From: Daphnia carinata
Lineage: Eukaryota
Length of the DNA stretch: 64,000 nt
Reading direction: 5' to 3'
Assembly: GCF_022539665.2 (NCBI RefSeq)
Contig: NC_081331.1
Coordinates: 3,782,001 to 3,846,000, forward strand
The translations under genes were made by a program, and so were the position numbers. Under the pieces are notes generated by a model. It worked only from the letters and a program-made list of their open reading frames with translations. It did no database searches and had not been told where the DNA came from. Positions 1-64,000 of the stretch are shown here, piece after piece. The first letter of the stretch is position 1. Each line of letters opens with the position of its first letter.

Positions 1-1367
1 CACGGCCGTCGTCCGTTCAGCGTTTGTTATATTATTATTACCTTTTCTTCTTTCTCCATTCAAATGCCCGTGCAAGCAGTGGCGGTCGCGTGCCCAACGA
101 ATTACCTTTTCATTGCTGGACTGGACCGTATCCCTTTCTTTCCCAATGGCCCTGACAATTGAGAAAAGAAAGCGCCGGAGTTATTTCGCCTTCGTAAAAA
201 TGGGTAGTAGGTGTGTATAGTAGTTTCCGGATGAATGGAAATGAAGAAGAACCTCCTCCTTGTGTAGACGTACTGCAATATACCGCCATTGCTTTATGTA
301 CACATCGTTGAAATTCCTGAGGTAAAAAAAAAAAAAAAAAAAAAGAGGAAAAAATCAAGGGCAGGTGACCAAACCTTTCTTGTTATTATTAGCTCGGGGC
401 TATTTATCAGCCCCGGGTTTTTCTTTTTTTCGCTGGTAGATATTCACTTCGTTTTGCTGTAACGTACACATGTCAGTGTGTCGAATGTCATGGACGCTTT
501 CAACGTTCAAACAAGACGCAGAAAAGAAATCATCCGTAACCGATCGGCATACGCATTTTATGTTTGATTTTTATTACATTTCCCCTGTAAAAATGCAGCA
601 AGTTTACAGAGGGAATTAGGCAGTTAAGCTCTGATGATAATGTCGGAGGGAATAAACGTCCGAAAAACTGACGTGTTATCGGTTTTAAAGGTGCCCATAT
701 CACCTGGCGCCAATACACGTTCGTTTTCCGTTCTTTATTCACAGATGATGACGGCTGTTGCCTTCCTCCACTGCGGTAGCACAAACATCCCAAACAGCAA
801 GAGAAGCACCGGTTGTCTCTCTTCTAAAAGAAGAAAAAAAAAATAAATAAAATGTTCTGTCGAACATCAACTATAATAATCCCCCCCCCCCTTCATCTCT
901 CATATACGAAAAAAAGGGGGAACTGATCGAACATCACGCAGCGTGCAACTCTTTTTTTTTTTTTCTTTTTTTATTTACATCTCTCTTTAGTCTTATTGGG
1001 TTGCTGTTGCACCCGTGTAGGAACAACTGTAGCCGGATTCCCCTTCGTCGACCGTGAGTCTATTATACTCAGGATGGCGCTGCTGTCTGTGCGCTCCTAT
1101 CCATCATCGGAACGGCTTCATCGACGCCATCGATCATATTTCTTTCCTGTTGTTGTTCCATCTCATTTCTGTTTTTTGTTTTTTTTTTCTTGTTGTTGTT
1201 CAGGCCAATATGGTGAAGGTTTTTGCTCGATGCGCGAGCAGTCGACAGTGCATATAATGGAATCAAATCAGCACCGTTGATTACCACATTCTCCTTATCC
1301 TATTCCATCCAATCATAAGTGCTCATGTGCATCCATCAGACTCGAGTGTTTTTGCTGAAAAAAAAAT

Positions 1368-1401
<34 letters not shown>

Positions 1402-2539
1402 ACGGGAAACGTGTTGTGTTTGTAAGCGCAGAGGCGGAAAGATATGGTAATAATATAGCCATAGTCGAAGCTCAATTGAATGGGCAAATGCGGAGTGTGA
1501 TTAAGGCCACAATTGACTTTGGCGTTCATTACCTTTTGTACCTGAGCAAGTTCTTCTTCTTCTCAATTGTTTTAATGTTGTCGATTTTCAGGGTTGTTGG
1601 CATCTCGTGATTACAAGCCACAAAATCCACATATTCACGGTTAGTTTAGTGGGCGTTGATGTATACTCATCAAGACTTTCAGGGTAGTTTTATCCCAAAA
1701 GAGAAAAAGGAAAATCAATCATTGTACAATAAGTTCTGAAGTTTTTTCTTTTCTTTTTCGAGTTTCAAATGATGAAAACATTGGATAATGGCTTTATATC
1801 CGTTTCATTCTTTCTTTCTTATTGTGTTTGGCCATTTATCAACTATTGCACACAACAACCTTCTTTCGCCCCCCCGAACAAAAAAAGAAACGGACGTCAA
1901 ACAGTTTTGACTGGACATTACAACAAAAAAAAAAAAACGCGCGTGCTGCACCTTTGGAATACTCTCTAACCCGGATTTGTTTTTTTATTTCTTCATAATA
2001 TTTTTCTTTTTTTTTATCTTTTCTCTCTTTTCTTGTTGCCCTTTTTTTTTTCTCTGCTCGCTTCGTGCAGCTGCTCCGCGATAGCGCCGATGACTAGTGC
2101 GACTAAACATATACAAACGAGCACCACCTTGAGTCTTTGGCACCTTACACACACACACACACACAGTGCCATTTCCACTCCCCACTCTACGGAAATCACC
2201 TTTTGCCTGGGTCGTATATGCAGTGAATAATCCACAACAGCGGTGCATACACATAGATGGGAAGGGGGGGGGGGAGAAAAAGCGATATCAATAGATGAAT
2301 CGGACGTATATATCAACAGGCCAGTTAGATACGTATGGGGCATACAAGGTGTGTAGATATATACACACACACATAGAAAAGAGATGGACTTTAACGTGTG
2401 TGTAGTATAGAAAGGCGCCAGGAGTATACAGATTGTAACAGTCGTGGCACTCTCTGTTGGGGCTAAAGCTTTTCTGACCTATTGTTCCGTTTGTGTTCAA
2501 TAGACCCCCCTCCCTGCCGGCCTTTAAGGTTTTTCTAGC

Positions 2540-2563
2540 TGTGTGTGTGTGTGTGTGTGTGTG
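2540..2563. repeat. (TG)n microsatellite
   Basis: About 12 TG units. Confidence 0.9.
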
Positions 2564-5500
2564 TAGGTTCATCTCTATTTCCCGATGGAGCTTTTGTTAT
2601 CCATTGAGCTCAACCTTCTCCCTTTTTTATTTCGTTTTGCGATGGTGATTTGATTTTTCAAACGACGCGGCCAACGCGCACCTGGCGCTGCCTCTCTGTC
2701 CGTGGTTGTATCACCCCCTCTCTGAAAAAACTTTGCGTGTATCAATAAACCTGATTGCAATCATTGGCTGTCGTGAACAAGGGCAAACGGTTTTTATTTT
2801 TCTGAGAGAGGGGGGGGGGTGGAGGTCCAGCACCAACAACGCCCCTCGCTTATTTGCACGTTTAATTGGGACATGTATAGAAGGAATGCATGCAAGTTAA
2901 TGAATAAGCAAATTAGGAACATGAATGTGTAACGTTAAATGGTTTTGGCCACTGGCCACTGTTTTTGGTGTGCACAACGTTCGCATATAACAAACTGAGT
3001 CACTAGTGCGACTTTAGAAATAGAGCCGGGCCCAGTCAAACATCTGCCCGCCGCAGACAATAGAAAAACGGGAGAGAGTTATAAGCACAAGAGCAGGAGG
3101 GGTAACCTTTCCCCTCTTTTTTTTTTTCAGTATGCATGTGTCTATACAGATTCTCTATAGTGAAATGGAACGGATTGGAGCAGTTGGGTGTACGGTAACA
3201 GCCGGCCCTTTGGATAAATGTGATGCACAGATTCCGACGTGTATGCGTTGGCACCGTGTTTTGGCCTTCCCTCTACGTGTGTATGTGTACGTGGTCGACG
3301 CCGTACGCTCAACTGATTTATGTGTAATTTCTTTTTTTATTTTTATTTTCTTATCCGAATGTCCACAACACCTGCCCACCCTACTTTTTTTTAGCCGGGC
3401 AGTTCCACTATCAACGATCTGACCACTGTACACACCGCCCAGTCAATGGACTTTATTTCATTGCCAGTTCGTTTGCAACTTGATTTGTACGTTAAGAAAC
3501 TGATTGACATAGTTAGCAAAATGAATTCTATTTAGATTTCTTTAAAATAAAATGAAATGATGTTAAAAAGTTAAGAGAAGAAAAGCCTTGTGATTGTGTG
3601 AGAGGTGGAGTTGTAACATATCCGCGCAATGATTTTATGCGATCATCAAAGTGGATCGTCTTTCCGTTTGTGTGGGTTTTTTTTTATTTTGAATGTCTGT
3701 GTTGTTGTTTTATTTTTTTTTATTTGTCTTGTGTTTGTCATGTTTTGTCTTTTAGCGGATCGATGAGTTGAAAGCCAAAATCCCTCTTTTAACAAAGACA
3801 AAAGAAAAAGATATACGACGATGACGAAGTCTCTTTTTTTTTTTTCGGTGTGTGTAACTTGATCTGTTTGTTAAGCGGCTGCTGATGCCGGCCGGCCGGA
3901 CATCTGACCCAACTCGACGTAAAAATTTCTTTTTTCGCTAGCGGCTGCCGCTGTTGCTCGCGCAAGTTCCTCATCCTTACGTCGACGCTTTTCAGCCATT
4001 GAATCAGCTGTGTTTAACTTGTTATTCGTACGCACACGCGCCATGCAAACAGGGAGAAAGCTCATCGGTAAATAGCCGATGACAATGTCCAGAAAATTTA
4101 GTCAATTGAGTCAGTCCACGCAATCCCATTTGATTCGCGGTTTTTATTTGAACCTTTCCGTAACCGAATCGAAAAAGACGTTGGCGTACGCGGAGGGTTT
4201 TACCGTCCATTTCAGCACGCACACCATCAACTTTTGCCTACCCCACTAATTTCTACAACGTTTATCGTAATTGTGGATAGAATTCGGCAAGCGCACATCC
4301 ACAAGAAACAAACAGAAGCAGCGCTAATCGAAATCGGCAAGTTTCTTTTCGTTTCCCATCGTTTTATCGATCGATATCCGATTTCCAAGTTGCACGCACG
4401 TACCCAACAGTTTTTTTTTTTTTGCTTTCCCATGAAACAGACACACACACACAAAAAAATACATTGAATCGAATAGGAGGGGATAGCAATCGTGATATAA
4501 GACTATTGTGTGTATGTGTGTGTGTATACACTGTAGAACTGTGTTGCAGACATAATCAAAAAAAGACTTGTAGATACTTACACACAGGTGTTGGTTTCTA
4601 CGATTTCCTACTGCACGTCTAGCGGGCCCCTTCAACCATTTATCAATGCAATTGAAATGCGGCTCTCTTTTCTTTTGCGACGTCCATGGGAAACACTTTT
4701 ATTTTCATTCGATACCGTACACCCATGCAATATGATTGGCTGCATTGGATAATAGAGCGTCTCTCTCTTTCTTTGGACGCTTATACGAACGGCAGCGTTC
4801 CTCTTTTATTTATTTACAGATGCAACAGGCAAAAATCAAATAACAAGAAAAAGGTAAGAACTTGGTGGCGCAGTTTCTTTTATTTTCATGGCCGACAACG
4901 AAGCAAATGGACACAAGAGACGATTTCCACCCCAAAAGCGAAACGGAACGAGGAGGTTTTCGATCAATAAATCTCCAGTACGAGATTTTTAAAGAAGGAA
5001 AAAAAAAAAAAAAATTCACACGGGAAATGATTCGAATAAAAAAAAAAAAAGTGACACACACAAACACACATACACACAGCAAATATAGAAAAATACCGAC
5101 GCGACCTATTGTATAGATTTTTACAGTGCGCGTTGGAAACGACGTGAGTGTCAGTATTTCTCTATCCCCCCCCCCCCCCCCCTCGGCTGTCGATTTTTCA
5201 ATGCGTCCGCAGCTTCTGTGTGGGAACCTGTAACAGCATTCGGCATTATATATAGAAAAAATCATCAATTGAAAAACATTCGTAGAAAAAAAAAATAAAT
5301 AAATAAAAAGGCCGCCTTCCTGACGAGTAAAAAATGGCGATCAAAAATGAAAAATTCCTTCTCGATTGCCGGTGGTAGCGATCATGCGTAACCATTCCTC
5401 TCTCCTGTTCGGACATGGAAACGGAGTCCACCATGACGTCCGTCTTCTTTCCCTTTCTTTTGCTTTGCATTCCTCCCGCAAAAACTTGTTTCATTCTTTT

Positions 5501-8500
5501 TCCGGATCATGACGAAGGGTCTTTGTGCAGCTTGTCGGCCAACTTTTTTGTATATATTGGTAGCTGCCATCACTTGGCGAGATGCAACACGTCAATAACC
5601 GGAGGTAGGTGGCAGAAGGGGCGGATGATGTGGCCACAAACAAACAACAAAAACTTCCGTTTTCTAAAATGCCAATCTTCTTTTTTTTTTTTTTTCATTT
5701 CCCTCCTTTTCTTATTTGAACTTGCATCCGTTGAGACTTACTGAAGAAGGAGCAATCCCCCTGTTGTCCGTCCTTTTAAAAATGCCAACCAAGTTTGACG
5801 GATGCGTGTTACAAGCCACGTCCATACGCTGGATAGGTCCACGCTGTTTAGGGGATCAAGTAAAAAACGTCACATTTCCCCAACATTCCATCGTTGACAA
5901 AATGGAATGCTGCACCTCAACCGCTCAAATACCTACAATTGTCAAACACTACGGTAAATACAGTTACGTGTTTTCGGCGTCAAGGATATGTACAGTATGT
6001 GCGTGTACATATATATTTTTGATTTATTCACCAGGCGATTTTTAACGTACGAAATAGGAAACTTGAGTTTCATGAAAGCATCACATAGCAAACGTTCGCA
6101 TTTTGCTTTTTTTTTCAGGTCCTATTTTTAGTTGTGAAAACAAAACAGACGTTTGTTGCTATCCTCTTCTTTGGTAAAGAAAAAAATATATCTAGCCCTC
6201 TCACTCTCTCTCTTGCCGCTAAATTGATAAATAGTCGGAGAATGGATACATGTCCTTCCAGCTGCTCGGGTCGTCTCCGATGTCATCGCGCATCCAGACA
6301 AACCGGGGGGAGGGAGGACTTTTTCTTTGGAGAAAAGAAGAAGAAAACTTTCAACAATAAAAGCGAAAATAGTAAATGAATAAAAAAGGAAGCCTGTATG
6401 GATTGCGGTTGGCCAAAATAAAAAAAAAAAAAAAAAAAAAAGGAGAATACTTTCTTTAAATACACAAGATGAGTTAGCAACCAGATACAGCCGTTTTTTA
6501 TTTTCCCCATCTATTATTCTGGTGAATTAAACGTCTTGGCATCGTGTCGTTTAATGCCACTCTTTAAGCCTGTTAAAGATGCAAAAGTATAAGAATGTAA
6601 TATGAACCATATCATCGAGGAAAATCAGGTAACCAATCGAAAAAAAGGGGGGGACAGAACGAGGCTATGTCGTGAAAAGCCTCGCTATCGAATTAAATTT
6701 GTACTTACCAAAAGATTAGAAGAAAAAAAAAAAAAAAAGAAACCGCAATAGAATTTATCAACGGTGGATTGGACATCGACAGAGCCGGAGGAGCACACGT
6801 GTATAAGTGATCTAGTGTAATAACCGGCATGGATAAATAGCGTTAGCCTATACATAGACTCGATTCACACAAAAAGGACATTTCGCTCCGTCCTGCGTAC
6901 ATAACTCCTGAGCATCAGCCCTAGTCTGCGACACGGGAAATGCATTAGAGAGTTTCGAGAACTTATTGGCCAATAATAATGTCAGCCCGGCAAATGAAAT
7001 GTATCGCTCTCGAAACTGCTAGTCACGGTTACATTGACAATCTGTGGGCCTATTTAAGGATACGTAGCTATTTCGTGTATCGGGTCATTCGTATCGAATA
7101 GAAAAATACATCACTGTGTAATCCTCTTACGTGGTTAAGGAGCGAAGAAGAGAGATGTTGTTGAATTTCATTTTTTTTTTTTTTTTTTTTGAAATACCCG
7201 TGGTCGTTTATCTGATTAGTGCCCCATTGACGATGCCATTAGGCTCTGATTCCGGATATGTCTACACTCTATTCCGGATTTCTATAGAGGAACAACAGCT
7301 GATATAATGGACGTCGTCTATCTTGCAGAAATCGAGGTCAGCTGTGCTCTGCTTGTAACAATGGTGTGTTCGATGTACTAACCAGAAGAAATGTGCGGCG
7401 TACTGAAAACGCAACCGCAATTTGGTTGAGGGTGTCGAATTTTTCTTACGGCCGTCCGCAGATGTATTGCGCAGCAAAGAGCGACGACCCTTTACGAGAA
7501 AGAAAGAAAAAGAAAAAAAAAAAAGGATGTTTTATACCACCCGCAACGTGTAGCTGGAGGTTTGTTTCCTCCTCCGCCGAAGGTTAGCAATGTTGTATAT
7601 GTACACATAATAGGCCGGAAAAAGGTTCCTCTTCCTCATCTTCTCATCCGTATTTTTTTCCCCTTTTTTTTTCGGAAGATATTTAATTTTTTTTTTTGGG
7701 GGGGGGTTCGAATGCGCGCTTCCATTCAAGTTCAAACACAAACACAATTGTGGATATAAGAATAGACGAGAAGAATGGTCGGGACGTCGAAGAAATTGTT
7801 TGACCAGTTTTTTTTCTCTGAGGTGCACATTCGATCCGTACCGGAATCATGGGGGAGAAAAAAAAAGAGGTATATCCTAGAGTTAAAAAAAAAAATCAAA
7901 TAATAGAACGGAGTTTAAAAAAAAAAAAAATAAGGGTCGCGGAATAGGCCAATGGGGAAGGTTATTCAGCTCGTATTTTCTTCCATTTCAACAGGAGCTT
8001 TTGTCGCCTGTTTGTCTATTGTGGAGGTTAAAAGAAAAAAAGACCGTGTCATTAAAAAGTTCAAGAGAGCACAGACACCATCACGACAGACCTGCCGAGT
8101 GTTTTTTTTTTTTTTCTTAGAGAGGGAAAGGTCCTTGGCTATATCCTTGCCGGTCTCCCATTGCTTTGCCGGAAACTCTTGAAACTGTCTCTTTCTATGT
8201 GCGTAGAACCTTCGGTCGTGGCCCACATCCAACTACGTAGAAGGTCAAATAACAAATCTATACCTTAAAAAATAGGATAAATTAGTAGGGGGGAATACAC
8301 CTGCTACTTGTAAGAGGTTTACTTTCTACGTCCCTTTAAAACGTTCTATTCTTTGCGACCGGTCAACCATCTTTTTTTGTTATTGCTCTCTGCGGTTTCT
8401 CTTCTCTTGGCAAGTGGATCTTGTTCAAAAACTTGCATGGCTAATAGATTTCAGCAAAAGAAGCATTTAAAAAAGAAAAATGAATTCATTTGCTGGGCTC

Positions 8501-8778
8501 TATATATACTCGTTTTTTTTTACGTAGCGGCTGACAGGTGCGGCTGTGAATGTGAAATGTCAGATCAGGTCCCGCTCGAGCGGAAATGAGCCCCACTACT
8601 CGTCTATGACCTTTTTTAATGATACGTATACCATTCTAAAGTGGTGAGCTTCCTACGTCCGTAGATATACTCATGGCAATGACAGAATGCCAACAAGGAC
8701 GACGACAGAGTATATTACGAGACATCCTTGATACTTGCAAGAGTTCTTTTTTGTTTTGTTTCTCTTTTGTTTTAGCTG

Positions 8779-8822
8779 AGAGAAAGAGAGAAAGAGAGAG
8801 AGAGAGAGAGAGAGCGAGAGAA
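8779..8822. repeat. (GA)n-rich tract
   Basis: GAGAGAAAGAGAGAAAGAGAGAGA... run. Confidence 0.85.
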
Positions 8823-11537
8823 ACGTGAAAGGAAATAGACGTTGGATGACATGTGGTAGTCAGGTGTGTTCTTTCTCAGTGTCCCTCTCTTTGCGCTGTC
8901 TAGCTGCTGTTGTCGGCCGACGTTGGTGGCGGCCTGGAACGTGGACGATTCCGGGGAAAAACGCGGAGATTTACGGCCGCCGTGACACTACTGACTTACG
9001 AACGCTACGGAATTCCATCTGCAGGTTTTTTGGTTTTTTTTTGTTTTTTTGTTCTCTTTCCCTCTATCGTCGTCTTCCTGCCTTTCGACCGGTTTTTGTA
9101 ATGTTCCACGTCTAACGTTCCATGATGAAACCAAGAGTATTGTTTGTTTGTGTGGCCCCCTCTTTACTTTTGGCTTCAATCTCTTCGCTTCTCAATGCGA
9201 CGAACTGGGTAAGTCTTTTTTTTTTTTCCTTCTTCTTTAGTCCCTGGACCAGACACAACAACAGCGATGTACATAACACAACATTTTTTAAAAAAAGGAA
9301 TGAAGGAGAAAGGCAGTATATACATGGCAAAACGCGAGCTAGTTGGTGGAGGATCCAAACAGCGGGCGGGTTCGCTGTTTTTGTCGTCTGTTTTTAGAAT
9401 CCCACGCGCCTCGTTTTTGGAACATTATCCGGAGGTTGCACGATTTTTTCTTTTTTTTTTTTTTTTTTCAAAATCCCCTTTAATTTTTTTGTGTGTATGC
9501 GTCTGAATGAGAGGATTCATCTTTACGTAGAAAGAGGAGTCGTCCAACTCATTGCTTCATTCCGCACACTGGAAAATTGGTTGGCGTCTATCCTCTCGAT
9601 TCGTTATGGTTTTGTTTCTTCCATATGTATTTGCCTATATAAGCTGGGTGTTATATAGCAACTAGAAAGATAAACAACTATCCTGCCCCACAATCTGTAT
9701 AAATTAGGTGCACAGGGGCTTTAAAATAGAAAAGAAAATCCCGAAACGATCAGCACACGAAATTTCACGACTCGCCAAACAAGCACCAGCAGCAAAGCCT
9801 CGGAATAGTTTTTCTTTTTTGTATTTAAAGCCATAACAAGTGGTGTATATTAGGTCTGCTGCTATAAATGTTCCATCTCTCTTTCCCCCCGCACTTTTTT
9901 TTGTTTTTTTTTGTTTTTGTTTTTTTTGTTTTTTTTTGTGTCCGTCGAATGGCCGCATTGTTACACCTTTGGCAAATCGATGCGTCTCTCGTCCGTAATT
10001 TTTCCCCTTGTTTGTGTGTCTTCATTTCCAACTTCTTCTTATCTCTTTCTGTCTCGTTTTCTTTTGTTTTCTTCTGCTCTTTTGTCCTGTTTTTTTTTAT
10101 TCACCTTTTCCCTATAGTGTTGTATAACCTTTATTTTTTTTTGTGGCCGTCTCTTTCTTGTTCTAGCGTCCGGGCGTTAGATGTTCGAGAAATGCCAACA
10201 GCGCGCAAGTTTTTATTAGCAGTCGTATAGATAGCGGTTGGGGTATGAGAATGCAACCGGTCGTTAACGCAGACACACAACCTGCTGCAAAAGAGCAGAG
10301 GCAGTTAAAAAACATTTTCGGTTAACAGCAGCTCTGGCGCACACCACCGATGTATAGCGCGAGAGGGAGCTCTGCAGGAGCGGCCATGCTCCCCCCGCTG
10401 CAACAGCTACAACAAAAGCACAATAGAGACAAAACAACACCTCTACCAACGAAATGAAGCAAAGAAAACAAAATGCGAAACAGTCAAATAGAGTGAAAGA
10501 TTAGTCCGGCAGCCTCCAAAATTGTGTTGGAGAGCAAATTGTTTGGTACTTTTTTTTTTGCGGGATCCTGCCCGACATTCTTTTGCTCAAGTTTGGCCCA
10601 TCACCTAAACAACAACAACTTTTTCTTTCTTCGTTCTATATATTCCCTTTTCTTAACACGGATGTGCTATATCGCAGCCGGTGTAAAAATACTTGAAGAC
10701 TTTAGAGGCGTATACAACCCAATCGAGAAAGAAGGCAAAGCACCAGGAGGGATATAGCCCTGATAACAGTGTCAAGTCCGAATAGGCTTTCGTCACCGCG
10801 TGTTTATTTTGACTCTTTGGCACCGGCAAGAACGGGAGACGCATACACCCCAGCATCTTTGGATTGCTATAGCAACATGGCCCGTCCCAGCTCTTTCGGA
10901 TGGCTGTATTATGTCTTGTATACAATGAGAACGGGCCCGTTCTCCTGTTCGCACTTGATGCACATTCTTGAGCAAGGATCACAGTTTGCAGACGGGCAAA
11001 TCTTAACGGTGTGGCATTTCTTATTCTTGTCTCATTCGGTCGTTGTGGTATTTCTTTTCTGGCTGGCGTGAACTGATGGCCAGCCAGTGACCCTTCAGCA
11101 CCTGCTATTGGTCCGTCTAGCCAACTATGTTTATTGCTAACTGAGACATCCAGATTAGCTATTAGCGGAGCGTGAAAGATTCATCCCCGCAGACGAGATT
11201 AACCTCAATCTTCGGCTCCCGTTTGCTGTGTCTAAAAAAGAAAATTCTGTTTGCCGGCCAAGGCCAGCATAACTAACGCGCTGTCGTCAGTCCCTTGCAA
11301 AAATAATTTACTTACGAAGAGTTCCATATAATGCCATATCCCAACCTGTCAATTTCTGTACAATTCAAACTGAATAAAGGAAACGCATTTCAATAATTAA
11401 ATGTACTGGGCCAAGGTTAAAAGTCTAACTTGCATAGTGTATGCCTATGAATATGCTATGCACTGGCAGAAAAAAAAGAGGGGGGAGGAAAGGATCGTGT
11501 TCTACGTGGCCGGCTGTTGCTAGCTGTTGCTGCATGG

Positions 11538-11540
<3 letters not shown>

Positions 11541-11568
<28 letters not shown>
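11541..11568. repeat. (AT)n microsatellite
   Basis: About 14 AT units. Confidence 0.9.
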
Positions 11569-14500
11569 CCAGCCAAGTAACACAGTTACAAGCAGACTCT
11601 CAACCATCAGAAGAGTTGAAAGACGAGGAGCAGGTGGCGAGACCTAACTCTTATAACTCAACGTCTCAGCCAACTCCCGACGTTCCCTTTCCTTCCCCAC
11701 TACCTACCGGTTTTTTTTTTTTTTAAGTGGAAAGATTTTTTGCATGTTGGACGAGCTGCCTACGTGTTGCTAAATGAGATCGCTATCTTGTTACATATGT
11801 ACATAGTGGAGAGCAGAAAAAACGCTGTTTATCATTTCATCCGTTTGTTTTTCACGTTTGGGTTCGTTCGTTATAAAACGCACAAACTCGGCAATTGCAA
11901 GGACTTTTTTTTTGTCCGTTCATCGTCCTTGAAGATACAAACAGCTAAAAAGCTCTTTTTGTTTTGCCCGATTCTCATTTCGTTAGCCTTCCCTAGCCCG
12001 TCAAAAGCCGATTGACACAGGAAATGGAAGAGAAAGACATGATCACCCTCCATTTCTCATTTGAACGATGGCGTAACTAGAGAAGATTACTCGATACTCT
12101 CTTTTTTTGTTTTTGCTGTATCGACTTGTCTCACTCTGCGGGAGGTAAAGGGCAAGACAAGGGTGCCGGCCGTTGGATAATGAAACTCGTGTTGTCGTTA
12201 TTGAGTTACCCACTAAACACGAGTCTCCCTCCGCTATTTCCAACAGCTAAAAGGGGAGAGAAGATACAAAATATACAAGAAAACAAAAATAAAAATAAAA
12301 GAGCGAGGGAGGTAAGAAACGGCACACACAACTATTTCGTTCTGTTTAACTCTCAGCGTCTTTGCGTTACACGCGCGCACGCGTTACATGTGCCAACGCG
12401 GGTGAGCCCTGGTGTGTCCAGCTGTTACTGAATAGGTCAAAGTCAGGTCCGTATGGTGTTGAGCGTGTCACTTTTCACCTTGCCACTTCTTAATCTTTAT
12501 TCCTTTTTTCTCTGTTTCTCTCTCTGGCCTGGACGTGCGTTAAGAAGAAGAAGAAGAAGAAGAAAAAAAAAAGAATTTTTTAACGACGTAAGAGAACCTA
12601 GTCATAATGTACAAACACGGGATGTATTTATATAACTGACTAACTGCTTGCGGTTGCTTGGGTACACCCAAACGTTTAAAAGAAATTCCATATTTTTATT
12701 TTTTATTTTCAAAAGCGGCTGGGCTTGTAATAGCGACAACAGCTGACAACGAGCAAGAACACACACGGCCAGTTCTTTCTTGAAAAAAAAAGGCAATAGG
12801 CGATATGTGTGTCAGAGATAAATTAGTTTCACAACGGGCTCGATATTCATTTGTCATCGATGATCGGGTCAAAGGTGGGAAACATCTTCTTTAGTTTGAA
12901 ACTCGTGCCAAGCAACAAAGTACCAAACAACTAAACTTTTTCCGCGGTGTTCCAGTCGAGAAAAAAACAAAACATTTACCGCCCCCGCAAGTAACTGCTC
13001 AAACAAACGCACCACTTGTAAAGGTACACATAGATCGTTACCCCCACCGTTAACGCACCTGGCATGTACAAAACACATAGGTGTCCAACAGTCCAATCAG
13101 AGCCATATTGTGGAAATGATGTTAAGGTCTCTACAAACACCAACTTTTTTTGCTCGGCCGTAGAAGAAAAAAGAAGGGGATTTTCAATCAAAACAAGACG
13201 CCCTCTCCAAAATGTGTACCTCTCTCTTTTGACTCTCTCGCACCGCTGTGTGACGTGCACAATTAATAGTCGTCCAGGGCCTGCTGGACTGCTGCGGCTC
13301 GTGTCCGAAAAACGCAGCGGTCTGTCCGTAAAAGCGATGATAAATGATCCCGTAAATGAAGGGGAATAATAATATATCGTCTATTGAGCTGCGTTATGTG
13401 TACGAGACTATAAAACTCTGTATATATATTCACAGTATAGATATATAGACAGGCAAAAAGGAAGGTAAACGCATTAAAACATGTCGAAGTTCTCTTTTTT
13501 TTTTCCAGGTGCAAGTTTGACTCTTGTACATATTTCTCGTTGTAAAAGGTGAATGTTTTTTCTTTTTTTGTGAGTTTCCCCCCTCTTGTTTTTCTGCCCT
13601 TCCTTCGGCTTTAGTCGGTGTAACGAGTGAGTCAGAAAGCTCTGTGTGTAATCAAACTAGTGGCGATGATTTAGCACCGTCATGTAGCACCTTTCGGTGT
13701 TCGACAGCAGCCGTTGTTAAAGTAGTTGTGTAGAATAACCTTATGACGGCTATATTTTTTGCCTTTAAAGATCCTGTTAACTACGTAATGATTGGATTTT
13801 TGTTTTCTTTCTTTCTACTTATCAATTCATTAGCCACCGAGTTCCATTTTTTTTAGGACATGCTTCTATACTTTTGAATGATAAAAATCAGTTCTAAAAT
13901 TTTGAAACATGTCTTCCTTATTTAATGAGGTTACAAGGCCCGTCTATTACTAAATAGGTTGATCCTATTTTTACTTTAGTTTTTGTTAGAAAAAAGAAAC
14001 AGCGCGTCACCGCGTTTGAATGTAGTACATAAAAATGGATGCCACTCTCTTTCCTTTCTACGTGGGCAACGTAGAAACGCACGGGGAAATCCGATAGTAT
14101 CGGGTGATGATGTCGGTTTTCTCCGGGTTTGATTTAGATCTGTGGCATCTGCCTCGTGGGTTTGCATAGTGAACTTTTTCCACGACGTTCCGTTCGTCGT
14201 GTACATACGTGTGTGAGCCTCTATAGGAAATCACGAAGTTACGTATGTTAAATAAGGTTAGGGCGACAACAAACAAAAAAGAAAATCGGAGCGTGTGTCG
14301 AGCCCCTCTTTTTTTTTTTCAAATGGCGGTAGAAATTTTTTTTTTTCGGGCTTTCCAGACAATCTCCAGTAAATCTTTGAATAATGGGTCTGATTGCTCG
14401 TCAGGTTTTCGCTCCGTTTTCTTTCTCTCGGACATGGTTTTTTTTTTCTTTCACAAAGGCGTCGATTCCCGTCACGAAATAGCGTGTTAACTTCCTTTTC

Positions 14501-17500
14501 TTTTCGATCCGCTTCTCTCGTATTCTTTTCATGCTTATATTACGTCACGGAGAGAGCCAAAATGGAGGATGCGCGCAAACACTATAAGACCCAATTCATC
14601 TGCGTATAACTAACGCTCCAATATAATATACATATCTCCTCCTCCTTCTATTCTTCTTTCATCTTCCCGATCTCTATTGGTTCGATTTCCTTTTTCGAAT
14701 TATTATTTTTTTGCACACAAAGACGAGCTATACGTTTTTCTTTTTTCTTTAAAAAAAAAAAAAATGAATAAAAAAAAATAAAGGAGGACTCGGCACTCGA
14801 TTTCCGTTATTTATCGGTCCGGTGGTAATTTCGATGATGTACACCCACGCATTGCCTATCCTTGTTCATCGAGACTTGTAGCTACAATGATAATAAAGAA
14901 TCAACAGAGATTTCCTTTTTTTTTTTTTTACATCCTGGCTGATTGTAAAAAAACAACAACAAAACGAAGAGAAACAGTTTGAAGAAAGATGGACCATATA
15001 GATCCTAACCGAGCCCCGCCAAAACAGAGATCCCTTTTATTTCCTTATATGCGCTTTCACAGCTTTCTTTCACTTGCAAATGAATTTTTTTTTGTGTATG
15101 CTTTACATCCAGTTTTTTTTTTATTCGTGACGGACGCCCGGCTCTTCATGTCGTCCAGGGCTTTCTGTCCGACCCCTTAGCTCCTCTTCTTTTCTTTCAG
15201 CCTCTCGATTTTGAATTTGCTTATGTATAAATACTATACGAGCTGTTGTTGTTGGTGTTGTTCCATCACAAAGAGTTTCTTTTTTCATCAGATTTCTATT
15301 TATTTATTCCAATTTGGCCAGCACTCTTGTGGTATACGCATAGAGGCATCAAAAGAATATAGTTCACGACGCCACACAAACACACAGGGACTTGTGGAAT
15401 AATCAGGTGAGATGTCGTGGTTTGATCGCTATTCGAAACGTCTTCTCGTGCGCGACCTGCACCTCAAATCAAACCTCGTTTCTTTCTTTGCACATCTTTT
15501 GCGTCATATCTTCTTTAAATTCTAAAAAAAAAAAAATAATAATAATTCCTTTCATCAATTCAAATTGCGGGGCTTTTTCAATTTCAAAATTGCTGAATAT
15601 ACGGCACATGTAAAAACGCACCTGGACTACATACAAACAATTGTGCGTGCTTTTCCCCGTGCGTTAAATCGGATTGACAGAGAAATGAAATGAATGTGAC
15701 CATCAAACTGCTTCCTGTTCTCGCTTAAACGTACATAACGCGATTTCAATCCGTTCCGGGACTGCCATTACTTTGAAGCTTGTGGTTGTACGGAAAATAC
15801 TTCCAGGCATGTGCGCATTCTATATAAACTTTGATCATTGAACACACAAAAAGAGGATAGAGGCAGCAGAGAAAAATCCGGAGCAGGAAGGAGCGCAATG
15901 AGGATTTGCCGCCTAAGAAAAGAGAGTGATGTAACACACAAGAAAGAAAGAGGGTTACGAAAAAAAATAATAAAAGGAGAATATATATATTCGTCTATAA
16001 GGAACCAGGTGCAGATGGTCTGGAACAACTTCACCGGCTCTTTTTTTTTTTTAGTCGCTCGAATTTTCTTTCTTTTTATACACAATACAAGAGCACATAG
16101 CAAAAAGAGAAGAAGAAGAAAGGCAGTTGAAAACAATCAAAAGCCAGTTGAATTTCAGGATTTCAGTTCAAGCCAAACGAAGGAGGGGGTTCAAGAGGGG
16201 GGGAAGAAAAAAAAAAGGAGAGTTGGGGGTCCCGTGATTTTTGCGGTCTTGTTCCACCGCATTAATCCTGAATGGTGTGTAAGCGCCCGGTGCGCGCACA
16301 ACTAGTTCTATTTCAAAAACGCCCTTACGGTCAGGCTGCTCTACGTGGCCAAGAGAAAAACCCGTTAACTTTCTCCCTCTTGCATTTTTCGTTTTTCAAT
16401 TCTTGAACTTGGAACACAGTCGCTTTATATAAAGAACAACCGTCACTTTCAACGGGCAAAAACTGTAGGACACACCCTTCTTTTTTATTTCAAGAATCAC
16501 GCTACTCATTCTAAAGCTATAAGGTTGACCGCATCTGCAACTGGTCCTGCTTTGCATCTGCCCGCAACATTCCAAATCGATGAACTATCCCATTTCCAAA
16601 AATATTCTTTTTTTTTTTTTATTTTGGAGAAAGTAAACAGTAACGTTGACATTCTACGACCGGATATTAGCACCACACTCATCATCGTCATCATCATTTT
16701 GGGAAGGAAATAAAAAGGGAGGGAATGTATATGTTTTTTTTTTTAAATGAGTTTGGCTCTCTGGTGCGATTAGCGCGGAATGTGGCGATATGAGTGTCTT
16801 TTGTCGGCCGTTTTCCATTCGCCCCATCGCATCGTCGTCCCGACTCAGAGCATTACGGATGCACGCACCCGCGGGAATCACTAAAAAGATCGTGTGAGGT
16901 AAAAGAAAAAAAATGTCCGCCTTCTTGTATGCGCTATTTTACACACCCCCTATGTAAGCTGGAGCAGTGACACAAGCACGGTATCTATATACTCTTTCGT
17001 GTCTTTTCTCTTTTTTTTTTTCCCCCAATCTCACAGCAACGATCTCCGTTTTATATTTAGATCGGGTAACGGGCGGCTTTCTTGGTGTTGACTGCGCAGC
17101 TCCTCATTAGTCGTCTACTTCTGTCCCCCTTTAAAAAAGAACTGAGTTTCCGTGAGCGGGGAAACTCCTTTTTAGAGGGGATAGACCCATTTTCATGCGG
17201 CATTTTTAAAAGAGGAGCACATTATGAAGAATGGATCAAGCTGTTATACCTGTACGTAGCTAACCCACTATAATTGTGTGCAACATCCGTTTTTTTTTTT
17301 TTTTTTGAGGCGGCAGACAAGCGGAAGAAGCACTGAGTGTAAACTTGCATACCACCAACGCGAAAGGTCCGGCTGAGCACACAGGCCTTGCATTTCCTTT
17401 CCTTTGAAACGGGGATATGTCCAAAAGATGCGACGGTTTTGTTTTGCTGCATTTTCTATGCATTAGCAAACATGAACGAAAAGGGCTTTTTTATTTTCTG

Positions 17501-20500
17501 GTTATAACAAATAAAACGTAACGAAGGTTTTAGTTTGCCAATGTCAAGAAACAATTTTCCAACTCTATTTTGCTACCCCCCTTTTTCCTCACCGGAAGTG
17601 AAACGCTATGCAAACCTCAACCTGCAACTCCTACCCTTTTTTTGAGGCCGTCGTGTTAGTCCTACATATTCAAATCGCTCTTTACCGTCAAGGGGGGTTC
17701 AATAACTCTTTATTCGTTCAATAGGGAAAAAAAAAAAAGAAGAGGGGACTGTTTTCACTACGACGAGCGGCCTATCGGCTAATAATCAAATGACCGCTGG
17801 TGCTACTTCATTCTTTGTATTGGTCTGCCTTTCGGGTGAACAAGAAAAAAAAAGGGGAGACCTAACATTGCCCAGGTTCAGTCTATACAATGTAAGCCTA
17901 TATAGAGGGGAGAGAAGGCTTATTCAGGTAACGTTCCGAAAATGCAACTCTTTTTTCCACAGCCATCGATGACTCGATGCCTTTTCTCTCTCTTTATTGT
18001 TCCGCTTGACAGTCACAGTTGGAGCTGGGATACAGTAGGACCAGCCTGTGTGTGGCGACATTGGCGACAGAACTACAGCACCTGCCCAGTCTTATCTAAA
18101 CAACAGACTTGTTTTGTTATTTTACAAAATTCTTTATTATTACTTTTTTTTTTTAAACATACAACACCTTTTCAACTTCACATCTGTAAAATGCGCTGTT
18201 CCTTTCTTATGCATATTCCTATGCACGATTCTAATCCTTATATCTTAAAATTTAATGTTTTTTTTTTTTTTTGCCCATAGTAAGACAGTCGAACAGATTG
18301 GTATTTTATTTTTCCCTTTTTTTCTTTTGAAATTTAGGTTTCCTTTCTTAGTTTGTTGTTGTTGCCGTTCATCTCTATTTCTGGTGAAAATGGGTCTTCT
18401 TGCTGTTGGTCTTCTACCATTTTGTGGTGGTATCTATTTCGGGGTGTCTAAAAGTCGAAGGAAGGGCATATAGTGGTGATAGCGTGCTGTCTGTAGTATC
18501 AACAACCTGATCGATGACTGTGTTTATTTTTTTTTTTTTTCTTCTTCTTTCTTTCTTTATTTTGCTCCTCTTTCTGCTTCTTTGCGTTTCCTCTTCTCAA
18601 CTGACTTTCTTACGCACGGCTCCATTCCGTATATTTATAAATAAAGATGTTTCTTTAACAGAATTTTTCTCTGTTTTCAGAAAATACAAATCGCAATTCA
18701 AAGAAGGCCAAGGAATGTTTTCCCCTGAAAAAGAAACGAGAAATATCTAATCATTATTTGCTTGTAAAAATAATCAAAAAGAGTTTAATGACCTGCTGTT
18801 GTTCTATTTGGATTGCTGGAGAAAAACAGACAACTATATGAAGGTGGTGTAGCACCGAAGGCTTTTTTCACGCACCAACCCGAACACAACTGGCCATATA
18901 CAACCAAGTCACGCAGCCAATGCTCATGATACAGTGTTAACCAACATATAAGGTGGGAGGGTGAAAAGGTCACGAACCACATACCAACTTGGAGAGAGAG
19001 GCCAAAAAAAAAGAGAAGCGCCAAGTGAATAATGCCGCATCAAAACTATACACGAGACGTGATTTTTGGCCAATGAAAAAAAAGGGACTCCCGTACGAGA
19101 AACTTCATCATCCGTCTATTATGTACGTCGAAAAGAGAAGAAAAAAAAAATCCCGACACACAACTGAACAAACAATTTCACAGCGTCTTCATCTCTTTGC
19201 GTGGGTGTGGAGGTGGTAAAAGACAACAACAAAAAACACAGAATTCGTGAGTGGGAAAAAAAAAATCGGGAGAGAAAGATACGACGACCGACGCTTCACC
19301 GGTTAATGGGATTGGCTTCATTAAGCAACCGGGAATGTTATTCTATACATATTTTTTTTTTTCTTTTCACTGTTTCGGCCCTTGCTTCACTCATGAATCG
19401 CTCACGCAGGAAAAAGGATGCAAGTCAAAAGAAGTGGAAGTGATAAAGAGAGACGTTTCCGTGTGACGTCACGGCGCCGGGCTATTCAGCTCACGACTTT
19501 TCATCATCTCTCACCTGAAACACGAAAGGAAATAAATTGGACAACAACAACAACAAAAAAAAAGAAGAGAAGTTTGGCTACGTGACCGGATCGACATAGT
19601 TCTCTCCCGCGTGAGAAAAATGGCCACAAACAACCAGCATCCCCCCCCCCCCCGTCTTTCAAAACAAAATGCAAAACGAAGAGAAAATCTTTGCGTTGAC
19701 GCCACCGTTTCCGCCCCCGCTCATCATTTTCTTCATTTTTTTTCTTCATTTTTATCGTAAACATCTGCCGATTCCCGCCGACAGGATCGCTATCATCTCG
19801 ACAGCACACGACTCGTTCTAGTTTAACTATAACAATAAAACAAATCTCTCTCCACACGCGTGTGACTTTTTCTTCTCTCGTTTTCGTTAAATTTCCAGTC
19901 GATAAACAACTTGAAAGATAAACGAAAAGTCTCCATCTATATAAAGTGACACAATAACAGTTTATTTGAATAGTTTTAAAGGTATAGTTGGACGCTAGTC
20001 GATTTGGCATCATGGATGCATATACGTATATATATATAAATTTTCCTTAATATTTTATTGAGTATAGTAAGCTTTAAAAAAGAAGTTTGGTATTCATAGA
20101 AATGGAAGGGGAGAAGGGCGTCGCGGCGTCGGTAGGAGAACAGCGTCGGCGGTTTTTCTTGAAATGGACCGTTGCCGGTTTATTTGACATTCGGGAGCGC
20201 GCAGTTTCTTCCGCCTACCCCGCAAAAGAAGTTTAAAGAACCAGCGTCCCTGGCCTCAACCCCCCCACCCCACCCCACCCGAAAAAAGGGAGGAAAAACA
20301 TATTGGTGCAACGCAGTTAATTACCGGATGTTGAACAGCAAAAAAAAAAAAGACGGGTCGCAAGTCCCTCACGCCCGTAGTGAAATTTACGCGTTTGCTG
20401 TTATTTTCAATAAACGAATTTTCTTTTTTCTCTTCCCCTTTTTCTTTATTTTTCTCTTTTTGAAAAGTTGCCCGGTGCAACAGATCTATAGATACATTAC

Positions 20501-20715
20501 ATATACACACATAAACATTTGGAATTTTCAATGAAAAGCGACTTAGTTTGTCCGCCCCTCTTTCCCACAATAATCGCCTTGCGGCCGTTGCTTCTGTAAC
20601 CCGCTCCCCATTGTAGGGAAGGTCGGGGCTGAATTGCGCATACATTTCCGTCTTTACCTATTTGTTTTATTTTTATCTAAGACAGTTTTCTAAACCCCCC
20701 TTCTTTTTCTCTATC

Positions 20716-20741
20716 TGTGTGTGTGTGTGTGTGTGTGTGTG
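20716..20741. repeat. (TG)n microsatellite
   Basis: About 13 TG units. Confidence 0.9.
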
Positions 20742-23700
20742 GCTCCCGCGTGACACGTGTCCTCCCACGACAGTCGTATACGTACGAGACTTATATTCAC
20801 TAAGGATCTTCACGTGTCATCCTTGCCCTTATCCCATTTGACTCGTGAAATAATTGAGCGGACACCACCCCCCATACAAAGGGGGAAAAAATATGAATGA
20901 AAATGGGTTAAGAAAAAACGCGTGGTTATTACACCAAAGTGGAGGCGGGTCTGGTAAATTGGTTGTGGTCTCCGAATTTTTTTTATTTTTATTTTTTTTC
21001 AGTTCAAACAGGGGACTGTGTAATAACACATAAAACGGATGTACAAGTCTTTCCATTTGCAACGATTATCATACCGAATGAATAAAACAAGGGGGCGTAC
21101 AGAACGACGGAAATGTGGGTGCGACGACGATGATGACTCTTTTTATTTTGTGTGTGCTGTTTGCTTCTATAACGATGTCATTGATATTATTATTAAACAC
21201 AATAGAGCCATTATTTGTCGATCGTGCTCATCTCGCTTTCTCTCTCTTTTTTCTATAACTATTTAACAAGGAACTGACAAAACCGGGACGGAGAAAACGC
21301 ACACCAATAATATAGACGCCGACGTGTATATGACACAAGAAAAACTATGGGTGACGATACCAATTAGGTATTTCTTCTCCTACACTTCTCTCGTTTTTTT
21401 TATTTATTTGTTTCTATTTTATTTTTTATTTTTCGTGAGTCTACGGGTCGTTATCACCCCACGACGCTGCTGAATTCGATGGTAATTCTATCGTCACGTC
21501 CACAACTGGCGTCCCGACAGCCGCACTGTAATTACTATTTCACTCTATTCATCTCTTTTTTTTCTGATTTTATTTATTTTAAAAACAAAATATAGTAGCA
21601 CCTACTACCCTACAAGTTTCGTATTGAGTTCTTTCATCTTATACGTGTCTGGGCAGGGTGTCGGCTGGGGCGCCTCTAATTGGCGCCTCCCGCCCGCGTC
21701 CACCGGCAGAAGCCAAACAGGCGAAGCAGATGCACAGACACACTCATATACACAGTGGAGAGAAAAGATATATATACATGCATAGAACATTCTTGCCCGG
21801 CAAAAGGCAATACAGACCATTTGTTCGTCATTAACTGGGCCATGGCTTTTCCATCAACAGCTCTCACAGCAAAACGTTGCCCCTCGCGTTGCAGCCATTT
21901 GCCCAGCTCCCTTAAAAGCATATACTTAAAAATTAAATAGGAGAAGCATTGATAAAGAGGAGATGCAAATCACGTGTCCTATTCACAATAGTCCACGTGT
22001 ATTGATGGAAATGGCTCGTGTGTACGTGCGCTTAATGACGTCGTCAATTTGGACAGGTGTACAAAAGAGCAATGGCAGGTGGCTCCGTTCTTATCTTCGA
22101 CTAGGAAAATGTCAAAAGACTATCTTGCCGCAGTGATATCTAGAGCAATTATCTCTTAAAAACCGGGGTGTGGCAAACTGATAGTCACCTGCCGGCTTGT
22201 GGCGAGCTGAACGTCAATCAATTAAAGCTGCGTCTTGAAAGATATTCAGAATACGTGATTTATGATCGACTTGCGATGGACACGAAACGATATGGTAATA
22301 TAAGCACTCTGCTGGATTACTAGCGCATCATTCTTCTGATCAAAATCAGCAGAAATGTTTAAAGGCAAAAGCCGAACGTATTGAGGAAATGATGTACTAC
22401 CGCACAGCAGCAGAGCCAAGTCTTTGTCAATAACCTCCGTGACGGTAGGCTCCGTGCACTTGGGTCAGCCTCGTGACCCGCAGCCCCATTTTTTTCTCTC
22501 CTTTATAATACATAATGTCTAAGGTAATACAGGTAAATATACTTATTTATTTGATGGGCTTCAACGTTCCACCGCCCATCAGGGGTCGTCGGGTAACCGA
22601 AAAACCGAACGGCCCCTTCGATGCGAAGGGCAGAAAGACACAAAAAGAAAATGAATCCATGAATATTCTAAGAAGCAGTAAATAACTAAGAGCCGCATAT
22701 GCATGCCTTTATGAATTAGACACAATTAAGAAAAGGAATAAAATGGGAACTAATTAGATGTATGTATGACACCCGGAGAAGTGCGTGAAAAGAAAAACTG
22801 TTGCGTCATCGTTTTTAATCGTTAACGCACCTTTGTCTCGTCTTCTTTTTTTTCGGACACTGTTGTCATTTTTTGTTTTCTTTCATACTGTTCAATGAGT
22901 CACTGCGCTACTCATTATGCCACACAGATCAAATTGGACGTAATGGATAACAGCACACACGGTTTAATAATAACGAATGTGTGTAGTGGTTAACGTACGA
23001 GACTAGCATTTACACGAGAAAATGATGTATAATCCTCGTTTAGGAAACAAATAGCGTGAAAAAAGGGGGATCTATGTTTTCCCTCTTTTTTTTTTTTTGA
23101 GGGCTTTCCCCACTGTTTTTGTGTCCGCATTTCTCTATTTTTTGGTGGATCTTTTTAAAATTCTCCGACGCGCTTGCAATCGTCTGACTGTAATGGACGG
23201 CGGAACAAAAAGGAGCGCATCATGTGTTCACATTGCCAGCCATAATCAAACCCCCAAAGCGAGAAATGGATACGCTTGGATGTCGTCATATTCCATAATC
23301 GCCATAAACGAATATGCCCCCTTTAAGAATTCTTTATCCGCGATGGGGAATTTAATTTTCACACACAGCATAACCCCGAAATTAAAAAAAAAAAAGAGAA
23401 TAGGGTAAAGAAGAGTCGAAAAAAAAAAACAACAAATGAAATGTGCATGAAGGAGAAAAGTTCCAGGTAGGTATAGAACGTAGATATACTAAATATAGGC
23501 GAGATATATATCATATACGAAACGAAACAAATTAGCCGACTCACCCGCTGTACATGCCACCCTCATTCTTTCTCTCTCTTTTCCCTTTTAGTTTTGTGTT
23601 TTCGTGTGTGTATCCACCTTGTTTCCTCTGTCCTGGAAATTCTTCCTGCGAGCCTGGAACACACACACACCTATTAAATAGAGGGGCACCCTATATCTTT

Positions 23701-25061
23701 GCATTTAGAGGGAGAGCGCAGCACATGACAGTAACGCATGCCATTAATTATCTCTTTTGTGGACACAGTTTACCCTCTGTTAACTCCATTTAGAACGTGT
23801 AGAGAAAAAGAATAGAGACCATCCCTATTCTCTTATTTTTTTTTTTTTGTTATTGCCCCTCTCGAATCGGAGGGGGCCTATATTAACACGGTGCGCGCAA
23901 CTCACATGTGAGGTAAGAGAAAAGACAATGGGACTCGCATATGTTCCACCTACACGCTCCCCTCCGTCCCCCTCTGCTGCAAATAGAAATATATTTCACA
24001 GAAGGAATAAAAAGCTCTTGGGTTACCTTTCGGGTAACCAGCAGTCGTGTGTTTTCCCAGTTTCTTTTTTTTTTTCATTTAACGGGCTGATGACTCATCC
24101 GAATGGATGAATGCCAATCATCGGGACATGTGTGCAAACGGGAATGGAGACTTTCGCCGTGACGATCAGGTGTTGCTGCCTGCTGTTCTGCGTTTGCTAG
24201 TCGTCGTTGATGTCTATAACCCACGAAATGGCATTGTGGCTCTATATATATGTTACACATTGCCTTCAAAAAAAAAAAAAGCGCGTGCGCTGGATATCTG
24301 TTGCTATAATCCTGCTGTTCCGCTAAAAAAATCTTAATGACTGAAACCTAACACATAAATCATTCACGGACTGAAATGATGATGTGAAAACTTCCGGCTG
24401 TTGATTTTCTTATGGCTCCGGTTAATATATTGACTTCGTTTGTTGTTTTTTTCACTCGCAAAAACAGCAACTGTTGCAAAGTGAACATTTACGTTTGTGT
24501 TATGACTAAACAAAATTCGTCTCAGGACATTTTTATCTCTTTGAATGGCCAATGTCGTCATCTGGAATTTCCAGCTGTTCTTCGACGGCTGTTAAATTTA
24601 GACTGGCTTTCAATTTTACTTAATTAAAAATATATACATACGAGGTCGCAAGAAGAACGAAGAGCATTAAACTCCGTATCGTTGCGTGATATACGTAAGA
24701 ACGTTACAAAGAGTTGGCCCAGTTATGATCCCGTTAGTTTTATCCCCTTCTCTACGCCATTGAGATCTCTTTTCCAGTTTAATCGTTCATTTCCCAGCAG
24801 TGCGCACAAGTTGGAGATTTTAAAGCGCTTTATGCTCGAAACGTAAACGCAATATGATGTAATCAACCTGTGTGATTAGGAAATTCTCTTCTAGTGCCCT
24901 GCGCACCTTGTTCATTTTCTTTTTTTTTTTTTTTTTGTAGGCTAGTGTTGAAAATGTTATCTCTCCCTGCTCTTTTCTTTTTAATTGAGCTACGTAAGCG
25001 GCCTTCGGCTTTGCCCAGTCTTTTTCGGCGTTAGTGTTTTGTCTTTTCCTTTTTATCCGTT

Positions 25062-25066
<5 letters not shown>

Positions 25067-25118
<52 letters not shown>
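25067..25118. repeat. (TG)n microsatellite, about 26 units
   Basis: Uninterrupted TG run. Confidence 0.95.
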
Positions 25119-25120
<2 letters not shown>

Positions 25121-28100
25121 TCGGTTGCTTGGCGGGGCCACCACGACAAGACGCAGGTAATTATATCGTGCCGTAACCAAATGAGATCCCGCCACGACGA
25201 GCGTGAATTTACAATACGACGTTTAAAGCAAAGGAAAAAAAAAAGAACATGCAGCTTAAAGCGGCAGCAAGAATCCCCACCTTTCAGAATACGAAGCGCC
25301 GCGGCGCCGCTCATCATATGTGAACAGCAACAAGGAAATGTTTTTTGTTAGGCTGTAAATGTGAAGGAGAGAAAAAAGAAAGAGGGAAAAACCACGCGGA
25401 AAAAAAAACAACATGTCGGGAAAACATTCACGGCCGACACGCTCAACTGTTGCCCGTGAAAATGGACGGTTACACCTTACACTGTTTCGTTAAATGCCGC
25501 ATAAAGCCTAATAAGGGGACGGTTGTTTAGACAAACACAACAAGAACTGCAGACAACGATAATCACTGAAGGATCATCGTGTACCGCCAATTTTAACGAG
25601 CCGAGCGCGGCTTTGATTTTCACTTGTTTCCTTTAAGTGTTTCGAAACAGATGGGGCATCTCCTTTAAAAGAATATCTAATTTTAATTCAAAATAGAAGG
25701 GACCAACGCGAAATAATCAACTGCGTGGATATGCCATAAAAAAAGAAGAAGAACGATTTACGATCATTTTTCTACCTTACCAAACCAAAGAAAAATATTT
25801 GAAAATAAAAAGCGGGCCATTTTTCTTGTAAAAGAAAGAGAAGGAGGGAAACCACCTTCAATAACAAAGGTGGATGCACTTGTTTCTTTTTCTTTTGGCC
25901 CTATTTGTGGTGTAGTAGTTGGACAAGGGAGGGTTACAAACACACGAAGAGAAAGGCCAAGAAAAATTTGAAAAAAGAATTTTAAATAAAAAAGAGGGGG
26001 GACCTCATTTCAATCTACGACTGTAATTTATAGCGGAAGCTGACTCGGCCGCCAGTAGGTCAAGTTCTTAACCCCCTCAACTCTCTCCTTTCTATTCCCT
26101 TCTCTGTGTTTTTTTTTTCTTCATTGTAACCAACTATACCACTATACGGACACGCACATAACCCCGGGAGAAACAAACTCTAGTCAAAAATACAAATGTT
26201 CCAGTGGCCCCCTTCTTCTTCGTTTCTTTTATTCTTGTATATTTTTTTCTCTCTCTTCGGCGTATACTCTGTTTTTCTATGCATTAAAAAGAGCTGGTAT
26301 TGATAAGCTACATCAAATTCCACTTTATTCCGATCTCTCGGTCGTCCGTTCGCCCGTGTTTAATTCCTCCGTAGCGGCTTAGTCGGAAAATTCTGAGAAA
26401 AATAAAAAAATAAAAAAAATCAAAGAAAGGGCTTTTTTCGGTCAACGTCGATTGATACATTGTTCGATACGAAATGTGTTTATTTTATTTTAGGTTTTTC
26501 TTAGGTTTTTCCCTTGTCCTTGCTTGCAATAGAATATATCAGACGAGAGTGCCGGTCGCCGCCGCGGTTCCAGTCGGCTTTTGATAAATGAAAAAAAAAA
26601 AAAAAAAGAAAAACAAATAAATATTTTACCCATCTTCTTTCATCCACGACCATCAACGAAGAGATTTCCAGCGAAAAAAAAAAATAAAGTCTAACAGCAA
26701 AAGAATAGAAGAAAACCAGTCGGGGCATTGTCCAACGCAGAACAAGTTTCTGATGTTTCGGGCAACATGTTTCCTTTGTTTATTGTTTGTTCTTTTTCAT
26801 TTTATAGCGCGTCAATTTGTAATCGACGTGTTTGACAATCACAATTCGATCGTTTATTCCATCAATCCCCTTCTCAACCTGTTTTGGTTTTTCTTTCCCT
26901 TGTGTTACGTAAAAACACCTGGCCAAAGGAAAATACCTGTTTCATGGTCATGCCTTGTTCTTTTCAATCACGTATTCTGTCCATTTTCTGATTTATTTAT
27001 TCTCCCCCCTCCCCCATCTTAACGTAAATCGCCTTCCGTCCACTCCACGAAATAATAAAATAAATATATACAAATCATCCCTATCTTTGAGGCTCCTCAA
27101 ATCAAAAGAGAAAACGGGGGTATATAAGGGCGGTGCTGAGAGGGAAATATTTAGACTTACCTTCTTGTCTGAGAAAACCTACACAATTTAAACTCATCTT
27201 GTGAAGAGGAGGGGGGGGTCGCATTAGACGTAGATGTAGGTAAAGCAGAAAGGTGGGCGGGGGAACGTGCTAGGCCTCCTTAAAGGCGATCGTCCACCAA
27301 GGTTTTTTTTTTTCTAGGTCTTCTTGTTAAGATTGTGTTCTTAGCATTTATCTGAAAAAAAAAAAAAAAGAAAAGTTGGAGAAAACGGAGCGCTGGTGCA
27401 ACCACCCACCTGCAAATAGATGAGCCCTCGACCCAAGATGGATTGTCTTTGGGTGCACTGGCTGTTGCTCCAAACAAAAGAGGAACACATGGGCTGCGAG
27501 GAGGGGGGTCAACAGGGGGTTGAAAAAGAGGTAACCTTCTTTTCGTTTTTTTATTTTTTCAAGGAAGAAAGGGAATACAAAAAAGATTCTTGTAAATTTG
27601 AACTCTTCGGCCAGGAAAAGAGATATAAATGTGGAAGAAAGAGAGAGAGAGAAAGAAAAGAAGAGGGGGTCTTCTCTCTTCTACGAGTCGGTGCAACAAG
27701 AAAATGTCGAAAGGCCAAAAAAGGACTGAAGAAATAAAAGAAGAAGAAATTCTTATTACTACCCTCGTCAACATTCCGTGGCGTGCGTACAATTCGGCAC
27801 ACGGAATCGATACGCCTGTTAGGTATATTAGCCTACATCTCGTCATATACTATATGTCCTGTTATTGCACCGTTCCATGCGTGTGTGCAATACCTTGCGC
27901 AAGCAAAGCCGTCCAAACGCAAGGACGATGACTTTTTACCGAGGTCATTTCCGTCACGGATGGGGAAGAAGAAAAAGAAAAATTAAAACTCACGCAGTGG
28001 TTCACGCTGTAAGAGGCCACGCATAAATGCCAAGCCAAAATTAAACCCGTCAGATGTGGTGGATCGAGATGTCAAACAAGAAAACCGCACAATCAATTTC

Positions 28101-31100
28101 TAAAGAAAAATCTTCTTCCTTTTTGAAGTTCTTTTTTTTTTTTTTTCGTCCTTTTCGTTTATTGTTTACGCCCGAAGAGGCAGAGTAATTTACTAGTCGT
28201 CTTCAAACTGGATATTTGAGAACGTAACGTGTGTCGTGTCTGTTCACAGCTCCCGACAGCTCGCAAATCCATCATCGGCGCACTCCCCAGTCAACTGAAC
28301 ATTCCTCTCTTACATTCTTTTCTGCCACCACCTTTTTGCTTCTAGTTTAAGAAGGTTTTTGTCTTGTTTGTTGGCTGGTAAAACGAGCCATTAAAAATAT
28401 AGGTCAGGAATTCCAACGACAAATTGTCAACTGGAGCAAAACATTTCAAGACGCTAGCGCGTTTCGCACTTGTCAACAGCGATACATATTTAAGACTCGA
28501 ATTTTCACTGGCGATAAAATATGGTCACGATTTGACCGACTTCGTTAAAAGAAAAATCCATTTCTTTAATTTGAATTGTGTCTTCACTTGAATCTTATTA
28601 CCTCAACGTTGTTAAAGGAGCGGGGGGATTTCTACTCTCAACAGTTCAACGAGATCTTCAACAAGGGACAATATGATGATCCAGTCACGTTTGTCATTCA
28701 CGAGCAATATGCATAGCATTACATAAATAAAAATAGCTCCATTTTTATGTACGATGCTAAATAGGAAATCGCGTTGGTGCAGTCCGATGATCGCGGCCGA
28801 ATTCATATCCTTTTCGAAACAGTTTCTTTTTTTTTTTTTTCTTTTGAAGGGTGTGCGCTATTTTTAATCGGAGAGCCGTGACTTGATTTCTGAGACACTG
28901 ATGTTACCCCCTCTGTTATATATGTGAACCCCCCGTTTGGTGGGAGTATGAGAGAAAAAACCAAACAAACAAGAAAGGAAAGAAAGATTACCAATAGAAG
29001 ACGAAAACAAGGCCAACGAATAATAATCACCATGGGCGGCCCACGTCGAAAAAGATAAAAGAAGTCGACGTTTAGAAAAAGAAAAGATTCTTTCCCTCAT
29101 TCTTTTTACCGCGATCGAAAACTCACAAGAGGCGGAGGAACAAAAAAAAAAAAAAAAGAAAAACCTTTGCTTTTAGATCAGGTCCGTTTCGTTGGGTTAG
29201 GCTTCAATTGTTTGAGAAATTTTCTTCTTCCCATTTTGTTGTTGTTGTTTGCTGTTGTAACCACAAGGTATGCCCACTCTCCCTTGTTAAAGAGCCTGAC
29301 CGCCCTCTTTGTCCTCAAAGGATATATTTTTTTTTTGTTTCTTCCACCGTGTGTGTACTCATTAATTGCTGCAACTGCTATCCTCATGCCCCCTCTCATT
29401 TCGTATACATATACAATATGTGTCTTCCCTCCCCTGATCTCCTCCTTCTTATAGCCTCTTTGTAAACGGGGATCGTCTATAGTGAGCCCTCCACCAAATT
29501 GGAGGTTTTAAACGCACATATAAGCGAGTGAAGAAAGAAAGAATGCTAATCGCCGTGATTTATACGATCCCACACAGTATATTGGTCAACTTTCGAATAT
29601 ATATCTTAAACGGCGATGACAGGTGAGAACAATCACGACCTTTTTTTTTCCTCATTGCCTGGCGTAAATATAGTTAGATGTATAACGGAGTTTCAACAAC
29701 AATGCGCAGCATGGTAGACAACCTGCAATCAGCAATTCAACAAATGGGAAATAAATGGCCGTATGAATCCGAATGGGACATACCCACAGCTAAGTTGCAT
29801 TGCCCTATTACTCGATAAAAAAAAAAGAAGACGCTGCCTCTTTTACATAACTTTCTTTCTTCTTTCTCATCAGCTGTAGGCTAGACATTCTAGTTAATCA
29901 TCTGCGATGAATAAAGGCAGGCTCGATAATAAGACGAAAGCGGAGAATAAATAAAAGAAAAGGTGGCCGCGTCCCAGCTTTTCTTCCTAAAGTCTTGTTA
30001 TTTCGTGTGGGAAACGACCGATGGCGTTTAAACGTTTGCATCAGCGCCAAGTTAGAAAGACATCGATTTGTTTTCACGAAGGCAAAAAAAAAAAAAAGGA
30101 AGAAGAAAACAAACGGCCCGGATGACAGGAGGCTCTACGTCGAGCGATGAGCAAAGTCTTGATTATCACGAAGAGTTTTTAACAAGGAAACCAAAAGATC
30201 TATAGCTGTTTATGAGAAAACACAATAATAACACGACAGAATGAAATGTTAATTATCTGGAAAAAGAAATTGTTCAAATAAAAACAAAAACAAAAAAAAA
30301 AAAATCTGCGATGCAAATCCCGGCTGCCGCCACTGCCGCCGTACAAGTATTGTATCGTTCGAATTGATCATTGATGTGCGGCTGGATTATTACACAATGT
30401 GAAGGCTATAGCGGCAGGATATAAATCTATTGAGCGCGCGCGTTCCTCTTCGAATAAGCGCGGATACACGCACAAAGCAAAAGGAAAAAAAAAGCTTTAG
30501 TTTGGGATGACGGCGACGTGGAAATATGCGATACAAATCGTCACGAACGGCCCCGTCTCTCTTAGTTGAAAGGGCCAGCTATTTTCAGGAGCCTGGAAAA
30601 AAAGGTACCGTTCGGGAAGGGACTTGCGCACGCGCCTCCTTTTTTTCTTTTCTTCTGCGCTTGCACCCGCAACGAAGGCGCATCCCTTCTTTATAATTAA
30701 ACCATAGATCAAAGAATCGAGCGAGACGGAAGGAAGAATTATGTCCACCAGCCGCAACTGTTGTACAACAACAACAACAACTAAAGAGCACGGTGCGAAG
30801 CCAACGTTTAACTAGGCACAGTATAGAACGAGACGGTAGGAAACATACATAAGCACATGCCAAAGAGAAATAGATGGAGATGTTCTCTCTTCGCTTCATG
30901 CAAGAATGTCGATTTCCTTCCTCTTTGTTGTTTTTCTTTCTGAGGAATTCTTGCGAGCAAAGCATCTCTCAGCCGCCAGCGAAAAAAAAAAAAAAAAGGA
31001 TGAAAGAAGAACATTCGTAATATATCATGGAGCAATATCTGTCGACGCTAACAGCGTGAGATGACACGGCCAATGGCTTCCACGTGTGTTTGATGTCATG

Positions 31101-34100
31101 TTTAATCACACGGGACCGAAAAACCGGCGCGACGAACGGGACCAAAAAATCCTGCCACGGCTGTTCTTACTCTGCTAACCCCGCCTTTCTTTTTAATGTT
31201 AACGTTCATTTCTTTTCATTCGCGGCTTTGCGCCGCTGTCGCCACACGTAGTCGACTCACGTTCGGCTCCGCTTCTTCTTCCGTTTCGCGTGTCTATTTT
31301 TTATTTGCACGCCGGCGCGGCGCGTGATGTTTATTGGAAGTCGAACGGACTTAGAAGAATCGTCGGACGGGAGAATGGAGAAAACAGGCACGGATACAAA
31401 TCAACGGAGAAAAAACTAGACACTTTTGCGGCCTCGTCGCCTATCAACTTCATCCTTTCCGATCATTAATATAAAGACTGTTATCATTACGGCGAATGCG
31501 CTATAAATGTACAACCCTTTTCAACACGCCTTTCTTTCTCCTGCCCTCTCTTCCGTGTTTTGCCGTGCTTGATTGAATCGTCAAGGTGCACCGAAAGGCC
31601 ACAGCAGCCGTATAGGAAGATGACGACCAATAAGTTTGATTTACACGCCGGATTTTCTCCAGACACGTCGCCTACCGGTTCCAGGTACTTCGCGTAATCC
31701 TTTTGTAAATCTTTTTTCAATTTCTTTTTTTTTTTTCCAGCATTGAGATTTGGCTGTGTGCGTAATCACGATTTTATTGCATTCGCCATCCATCGTTTTC
31801 TCATATCCTCGTTGATGGCGCATCTATGCGATTCGGGTCAGTTCATTCTGAGATCTCACGCCTTTCGTGCTTTCCTCACCACTTTTTTTTTCTTTCCCAT
31901 TCGTCGTCATTTTAACGACTAGCATCTGACAAGACGCCACAGTTAGTTTTCATTGTGAATCTTATGCACATTTCAGTTCGTCTTTGTTTTAACCTCAGTT
32001 CGCTCCGTCTACACCAATGTCGTGATTAGCAAAATTTCATAGCGTCCCCCTCTTGTTAACGTCCATCTTAAGAACGACTGGCTATCGTCGACGAATGCGC
32101 TCTTACATCATACGGAGGAAAACAAATTCAGAATGTTTTGTAGGTCATCCTGGAGCTCTTTCTTTTTCTCGCTAACTATACGTGCATCAGCAAAACATAG
32201 AACCTCCAAAGGGTCAAATGGAATATACATTTATATCTCACATATACATATATAAGATGTTGTATATACAATACACACATGGAGAGAAAGGCCCCCTTCT
32301 ATCCCCCCCCCCCTTTTTTCTTTGGTTCTTCTTCTTAGAGACAAATGTTCTTCTCCCTTTTAAAGCCGATTTACACGTGGCTAACCTCTTCAGCCTTCTT
32401 TTGCTCTTCTTATGTAACTTGTTGCCTACCTTCTTCCCTCTTCTTTTTCGGAGGGGGGGGGGGGTTCTTTTTTTCTTTTCGCCCCGTTATTTTCTTATTA
32501 TCATAATTTTTTTTTTTGCCTTTGTTGTTGTTGTGTGTATACGTTTTGCCTTCCATCCATCCGGACTCTCGACACATTTGTAGACATTTAGGAAGGCCTC
32601 GGTGCGTACGCGGACCACCGGAATGATAAACAGCCGTAGTGACAAGGTTCACATCTCCGTGTGTGTTGATAAGCATCCATCTAACGAGCGGCCTTTTGTC
32701 AACCTCTTCCTCGGTGTTCCAGAATTTTGTTGCGTTTCGTTTTTCTCTTGTGTGTATTTCTGTTCGTGGTTTTTCTTGCTGACCATTTGTAGGGCATTTT
32801 TTTTTTTTCGTCATGTATTCATCCCTTTCTTTGTGCCTTTACTATCTTTTTGCTAGAAAGAAAGGAAAAAAAATCAGAAGACCTTTTTTTCCAGAAAGAA
32901 GAGAAACGATCTCCAAAGAGTTTAGAAAGTTTTGCTACCATAGCGGTAGTGGCTCTCCATCCCTCTTTTAAACGTCTTTTAACTTTTTTATGTCCTCAAG
33001 GGGGTCCCACAGAACTTTGAAAATCCAAGAACAAGTTTGCCACGGCATCACCTGTACGACGTTATGACAATAATAAGGGTTCGAGGTCGAAAAAATACGC
33101 AATGACGACGACCAACCACGAGAGGCTACGCATTTTTTTGCCACCTTTCAAATCATTTATGGGCTTTCGAACATGTACGTGTTACCTGTGTATGTTGTAT
33201 TTTGAAATATATATATGTATTTTTTTAATCTTTTCCTTGAGGTGAAATCATGGAACTTGCGGGCTTCCATCATCGGACCTATACGGCGAGAATCCATCAT
33301 TTCTCTTTTAATTTTTTTTTCCCTATATTTTTACGACGATGTGGGCAACTCGCTCGAGTTAGCACACACACACACACACACGTCGACGTAAGTGGACGCG
33401 GGATAGCTTGCTTTATATGCCGGCCAGGTCAATCGTAAGGCATCGGAAGTGGCGCCGTCAACATTCACGATCCATAAAGGCTAGTCGGCTGATTATTTAC
33501 GATCCGAGTCTCACTGTTAACCGCGCTGTTAACGCTATACACCCAACCACCACTAGGCACCACACACGCACCATTCCGTCTACATTTCGTTATAAATCCG
33601 CATCATGAAGGCGAAATAATATATGCACTATGCCATATCGTTGTTTCTTAGCTTTTTTTATTGTGATTTCCATATTTCTTCTAAAAGCCGAATTTTATTC
33701 AGTTTTTTAATACGCGGAATTCATATTAGCGCCGTTCGGGACTGCTTGTGTCGTATAACTTGACGTAGCCGGACGCGCAATAGGTTTAAATTTGGCATCC
33801 GCCTATGCATGTAGTCGCACCCTTCCATTCCGGAGAAAGGAAGGCGAGACAACTTTTGCATTCACACAATAATCTAGTAATAATAAACGTAATGATAACA
33901 ATTTGGTTGGGCCTTCTTGTTGCAAAGCTTTTGCCATACGAATGACTAGGAATTGCCATACCATCAACAAAACGTCTTTTTCATTTGGGTGTATTCCTTT
34001 TGCGAACAGTTTTCGAACAGCATAGACAGCTTTCGTTACGAAATTCGGCGAGAAATTTGTGTTGGTATGTGCGGATTCATTCAATGTGTAGCCGTTCCTG

Positions 34101-35467
34101 CGCTTCGGATGGCGAGGGTTCCTCTTCGGAATATTTTTCAGTCAGCCCCAGTTTTTCTCCGGTAACCCTATACATCACCGTACATCAACACATTATAGCA
34201 AAATAAAAATAATAATTTAAAAAATCAAGACGGAATAGAATTACGAATTTGGGGTGAAGAATGGGGTAGGCAGGTATGCGCTTTGCCAGACCCAAAACAG
34301 TTGGAAAGCACGATATAGCATTGACAAGGAAATGCGAAAAAGGATGTAGATCACTTACAGCAAAACATGTTTGCATTGTTCAGCTAGTTGATCAGGTTCT
34401 CCTCCGAGGTGGCAGGAATCAGGATATTGTTCATGAAGCGGACTGTGGGGAGGGTCAGAAAACTGGTTTGAATCTCTCTCTCTTCGACAAATGCTCTTGC
34501 AATTCTTATAACGTAGTCTCTTTCTTTTTTTCTGCTCTTAAAATATATTGCTTACTGTTTTGCTTTACGGAGACCTACCGCTGCCAACAGGCCGTGACCT
34601 AACGCTTTAAAGCTGGGCCACCAGCCACTCTTCTGTTGTTTCTCATTCGGCTCGGACTTGATCTCCCCCTGCGTTGAGGTGTTCGCCATCGCGACGGGTA
34701 ACTTTTTATTTATATTTGAGGAGAACGAAAAAACAAAAACACTGTGGATTAAACAAGAAAAAAAAAAAAAAGGGGAAACACGAAACTCGTTTTTCTCAAT
34801 TCATGTAATTATACTAGGGGCAGGTAACAACAACCGCAGTCTTATGTTAAATGGCGTATGAGTAGCTCTTTTCAGATTGAAATAACGACTGACCATCGTC
34901 CAAAGAGGGAGTAATAAAAAGTCGACGATAGAACGACGTCGAGCCCGACAAGTCGTTAAGCCCTAGCGGATCACCATTATGTGGAAACTGAATTGGATAT
35001 AGAAAGTTCCGCCTAAGTAATGGACTCTTAAGAACGTCCGAGGAACCGATGGCTTTTTCCCACTTGTAACTAGATACGAATGGGCAACGCATGCAAATGA
35101 AGTCGCGGCAAGCTCTTCTCTTCTTGTCTTCCTCCAGTTGGATTTCCAGTGTTTTGGATATGTTTATTCTCCTCTGTATATAAATACGCAGCCATCGCTG
35201 ATTATCGTTTCGGTTGGTTATTGGTTGTCTACATTTATTGCTATACGAGCTATGATGACTACGACCAGACGTATCATCATAAAGATTCGTATTTACAGCC
35301 TTTTCTGTTTTCAATGGGTGATTCATATACACGAAAAACAAATGTAATTTTGGATTGTTTAGTCGTCTGCAGCATATACAAACGCCATCTATTAAGTATT
35401 TATAAAAGCACGGCCTGCTATCTATGATTTTTTACCTACAGCAAAGTCGAATATTTATCCTGGATAA

Positions 35468-36348
35468 CGCTGTCGCATACTGGCGCGCTATTATTAGCAG
35501 CACGAATGTTCAGTGTATTTAAAAAACAGCTGACTTAATGAAAAATTGAACAATTTTCCCGGAATCAGTATTTAAGTTTAAATACATTCTGAGATATTCA
35601 ACCAATTTCAGTGTCAGGTTTGCCGATGTTTGATGCAAAGTTCCCAAGTTGATTCCCTTCGCTTTTTTCATTTTATTAAGCCTAATGTAAAAAAAAAAAC
35701 CAATTTTCATGTTTAGAGATCAATTTCGAATCGGAATTATATATTTTTAATGTGTCGCTTTTAGATGATTGAATTTTGGGAAAAAAATTTAAACCCGAAA
35801 AAATAAGCCCAGCTTATCCGTCTTATAAAAATTGCTTGGTAGTTTGCGAGGCCTCCGCTAGATGCTATCACACTCGGGTGACCTTAACTGCGAAAAAGCA
35901 AAAAATTTTAAGCCCGACTTTTTCTTTTAAAATTTTTTTAACAAACAGCAAGCAATAATACATACAATTAAAATTTAACAGGGATCACGAAAATAAACTT
36001 AGTTTTTATGTAGAATTTACGGTTTTTGAATAATCTAAAGTATAAAAGCAGATGCGCAATAACAACTATGATAGCGCTGTATTGCTCTATAACTATTTTG
36101 AGTGCGCATAATTCAATAACCTTATAGATTACGGGCAAACTAACGTGTTAGTTAGAATTGGCGTTCAATTTTGAGTCTTACCTGTTTATTTTTTTTCGAA
36201 TTCTGAGAGATGTCGCGTTTTGATGATTTTCGTAAAAATAAAAACTTTTTCAATTTTCGTCAAATTCGAGATTTCGTTAAAAATACATAATTCTGATTCG
36301 AAATTGATCGCTGATCACGAAAATGGGGTGTATTTTTATATTAGGCTT
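35468..36348 (+). mobile_element. Older repeat module B copy plus an internal 72-bp inverted repeat (35678-35750 / 36277-36348); MITE-like remnant
   Basis: 35468-35628 aligns with 45812-45955. AAGCCTAAT...GATCAATTTCGAATCGGAATTAT pairs with ATAATTCTGATTCGAAATTGATC...ATTAGGCTT. Confidence 0.65.
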
Positions 36349-37322
36349 CTACTTTTTGAATTATCCGTAAAAAACAGAAAATCAAAATGGCTTCCCGCAT
36401 GCGTATTTCTAATTCAAAACAAGCGACTAAAATTTGTCTGCTAGCCCCCCATTTAGTGTCATCCAGTGGTTTGACGTGTGTACGTCCTTAAATGTATCCT
36501 GGCATCTATTTGTGAAATTTAGGCGAATACAAACGTGTCTTTTGTGTTCCTGAATTGTGTATTGGATTTGAAGTTGATTGGATGTTCCGTCTCTAAATGT
36601 GTGTAAGTGTATACTTAATTGGTATTTCCGCATCTTAGCATTACGACATCACCTTTTACTTTCTTCAAATGACATGACTAAATTTTTTTCGGATGGTGAC
36701 TTGTCCGCGATGCCTTTTTTTTGCATCATCGCTGTTTTTTTCTTTTCATATGGCGGCCATTTTTTGCCCGCCATATCATTTCCTCTCAACACGTTGTGGG
36801 CCGTTGTTGCCCACCAGCAATTTTTTGGCTAGATTTCTCCCTACCCCAGATCTACGTTTTTTTTTTTTTTTTTTACAGTTTCTTTCTTTTATTGCAAATG
36901 ATTTGCATTTTCTTGGCTTTTCACCGACAAAACACAAATTGAGATTTGCTTTTTTTCTCTTTCGTTTTGTAAACTATTTGAAAAGTTAGTAAAATCGTTA
37001 GTATACCTACACCAAGTAAGAAAAAAAGGGTGAGATTGATTAAGGCAGGGACTAAAGCAAACCCGAACCGTTACAGCTACAACTAACAACCGTGGATCGA
37101 AAGGGAAGTGCAAATTGCAATTTCAGTGCATAGTGAAATACTCGTAAAGCCAATATGCTTAAAGGGAAACTAAGGTAGGGAAAAAGGAATGAGGAACACG
37201 TTGATATGACACAGATCACAACAAATGGAAAAAGTAAAAAAAAAAGCCGATTCGGCCATACTAAACCGTACCATCTTCTTTTCTTCTTAATCCAAATGGG
37301 CGTGAATCTCTGGTTCTCGAGG

Positions 37323-39405
37323 CGGCGACCTTGTAGCTCCCACGACGATCCTCGTTGGGCCTTTTCGGTCCTTTGGCCGGCCAATCTAGATACATAAAAG
37401 ACAAAAAAACACAGTTAGTACACTTTAATTTATCAATGATACCTTTTATGGCGACGATCCCACGGCGATCTTGTAGCTCCCACGACGATCCTCGTTGGGC
37501 CTTTTCGGTCCTTTGGCCGGCCAATCTAGATACATAAAAGACAAAAAAACACAGTTAGTACACTTTAATTTATCAATGATACCTTTTATGGCGACGATCC
37601 CACGGCGATCTTGTAGCTCCCATGACGATCCTCGTTGGGCCTTTTCGGTCCTTTGGCCGGCCAATCTAGATACATAAAAGACAAAAAAACACAGTTAGTA
37701 CACTTTAATTTATCAATGATACCTTTTATGGCGACGATCCCACGGCGATCTTGTAGCTCCCACGACGATCCTCGTTGGGCCTTTTCGGTCCTTTGGCCGG
37801 CCAATCTAGATACATAAAAGACAAAAAAACACAGTTAGTGCACTTTAATTTATCAATGATACCTTTTATGGCGACGATCCCACGGCGATCTTGTAGCTCC
37901 CACGACGATCCTCGTTGGGCCTTTTCGGTCCTTTTGCCGGCCAATCTAGATACATAAAAGACAAAAAAACACAGTTAGTGCACTTTAATTTATCAATGAT
38001 ACCTTTTATGGCGACGATCCCACGGCGATCTTGTAGCTCCCACGACGATCCTCGTTGGGCCTTTTCGGTCCTTTTGCCGGCCAATCTAGATACATAAAAG
38101 ACAAAAAAACACAGTTAGTACACTTTAATTTATCAATGATACCTTTTATGGCGACGATCCCACGGCGATCTTGTAGCTCCCACGACGATTCTCGTTGGGC
38201 CTTTTCGGTCCTTTGGCCGGCCAATCTAGATACATAAAAGACAAAAAAACACATTTAGTACACTTTAATTTATCAATGATACCTTTTATGGCGACGATCC
38301 CACGGCGATCTTGTAGCTCCCACGACGATTCTCGTTGGGCCTTTTCGGTCCTTTGGCCGGCCAATCTAGATACATAAAAGACAAAAAAACACAGTTAGTA
38401 CACTTTAATTTATCAATGATACCTTTTATGGCGACGATCCCACGGCGATCTTGTAGCTCCCACGACGATCCTCGTTGGGCCTTTTCGGTCCTTTGGCCGG
38501 CCAATCTAGATACATAAAAGACAAAAAAACACAGTTAGTACACTTTAATTTATCAATGATACCTTTTATGGCGACGATCCCACGGCGATCTTGTAGCTCC
38601 CACGACGATCCTCGTTGGGCCTTTTCGGTCCTTTGGCCGGCCAATCTAGATACATAAAAGACAAAAAAACACAGTTAGTACAGTTTAATTTATCAATGAT
38701 ACCTTTTATGGCGACGATCCCACGGCGATCTTGTAGCTCCCACGACGATTCTCGTTGGGCCTTTTCGGTCCTTTGGCCGGCCAATCTAGATACATAAAAG
38801 ACAAAAAAACACAGTTAGTACACTTTAATTTATCAATGATACCTTTTATGGCGACGATCCCACGGCGATCTTGTAACTCCCACGACGATCCTCGTTGGGC
38901 CTTTTCGGTCCTTTGGCCGGCCAATCTAGATACATAAAAGACAAAAAAACACAGTTAGTACACTTTAATTTATCAATGATACCTTTTATGGCGACGATCC
39001 CACGGCGATCTTGTAGCTCCCACGACGATTCTCGTTGGGCCTTTTCGGTCCTTTGGCCGGCCAATCTAGATACATAAAAGACAAAAAAACACATTTAGTA
39101 CACTTTAATTTATCAATGATACCTTTTATGGCGACGATCCCACGGCGATCTTGTAGCTCCCACGACGATCCTCGTTGGGCCTTTTCGGTCCTTTGGCCGG
39201 CCAATCTAGATACATAAAAGACAAAAAAACACAGTTAGTACACTTTAATTTATCAATGATACCTTTTATGGCGACGATCCCACGGCGATCTTGTAGCTCC
39301 CACGACGATTCTCGTTGGGCCTTTTCGATCCTTTGGCCGGCCAATCTAGATACATAAAAGACAAAAAAACACAGTTAGTACACTTTAACGTATCACTGAT
39401 ACCTG
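37323..39405 (-). repeat. 140-bp tandem array, about 14.8 copies; unit = 83-nt exon-like + 57-nt intron-like on the minus strand
   Basis: Units start every 140 bp (37331, 37471 ... 39291) with 0-2 substitutions each. The minus strand reads AAG|GTATCA..TACTAAC..polypyrimidine..TAG|ATTGG. Confidence 0.97.
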
Positions 39406-40359
39406 TTTTTGGTGTCGCCGATCCTCGGTGTCCCGCGGTCCACGTTGACGCCCAGAGATTGCCCTCCTAATTCATTGAGAACGAAATAAAAAAAAGAACA
39501 AAGAATCGCTTTTGATTAATCAAATAACAACACCTGTCTGCTTAACGCTAGCACATATCAAGTACACGAATGACAAACAGTTTTTGACAGATAGGTCCTG
39601 AAAAAAAATTTATCGTTAATGGTGAACAGGTTAGGGAAGTTGTTGGGTTGTTAATGTTAGTAGTGTGTTGGCATATTGTGCTAAGAGGTTTGATTGCCAG
39701 TTGGTGTGCAAATTGCAAAAGGAAAATGTGGGAAATATACGGAGTGCATTGCAAGGAGGCAGTGTGGTGCAAAAGTAACCCGTGTGACGATGATTGTGCC
39801 CTAATCATCGTTTTTTTCTAATCTATCTTATGCTAACTAGACTATACACCCGTGCGAAGGCAAAACCCGGTGCTTATATGAGGCTTTCGTGGTGTGAGCT
39901 TGATTGAGAAGGCGTGAAACACTACACAAAACACCCGGAGAGATCTATCTACACTAGTGTGCACCGTGCAAGTGTGTGAACTACTGATCGGAATAGCGGA
40001 TTTTTTTTTCTTTTTTTTTTTTAAATTGAATTGCTCGAGGACATTGATGTATTCGAGGTCACTGCTTATGGGTAGATCAATAAGGGTGAAATTGGCATTT
40101 CCTCCGATTATGCTGAAATGTTCCAAAAGCCATTGACCTTCAGGTTTACGTTACCTCTCCTTTTAAATTTTGTTGCCAAGAAGTGTTTTCATCTATTTTC
40201 ATTCAGAATTCAGGAGCATAGAAATGCCCTTGTCTGACATTCAACTTCATGCTGTGTGGGGCGAAAAAAAAGGAAAGGGTAATAATATTGATGGTTACGT
40301 CATACTGTAATGGTACACCCGCTGGGGATGGCGAGCAACATCAGGGTGACATCAAATCG

Positions 40360-40394
40360 TATAAAATGGTACAGCAGAGCCAACTACAATCAGT
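40360..40394 (+). promoter_or_regulatory. TATA box + arthropod Inr core promoter of the Tyr-rich gene
   Basis: TATAAAA at 40360-40366 and TCAGT at 40390-40394 (about 30 nt spacing), 45 nt upstream of the ATG. Confidence 0.65.
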
Positions 40395-40434
40395 CGAGTT
40401 TTTATCTTCAGCAGCTTCAGTTCGTCGTGCAACA

Positions 40435-41145
40435 ATGGGTAAAGTATAACGTTTAATTAGAATAGAAATTGATGTTGATGTAATGCAAGGGTTCAGTGAA
40501 TGATTTCCTTAAATGAAATGTTGGAATGAAATTTTCAAACTTAATTCTGTACATTTGTTTGCAATGTTTCAAAGTTCTATGGCATGTTAGCAATAAATTA
40601 TGTCTTTCTTCCACGACTATAGGTATCTATGGCATTGCACTACTACTTACTGTACACTTATCGCTGGATCGAGCATAGGTGTGCCAATGGGTTCACCGGC
40701 TTCTAACTATGGTAGTTCTTAATATCAGACTTCAAGGGCTGCGCCGTACGACGTATGGAGCCCCCACTTGCTACAGTACAAAGGCGCCCGAGTACTACAC
40801 CACAACATATGCGGCTCCTACTTACCACTCGGAGGCCCCGAAATACTACGCCGCACCAAGCTATTATATAACAATGTACGCCACTCCAACATACTACACC
40901 GCAGCTGCGCCGTCTTACTACGCTGAAGCTCCAAGTTACTACACAGCAGTTGCCCCTTCGTACTACGTGGAACCTATAGCTACTACACCACAACTTATGC
41001 TGCCCCGCTTTACTACACCGCAAAAACGCCAGAGTACTACGCTACCACTTACGCCGCTCCCAGGTACTACACCGAGGCTCCAGCTTATTACACAACAACG
41101 TACGCCACTCTCAGCTATTACCCTGAGCGACCAAAGTATTATTAA
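40435..41145 (+). pseudogene. Decayed gene for a secreted Tyr/Thr/Ala/Pro-rich repetitive protein (YYTTTYAAPxYY / EAPKYY repeats; structural, cuticle- or egg-envelope-like)
   Basis: ATG-G micro-exon at 40435-40438, GT-AG intron 40439-40622, then signal-peptide-like MGIYGIALLLT.. and LIAGSSIGVPMGSPASNYGSS*YQ. Repeats KAPEYYTTTYAAPTY and SYYTTTYAAPLYY...ERPKYY* lie in different frames, requiring about 3 frameshifts and one in-frame TAA. Confidence 0.8.
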
Positions 41146-41733
41146 TTGTAAAAATTGTGCTGTCCATCAAGCTTGATGACGGGATGGTTAGGTCTTGTTT
41201 TATTATTTGCTGTCCTCGTTCCAAAATGAGTTATTACCCTGCCATGTACGTATTTATCTATAACTGGTCGTTGCATACGTATGTTGTTTCTAAATGAGAT
41301 GTTGAATACAGCCATAATGTCGTTACGGAATCCACCTGTTTTTATTCTTTATCACATAAAGCGGATGAAGCGATTTAAATTTATGTTCATACAACGTTGT
41401 AATTTCTAAACACAATAATGCATTAAGACGTATTAGTAAGAACTATATCATGCGTATTTGTAAATTTACTGTGACTTTATATATTCAATTGCGTAGCATG
41501 AAGTTGCATTGATTTATTGCGTTAGGGCATTGGTATTGTTATTGTTGTCGTGGTTAAAATCTATTTATCTTTCCTGTTTCATGATTGAATAGCAGGGTAT
41601 GGCGACATTTTTTTTCATCGCTTAAATAAATATGCCTAATATTCGGCAGAGATATCAGTTTCGGTTGGCCAGTTATGATTTCAGTTTTAGGGAAAATAGG
41701 CAAAAAGGTTGCGCTAAGCACTTGATTGACATA

Positions 41734-41790
41734 CTAGTATCTAGACCTGCCCGGATGGAGATCATATTGCTGTACTATATGATCTCCATC
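41734..41790 (-). mobile_element. Perfect 14-bp hairpin followed on the minus strand by CTAG; possible Helitron-type 3' terminus
   Basis: GATGGAGATCATAT-9nt-ATATGATCTCCATC at 41754-41790; the minus strand continues CGGGCAGGTCTAGATACTAGT. Confidence 0.35.
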
Positions 41791-44700
41791 TGATAGCTCT
41801 TACATCTCTATTCAGTTTTGCATTGGAATGGGGGGCCAATCCCATACCAATGCTTGACGTTTCGAGTTGTAATTGCTTACAGACTCTCGTACTAGTCCCC
41901 ATCATAGGGAGGGTACCATACCCAGTCGTTTCAAGTGCCGCTACATTAGGATGTTCACGCAACTATTATATACCGTGAATGACGACCCCAAACCATGTTG
42001 ATAACACAAGCGGGCATTTTCCGTCTTAAACTAACTCTCATTTAAATTCAGTGAAACTATTGCACAATGTAATAAATGAGCCGTTTCAAGAAAATAGTGA
42101 TAAAGAATATCCAAGGTAATTATAAAACAAAACACTTAAGTAAATGTTTAAAATTTTCAATTATTATGTAGCACTCACGAATTAGGGCGTGGCACCACGC
42201 ACCCTTAATGACATGCAAGAATACTCCATATCACCTTGCGGCCGATTTTGGCACTAATGCGTTCATGTATTGGCTTGGTGCTATTCTAGTTGTGAAGGGA
42301 AAGTAAGTTGGAGCCAATCTAGGTTTGTCATTATTTATTTTTGGCATTCGTATACCTGTATAAGTGGCTCTGTATGCAGCCCATTGCGTCTAGTGGGCCA
42401 TAATACTTCAATGATCCAGCTTTCTAAATTTCCGCTTTTGACAACCATGGCCTATGCCACATTCCCAGGGCTTATCAAGTCTAGTAGAAAAGTGTTTGTT
42501 CGTATTTACCGTACACTCTGTTGGCACCATGAATATTCCACAAAGGAATTTTTGAACGTTAGTTTACCAGGGCATATGCGTATAAGATTGGGTTCGATAT
42601 ATGATATACTTCCGCTTTTCTTTCGTTTTTCTCCTGAGTGAGTGAGTGATCTTCAGTGAGAGCATCTTGCAGGCATGTTGTAGCACAAAAAATTTTTTCT
42701 TTCAATTCCTGAATTCTTAATTTTATTATGCTAGGTGCTGCATTGTAATTGCAGAACAAAACCTGTACAACTATGATTCTTTTGTACAGCCGATGCAGTA
42801 TGGAATGCTTGAATCCTTATCTGACTAGAATGCAAGTGTCCAAAAAAGTGATGTGTTGCACTCAGTGTACTTATCTTAGTGGTACGACTTAAATCATTCT
42901 AATAGATAAACATCAAAGGGCAAAGATCTGCATCCTGACTGAGGTTCCTCAGCAAATGCAGTAGCAAGTTCCCATGCAAGTTTTAGCACACAACTTGTTC
43001 GTCTGTGATTCATCCCGAACATGCATGCAGTATGAAGTGATGGACAGGCAAATGTACAACTATATCTCATAAACATTGATCATCTGCCTTATATGTGTTC
43101 ATTGTTCTTCTAGGGGTGAAGTGTGGAAGATGCCAAAGGCCATTTTCATTACGTAGAGTGGAACTTAAATTTCTCTTGTTGGTTATTTCAAGGCAGTAAT
43201 AACTATGCTGTAAACAATTCATGAAACATGGTCATCTTTTCCTCTCAGTGATGAGGTGAGAAAAATTTATGGGGTAAATTAAAGAATCAATAAATTTCTT
43301 TTCTGGCAAAAAAGGCATTGCAGAAGCAAATCCGAAAAATGGGCAAAAAAGTTATTCGTTCCACCCATCCCATAAGAAAATGCTGCAGAGATCACCAAAG
43401 TATAGAGCAAATGATTTCCTGTGGTCTGATCAACATGCTAAATCCACAAGACGTAAGTCATTTCGTTCAAAGAATTCCTAATGAAGATTTTCAGTTTCTT
43501 CTGAAGAATCGAAAACATTCATCTTAAGGACATGATCCTGACCCGTAGCAATTATCTTCACACAATGGTTGCAACGATTTTCAAAACCGAACAGGATCCA
43601 AGTAACGTAATATTAAAAATTTCTAAATCCAAGTGTAGGCAGGTCTTGAATGGCAAACGAGCGCCTAATGGTTATGAAGTTCGCAGTTTGCTCCACTTTC
43701 CGCGCCATTTCAAAATCCTCGCTGCCAAAAGAGTTGTTTCTAACACTATTCTTCTGGACCGGCGCCCACAGAACTAAATTTACATGCAAAGAGTGGTCGT
43801 GAGGATTTGGCTGATCACTACAGTAAAAACTGCAGAGAGTGGGTAAACTTTTACGTTAAGTGACCAAAACGATTGTCATTATAATATGTTTTCGTAGGTG
43901 CGTATTGTACAACAACGATTTGTTAAATCCTTGGAGTATCATCGTTGCAAATACAATTCGACTGGGAGAAATACTGCCGGTAAGACGATTGTTTGGATTA
44001 ACCTACCTTAAAGCCAAAGATCTCTGTAGATTTTCGAAGAGCTCTTGATCGTATTATAGCAACGCATGCAGATGAAGATCTGCTGGATCACATTACCACA
44101 ATTTTTTACGACAATTATGGAAACGATCCCTTTAAATCGGTTGCGGTCGACTTCAAACATAAACTTAAGTAATCCATGCTTTTTGCCAGTTGATAAAGCA
44201 TTTTAAGGGTACTATTTGGCATCGGTTGTATTTTTCTGGAGGTTAAAGTCAAACAAGTATAGAAAGTACGGGAGCATTACAAAACTGAATGTCGCCACCC
44301 TTGACAGTGGATACAATTTGGAGTGCATTACCGTAAGTAAACTAGTGGAGCTTTGCAAATTTTTTAAAGAGATGTATCACCGTATGAACCGGGCATAACA
44401 GCGTTAAATTTTTTCACAGCTAGTTACTTCAAATAAATCCCCTGGTATGTTGCACATGTGACTATGTATTGTGCTTGGAAACGGCTGCCTGTGAGCTTTG
44501 CGCCCAGAGCATTGGTGAACACGGCACTCATTCGACGTAAAATACGTTTTTCACTCGTGCGTCATCAATGGGCATCATATAGTGAGTTCCTAGGTATGCA
44601 AGGAACTTTCGTCAGTGATAAGATTTGTGACTTTGTATCCCGGCAATTTTCAGGATTTAGGAAATATTTAACATCTCGAAGGCCACCAGTACAGCTGTTA

Positions 44701-45235
44701 GCTGCAGCTCCTAATCTATGTCGTCGCGGAATATGCGCTATGAGTAAGAAAAGAAAAAACAATGCCATGAGAAGTAAACCTTGGTAACCATTTTCTTCCT
44801 GGTTTTTACTTCTGTCTTTTATAAGTGACAAGATAATTTGAAGAAGCATATCTGGCCGATGACCGCTTCAATGTTGATTAAAATGGACGTGAACCGAATC
44901 CGCTTGCTGAAATCAGATATGGCTTCAAATTGATTGGAATCTATCGTAAATGCTGAAGCTCCCATTGTTTGCCTTAAGGGATGCCATATGAACCTTTGCT
45001 TAAAGTAAGGCAATCTGAATGCAGTCGTACTACAATACGTACATGAAGTTGTATCGCAAGTCAAATGTATGGCGAAAAATTTCGATCCTGATTCAGTTTA
45101 AGCCGAAGAACAATAATGGAACTTTACTTTCTAGTCTTCTCCAACAGACAGTCGTTTTACAAATCTACACCACGTATTACGGGGGGAATAGCTAAGTTTT
45201 TGAAAAAAAATAAAATAAAAAATGGGAAAAGTCGG

Positions 45236-45470
45236 GCTTATTTTGTAGGGCTTATTTTAAAAGCTGGCCGAACATAATTTCCCGCGGACAGCGCTGCAAA
45301 TTCACCAGCCTCTAGCGGCTGAAATCAAAACTATTTTTTGACATATGATTCTCATTGTTTACTTTGTTGTTACGTTGAAAGCATGTATTTGAGTTTACTT
45401 CATCGGAATAGCTTGTTGTTTTTACCTCCACCCCTATTATTGATGTGCAAATTTTACGCTGCTTCGTTAC
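45236..45470 (-). repeat. Repeat module A, inverted relative to 57176-57420
   Basis: Reverse complement gives GGTAACGAAGCAG..TTTGCACATCAATAATAGGGGTGGAG..TAAACAATGAGAATCA..CGCTAGAGGCTG..GGCCAGCTTTTAAAATAAGCCCTACAAAATAAGC, collinear with 57176-57420. Confidence 0.8.
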
Positions 45471-45799
45471 CAACACAAAATATAAGCTGTTGGGCATAGA
45501 ACAAGATAAGGAAGGAAACAAGTGGTTGTGATAAAAAAAAAAGCATCAGCACCACTGGCAAGAATGTAAACATGAAGACTTGTTATGGACAATATCTACA
45601 ATTGGTACAAATGACACATGGGGTGAAACCACAGTATGACGAAATAGCTTGACGACGTATGACAACCGCAAAGTACGCTACAGCGCTAGCACGATGCAGC
45701 AGAAAAATCGGTGAGTGTATGCAGAGAATTACCTAGAAATCTGACCGGGAGGCGGCGATTTTTTTCATTAAGTTAATCGTTTTTGAAATAGTAAATTCT

Positions 45800-46163
45800 A
45801 CTGCATCACGCTAGCGCTGTACCGTATTGGCGCGCTAGCATTGCGTCAAATGTTCGGTGTATTTAAAAAACAATTAACTTAATGAAAGAAATAGCAATTT
45901 TACCGGAATCAGCATTCAATTTTGAGTATATCCTGTGATATTCAACCAATTCCGATGGGTTTCAATTTTTTCAGAAAAATTTTTAAGCCCGACCGAGAAA
46001 TCTCGGGCTTATTTAGTCGGCCTTATTTAGTCGGCCTTAAAAATTTTTTCGGTCAGTGTATGTAGAGAATTAACCAGAAATGTGACCGGTAGATGACAAT
46101 AGCAGTAAAAACAGAAAAAAGGCCAATATTTTTATTTTTATTTTGGGTTAAACGGATTGCCAT
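45800..46163 (+). mobile_element. Dispersed repeat module B (non-autonomous DNA-element-like), copy 2
   Basis: GCTGTA..TGGCGCGCTAGCATTGCGTCAAAT...CGGAATCAGCATTCAATTTTGAGTATA...GACCGGTAGATG...ACGGATTGCCAT shared with 57420-57755 and, in part, 35468-35628. Confidence 0.8.
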
Positions 46164-46346
46164 TATGGCAATCCGTTTTACCTATGGCAATCCGTTTTAC
46201 ATAAAAAAAAAAAAAAATGGCGGAAAAAAAAATCGCACTTTTTTCTTTTTTTCCGACACGTAGCCATCTACCGCTCAGACTCATTATTACTGGCGTAGGC
46301 AATTTCAGTCCATTGGATGCCATTTGCAGTTAGTTCAGTAGCGTGA

Positions 46347-47400
46347 ATGGAGAATAACGCGTGGCTGGAGGAACAATTGAAAAATGGATAAGATAATACA
46401 ACAAAAGGATGGTAGGTATAAACATTATTATATTGGTTTTCAATTATTAATTATTGTTTATTACATCAAATTATGAAGCTGCAGGCCCAATTATTGGAAC
46501 AACACAAAATATTAGATAACAGCAAAGCTAAGGATGGTAAGGCCTAATATGTAATGATTCTATTTATTTGCTTTTATTCATTTGTGTTTTGTAGCTCAAA
46601 TTTTGAGTCTACATGCTCAGTTACTGGAAAACAGACAAATTAGAATGGGACACTTTCCAAACAGTGAAGGAGGTTTTTCCAAACTCATCCCTAACTGAAC
46701 ATGAGGATGAGTTGGCGTTAGGCGAACACAGTCAGGTACCTAAACTTTTCAAATAAGAATTCAAAATAAGTATAGAATTTTAAAAAACAATTATTTATTG
46801 TTTAGTTATTCAGTCCACCACATGACAGTGTGTTAAATTTAAATTCTGTTAGTGCTGCACTAAAAGAATCGTTAGTAATAAGCTCATGCAGTGAAGGAAC
46901 TGAACAATTGTGGGAACGTATTTGGGCCGAAAATGGGTGTGGTACAGAAACCCAGAAATGGCACAAGTTCAACATGAAACATGGATTAGGTACTTTTCGG
47001 TTTTTTGTCTATCGAAAAAGTATTTTTAATGCTATTATTTTGCATTCACAGATTTTAACGGGGGATCAAATCAAGTCTGGAAGTGTTACAGGATGGAAGA
47101 GTGAGCCTACAGATGAAAAACACTGAGAGTGCATTACCGTAAGGTATGAGGTAAATTAATAGAGTAATGCAAATTGCCTAATGAGAAGTACCATCTTGTG
47201 TTAATGAATCCAGTACAACAGCAATCCTTTATAGTTCTGTCACAGCTAGAAGCCTCAAATAATTCTGCTTCTCTGTCTAAAGAACAACTTGTCCTTTACG
47301 TTCAGAGTGTTGGGGAAACTGGGTACTTAAATGGCCCTAAAGATGTTTTAATTTTGCTGCTATTGCAGAGATGAACATCATACATGGACTCTTTAGGTAT
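46347..47400 (+). pseudogene. Degenerate multi-exon gene in the palindrome arm (mirror copy on the minus strand at about 49960-51000), with a coiled-coil-like N-terminus
   Basis: Short exons separated by ~60-nt GT-AG introns give MDKIIQQKD-DQIMKLQAQLLEQHKILDNSKAKD-AQILSLHAQLLENRQ. Stops and frameshifts follow. One acceptor AG survives only in the right arm (50879-50880). Confidence 0.55.
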
Positions 47401-47862
47401 GAAAGGATTTTTCTTCAAATAATTTTGATTTTATGACGAAGAATTTCTCCTCCTTTTTGCCAACCAGGTCTTATCTACCAAAAAAAATTTTATCCAATAG
47501 GAAAGGATTTTCATGTATTGGGAACACAACTATCAACAATGCAACATTCTAGGGGTGTTATTTTATCCTTCAAGAGCCTTATACAATGATTTTCATCTAC
47601 AATTTGTATGGCCTTTCCCGAGCTTCTGCCAGAAGTTGAATCTATGAGTCATGTAAGTCACATGAGCAACAATTGAGATGCTTAATGGTGGTGTTTTTCT
47701 TTTCTCAGTGTAGGTTAATAGTAACATTGGATCTGAAAAAATTCTTGGTTGGGGCAAGACACTAAATAAATTGTAATGATTGGATGGATGACATGATATT
47801 TCTATACTTCATTCGGATTCCCGAGACGGTATTTGATATTTAAAAAATTGAAGTGCATATCT

Positions 47863-48226
47863 GGGCTCCCTTCCTTTCCGTAGCCCCGTTTCCCCTTGAC
47901 TCGTAATAAGCCCGTAGGGGGTCATGCCCCTACTGTACGGTATATATAAAAACAACATATACCGAGGTTTGGAGGGCTCTGGCCGGAAAGGGGACGTGGG
48001 GTGCCGCTTCGTCCGATGATGTGTTCACGGAGGGTGACGTGGCTGCCCACAAATCCGAACTAAAGGTTAATCGCTCCTGTAAAAATGTTCCAAATCTTCA
48101 GCTCTTCTTCCGGCTTCTCTTAGCCAATCACCGGGTAATCTCCCCGGTGGGTCAACAAGGCAGTGTCTCCCCCTGCCTGGGTTGACGGCAACTTTTGAAA
48201 GGGCTATTGTGCCTTTTTAAAGTTGC
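47863..48226 (+). ncRNA. Candidate structured RNA/ssDNA domain in the palindrome core (mirror copy 49134-49497, minus strand)
   Basis: Run of hairpins GTAGGGG/CCCCTAC, CGGTATAT/ATATACCG, CACCGGG/CCCGGTG, GTCAAC-AGGCAG/CTGCCT-GTTGAC and GCAACTTT-GAAAGG/CCTTTT-AAAGTTGC, plus a long-range TTCCTTTCCG/CGGAAAGGGG helix. G-U pairs favour this orientation. Confidence 0.5.
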
Positions 48227-48435
48227 AAAAATAATTGTAATGTGCAGAGAATTGTCAATAAAATTTTTTTTATAAAATATTTTTTGCAAAATTCGTTTCT
48301 TTCATTGTGTGTGTTAGCTTTGTTCACACATTGCATTTATCAATTTTTTTTTTGGCTTTGATTTATTTGTTTTTGTCACATTTGATGGTAAGGTGACGGG
48401 CATTGGTTTATCGTTTATCTGTAAGCATTCTATTA

Positions 48436-48499
48436 TTATCCAGGGATCGAACCCTGGATGTTCGGCATACCTCGCCGATGCTCTACCAATGAGCCACGA
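48436..48499 (-). other. tRNA-like element (A box + B box, D/anticodon/T arms, no acceptor stem); tRNA pseudogene or SINE-like head
   Basis: Minus strand TCGTGGCTCATTGGTAGAGC-A-TCGGC-GAGGTAT-GCCGA-AC-ATCCAGGG-TTCGAT-CCCTGGAT. Confidence 0.7.
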
Positions 48500-48624
48500 A
48501 TCATATGATTTTAAGTTGGCTTTTTTTTCTAGTCACTTGTGGACTTGCATTTACACTTAGAATAAAACTGAAATGCAATTCTGCAATATACTCTTCTACA
48601 TTATTCTACTACATTTTTACACAT

Positions 48625-48690
48625 CTACTCAGGTTTGAACCCAGGGTAACAGGTATCGCAGATAAAAGCTCTACCACAGAGCTAAGAACC
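48625..48690 (-). other. Second degenerate tRNA-like element
   Basis: Minus strand TAGCTCTGTGGTAGAGC (A box/D arm) ... CTGGGTTCAAACCTGAG (B box); the anticodon arm is degenerate. Confidence 0.6.
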
Positions 48691-48790
48691 TTATGGAAGC
48701 AATAGAAAGATAAACATATAGTTGTGAAAGACTGCATAAACATCCTAGACGATAACATATGATATGCGATAATAAAAAATTTAAATATAT

Positions 48791-48856
48791 CTCGTGGCTC
48801 AATGTTAGAGCATCGGCGTTGCACGCTGAATGTCTGGGGATCGGTTCCCATACGAG
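48791..48856 (+). other. Third tRNA-like element, inverted homologue of 48436-48499
   Basis: CTCGTGGCTCAATGTTAGAGC-A-TCGGC-GTTGCAC-GCTGA...TGGGGATCGGTTCCCA-TACGAG. 25/27 identical to the left element over the 5' half; B box decayed. Confidence 0.65.
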
Positions 48857-48939
48857 TAAAACAAAATACAAAATTACTGCATAAAATATCCAGATTGTTC
48901 CTTGAATCTAAGTTGAAGAATTCAAAAAGAATAAATAAT

Positions 48940-51310
48940 ACTTACAGATAAACGATAAACCAATGGAAACAATGCTTACCATCAAAGGTGACAGAAACAG
49001 TAAAGGTGAATTAAGCAAGCTAAATATAAAATGTGTAACGTGTGAATACAGACAATGAAAGAAACGAATTTTGCAAAAAATATTTTATAAAAAAAATTTT
49101 ATTGACAATTCTCTGCACATTACAATTATTTTTGCAACTTTAAAAAGGCACAATAGCCCTTTCAAAAGTTGCCGTCAACCCAGGCAGGGGGAGACACTGC
49201 CTTGTTGACCCACCGGGGAGATTACCCGGTGATTGGCTAAGAGAAGCCGGAAGAAGAGCTGAAGATTTGGAACATTTTTACAGGAGCGATTAACCTTTAG
49301 TTCGGATTTGTGGGCAGCCACGTCACCCTCCGTGAACACATCATCGGACGAAGCGGCACCCCACGTCCCCTTTCCGGCCAGAGCCCTCCAAACCTCGGTA
49401 TATGTTGTTTTTATATATACCGTACAGTAGGGGCATGACCCCCTACGGGCTTATTACGAGTCAAGGGGAAACGGGGCTACGGAAAGGAAGGGAGCCCAGA
49501 TATGCACTTCAATTTTTTAAATATCAAATACCGTCTCGGGAATCCGAATGAAGTATAGAAATATCATGTCATCCATCCAATCATTACAATTTATTTAGTG
49601 TCTTGCCCCAACCAAGAATTTTTTCAGATCCAATGTTACTATTAACCTACACTGAGAAAAGAAAAACAACACCATTAAGCATCTCAATTGTTGCTCATGT
49701 GACTTACATGACTCATAGATTCAACTTCTGGCAGAAGCTCGGGAAAGGCCATACAAATTGTAGATGAAAATCATTGTATAAGGCTCTTGAAGGATAAAAT
49801 AACACCCCTAGAATGTTGCATTGTTGATAGTTGTGTTCCCAGTATGCTGAAAATCCTTTCCTATTGGATAATTTTTTTTTTGTAGATTAGACATGGTTGG
49901 CAAAAAGGAGGAGAAAAGCTTCATCATAAATTCAAAAATTTTTCAAGAAAATTCCTTTCATACCTAAAGAGTCCATGTATGATGTTCATCGCTGCAATGC
50001 CAGTGAAGTGAAACATCTTTAGGGCCATTTAAGTACCCAGCTTCACCAACACTCTGAGTGTAAAGGACAAGTTGTTCTTTAGCAAGAGAAGCAGAATTAT
50101 TTGAGGCTTCTAGCTATAACAGAACTATAAAGGATTGTTGTTACACAGGATTCATTCACACAAGATGGTACTTCTCATTAGACAATTTGCATACTCTATT
50201 ACTTTACCTCATACCTTAATGGTAATGCACTTTCAGTGTTTTTCAACTGTAGGCTCACTCTTCCATCCTGTTACACTTCGAGACTTGACTTGATCCCCCA
50301 CTAAAATTCTGTGAATGCAAAATAATAGCATTAAAAATACTCTTTTGATAGACAAAAAACCGAAAAGTACCTAATTCATGTTTTATGTTGAACTCGTGCT
50401 ATTTCTGGGTTTCCGTACCACACCCATTTTCAGCCCAAATACGGTCCCACAATTGTTCACTTCCTTCGCTGCATGGACTTATTACTAACAATTCTTTTAG
50501 TGCACCACTAACAGAATTTAACTTTAACACACTGTCAGGTGGTAGACTGAATAACTAAACAATAAATAATTGTTTGTTAAAATTCTATACTTATTTTGAA
50601 TTCTTATTTGAAAAGTTTAGGCCTAATGCCAATTCATCCTCACGTTCAGTTAGGTTTGAGTTTGGAAAAACCTCCTTCACTGTTTGGAAACTGTTCCGTT
50701 CCAATTTGTTCTTTTCCCCTAGCTGAGCTTGTAGACTCAAAATTTGAGCTACAAAACACAAATGAATAAAAGCAAATAAATAGAATCATTACGTATTAGG
50801 CCTTACCATCCTTAGCATTGCTGTTATCTAATATTTTGTGTTGTTCCAATAATTGGGCCTGCAGCTTCATAATTTGATCTAATAAACAATAATTAATAAT
50901 TGAAAACCAATATAATAATCTTTATACTTACCATCCTTTTGTTGTATTATCTTATCCATTTTTCAATTGTTCCTCCAGCCACGAGTTTTTCTCCAGCCAC
51001 GCTACTCAATTAACTGCTAATGGGATACAATTAACTCAAATTGCTTACATGCCTATAATAACGAAACCGACTGGTAGATGGCTACGGGTAGAAAAAAGAG
51101 AAAAAAGTGTGATTTTTTTTTTTTTTTTTGGTTTTTTTTTTTTTTTTTTTATTTAAAACGGATTGCCATATTGCCATACGGATTGCCATAAAAGATAAAA
51201 GTATGGCAATCCGTTTTACCCCCCCCCCCCCCAAAAAAAAAATTCGGCCTTTTTTTCTTTTTACAAGTACCGTCATCTACCGGATTCTAATTAAGTCTCT
51301 AAATACAACT
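48940..51310 (-). repeat. Right arm of the palindrome
   Basis: Reverse complement of 46056-48425, with its own mutations such as a ~16-bp deletion near 50620 that removes a donor site. Confidence 0.95.
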
Positions 51311-51745
51311 TACATATTCTAGCCATGTAAATATAAAATTTTTTAAATTAATAACTTAATTTTATTAACATATAACTATACAGTAATTATTTTTTTATAT
51401 TCTACTTGCTTAACTTAATTATTATTACACGTATTAGTGATTCCGTTTTGTTAACAATCTACATAATTAAGGTGAAAACTAATCACATATTCGGAATCGA
51501 CGTTTATTTTGGTTTTGGCGGTAAATTGAAACAAAATTCCAAGCCAAAATTTTTGTCGGCATTATTTTATTATTTATTTTTTATTTACTTATCGAAATCA
51601 TAGATAAAGACGAGTGGTCTTTATCCTTGTCGAAATATTGAAAATATTTCTTTTTTAGATGTAAGATTTTTGACCTCGATCTGGTAACGTCGCGGGCAAG
51701 AATTGGTCTGAAGTCCTTCCTTCGCCATTTTGGATGTAGCCTTTA

Positions 51746-52190
51746 TCACGTATCATCGTCTGACGTATTGTCTGGTCTTTTACTATTTAAATACGCTTTC
51801 CTTTCTTGTAATTCCTTGGCTCGTAGACTCTGCACTGACCAACAAAGAAAATGCATTTTCACATTACCTTGTCCAAATTTAACATACTCGTCATTTAATT
51901 GATCATAGAAAACATTTTGCGGTACGCACAAATGCCTAAATCTTGATGGGAACTGTTTGCATGCAATGTTGAAATGCGTTTTCTTTTGGCGTAAAGTTTT
52001 TTTACTAGTATGGTAAACATCCAATCCATTCCTGCTTACTGAAGACTTTTTGTCAAAATTTTGAATCTCGGAATTTTGATATTGTATCTCATACAAACAT
52101 TCTTGCCTATGTCAGGAAATAGGGTACAGTAATTGCATGACACATTTTGAGTCTGCCGTCTGACTTGTACACATGTAATGGGAAATGTTT
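51746..52190 (-). pseudogene. Degenerate coding remnant of unknown family
   Basis: 116-aa ORF of ordinary protein-like composition (..KMHFLCWSVQSLRAKELQERKAYL..), preceded in another frame by SCNYCTLF (CxxC). Family not recognised. Confidence 0.3.
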
Positions 52191-53949
52191 GGCCTTATTA
52201 TAGCTTTAGTATTACAAACGAATTTATTCATTTTTTTTTTGCTTCAGGTATTGGAACAACTAATTACATGGAGGTTTTGCATCAATTTGGGACTTGAGTT
52301 GCCGGTAGTTGGTTGAAAAGAGCATCAATGGGTAAGAATGAAAATAAATAATACTTAACATTTCAAATCTTTTGATGTTGTATATTGGCTAATATAGGAC
52401 CACAATTTTTTTCTCCATTCATCTTTAGAATCCTGGATTGCTCACTGGTTATGGAACATTCTCGTCTGTTCAGGCCAAAAGTATGACAAATCTATCCACA
52501 TCAAACATGGAACCGATTACCGTATTGTACACAGAAATGTTTGAAGGTGGAGTATTTAAAATTATAAATAATGCATTAGTGGATTTCATTTAATTCATTG
52601 TTGGGGTTTTGTCTATCCTACGTCATTTACTAATTGTCCTTGAATAGGTTAGACTTTTAAGGTTCTAGATTTGCCTTTAGGCACTATAGTTATTTACTAT
52701 TTGAAGTTAACACTTTGCACCTTGGGTAGTGAAAGAATGTGTCGTGCTGCGTTCAAACATTAGAAAGTCCAGCAGCTGCAAGTGGTTTCATTGCTGTCAA
52801 TGTTCTTCCTTCTGATAAAGCAGATACTACCAACGTTCGAACTAATTTTTATAGCGCTAGCTTACGTAGTATGTGATCCTTTGGCGATGCGTTGGCTTTT
52901 CGTATTACTTGTTTTTTGTACTTACGTAACAATTATGCCCATTTTGGAACACATTCTAAAAACGTCGTTCTGTTTCATCATTTTTTCGATAATATCGAAT
53001 TTAACAAACTTGTAATTTTTGGAAATGTGTTAAAAAATTACTGGCTAATGGTTCTGAATGATTTTGTTTATTTGTTATTGTTCTACGTCGTGTGATGAAT
53101 TTGCTATTTTTATCTTTTGGTCGTAAACATTGGAGGGAAAGAAGCCGTTGTTAATTAAGTAGAATTTTGTTCACTGGCAGACAAACTGCTGTGTTATCTT
53201 TGAAGACAGTCCGAATAGTTCGGTTACAAATTGCACAAGGAAAGTTGCGAGAAATAGGGCATCTTTAGGTATTGCGCTGTTAAAATGAGTCGCACCTCAG
53301 TTTCTTCCACCTAAATCTTACCCTCAATACATTGTGAGAATACTAATAAATACTGTTTTTTTTTTCTTTTCAGATGAAATGGGTTCGATGCATGTTGAAG
53401 TAATGTTCCAGAAAGCAGCATTCCAGGGGCAAGAATCTAAGTTGTAAGGCTGATCAACACATTATATATTGTTCAACTTACTTTCTTTGCTCCTTGGTGA
53501 ATTTGAATTAAATTGGAAATTGAAAGTTATTGAACTAATTTTCCAATCAGTTAGATGGAATTTGTGGAAGTTACCGAAATGTCAGGACGGAGTAATACGC
53601 AAAATTTGGATTCGATAAAAGTGTTGTTATGTGGTGAATACTTAGAACGTCTGTTTGCACTTCCAGAAGTTTTAAGGCTTGGGACATGATAAAGGCTGTA
53701 GATGGTGGAATTTGGATTGCAAGTCAAAATCGTGTTGTTGCCTGTCGACCATTAAGTAACAGTTCGAGCTAGTGTGTCTTAAGAATGATTGCTTCTTAGA
53801 TACTAAAAATAAATACACAAAGATATAATTGGAATTGGTTTTGTATTGTCCCACCTCCACCCACAATTCCACCACGTTTTAAATTACATGTTATTTAATA
53901 CATACATTTTACAGTATACAATACAAACATACATACATACATAAACACT

Positions 53950-54290
53950 TAAGCTACCCCGTTGGCTGCCACGCCATTGCAACCCGTAGGTTGCTCTCTA
54001 CAGTAGCTACCATCGCTTCAGATGGAAGACGATGCAAGGGGGACTTGTCTTTCGACAAGTCCGGGCTGACTTGACGGTGGAGACCTTTATGGGAATGCAC
54101 ACCCCGGGTTACTCCACCATCAAATCGACAAAGAGAAGGCCCTGCTGGTGCATTGCCTAAATGCGCCCGAAGGCGCAGGCGACTGCCCTACCCCAATAGG
54201 TGATCAACCTAGGGGTAGAACAGCGCCGCCGGTCCCTACAACTACAAAAAAAATGGGAGAAAAATGGGTGGCAGCCAACGGGTTAGCTTA
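53950..54290 (-). ncRNA. Unrecognised, highly structured ~340-nt RNA element
   Basis: 23-bp closing stem with one mismatch. Minus-strand loops are C(UUCG)G at 54162-54177, C(UACG)G at 53979-53994 and C(GAAA)G at 54041-54062. A 15-bp helix (54068-54082/54112-54126) and a 12-bp helix (54183-54194/54212-54223) are continuous only with minus-strand G-U pairs. Confidence 0.75.
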
Positions 54291-54419
54291 CAATACATTA
54301 CACGACAATACAAAACAAACTATACCAAAAAACGCGCGGCTCCACGATGACCGGGATGAGGCGAAGACAAGGGCGACCAAAGGCGATGCAGCAACTGCGA
54401 TTAGTTCGATGACGGAAGA

Positions 54420-54765
54420 CAGCAAAGGCGGCGACGGCGATGACGGCGATGACGGCGAGAGGATAACGGCGATGACGGCGAGAGGTGACGGCGATGACGA
54501 CGAGACGAGGAAGGCGATGACGACGAGACGAGGAAGGCGAGACGAGGAAGGCGAGACGAGGAAGGCGATGACGACGAGACGAGGAAGGCGAGACGAGGAA
54601 GGCGATGACGGCGGGACGATGACGGCGATAATGGCGATGGCGGCGAGACGATGACGGCGAGACGATGGCGGCGAGAAGCGGACGGCGGTGATGACGAGAA
54701 GCGGACGGCAGTGATGGCGAGAAGCGGACGGCGGTGATGGCGAGAAGCGGACGGCGGTGAGGTAC
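54420..54765. repeat. GC-rich low-complexity minisatellite (GACGGCGAT-type units, 14-bp GACGAGGAAGGCGA units, four 23-bp CGAGAAGCGGACGGCGGTGATGG units)
   Basis: Direct repeats are visible. The minus strand gives patches of SPSSSRRHR that switch frame. Confidence 0.85.
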
Positions 54766-56029
54766 GATCAGCTGGATGACGATGAGTAGAAAATTAGGTT
54801 GGGAACAGGACTCATTTCTTTTTCATTACCAATCTGTATAAAAAAAGGAAATAAATCAGATGAAAGAACAAGAGCATAATCATGGCCATCTGCAATGAAA
54901 AACATTTGTAAAACACGAAAAACAAACAAAATTCATCAAAGAGAAAGATATACACTACATGACAACCAAAGTTTTCTATTGGCAACCTACTTGCAACAGT
55001 ACCATTTAACAAACCAATGTGTTATTGAGCTTTTTACATTGAGTAAAGATTCTGAAAGTCTAGCGGAAAAGTCTACTACAGATAAGTTGTATGGGGAACT
55101 AAAAGGTGAAAAATATTACTACTTCCATTAGTCCACTTCAATGTAAATGTGCAACTACCATATATCTAAAATAATAAGAGAACACCCAGTAAGCTTGAGT
55201 TTGCAAACTACCCACTACAACCTTATGAGTCAATTGACAATCTGTTGCGAGGGACTCATTTGAAACCAATGCTCCCATGGTAAAATTTACAAGTATTTAA
55301 ATTTGTCTTCTATGCTCTGGAGAGAAATTAAGTGACAAATAAAGTAAAACTAAACTAAAGATTAAATTTCACAAGAACATAAGAGATGAAGCACTTTTTC
55401 TTGGTTGCAATTTGAGTCCAACTTTCCTATGGTTTGTTAACGAGCAGCCATCTAACTATTCTAACTCTTAAGCTAAAAAATAATGTCAGACTTAGATTTA
55501 TGGTCATTTTTAACTTACTTGATGCTAAAAACGCACGAAAACAACGATGGAATACACAAAATTAACGAAGCAAAGGCTGTTGGGACGTTTAGTCCGCCAT
55601 GACAGCCATAGCAGACGACAGTCTCCTGCAATCCTTAACATTGAATCATAAATAATAAATAAATATTGAATTTTACGAGTATCGAACTAGAGATCTTCCT
55701 GTTACCAGCATAGCACTCTAATCATCTAACCTAACACGCCAGTATTTAACACAGCATAGCATGATAAGGTTATAATAATGGTATGTGGTATATCTTCATG
55801 CTATGATCTATATTTACCAGGTATACCTTCCCATTTGCGTGATACATAGTGCTAGTCGTCTCTGTTAACGATGAAGTGTCATAAGTATATCAATTCGCCC
55901 GATCAACCAACAGCAAAATAATAAAACAAGCACGAAAGAAGCCACTACACCATTTCATATGTGATCAAAATGCTTAAAATGTTTGGCATATTAATGTTCA
56001 TTTTTTAGTTTTTGCGAAGTTGGAAAAAA

Positions 56030-56400
56030 AAATTACCGGAAGTGACCGGAAGTAGACTATATCTCCAGAAATACTGGGCCCATAACAAAACGAATATGAT
56101 TTTCGTGATCCTCGTGAAATTTAAGGTGTGTCTGACCTATTTTGACCTTTTTTTGGCGAAAAGTCCAATTTGGCCAAATCGCGATTTTTCCTGAACTATA
56201 GTTCAGGTAAATTTGCGATTTTTGACGATTTTCGGGTATTTCCTACTGACCCATGGATTCGACCCCAAATTTCACGAGGATTACGAAATTGTAGTTCTTT
56301 TTTCATTCACACCAACAGATAGTGAGTTATAAGCATTCTCAAACCGGAAGTTGTACTGAAAGTTAAAATTTCGAAAATTTAAAAAATGAACTATGTTCTC
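56030..56400. mobile_element. MITE/foldback-like remnant with an internal inverted repeat and CCGGAAGT motifs
   Basis: TTTCGTGATCCTCGTGAAATTT (56101-56122) is inverted with AAATTTCACGAGGATTACGAAA (56267-56288). ACCGGAAGT occurs twice in tandem near 56035-56053 and again at 56343. Confidence 0.5.
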
Positions 56401-57175
56401 TTTCACAAGTTACAAAAGATCTGCGTAGTTTTAAACGTAAACTATAGTAAATGAACATAACATGGCCTTTCAAAGTTCTAAAAGTTCAGTTTTCAGGTAC
56501 GACCTGTATACCACTTTAAAAATCACTACCACACACATAATAATCGAAGCAAATGTTTTAAAACCCTCCCCTTAATTTTGTAGCCATCAGAATTAAGGGG
56601 ATAGTGGAACAGATATGGTTATTACCAGACAGAAGTAAACGGGTGATCCTATTCTTGCAGAATATTAGCAAATAGCACATCTTCAAGAATGTCTTCAAGG
56701 TTTATTTACGAAAAAATCTTCTGCTACAAACTATGAATATTTTGTTGCATTGGGAAATGACTGCTATCCATATAGTTTTTGCATTAATATCCAGGCATAA
56801 ACATCTGCATTCAAATTCATAAATAAGTTACAATTGATTCACAAAGTAATAAAATCATGCAACAAACCATATGTGCACAGTACACAACAGAATACATCTG
56901 TTACTTGCAACTCCACCACTGGATATCTTTACTAATAAAGAAGAACAAGATTAACATGTTACAAATGTAAAAGTAGTAAATTATCATCTTAATAATCCTG
57001 AAAATTGGCTTTTGGTTGTAAACACAAAAACCATCAATTTTCACCAAATATCATGCACAGTTCTGCTTGTAACACTGGCTTTACCCAGAAGGATACAACA
57101 TGAGACCTGGTTTTCCAAAAGTATGTTAACATTACCTCACTGTAAGCCCAAGTGCAACGGCTGACATTTCGTTTA

Positions 57176-57420
57176 GGTAATGAAGCAGGGCAATATTTGC
57201 ACATCGATAATAGGGGTGGAGTTAAAAACAACAAAAACAACAGAAATAACGATACCGTTCAGCACGTTGTCAACGCAAAAACAAAATAAACAATGAGAAT
57301 CACATGACAACAAAAAATAACAATAGTTCCATTTGACACGCTAGAGGCTGATGAGTCTGCAGCGCCATCTCGTGGAAATACTGTTTGGCCAGGTTTTAAA
57401 ATAAACCCGACAAAATAAGC
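57176..57420 (+). repeat. Repeat module A, forward copy abutting module B
   Basis: Collinear with the reverse complement of 45236-45470. Confidence 0.8.
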
Positions 57421-57790
57421 ATCGCACTAACGCTGTAGCGTACTGGCGCGCTAGCATTGCGTCAAATACTCGGTATATTTCAAAAACAATTAAGTTCATA
57501 AAAAAAATAGCAATTTATTCGGAATCAGCATTCAATTTTGAGTATACCCTGTGATATTCAACCAATTCCGATGAGTGTCAGTTTTTTCAGAAAAAAAATT
57601 TAAGCCCGACCAAGAAAAGTCGGGGTTAAAAACTTTTTTCGGTAAGTGTATGAAGAGAATTAACTAGAAACGTGACCGGTAGATGGCGATAGCAGTAAAA
57701 CAGAAAAAGGCTAATATTTTTAATTTTTATTTTGGGTAAGACGGATTGCCATATAAAAGTAGGTGCGCAATAACTAGTATGATAGCGCTG
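57420..57790 (+). mobile_element. Dispersed repeat module B, copy 3
   Basis: Direct repeat of 45800-46163. The 3' extension AAAAGTAGGTGCGCAATAACTAGTATGATAGCGCTG also matches 36045-36079. Confidence 0.8.
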
Positions 57791-58827
57791 GTTTTCCAGG
57801 AATGGGTCCTTCCATAATAGACCGCGTTGTATTCATCATTTGTTTGAAGTCCCTCCTCTGGGCGGGTTGAGTTACGCCGAGCGTCCTTCAGCAGCATGGT
57901 GCAGTATAGGCCGACGGCGCTCCTTTCATAGAGCAGCAGCAAGTAGCTGATCGTAATTCGTGCTTTTACACACAAAATACAATCTATACAGTACCCACCA
58001 GAAGAATTGCATCACCCTCTGCGAATTTTGGTGTTTTAACCCGTGTGGGATGTGCAACGTTAGAACAATAGCGGAATCAAAGCGGTTTCGGTTGCTATCA
58101 CTTTGAATTCAAAGTACTTTACAACTATAGGTTCTACGAAAAATGAAATCGATTGTCATGATTGTCTTCACCGCTACAGCACGCTACAGCGCTAACGTGG
58201 TGTAGCACAGTAATTCTCTTCTCGAGGGCCTTCTCACTTGATCACGTTTCACAAAAATTTAGATCTAGTGAAATATACAAAATTTTGACGCGCACAATAA
58301 GTCGATATATTTCCTGTGCTGGCTGCAATACCCTATCTATAGGCGCACTGACTGTGCAATGTCATGACCGTTTCTTCAAATTTATTAATTTACCTGTATA
58401 TTGAGGAACTTTTCTCTTTCGAGCAGAGAAACAAACGGAGCATTTAGAAGAGAACTTCCGCTCAGCGGCATTCGGAACACTAAGTTAAAGGCTTAGGCCA
58501 CGGCTCACCAAATTCTTCCGGAATTCTCTGGTTGTCGACAAATGATTCAGTTTTATTCTATAGCAAATGGATACCAATTATTCACATACCCAAAATTTAA
58601 AAAAGGACTAAAATATAACAAAATAACAAATGCAAAACACCAGACGAAAACTGTACATGAAGGTGTCAAGATATCTTCTATCTTGAATTGTCCCGATACA
58701 CAATTTAGTAATGTGAACACTTCTTAATAAATTTATTTCTAAGTAGAAAATATTTCACTTGAACAATAGTCAAGCTATATCGACGATCCAGATCCGAGGA
58801 ATTATATTAACGGGTTACCATAGACTC

Positions 58828-61800
58828 TCACAATTCGTCGGGCGTCCGGTTGGGTTTGGGTTCGTGAACACCATTCAAGCCGGACCTGTCGGCTACTTTG
58901 CTGTAGAATTGACGTAGATGGGTGGCGAATTCGCCGCGGATGCTCCGCATAAATTGAATTAGTTTTTCACCCTTTTCTTTATCCCATTGTTCGTGACCAG
59001 ATAGACCACTCTGCCCGTCGGAGGGGTCACGGGCTAACCGAAGCAAAATCTTCTCTAGTTCTCCAAAATGGCGCCTGGGCAATATGTTCTCAGGCCACAG
59101 GACGCGGAAGCTTGATAAGACATCGTCGATGGATCTTCTAGCAATACCATGATTGATATTAGCCTTATTGCTTTGGAATACTTTCATCAGAGCATTGCGG
59201 ATATCATCAGATAGATCACTCAAGTCCACCGTTTTTTCTGAAGAGGTTAAAATTAATGTTGGCTGTTGCTCGTCTTGCAACTCCAGGAGAAGATGCACTG
59301 TCATCCGTAACAACGTAATAAAGGCTCTTCGTATCTTTTTCTGTTCTTCTTCTTTTTCGGATTTCTCCATCTCTTCAGCGTCTACAGTGAAACTCTCCAA
59401 CTGCGCATGGTCCGTATCGCCACTGACAGCTTCCGTGACGATACTACCTTTTTCATCCATTCGAATAATAAATGTTCCTTTGGCCCTTTCAACGTTATTG
59501 TCTGTTGATTTCTTCAGTTGTTCGGCTTCCTCTTTCATTCGCTCTACTACGATTCGTTTTACTTCACTCCGAAGTTTCTCGACCATACCGTCAGAAGCTA
59601 GATCGGCAGCCGTGGGGAGAATTGACGCGATATCATCCACACGAATTTCATTCGGTGGGAAAATTTCATCTAGGAACATTATTTCACAATAGCTTGTGAG
59701 ATCTTAAAGAATATAAACAAACTTTACCTTGATCGGGCGAGGATTCGGCTAGAGTCACTTGCATTTGGGGATCTTCTTCCAGCGCCTTCATTAATAAATC
59801 GGCATCAGAGGAGTAGAGGAAAACTAGAGGGATCTGTTGGTAAATTGCAACAAAGAAATTAAAAAAACCTATATTTAATTGCCACAGAAACGTTGGAAAG
59901 ATCGTTTACCTTTACGTCCTCTGTGCCGTCTCCAGACATGGCAAAAAGAGGCGCCGCGTCTCCTGAACTACTAGGAGCGTTATCAACTACAATGCCACCA
60001 ACGGCCCCGGCCTTCTGTAGTCGACGAGCCTAAACGAAATACCGAATATTCAATAAAAATTCCCAAAATACAAAACTTCAATTTTCAATTAACCTTTTCG
60101 ACAAACATGCAATCTCCTCTTTGGATGATGACAATCTTTTGTCTCAGTTCGGGTGCATTAGTGGGATCCTTACACATACGGAAAGGCTTTCCGATAGCTA
60201 GGCGGGCCATTACTTTGATATCAGCTTTCAGATCAAGACCAAACTGGGCAGGGCCAGCTTTAAGTACAACGTCTTTAACGGTTCCGCTGGACTGACGTTT
60301 TTGAAATGAAACGATACGAGGTGGATTGTCCGGCTGCGACGAAGCACTTCGCGAAATCTCGACCATTTCTTGCATGAAAAGCAACCCTTCTTCTGCGTCT
60401 TCGGTTGTTTTGGCTTGGGAGTAACTGTGAAGTAGCTGGACTCTTCCATCGGGAAGTCCTACCACAGTGATTCCCATATCACGAAGTAACTTCATGTGTT
60501 CCCCATTGCCAGCCTAATCTGTTGAAACCACATATTTTATTTTGATTTTATGACCACACCAAATGAAGGGGAAGTTATTACCTGGAAATCCAGGGCTTTC
60601 AACTTTCGTTTTAAGCTTCGACGGGTGGGGCAAACTTTATCTACCATATTTTTTAAAGGTAGTCGGATGGACTCTGACCATCTAATAGAGTCTGCAAAGC
60701 CATGGTGGCCAGGGAAAAGGTAGTGATTGCTTGGGCAAGATCTGAGTTGAAATTTAAAAAAAAAATGTTAGCTAAAATAACAATGGCAATCGTGAGGTCA
60801 TTCAACAAACCTTGCATGTTCGACGTCAAAATCCTCTACCGCATTACGCTCTTCCTCCTGTTCAAAACTGCGTAGAGGTACGCTGGTTAAGTTGGAAAGC
60901 CGGGCAAGACTTAGCGGTAGTAAATGAGCTTCGGTCGTAAATACAAAGTCATCCACTTGCAGTGGCAGATCCTCTGGGTGACTGAAGAGTAAGTAAAGAT
61001 ACTTGAAGGTTTCTGAAAGTACGAACGAATCCATCTGGTCTTCGTGTTGGCTTGTGCGAACATCTTTTACGGCGGCATAGCCACATGGCACGCGGGCATA
61101 GCGCTGGAGGCTGGACATCACCTTGGCCCCGGCTTCAAGGTAATACGGGTCGCCGGTAGCTCGATATAGAAAGTATGTGGATTCGACAAATTCGGGACGG
61201 AGTGGATGTTGACCCCAATGGACTTGAAAATCTGTCGTAAATGCTTCGGGTAAAAAGTTGTGCCGTTGCATCACTTGATAAAGCATTTCGTGCGTTTCGA
61301 CAGCGGGCTATAGAATATGGAGCAGAAAATACAGCAATAATTCTTAAATAATAAATGAATATTGTTACTTTGAGATCTCCTTTTAGGACTTGCAATCCAG
61401 GCCAGAAAGCTAACAATGCATCCATGAAATTTCGAGAGTTGGTGTGAGGCCGATGCATATGGACATCAAGTAGTAAAGGGCCCTGGCTGATGTACTTCAT
61501 GACAGCAGTATAATGTCGATTGAAACGTTCTAGGTAACGTTCATCACCCAGTAAAATATACGCTTTCAGGCAGTATTCGTAGTAGGAATCGATGCCGGCT
61601 CCGACGCCTGAATCCCGCCGAGTCCAATCACCATTGTGAATGTTGACAACAGTGCCCATGAGGTCCGAGCTGCGATGCCGTAGAGACCAGAGAGCATCCA
61701 TTGCTTTGTGAGCCCTCTCTTCAAAGATAGGATCACCAGAAAGTCTGGATAGAGCAGCAAACTCGAGGATCATGGTTCCAGCGCAGGCCGTACAGGTCTC

Positions 61801-62424
61801 TTTTGAGTTGCTTAGCTTCTGACTACGAAGACCATACTTGAGATTGACCTTGGAATGGGGTATTCCAGTTGTAGTGTTGAAAGCAGGCAAAAGCCTGTAG
61901 CCGAGATCAAAGGCCATGTTTAGCAGCTCTCCTTTGTACCACAGCATCCTGGAATAATGTTCTTGCAGGTAGCCAGAGAGGACATGGGCTGACAATAGGC
62001 CTCCAAGCATTCGAATGTTTGTCTCAAAGACGGATACAATTATATCATGGTCAAAATGGACATCTTTCAAAATGAGCTTGGCTCCACGTTCAAACTCATC
62101 AAAGTCACCCAAGATGAACAGGGTATCTAAGGAGTCTACAAGGGTTAAAGAAAAGTTCCCCAGAGCATCATCAATGTCTCCACGGCTGTGCTCTGACCCC
62201 CTCCACCTACCCTGACAGCTGAGAGGCATTAGCTCGTCAGCAGGGTAGGCATTTTCCATGTAGGCTTGATATCCATGATAAAACATATCACGAGCTTCTT
62301 CACGTAACTCCTTCTTCCTCTTACTGGTCATGCACTGAATAAAGTTTGAACTCCACATTATAAAACATATGCAGTTGAACAGCAAAACCTGTCCTGCATC
62401 TTTTCCATTCGAAAACAGACGCAT
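58828..62424 (-). CDS. EDEM3: ER degradation-enhancing alpha-mannosidase-like protein 3 (GH47 domain + PA domain, C-terminal PDEL). 7 exons: 62424-61369, 61307-60811, 60741-60582, 60513-60094, 60029-59910, 59833-59728, 59669-58828; about 1066 aa
   Basis: GH47 motifs ([75 protein letters not shown]) and a PA domain ([27 protein letters not shown]). All six introns are GT-AG, 58-76 nt and keep the frame (3201 nt total). Ends in KDEL-like PDEL*. Confidence 0.95.
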
Positions 62425-63325
62425 TTTACAGAAATAAAAGTTTTTTCTTTAAACGAACGAAACTTGCACTGCAGTACAACACAACACTGTTCCGAATTAC
62501 AATTTATCCGTTACTATTGCTAACCATAGTGAAAACAGTTTGAGTTTTCTCAGCAATGCAAGATATTCAAGGTCCCTCCTTTCCGCCAACCACACACTAC
62601 TACAGTACAGCCCGACACCGCAGCTTCTACGTCACCTGTCAATTGACACTCGTGTACAGTGCCTTCCAGCCTGGTTACCGATTATAAATGTGCACCAAAG
62701 ATAAAATAAAAATTTTTTCGTTCTGTTTCTTTTTGTTGGTTTTTAAAGCAAAACGCGGTATTTTTTTAAGAATAAACATGCAAATAAAATAATTATTAAA
62801 ATAAGAACAAAAAAAGAGATACAAATGAATAGTAAAGCCTCTACTCACACAAAGCGCGCGACGAGACAACACACACAAAATAAACAAAAAATAAAAAAAT
62901 GTGCATCATCTTGGGATTGAAGTAGGTTTATTCGAAGTGTAATAGAAATATATATTACTATGAGATTATTCAAAGAGCGAGGCAAGAAGAGAAATGTAAA
63001 ATTTATGGAATGGAACTATTTGGAAAGATGGTCAATGGCGACCAATGTGACTACATACAAGATTCTTTTCAGATCATACATAGATAATATGTTTTAGCTA
63101 CCTAAAACGCGGAAGCAAAATAATTTGTTAATATGAAACGCGTTGTCGTAGTACAATAAAGCTGCTGTCTGGGTATGTTGTGGGTTGGTTTGTTGCGGCC
63201 GCTTAAATGATGGATAAATTTGGGCAGTGTTCCAGTTGCGATGCAAAGGCTGGCGGACCAAGCAAAACGAGTAACTTTTTCAGTTTGTTAAACCGGATTT
63301 CTAAAGCGTTTTTTTTTCTTTTTTT

Positions 63326-63979
63326 TTAGAGGTTCTTAATATGCTTGGGTTTTCGAATAAGGATGGAACAACAGGTCAAGGCCGCCTGTAAGTAAAAAAC
63401 AATGTAAGTACAAATTATGCAGACTGGCTGTGCATACTAAACAAATTGTAAACCTGTAGTTTGGTTATCTTGGCTACTTCTGAAATGTCAAGTTCTAATG
63501 TGTCGCAAGCGAGTTCGTTGAAAACTTTAACTGACTCTTGGAATTCGTCGCTTGTGCGGTGAATTAGCGTTCCATTGATGAATAAACAGTTGGCTGCGTC
63601 ACGATCTGGAACGCGCAGGATTTGATATTGGAATGTCGCTTCTCTTTCCATTCTCTGTATGAAAAGGTATGAAATAAAACCAGAATGATAACAATAAAAT
63701 ATGATGTTGCAAACCTTTAAAACTTCTTCAGAGTCTTTCGTTTTGCTGGCACAGATGATGTCTGGACCAGCCATTGTAACCAAGTTTTTCAAGTGCAAAG
63801 CTCCACTAACCTGTAATTGGGATAAAAGGAAATAGATTTGATTCATTTTCCTTTTGCTAACATCCTATTATCCTAGTTTACCTTCACCGGAGTGCAAGGG
63901 AACTCTGGAAAGGCTGCTGCAACTGCACGGGCTCCACTAAGGTTTGTGCGATCAGAGATTCCAACAAAGAACTCTTTGC
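63326..63979 (-). CDS. DDAH: N(G),N(G)-dimethylarginine dimethylaminohydrolase, 3' part (5' exons lie beyond the window). Exons 63979-63882, 63810-63715, 63654-63454, 63385-63326
   Basis: Spliced translation GKEFFVGISDRTNLSGARAVAAAFPEFPCTPVK-VSGALHLKNLVTMAGPD...AANCLFINGTLIH...-AALTCCSILIRKPKHIKNL*. It has the DDAH catalytic His (LHLK) and Cys (LTCCS) contexts and in-frame GT-AG introns. Confidence 0.92.
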
Positions 63980-64000
63980 CTAATAGAAATAATAACCGTG

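Follow-up and report, generated by a model that had tools for sequence, protein, structure and literature searches.

A probable palindromic IS3EU-type transposon with a tRNA-like center in Daphnia carinata

A palindrome of about 5 kb, with a spliced gene in each arm and tRNA-like sequences at its axis, raises the question of whether it is a host locus giving a hairpin RNA or a mobile element that has become palindromic. It lies in a window of 64,000 nt of D. carinata (GCF_022539665.2, contig NC_081331.1, positions 3,782,001 to 3,846,000), which is the whole stretch analyzed and to which all coordinates refer. Drosophila hpRNA loci are likewise long inverted repeats able to fold back, and a locus of that kind, read through its center, was the first proposal of the preliminary description.

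Termini and neighboring elements

IS3EU elements are published, in the excerpts cited, with the ends TAYGG..CCRTA and a TSD of 6 bp (PMC12730594, PMC10045372). A scan of the window for such ends gave 85 left and 95 right sites and, among pairs up to 25 kb apart, only two in which the flank repeat and the ends both matched. One of these pairs delimits the element called here E1, with outermost letters at 46164 and 51170 (TATGG...CCATA, 5,007 bp) and two mismatches in 20 between its ends.

44134..44634 (+): older paralogue of the arm from the end of exon 4 to exon 6, DNA 58-60% identical
45803..46163 (+): right end of E0, a sibling element, 81% identical to 57419-57752
46157..46163 (+): left flank repeat TTGCCAT, 7 bp, candidate TSD, also part of the neighbor's TIR
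46164..51170 (no strand): E1, probable IS3EU-type non-autonomous transposon with a foldback structure (terminus-pair scan)
51171..51177 (+): right flank repeat TTGCCAT, 7 bp (TRF also reports a tandem 8-mer at 51162-51178)
51202..57753 (no strand): E2, a sibling element of 6,552 bp with the same terminus as E1 (terminus scan)

The palindrome first reported at 46056..51310 is real but shorter than claimed: its true ends are those of E1, and the margins (46057-46163 and 51202-51310) are the ends of adjoining elements. E1 sits between the ends of two siblings, E0 and E2, in a nest of abutting IS3EU ends, and appears to have inserted into the terminus of E0; a left end of E0 was not found. E2 is flanked by a clean 6-bp TSD (TAAAAG). 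The flank repeat of E1 has 7 bp, against the usual 6 bp, and since it lies within the TIR motif it is weak proof that E1 inserted as a unit. A KDZ-like identity was considered for the gene of E2; the searches were blank. The TIRs of E1 exceed 30 bp, as in IS3EU, and over the outer ~100 bp they can be aligned to the termini of both siblings, E0 and E2. The terminus scan gave no further terminus in the central part of E1, each arm having only one.

The architecture had at first not been recognized from any named family; with the termini and the gene homology described below, the superfamily can be named as IS3EU. Readings as CACTA, Kolobok, Helitron, or Penelope elements were dropped after the termini had been mapped and no ribozyme core had been found. 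With IS3EU/GingerRoot, as portrayed in the cited parts of PMC10045372, PMC12730594, and PMC8232023, E1 shares the TAYGG..CCRTA ends, the TIRs longer than 30 bp, and the remnant N-terminus of an integrase-core-type transposase, and its sibling E2 shares the 6-bp TSD. It differs in the missing catalytic core, in 2.1-kb TIRs each with a spliced gene, in the tRNA-like center, and in the 7-bp flank repeat. IS3EU is listed for Daphnia pulex at 0.05% of the assembly (PMC8594854), and its structure and function are described as largely unexplored (PMC11934779, in the excerpt cited).

Arms and their gene family

46164..48308 (+): left arm, an extended TIR whose terminus is tandemly duplicated at the start (19 bp, 46164-46200)
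49052..51170 (-): right arm, an extended TIR, 92.5% identical to the left over 2,150 columns
47692..48308 (+): 617-bp block, 100% identical between arms (partner 49668-49052)
46384..47139 (+): left-arm gene, five coding exons: 46384-46411, 46466-46536, 46595-46735, 46806-46989, and 47052-47139
50220..50959 (-): right-arm gene, exons as in the left-arm gene
46806..46943 (+): segment homologous to the pre-HTH N-terminus of D. magna P0056 (hhalign)

Alignment of the inverted arms (46057-48437 vs. 51307-48930, flanking ends included) gives 89.9% identity over 2,424 columns, which bears out the two arms of ~2.4 kb in the preliminary description; the palindromic motifs noted at the outside of each arm are present as well. 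The identity is 76% in the outer 220 columns, 91% in the gene part, and 99% at 47516-47691, and it is ~68% in the innermost part, inside of the 617-bp block. As in foldback elements, the TIRs are very long and the spacer is short, but the arms carry short repeats only and not the internal repetition that is also a foldback character. Ends of the P or MuDR type are absent from E1, its ends being of the IS3EU type.

Both genes point to the center and both are broken, as was claimed: the left one has AC at the acceptor of intron 1 and a frameshift in exon 3; in the right one, a 16-nt deletion hits the donor of exon 3, and exon 4 holds a stop codon. The family to which they belong is large, with many intact ORFs. 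Contigs of the public run X1 contain GT..AG skips at 46535-46594, 46987-47050, and 47148-47212, and the older paralogue has an intron skip at 44591-44652. The run is labeled "DNA?" and was taken as RNA from these skips; its contigs are uninformative on strand, start, and level. In their gene parts the two arms are 9% apart and are similar to different members of the family. Exon 4 of the left arm is 100% identical to D. carinata protein P0001. Between arms, dN/dS is 0.65 (8 synonymous and 23 non-synonymous differences; p 0.36 against neutral), and introns are less diverged than exons (7/239 vs. 40/500, p 0.009).

Residues 78-128 of the family align with P0056, an integrase-core-type transposase fragment of D. 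magna (hhalign E 3e-13, 53% over 51 columns), which continues into an integrase-type HTH; the rest of P0056 is similar to the HTH found in eukaryotic rva_4 integrase-core proteins (Atlas 0.96 and 0.92). Because exon 4 matches an N-terminus that leads into an integrase-type HTH, the arm gene is likely, from sequence homology, to be transposase debris. For exon 3 the match is to the N-termini of D. magna P0055/P0057 (E 1e-12), which, judged by a motif, may be the second ORF of IS3EU. A DDE integrase-core transposase had no Pfam match in six frames of the left arm, and Pfam gave nothing above cut-off for the arm exons and the family proteins. Neither an autonomous partner nor a catalytic core was seen, and P0056 had no longer relative, no PDB sequence match, and no fold match (its structure model is poor, pLDDT 42). 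An Atlas search with P0008 returned only leads under 0.8. The N-terminus of a family protein is predicted as a long helix, in a model that is poor (pLDDT 46). Relatives outside D. carinata are only partial; of 10 hits, P0060, a TPR protein, was judged to be due to chance.

In D. carinata, the family comprises 94 distinct proteins (93 in 13 clusters, plus P0054), annotated as "uncharacterized" and spread over 10 chromosome-size (multi-Mb) sequences. The 62 LOC identifiers seen contain seven adjacent-number pairs at six loci, where 0.25 were expected (reached in 0/20,000 simulations); this adjacency is silent on orientation, and most of the identifiers have no partner in the sample. An identical protein is common to both members at five of the six loci, and at the sixth the identity extends over 145 aa. 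The C-termini are variable, with 17 different endings in 55 proteins; all four gametes occur at 93 of 190 site pairs, more commonly at longer distance, and stop codons are scattered across the family.

Structured domain, tRNA-like units, and transcript evidence

47856..48232 (+): GC-rich structured domain, hairpin run at 48100-48232, likely 3' UTR (partner 49128-49504)
48257..48262 (+): AATAAA, candidate poly(A) signal for inward transcription (mirrored on the minus strand at about 49098-49103)
48432..48503 (-): left tRNA-like head, outward; first downstream T4 run at 48291
48620..48691, about (-): third tRNA-like unit, more decayed; A-box and B-box present, fold not significant
48788..48860 (+): right tRNA-like head, outward; B-box degenerate; first downstream T4 run at 49069

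The hairpin-rich character of the GC domain is confirmed by folding z-scores of -3.4 (+) and -5.1 (-) for 47855-48235 and of -5.4 and -4.8 for 48100-48232. In the wetland run X2, the domain occurs with 0 differences in 162 nt; three other arm contigs have 33 in 580 nt. Rfam gave no match for the domain (E up to 10), none to RNase MRP, 7SK, or other known RNAs, and no hammerhead or HDV-like core, cores that were absent also from a descriptor scan. A 22-mer of the domain had 0 occurrences in metagenomes (pattern scan). Loci with the TIR pattern (11 viral and 31 metagenomic) were attributed to chance, being without blastn/tblastn similarity to the window or the family.

The tRNA-like elements had been described as facing outward, and Rfam agrees with matches of its tRNA model at 48441-48496 (-) (E 0.0028, 27.8 bits) and 48788-48859 (+) (E 0.055, 23.1 bits), both below the gathering score of 29. 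ARAGORN found no tRNA, and a full cloverleaf scoring above curated thresholds is absent. The D stem is intact in all three units, and the anticodon stem is 80% paired. Between the two heads, stems differ at 1/18 sites and loops at 8/19 (p 0.019, a post hoc comparison). That T4 runs are lacking behind the heads has no statistical significance, the same holding for 8% and 15% of background windows. It is plausible that the heads are Pol III-like. Promoters of Pol III inside a mobile element are also a feature of Cassandra elements, which have 5S promoters in their LTRs. Like the tRNA-derived SINEs of PMC11346459 (excerpt), E1 would have internal Pol III promoter boxes on a mobile element; unlike them, it is a DNA transposon whose units stand back-to-back on the axis, and no SINE tail or TSD was seen. 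Insulator activity of tRNA genes is reported in the same source (PMC11346459).

Summed over contigs, the X1 depth is 70-1000 across most of both tRNA-headed units and only 0-4 at 48523-48792. Low-depth contigs enter the center (48440-48558 and 48616-48791), no single piece spans it, and contigs cannot show one transcript through both arms. Both heads and both inner-end variants are present, the variants in several contigs. The thin cover of the central 270 bp speaks, as a weak hint, against read-through.

Origin of the palindrome and its meaning

Most probably, E1 is a palindromic, non-autonomous, cut-and-paste transposon of the IS3EU type, moved in trans, in which the gene-bearing end was copied into the other end. 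The fallback reading of the preliminary description, a foldback element or an inverted duplication of one transposon, is backed by the IS3EU termini and the gene homology. An IS3EU transposase would act in trans on E1, and the copying would have produced the 2.1-kb arms. Since the transposase would need only the outer ~100 bp common to E0 and E2, the arms would be free to extend toward the center through repair or conversion, a mechanism that has been proposed for Galileo. The Galileo 2RT ("two extended TIR") copies of Drosophila mojavensis are, in the cited part of PMC3573991, similar non-autonomous foldbacks, with TIRs enlarged by recruiting internal sequence and chimeras formed through conversion or ectopic recombination. 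Galileo differs in belonging to the P superfamily and in TIRs of up to ~1.26 kb, and that part of the account (PMC3573991) describes neither a spliced gene per TIR nor a tRNA-like core, both present in E1.

Each arm would be transcribed inward and spliced, ending near the AATAAA at 48257; the two arm mRNAs, being of the same sense, would not pair with each other. The heads may be outward Pol III units of ~200-280 nt, terminated by T runs close to the poly(A) site. That they block read-through, so that no more than a short antisense overlap would be left, is a tentative suggestion. Conversion among arms and among dispersed copies could give the patchwork of identity. The product (120-160 aa) would be a chimera of 5' exons with neither HTH nor catalytic core, and is probably a passenger. 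A purely passive element would leave unexplained why the hairpin domain is strongly conserved and why introns have diverged less than exons.

A silencer comparable to Mu killer or to an hpRNA locus, in which a 2-kb fold-back RNA would give siRNAs acting in trans on IS3EU elements and the arm family, is unlikely. Its layout is indeed that of maize Mu killer, two inverted copies of one TIR with 5' transposase sequence (PMC3440606, in the excerpt cited); the arms share 21 perfect runs of at least 21 nt (one of them of 617 nt), low-depth contigs do reach the center, and diced RNA would be scarce in ordinary libraries. On the other hand, Mu killer is a single locus with proposed read-through from a flanking gene (PMC3440606), whereas the E1 family is multi-copy, and in E1 the center is preceded by a poly(A) signal and by tRNA-like units. 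The low central depth in X1, a weak hint from the contigs of one run, is adverse too, and an expanded, spliced family fits poorly with effective self-silencing. In its original form, a host hpRNA-like locus read through the center, the proposal is not supported, in view of the transposon termini, the relatives on 10 sequences, the AATAAA before the center, and the sparse central X1 cover; Drosophila hpRNA loci differ from E1 in its transposon origin and in the absence of any sign of one transcript over both arms. A one-off local product, with two single-arm elements joined tail to tail (or an alternative transposition) and then partly homogenized by conversion, is distinctly unlikely: the 9% distance between gene parts closest to different family members, the abutting IS3EU ends, and the ambiguous TSD would suit it, but each arm has a single terminus with none at the center, consecutive near-identical genes occur at six other loci, and each inner-end variant is in several X1 contigs.

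Many intact ORFs, splicing, the predicted N-terminal helix, and exons outpacing introns in divergence could suggest a domesticated gene family in palindromes (compare sex-chromosome amplicons) or a KP-like repressor poisoning the transposase. This is very improbable, given a dN/dS not different from 1, scattered stops, two broken arms, the missing HTH, partial relatives only outside D. carinata, and a model at pLDDT 46. An assembly artefact (a fold-back chimeric read or a polishing collapse), to which the perfect identity of the inner 617 bp might point, is hardly credible, since the outer arms are 9-24% different with their own indels, the center is not itself palindromic, an independent run contains both heads, and the annotation has gene pairs elsewhere; polishing could account for no more than the exact 100% block.

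In the transposon reading, E1 presents a foldback form of IS3EU, with TIRs longer than those of Galileo, Pol III-like units within a DNA transposon, and an apparent habit of insertion at sibling ends. We found no description of this architecture in the literature, and it may be catalogued in Repbase or Dfam. The ~90 annotated D. carinata "genes" are likely transposon arms, and through them any lineage-specific gene expansion would be overstated. Ectopic recombination would also have substrates in dozens of dispersed 5-kb palindromes. A more speculative and rather doubtful extension is that of a young, high-copy palindromic IS3EU family in which the poly(A) site, a conserved structured RNA, and back-to-back tRNA-derived Pol III units at the axis halt read-through, both arms thus being transcribed and spliced while long dsRNA is avoided. 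If true, the center would be a built-in anti-RNAi insulator, and copies losing it would become mobile silencers of the superfamily, of the Mu killer type. The family offers a natural series in an arthropod, useful for experiments on how RNAi is evaded or set off by long inverted repeats.

Termini and neighboring elements

The motif noticed in the preliminary description is a transposon terminus. IS3EU elements end in TAYGG..CCRTA and have 6-bp target-site duplications (PMC12730594 and PMC10045372). The window contains 85 TAYGG and 95 CCRTA sites. Of the pairs that these form at spacings of at most 25 kb, just two combine matching ends with a flanking direct repeat:

46164-51170, the palindromic element (E1), flanking repeat TTGCCAT, 7 bp
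51202-57753, its right neighbor (E2), flanking repeat TAAAAG, a 6-bp target-site duplication

With IS3EU-type ends at 46164 and 51170, the palindrome proper is 5,007 bp long, and its apparent outer 110 bp are the ends of sibling elements, E0 on the left and E2 on the right. The 7-bp repeat of E1 is part of a neighbor's terminus and is thus consistent with insertion into that terminus (by itself weak evidence). The terminal motif occurs six times, clustered at 46150-46200 and 51155-51215, where the ends of E0, E1, and E2 abut, which suggests insertion at or beside sibling ends. Bacterial IS3-family elements insert in that way.

E2 contains a decayed spliced gene (about 51700-53750, + strand) with a Cys-rich stretch that we take to be reminiscent of KDZ transposases; Pfam and homolog searches with this gene gave no match. 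Its interior also holds a nested inverted repeat (53950-54290), a GA-rich repeat (54400-54790), and a small palindrome (55996-56391). An isolated repeat at 35465-36350 combines the subterminal module of E0 and E2 with sequence lying after the right end of E2, and a tandem array occupies 37183-39442 (period 140 bp, ∼16 units, 99% identity). The transposon nest is flanked by host genes, presumably, from their translations, a Tyr/Thr/Ala/Pro-rich cuticle-like gene (40436-41145, +) and an EDEM/alpha-mannosidase-like gene (58800-62450, −).

Arms and center of the palindrome

The self-comparison proposed in the preliminary description gives a single long inverted match, 46057-48437 against 51307-48930 (89.9% over 2,424 columns), and the inverted arms, structured GC domain, and outward tRNA-like heads described there are all borne out. 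Identity between the arms is patchy: 76% at 46164-46383, 91% across the gene, 99% at 47516-47691, 100% over the 617 bp of 47692-48308 versus 49668-49052, and ∼68% in the innermost 200 bp. In 46384-47139 versus 50220-50959, introns are less divergent (7/239) than exons (40/500; p 0.009), a difference for which base composition is a partial confounder.

On both strands, every shuffled sequence folds less well than the GC domain, which matches no ribozyme or known RNA family. Within one of its hairpins is a TATA-like box, TATATAAAAA (47938-47949), with a T5 run ∼270 bp downstream; a separate small transcript is possible. The two outward heads have Rfam E values of 0.0028 and 0.055, both under the gathering score, and a third, decayed tRNA-like unit lies between them. 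The heads differ at 1/18 stem sites and 8/19 loop sites; the missing T4 runs behind them are not significant.

The arm gene and its family

The arm gene is broken in both arms, with 8 synonymous and 23 non-synonymous changes between them (dN/dS 0.65, p 0.36 against neutral). Left-arm exon 4 is identical to part of a D. carinata RefSeq protein. Thirteen of 17 candidates matched, all "uncharacterized" D. carinata proteins, representing 93 sequences; the family is spread over 10 different sequences, each 7.9-14.4 Mb long. Against 1.84 billion representatives, a profile search found 10 proteins: two from the family (one a member beyond the 93), five with names, from D. magna or D. sinensis, two similar Logan proteins without names, and a TPR protein, a chance match.

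Family residues 78-128 match the N-terminus of the D. magna transposase-like fragment P0056 (E 3e-13). Further D. magna proteins align with residues 29-78 (E 1e-12). The remainder of P0056, with no match in Pfam, resembles the HTH region of eukaryotic rva_4 integrase-core proteins (Atlas 0.96, 0.92; structural neighbors carry rva_4). An integrase core of this kind is present in an IS3EU-related fungal element (PMC8232023). The later arm exons have their counterpart in an older gene (44134-44634). From these separate matches, the arm gene is a chimera ending before the HTH. The older spliced gene (43100-44830), related to arm exons 4-6 and with intron skips in sequencing run X1, is probably part of E0.

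Among 55 family proteins there are 17 different kinds of ending. All four gametes occur at 93/190 site pairs (9/25 within 10 residues, 30/79 at 11-40, 54/86 beyond 40), a pattern that, in these protein sequences, points to exchange between copies, to which recurrent mutation could contribute. The matches listed include at least 64 LOC identifiers; with two of a later number series left out, the 62 analyzed form seven adjacent-number pairs at six loci (0.25 expected). Both names carry the same protein at five of the six loci, and the sixth pair is identical over 145 aa. Such pairs suggest that this layout occurs elsewhere too, but a LOC number carries no information on orientation, and most listed identifiers are without a partner.

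Transcripts and mode of propagation

Run X1, labeled "DNA?", supplies 850 contigs on 43800-49050. These skip GT..AG introns 46535-46594, 46987-47050, 47148-47212, and 44591-44652, and likewise intron 1 (among the 15 joints listed, of 29 in all). We infer an RNA run from a related strain; if it were DNA, intron-less copies would exist. At the center, summed X1 depth is 70-1000 over most of both tRNA-headed units and only 0-4 over the 270 bp between them. Because the contigs carry no strand, start, or level information, this gap, which comes from a single study, is no more than one weak hint. One contig end, at 48798, is adapter-bounded, and none of the 85 contigs there spans the center. In X2, a wetland run, 0/162 nt differ at 48069-48230, versus 33/580 across three further arm contigs (p 0.0004). 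A second run of that study, X3, shows 5 differences in 250.

Neither the IS3EU superfamily nor the foldback principle is new, and a published table includes IS3EU among the elements of Daphnia (PMC8594854). In listings of the open literature and the papers cited here, a scope outside Repbase and Dfam, we found no IS3EU element whose kilobase TIRs carry genes or whose axis is tRNA-like. E1 is probably a non-autonomous IS3EU derivative mobilized in trans. Repair or conversion would have lengthened its TIRs toward the center, the route proposed for 2RT copies of Galileo, in which TIRs measure up to about 1.26 kb (PMC3573991).

A silencer like Mu-killer (cf. PMC3440606) is unlikely. Slightly less probable still is a one-off pair joined tail-to-tail, against which the adjacent-number LOC pairs speak. 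We consider a domesticated or repressor gene family, to be read beside the broken arm genes, very improbable, and an artefact the most improbable of all.

For the non-autonomous derivative, the transcript of each arm would run inward, be spliced, and have its end near AATAAA 48257; the two would share sense and so would not pair with each other. From the outward tRNA-like units would come short Pol III RNAs that terminate at T runs next to the poly(A) site. These units may also stop read-through. Insulator activity is reported for tRNA genes (PMC11346459), and a barrier here might tentatively be envisaged. Somewhat more doubtful is the wider possibility that E1 may represent a palindromic transposon with a built-in anti-RNAi insulator.
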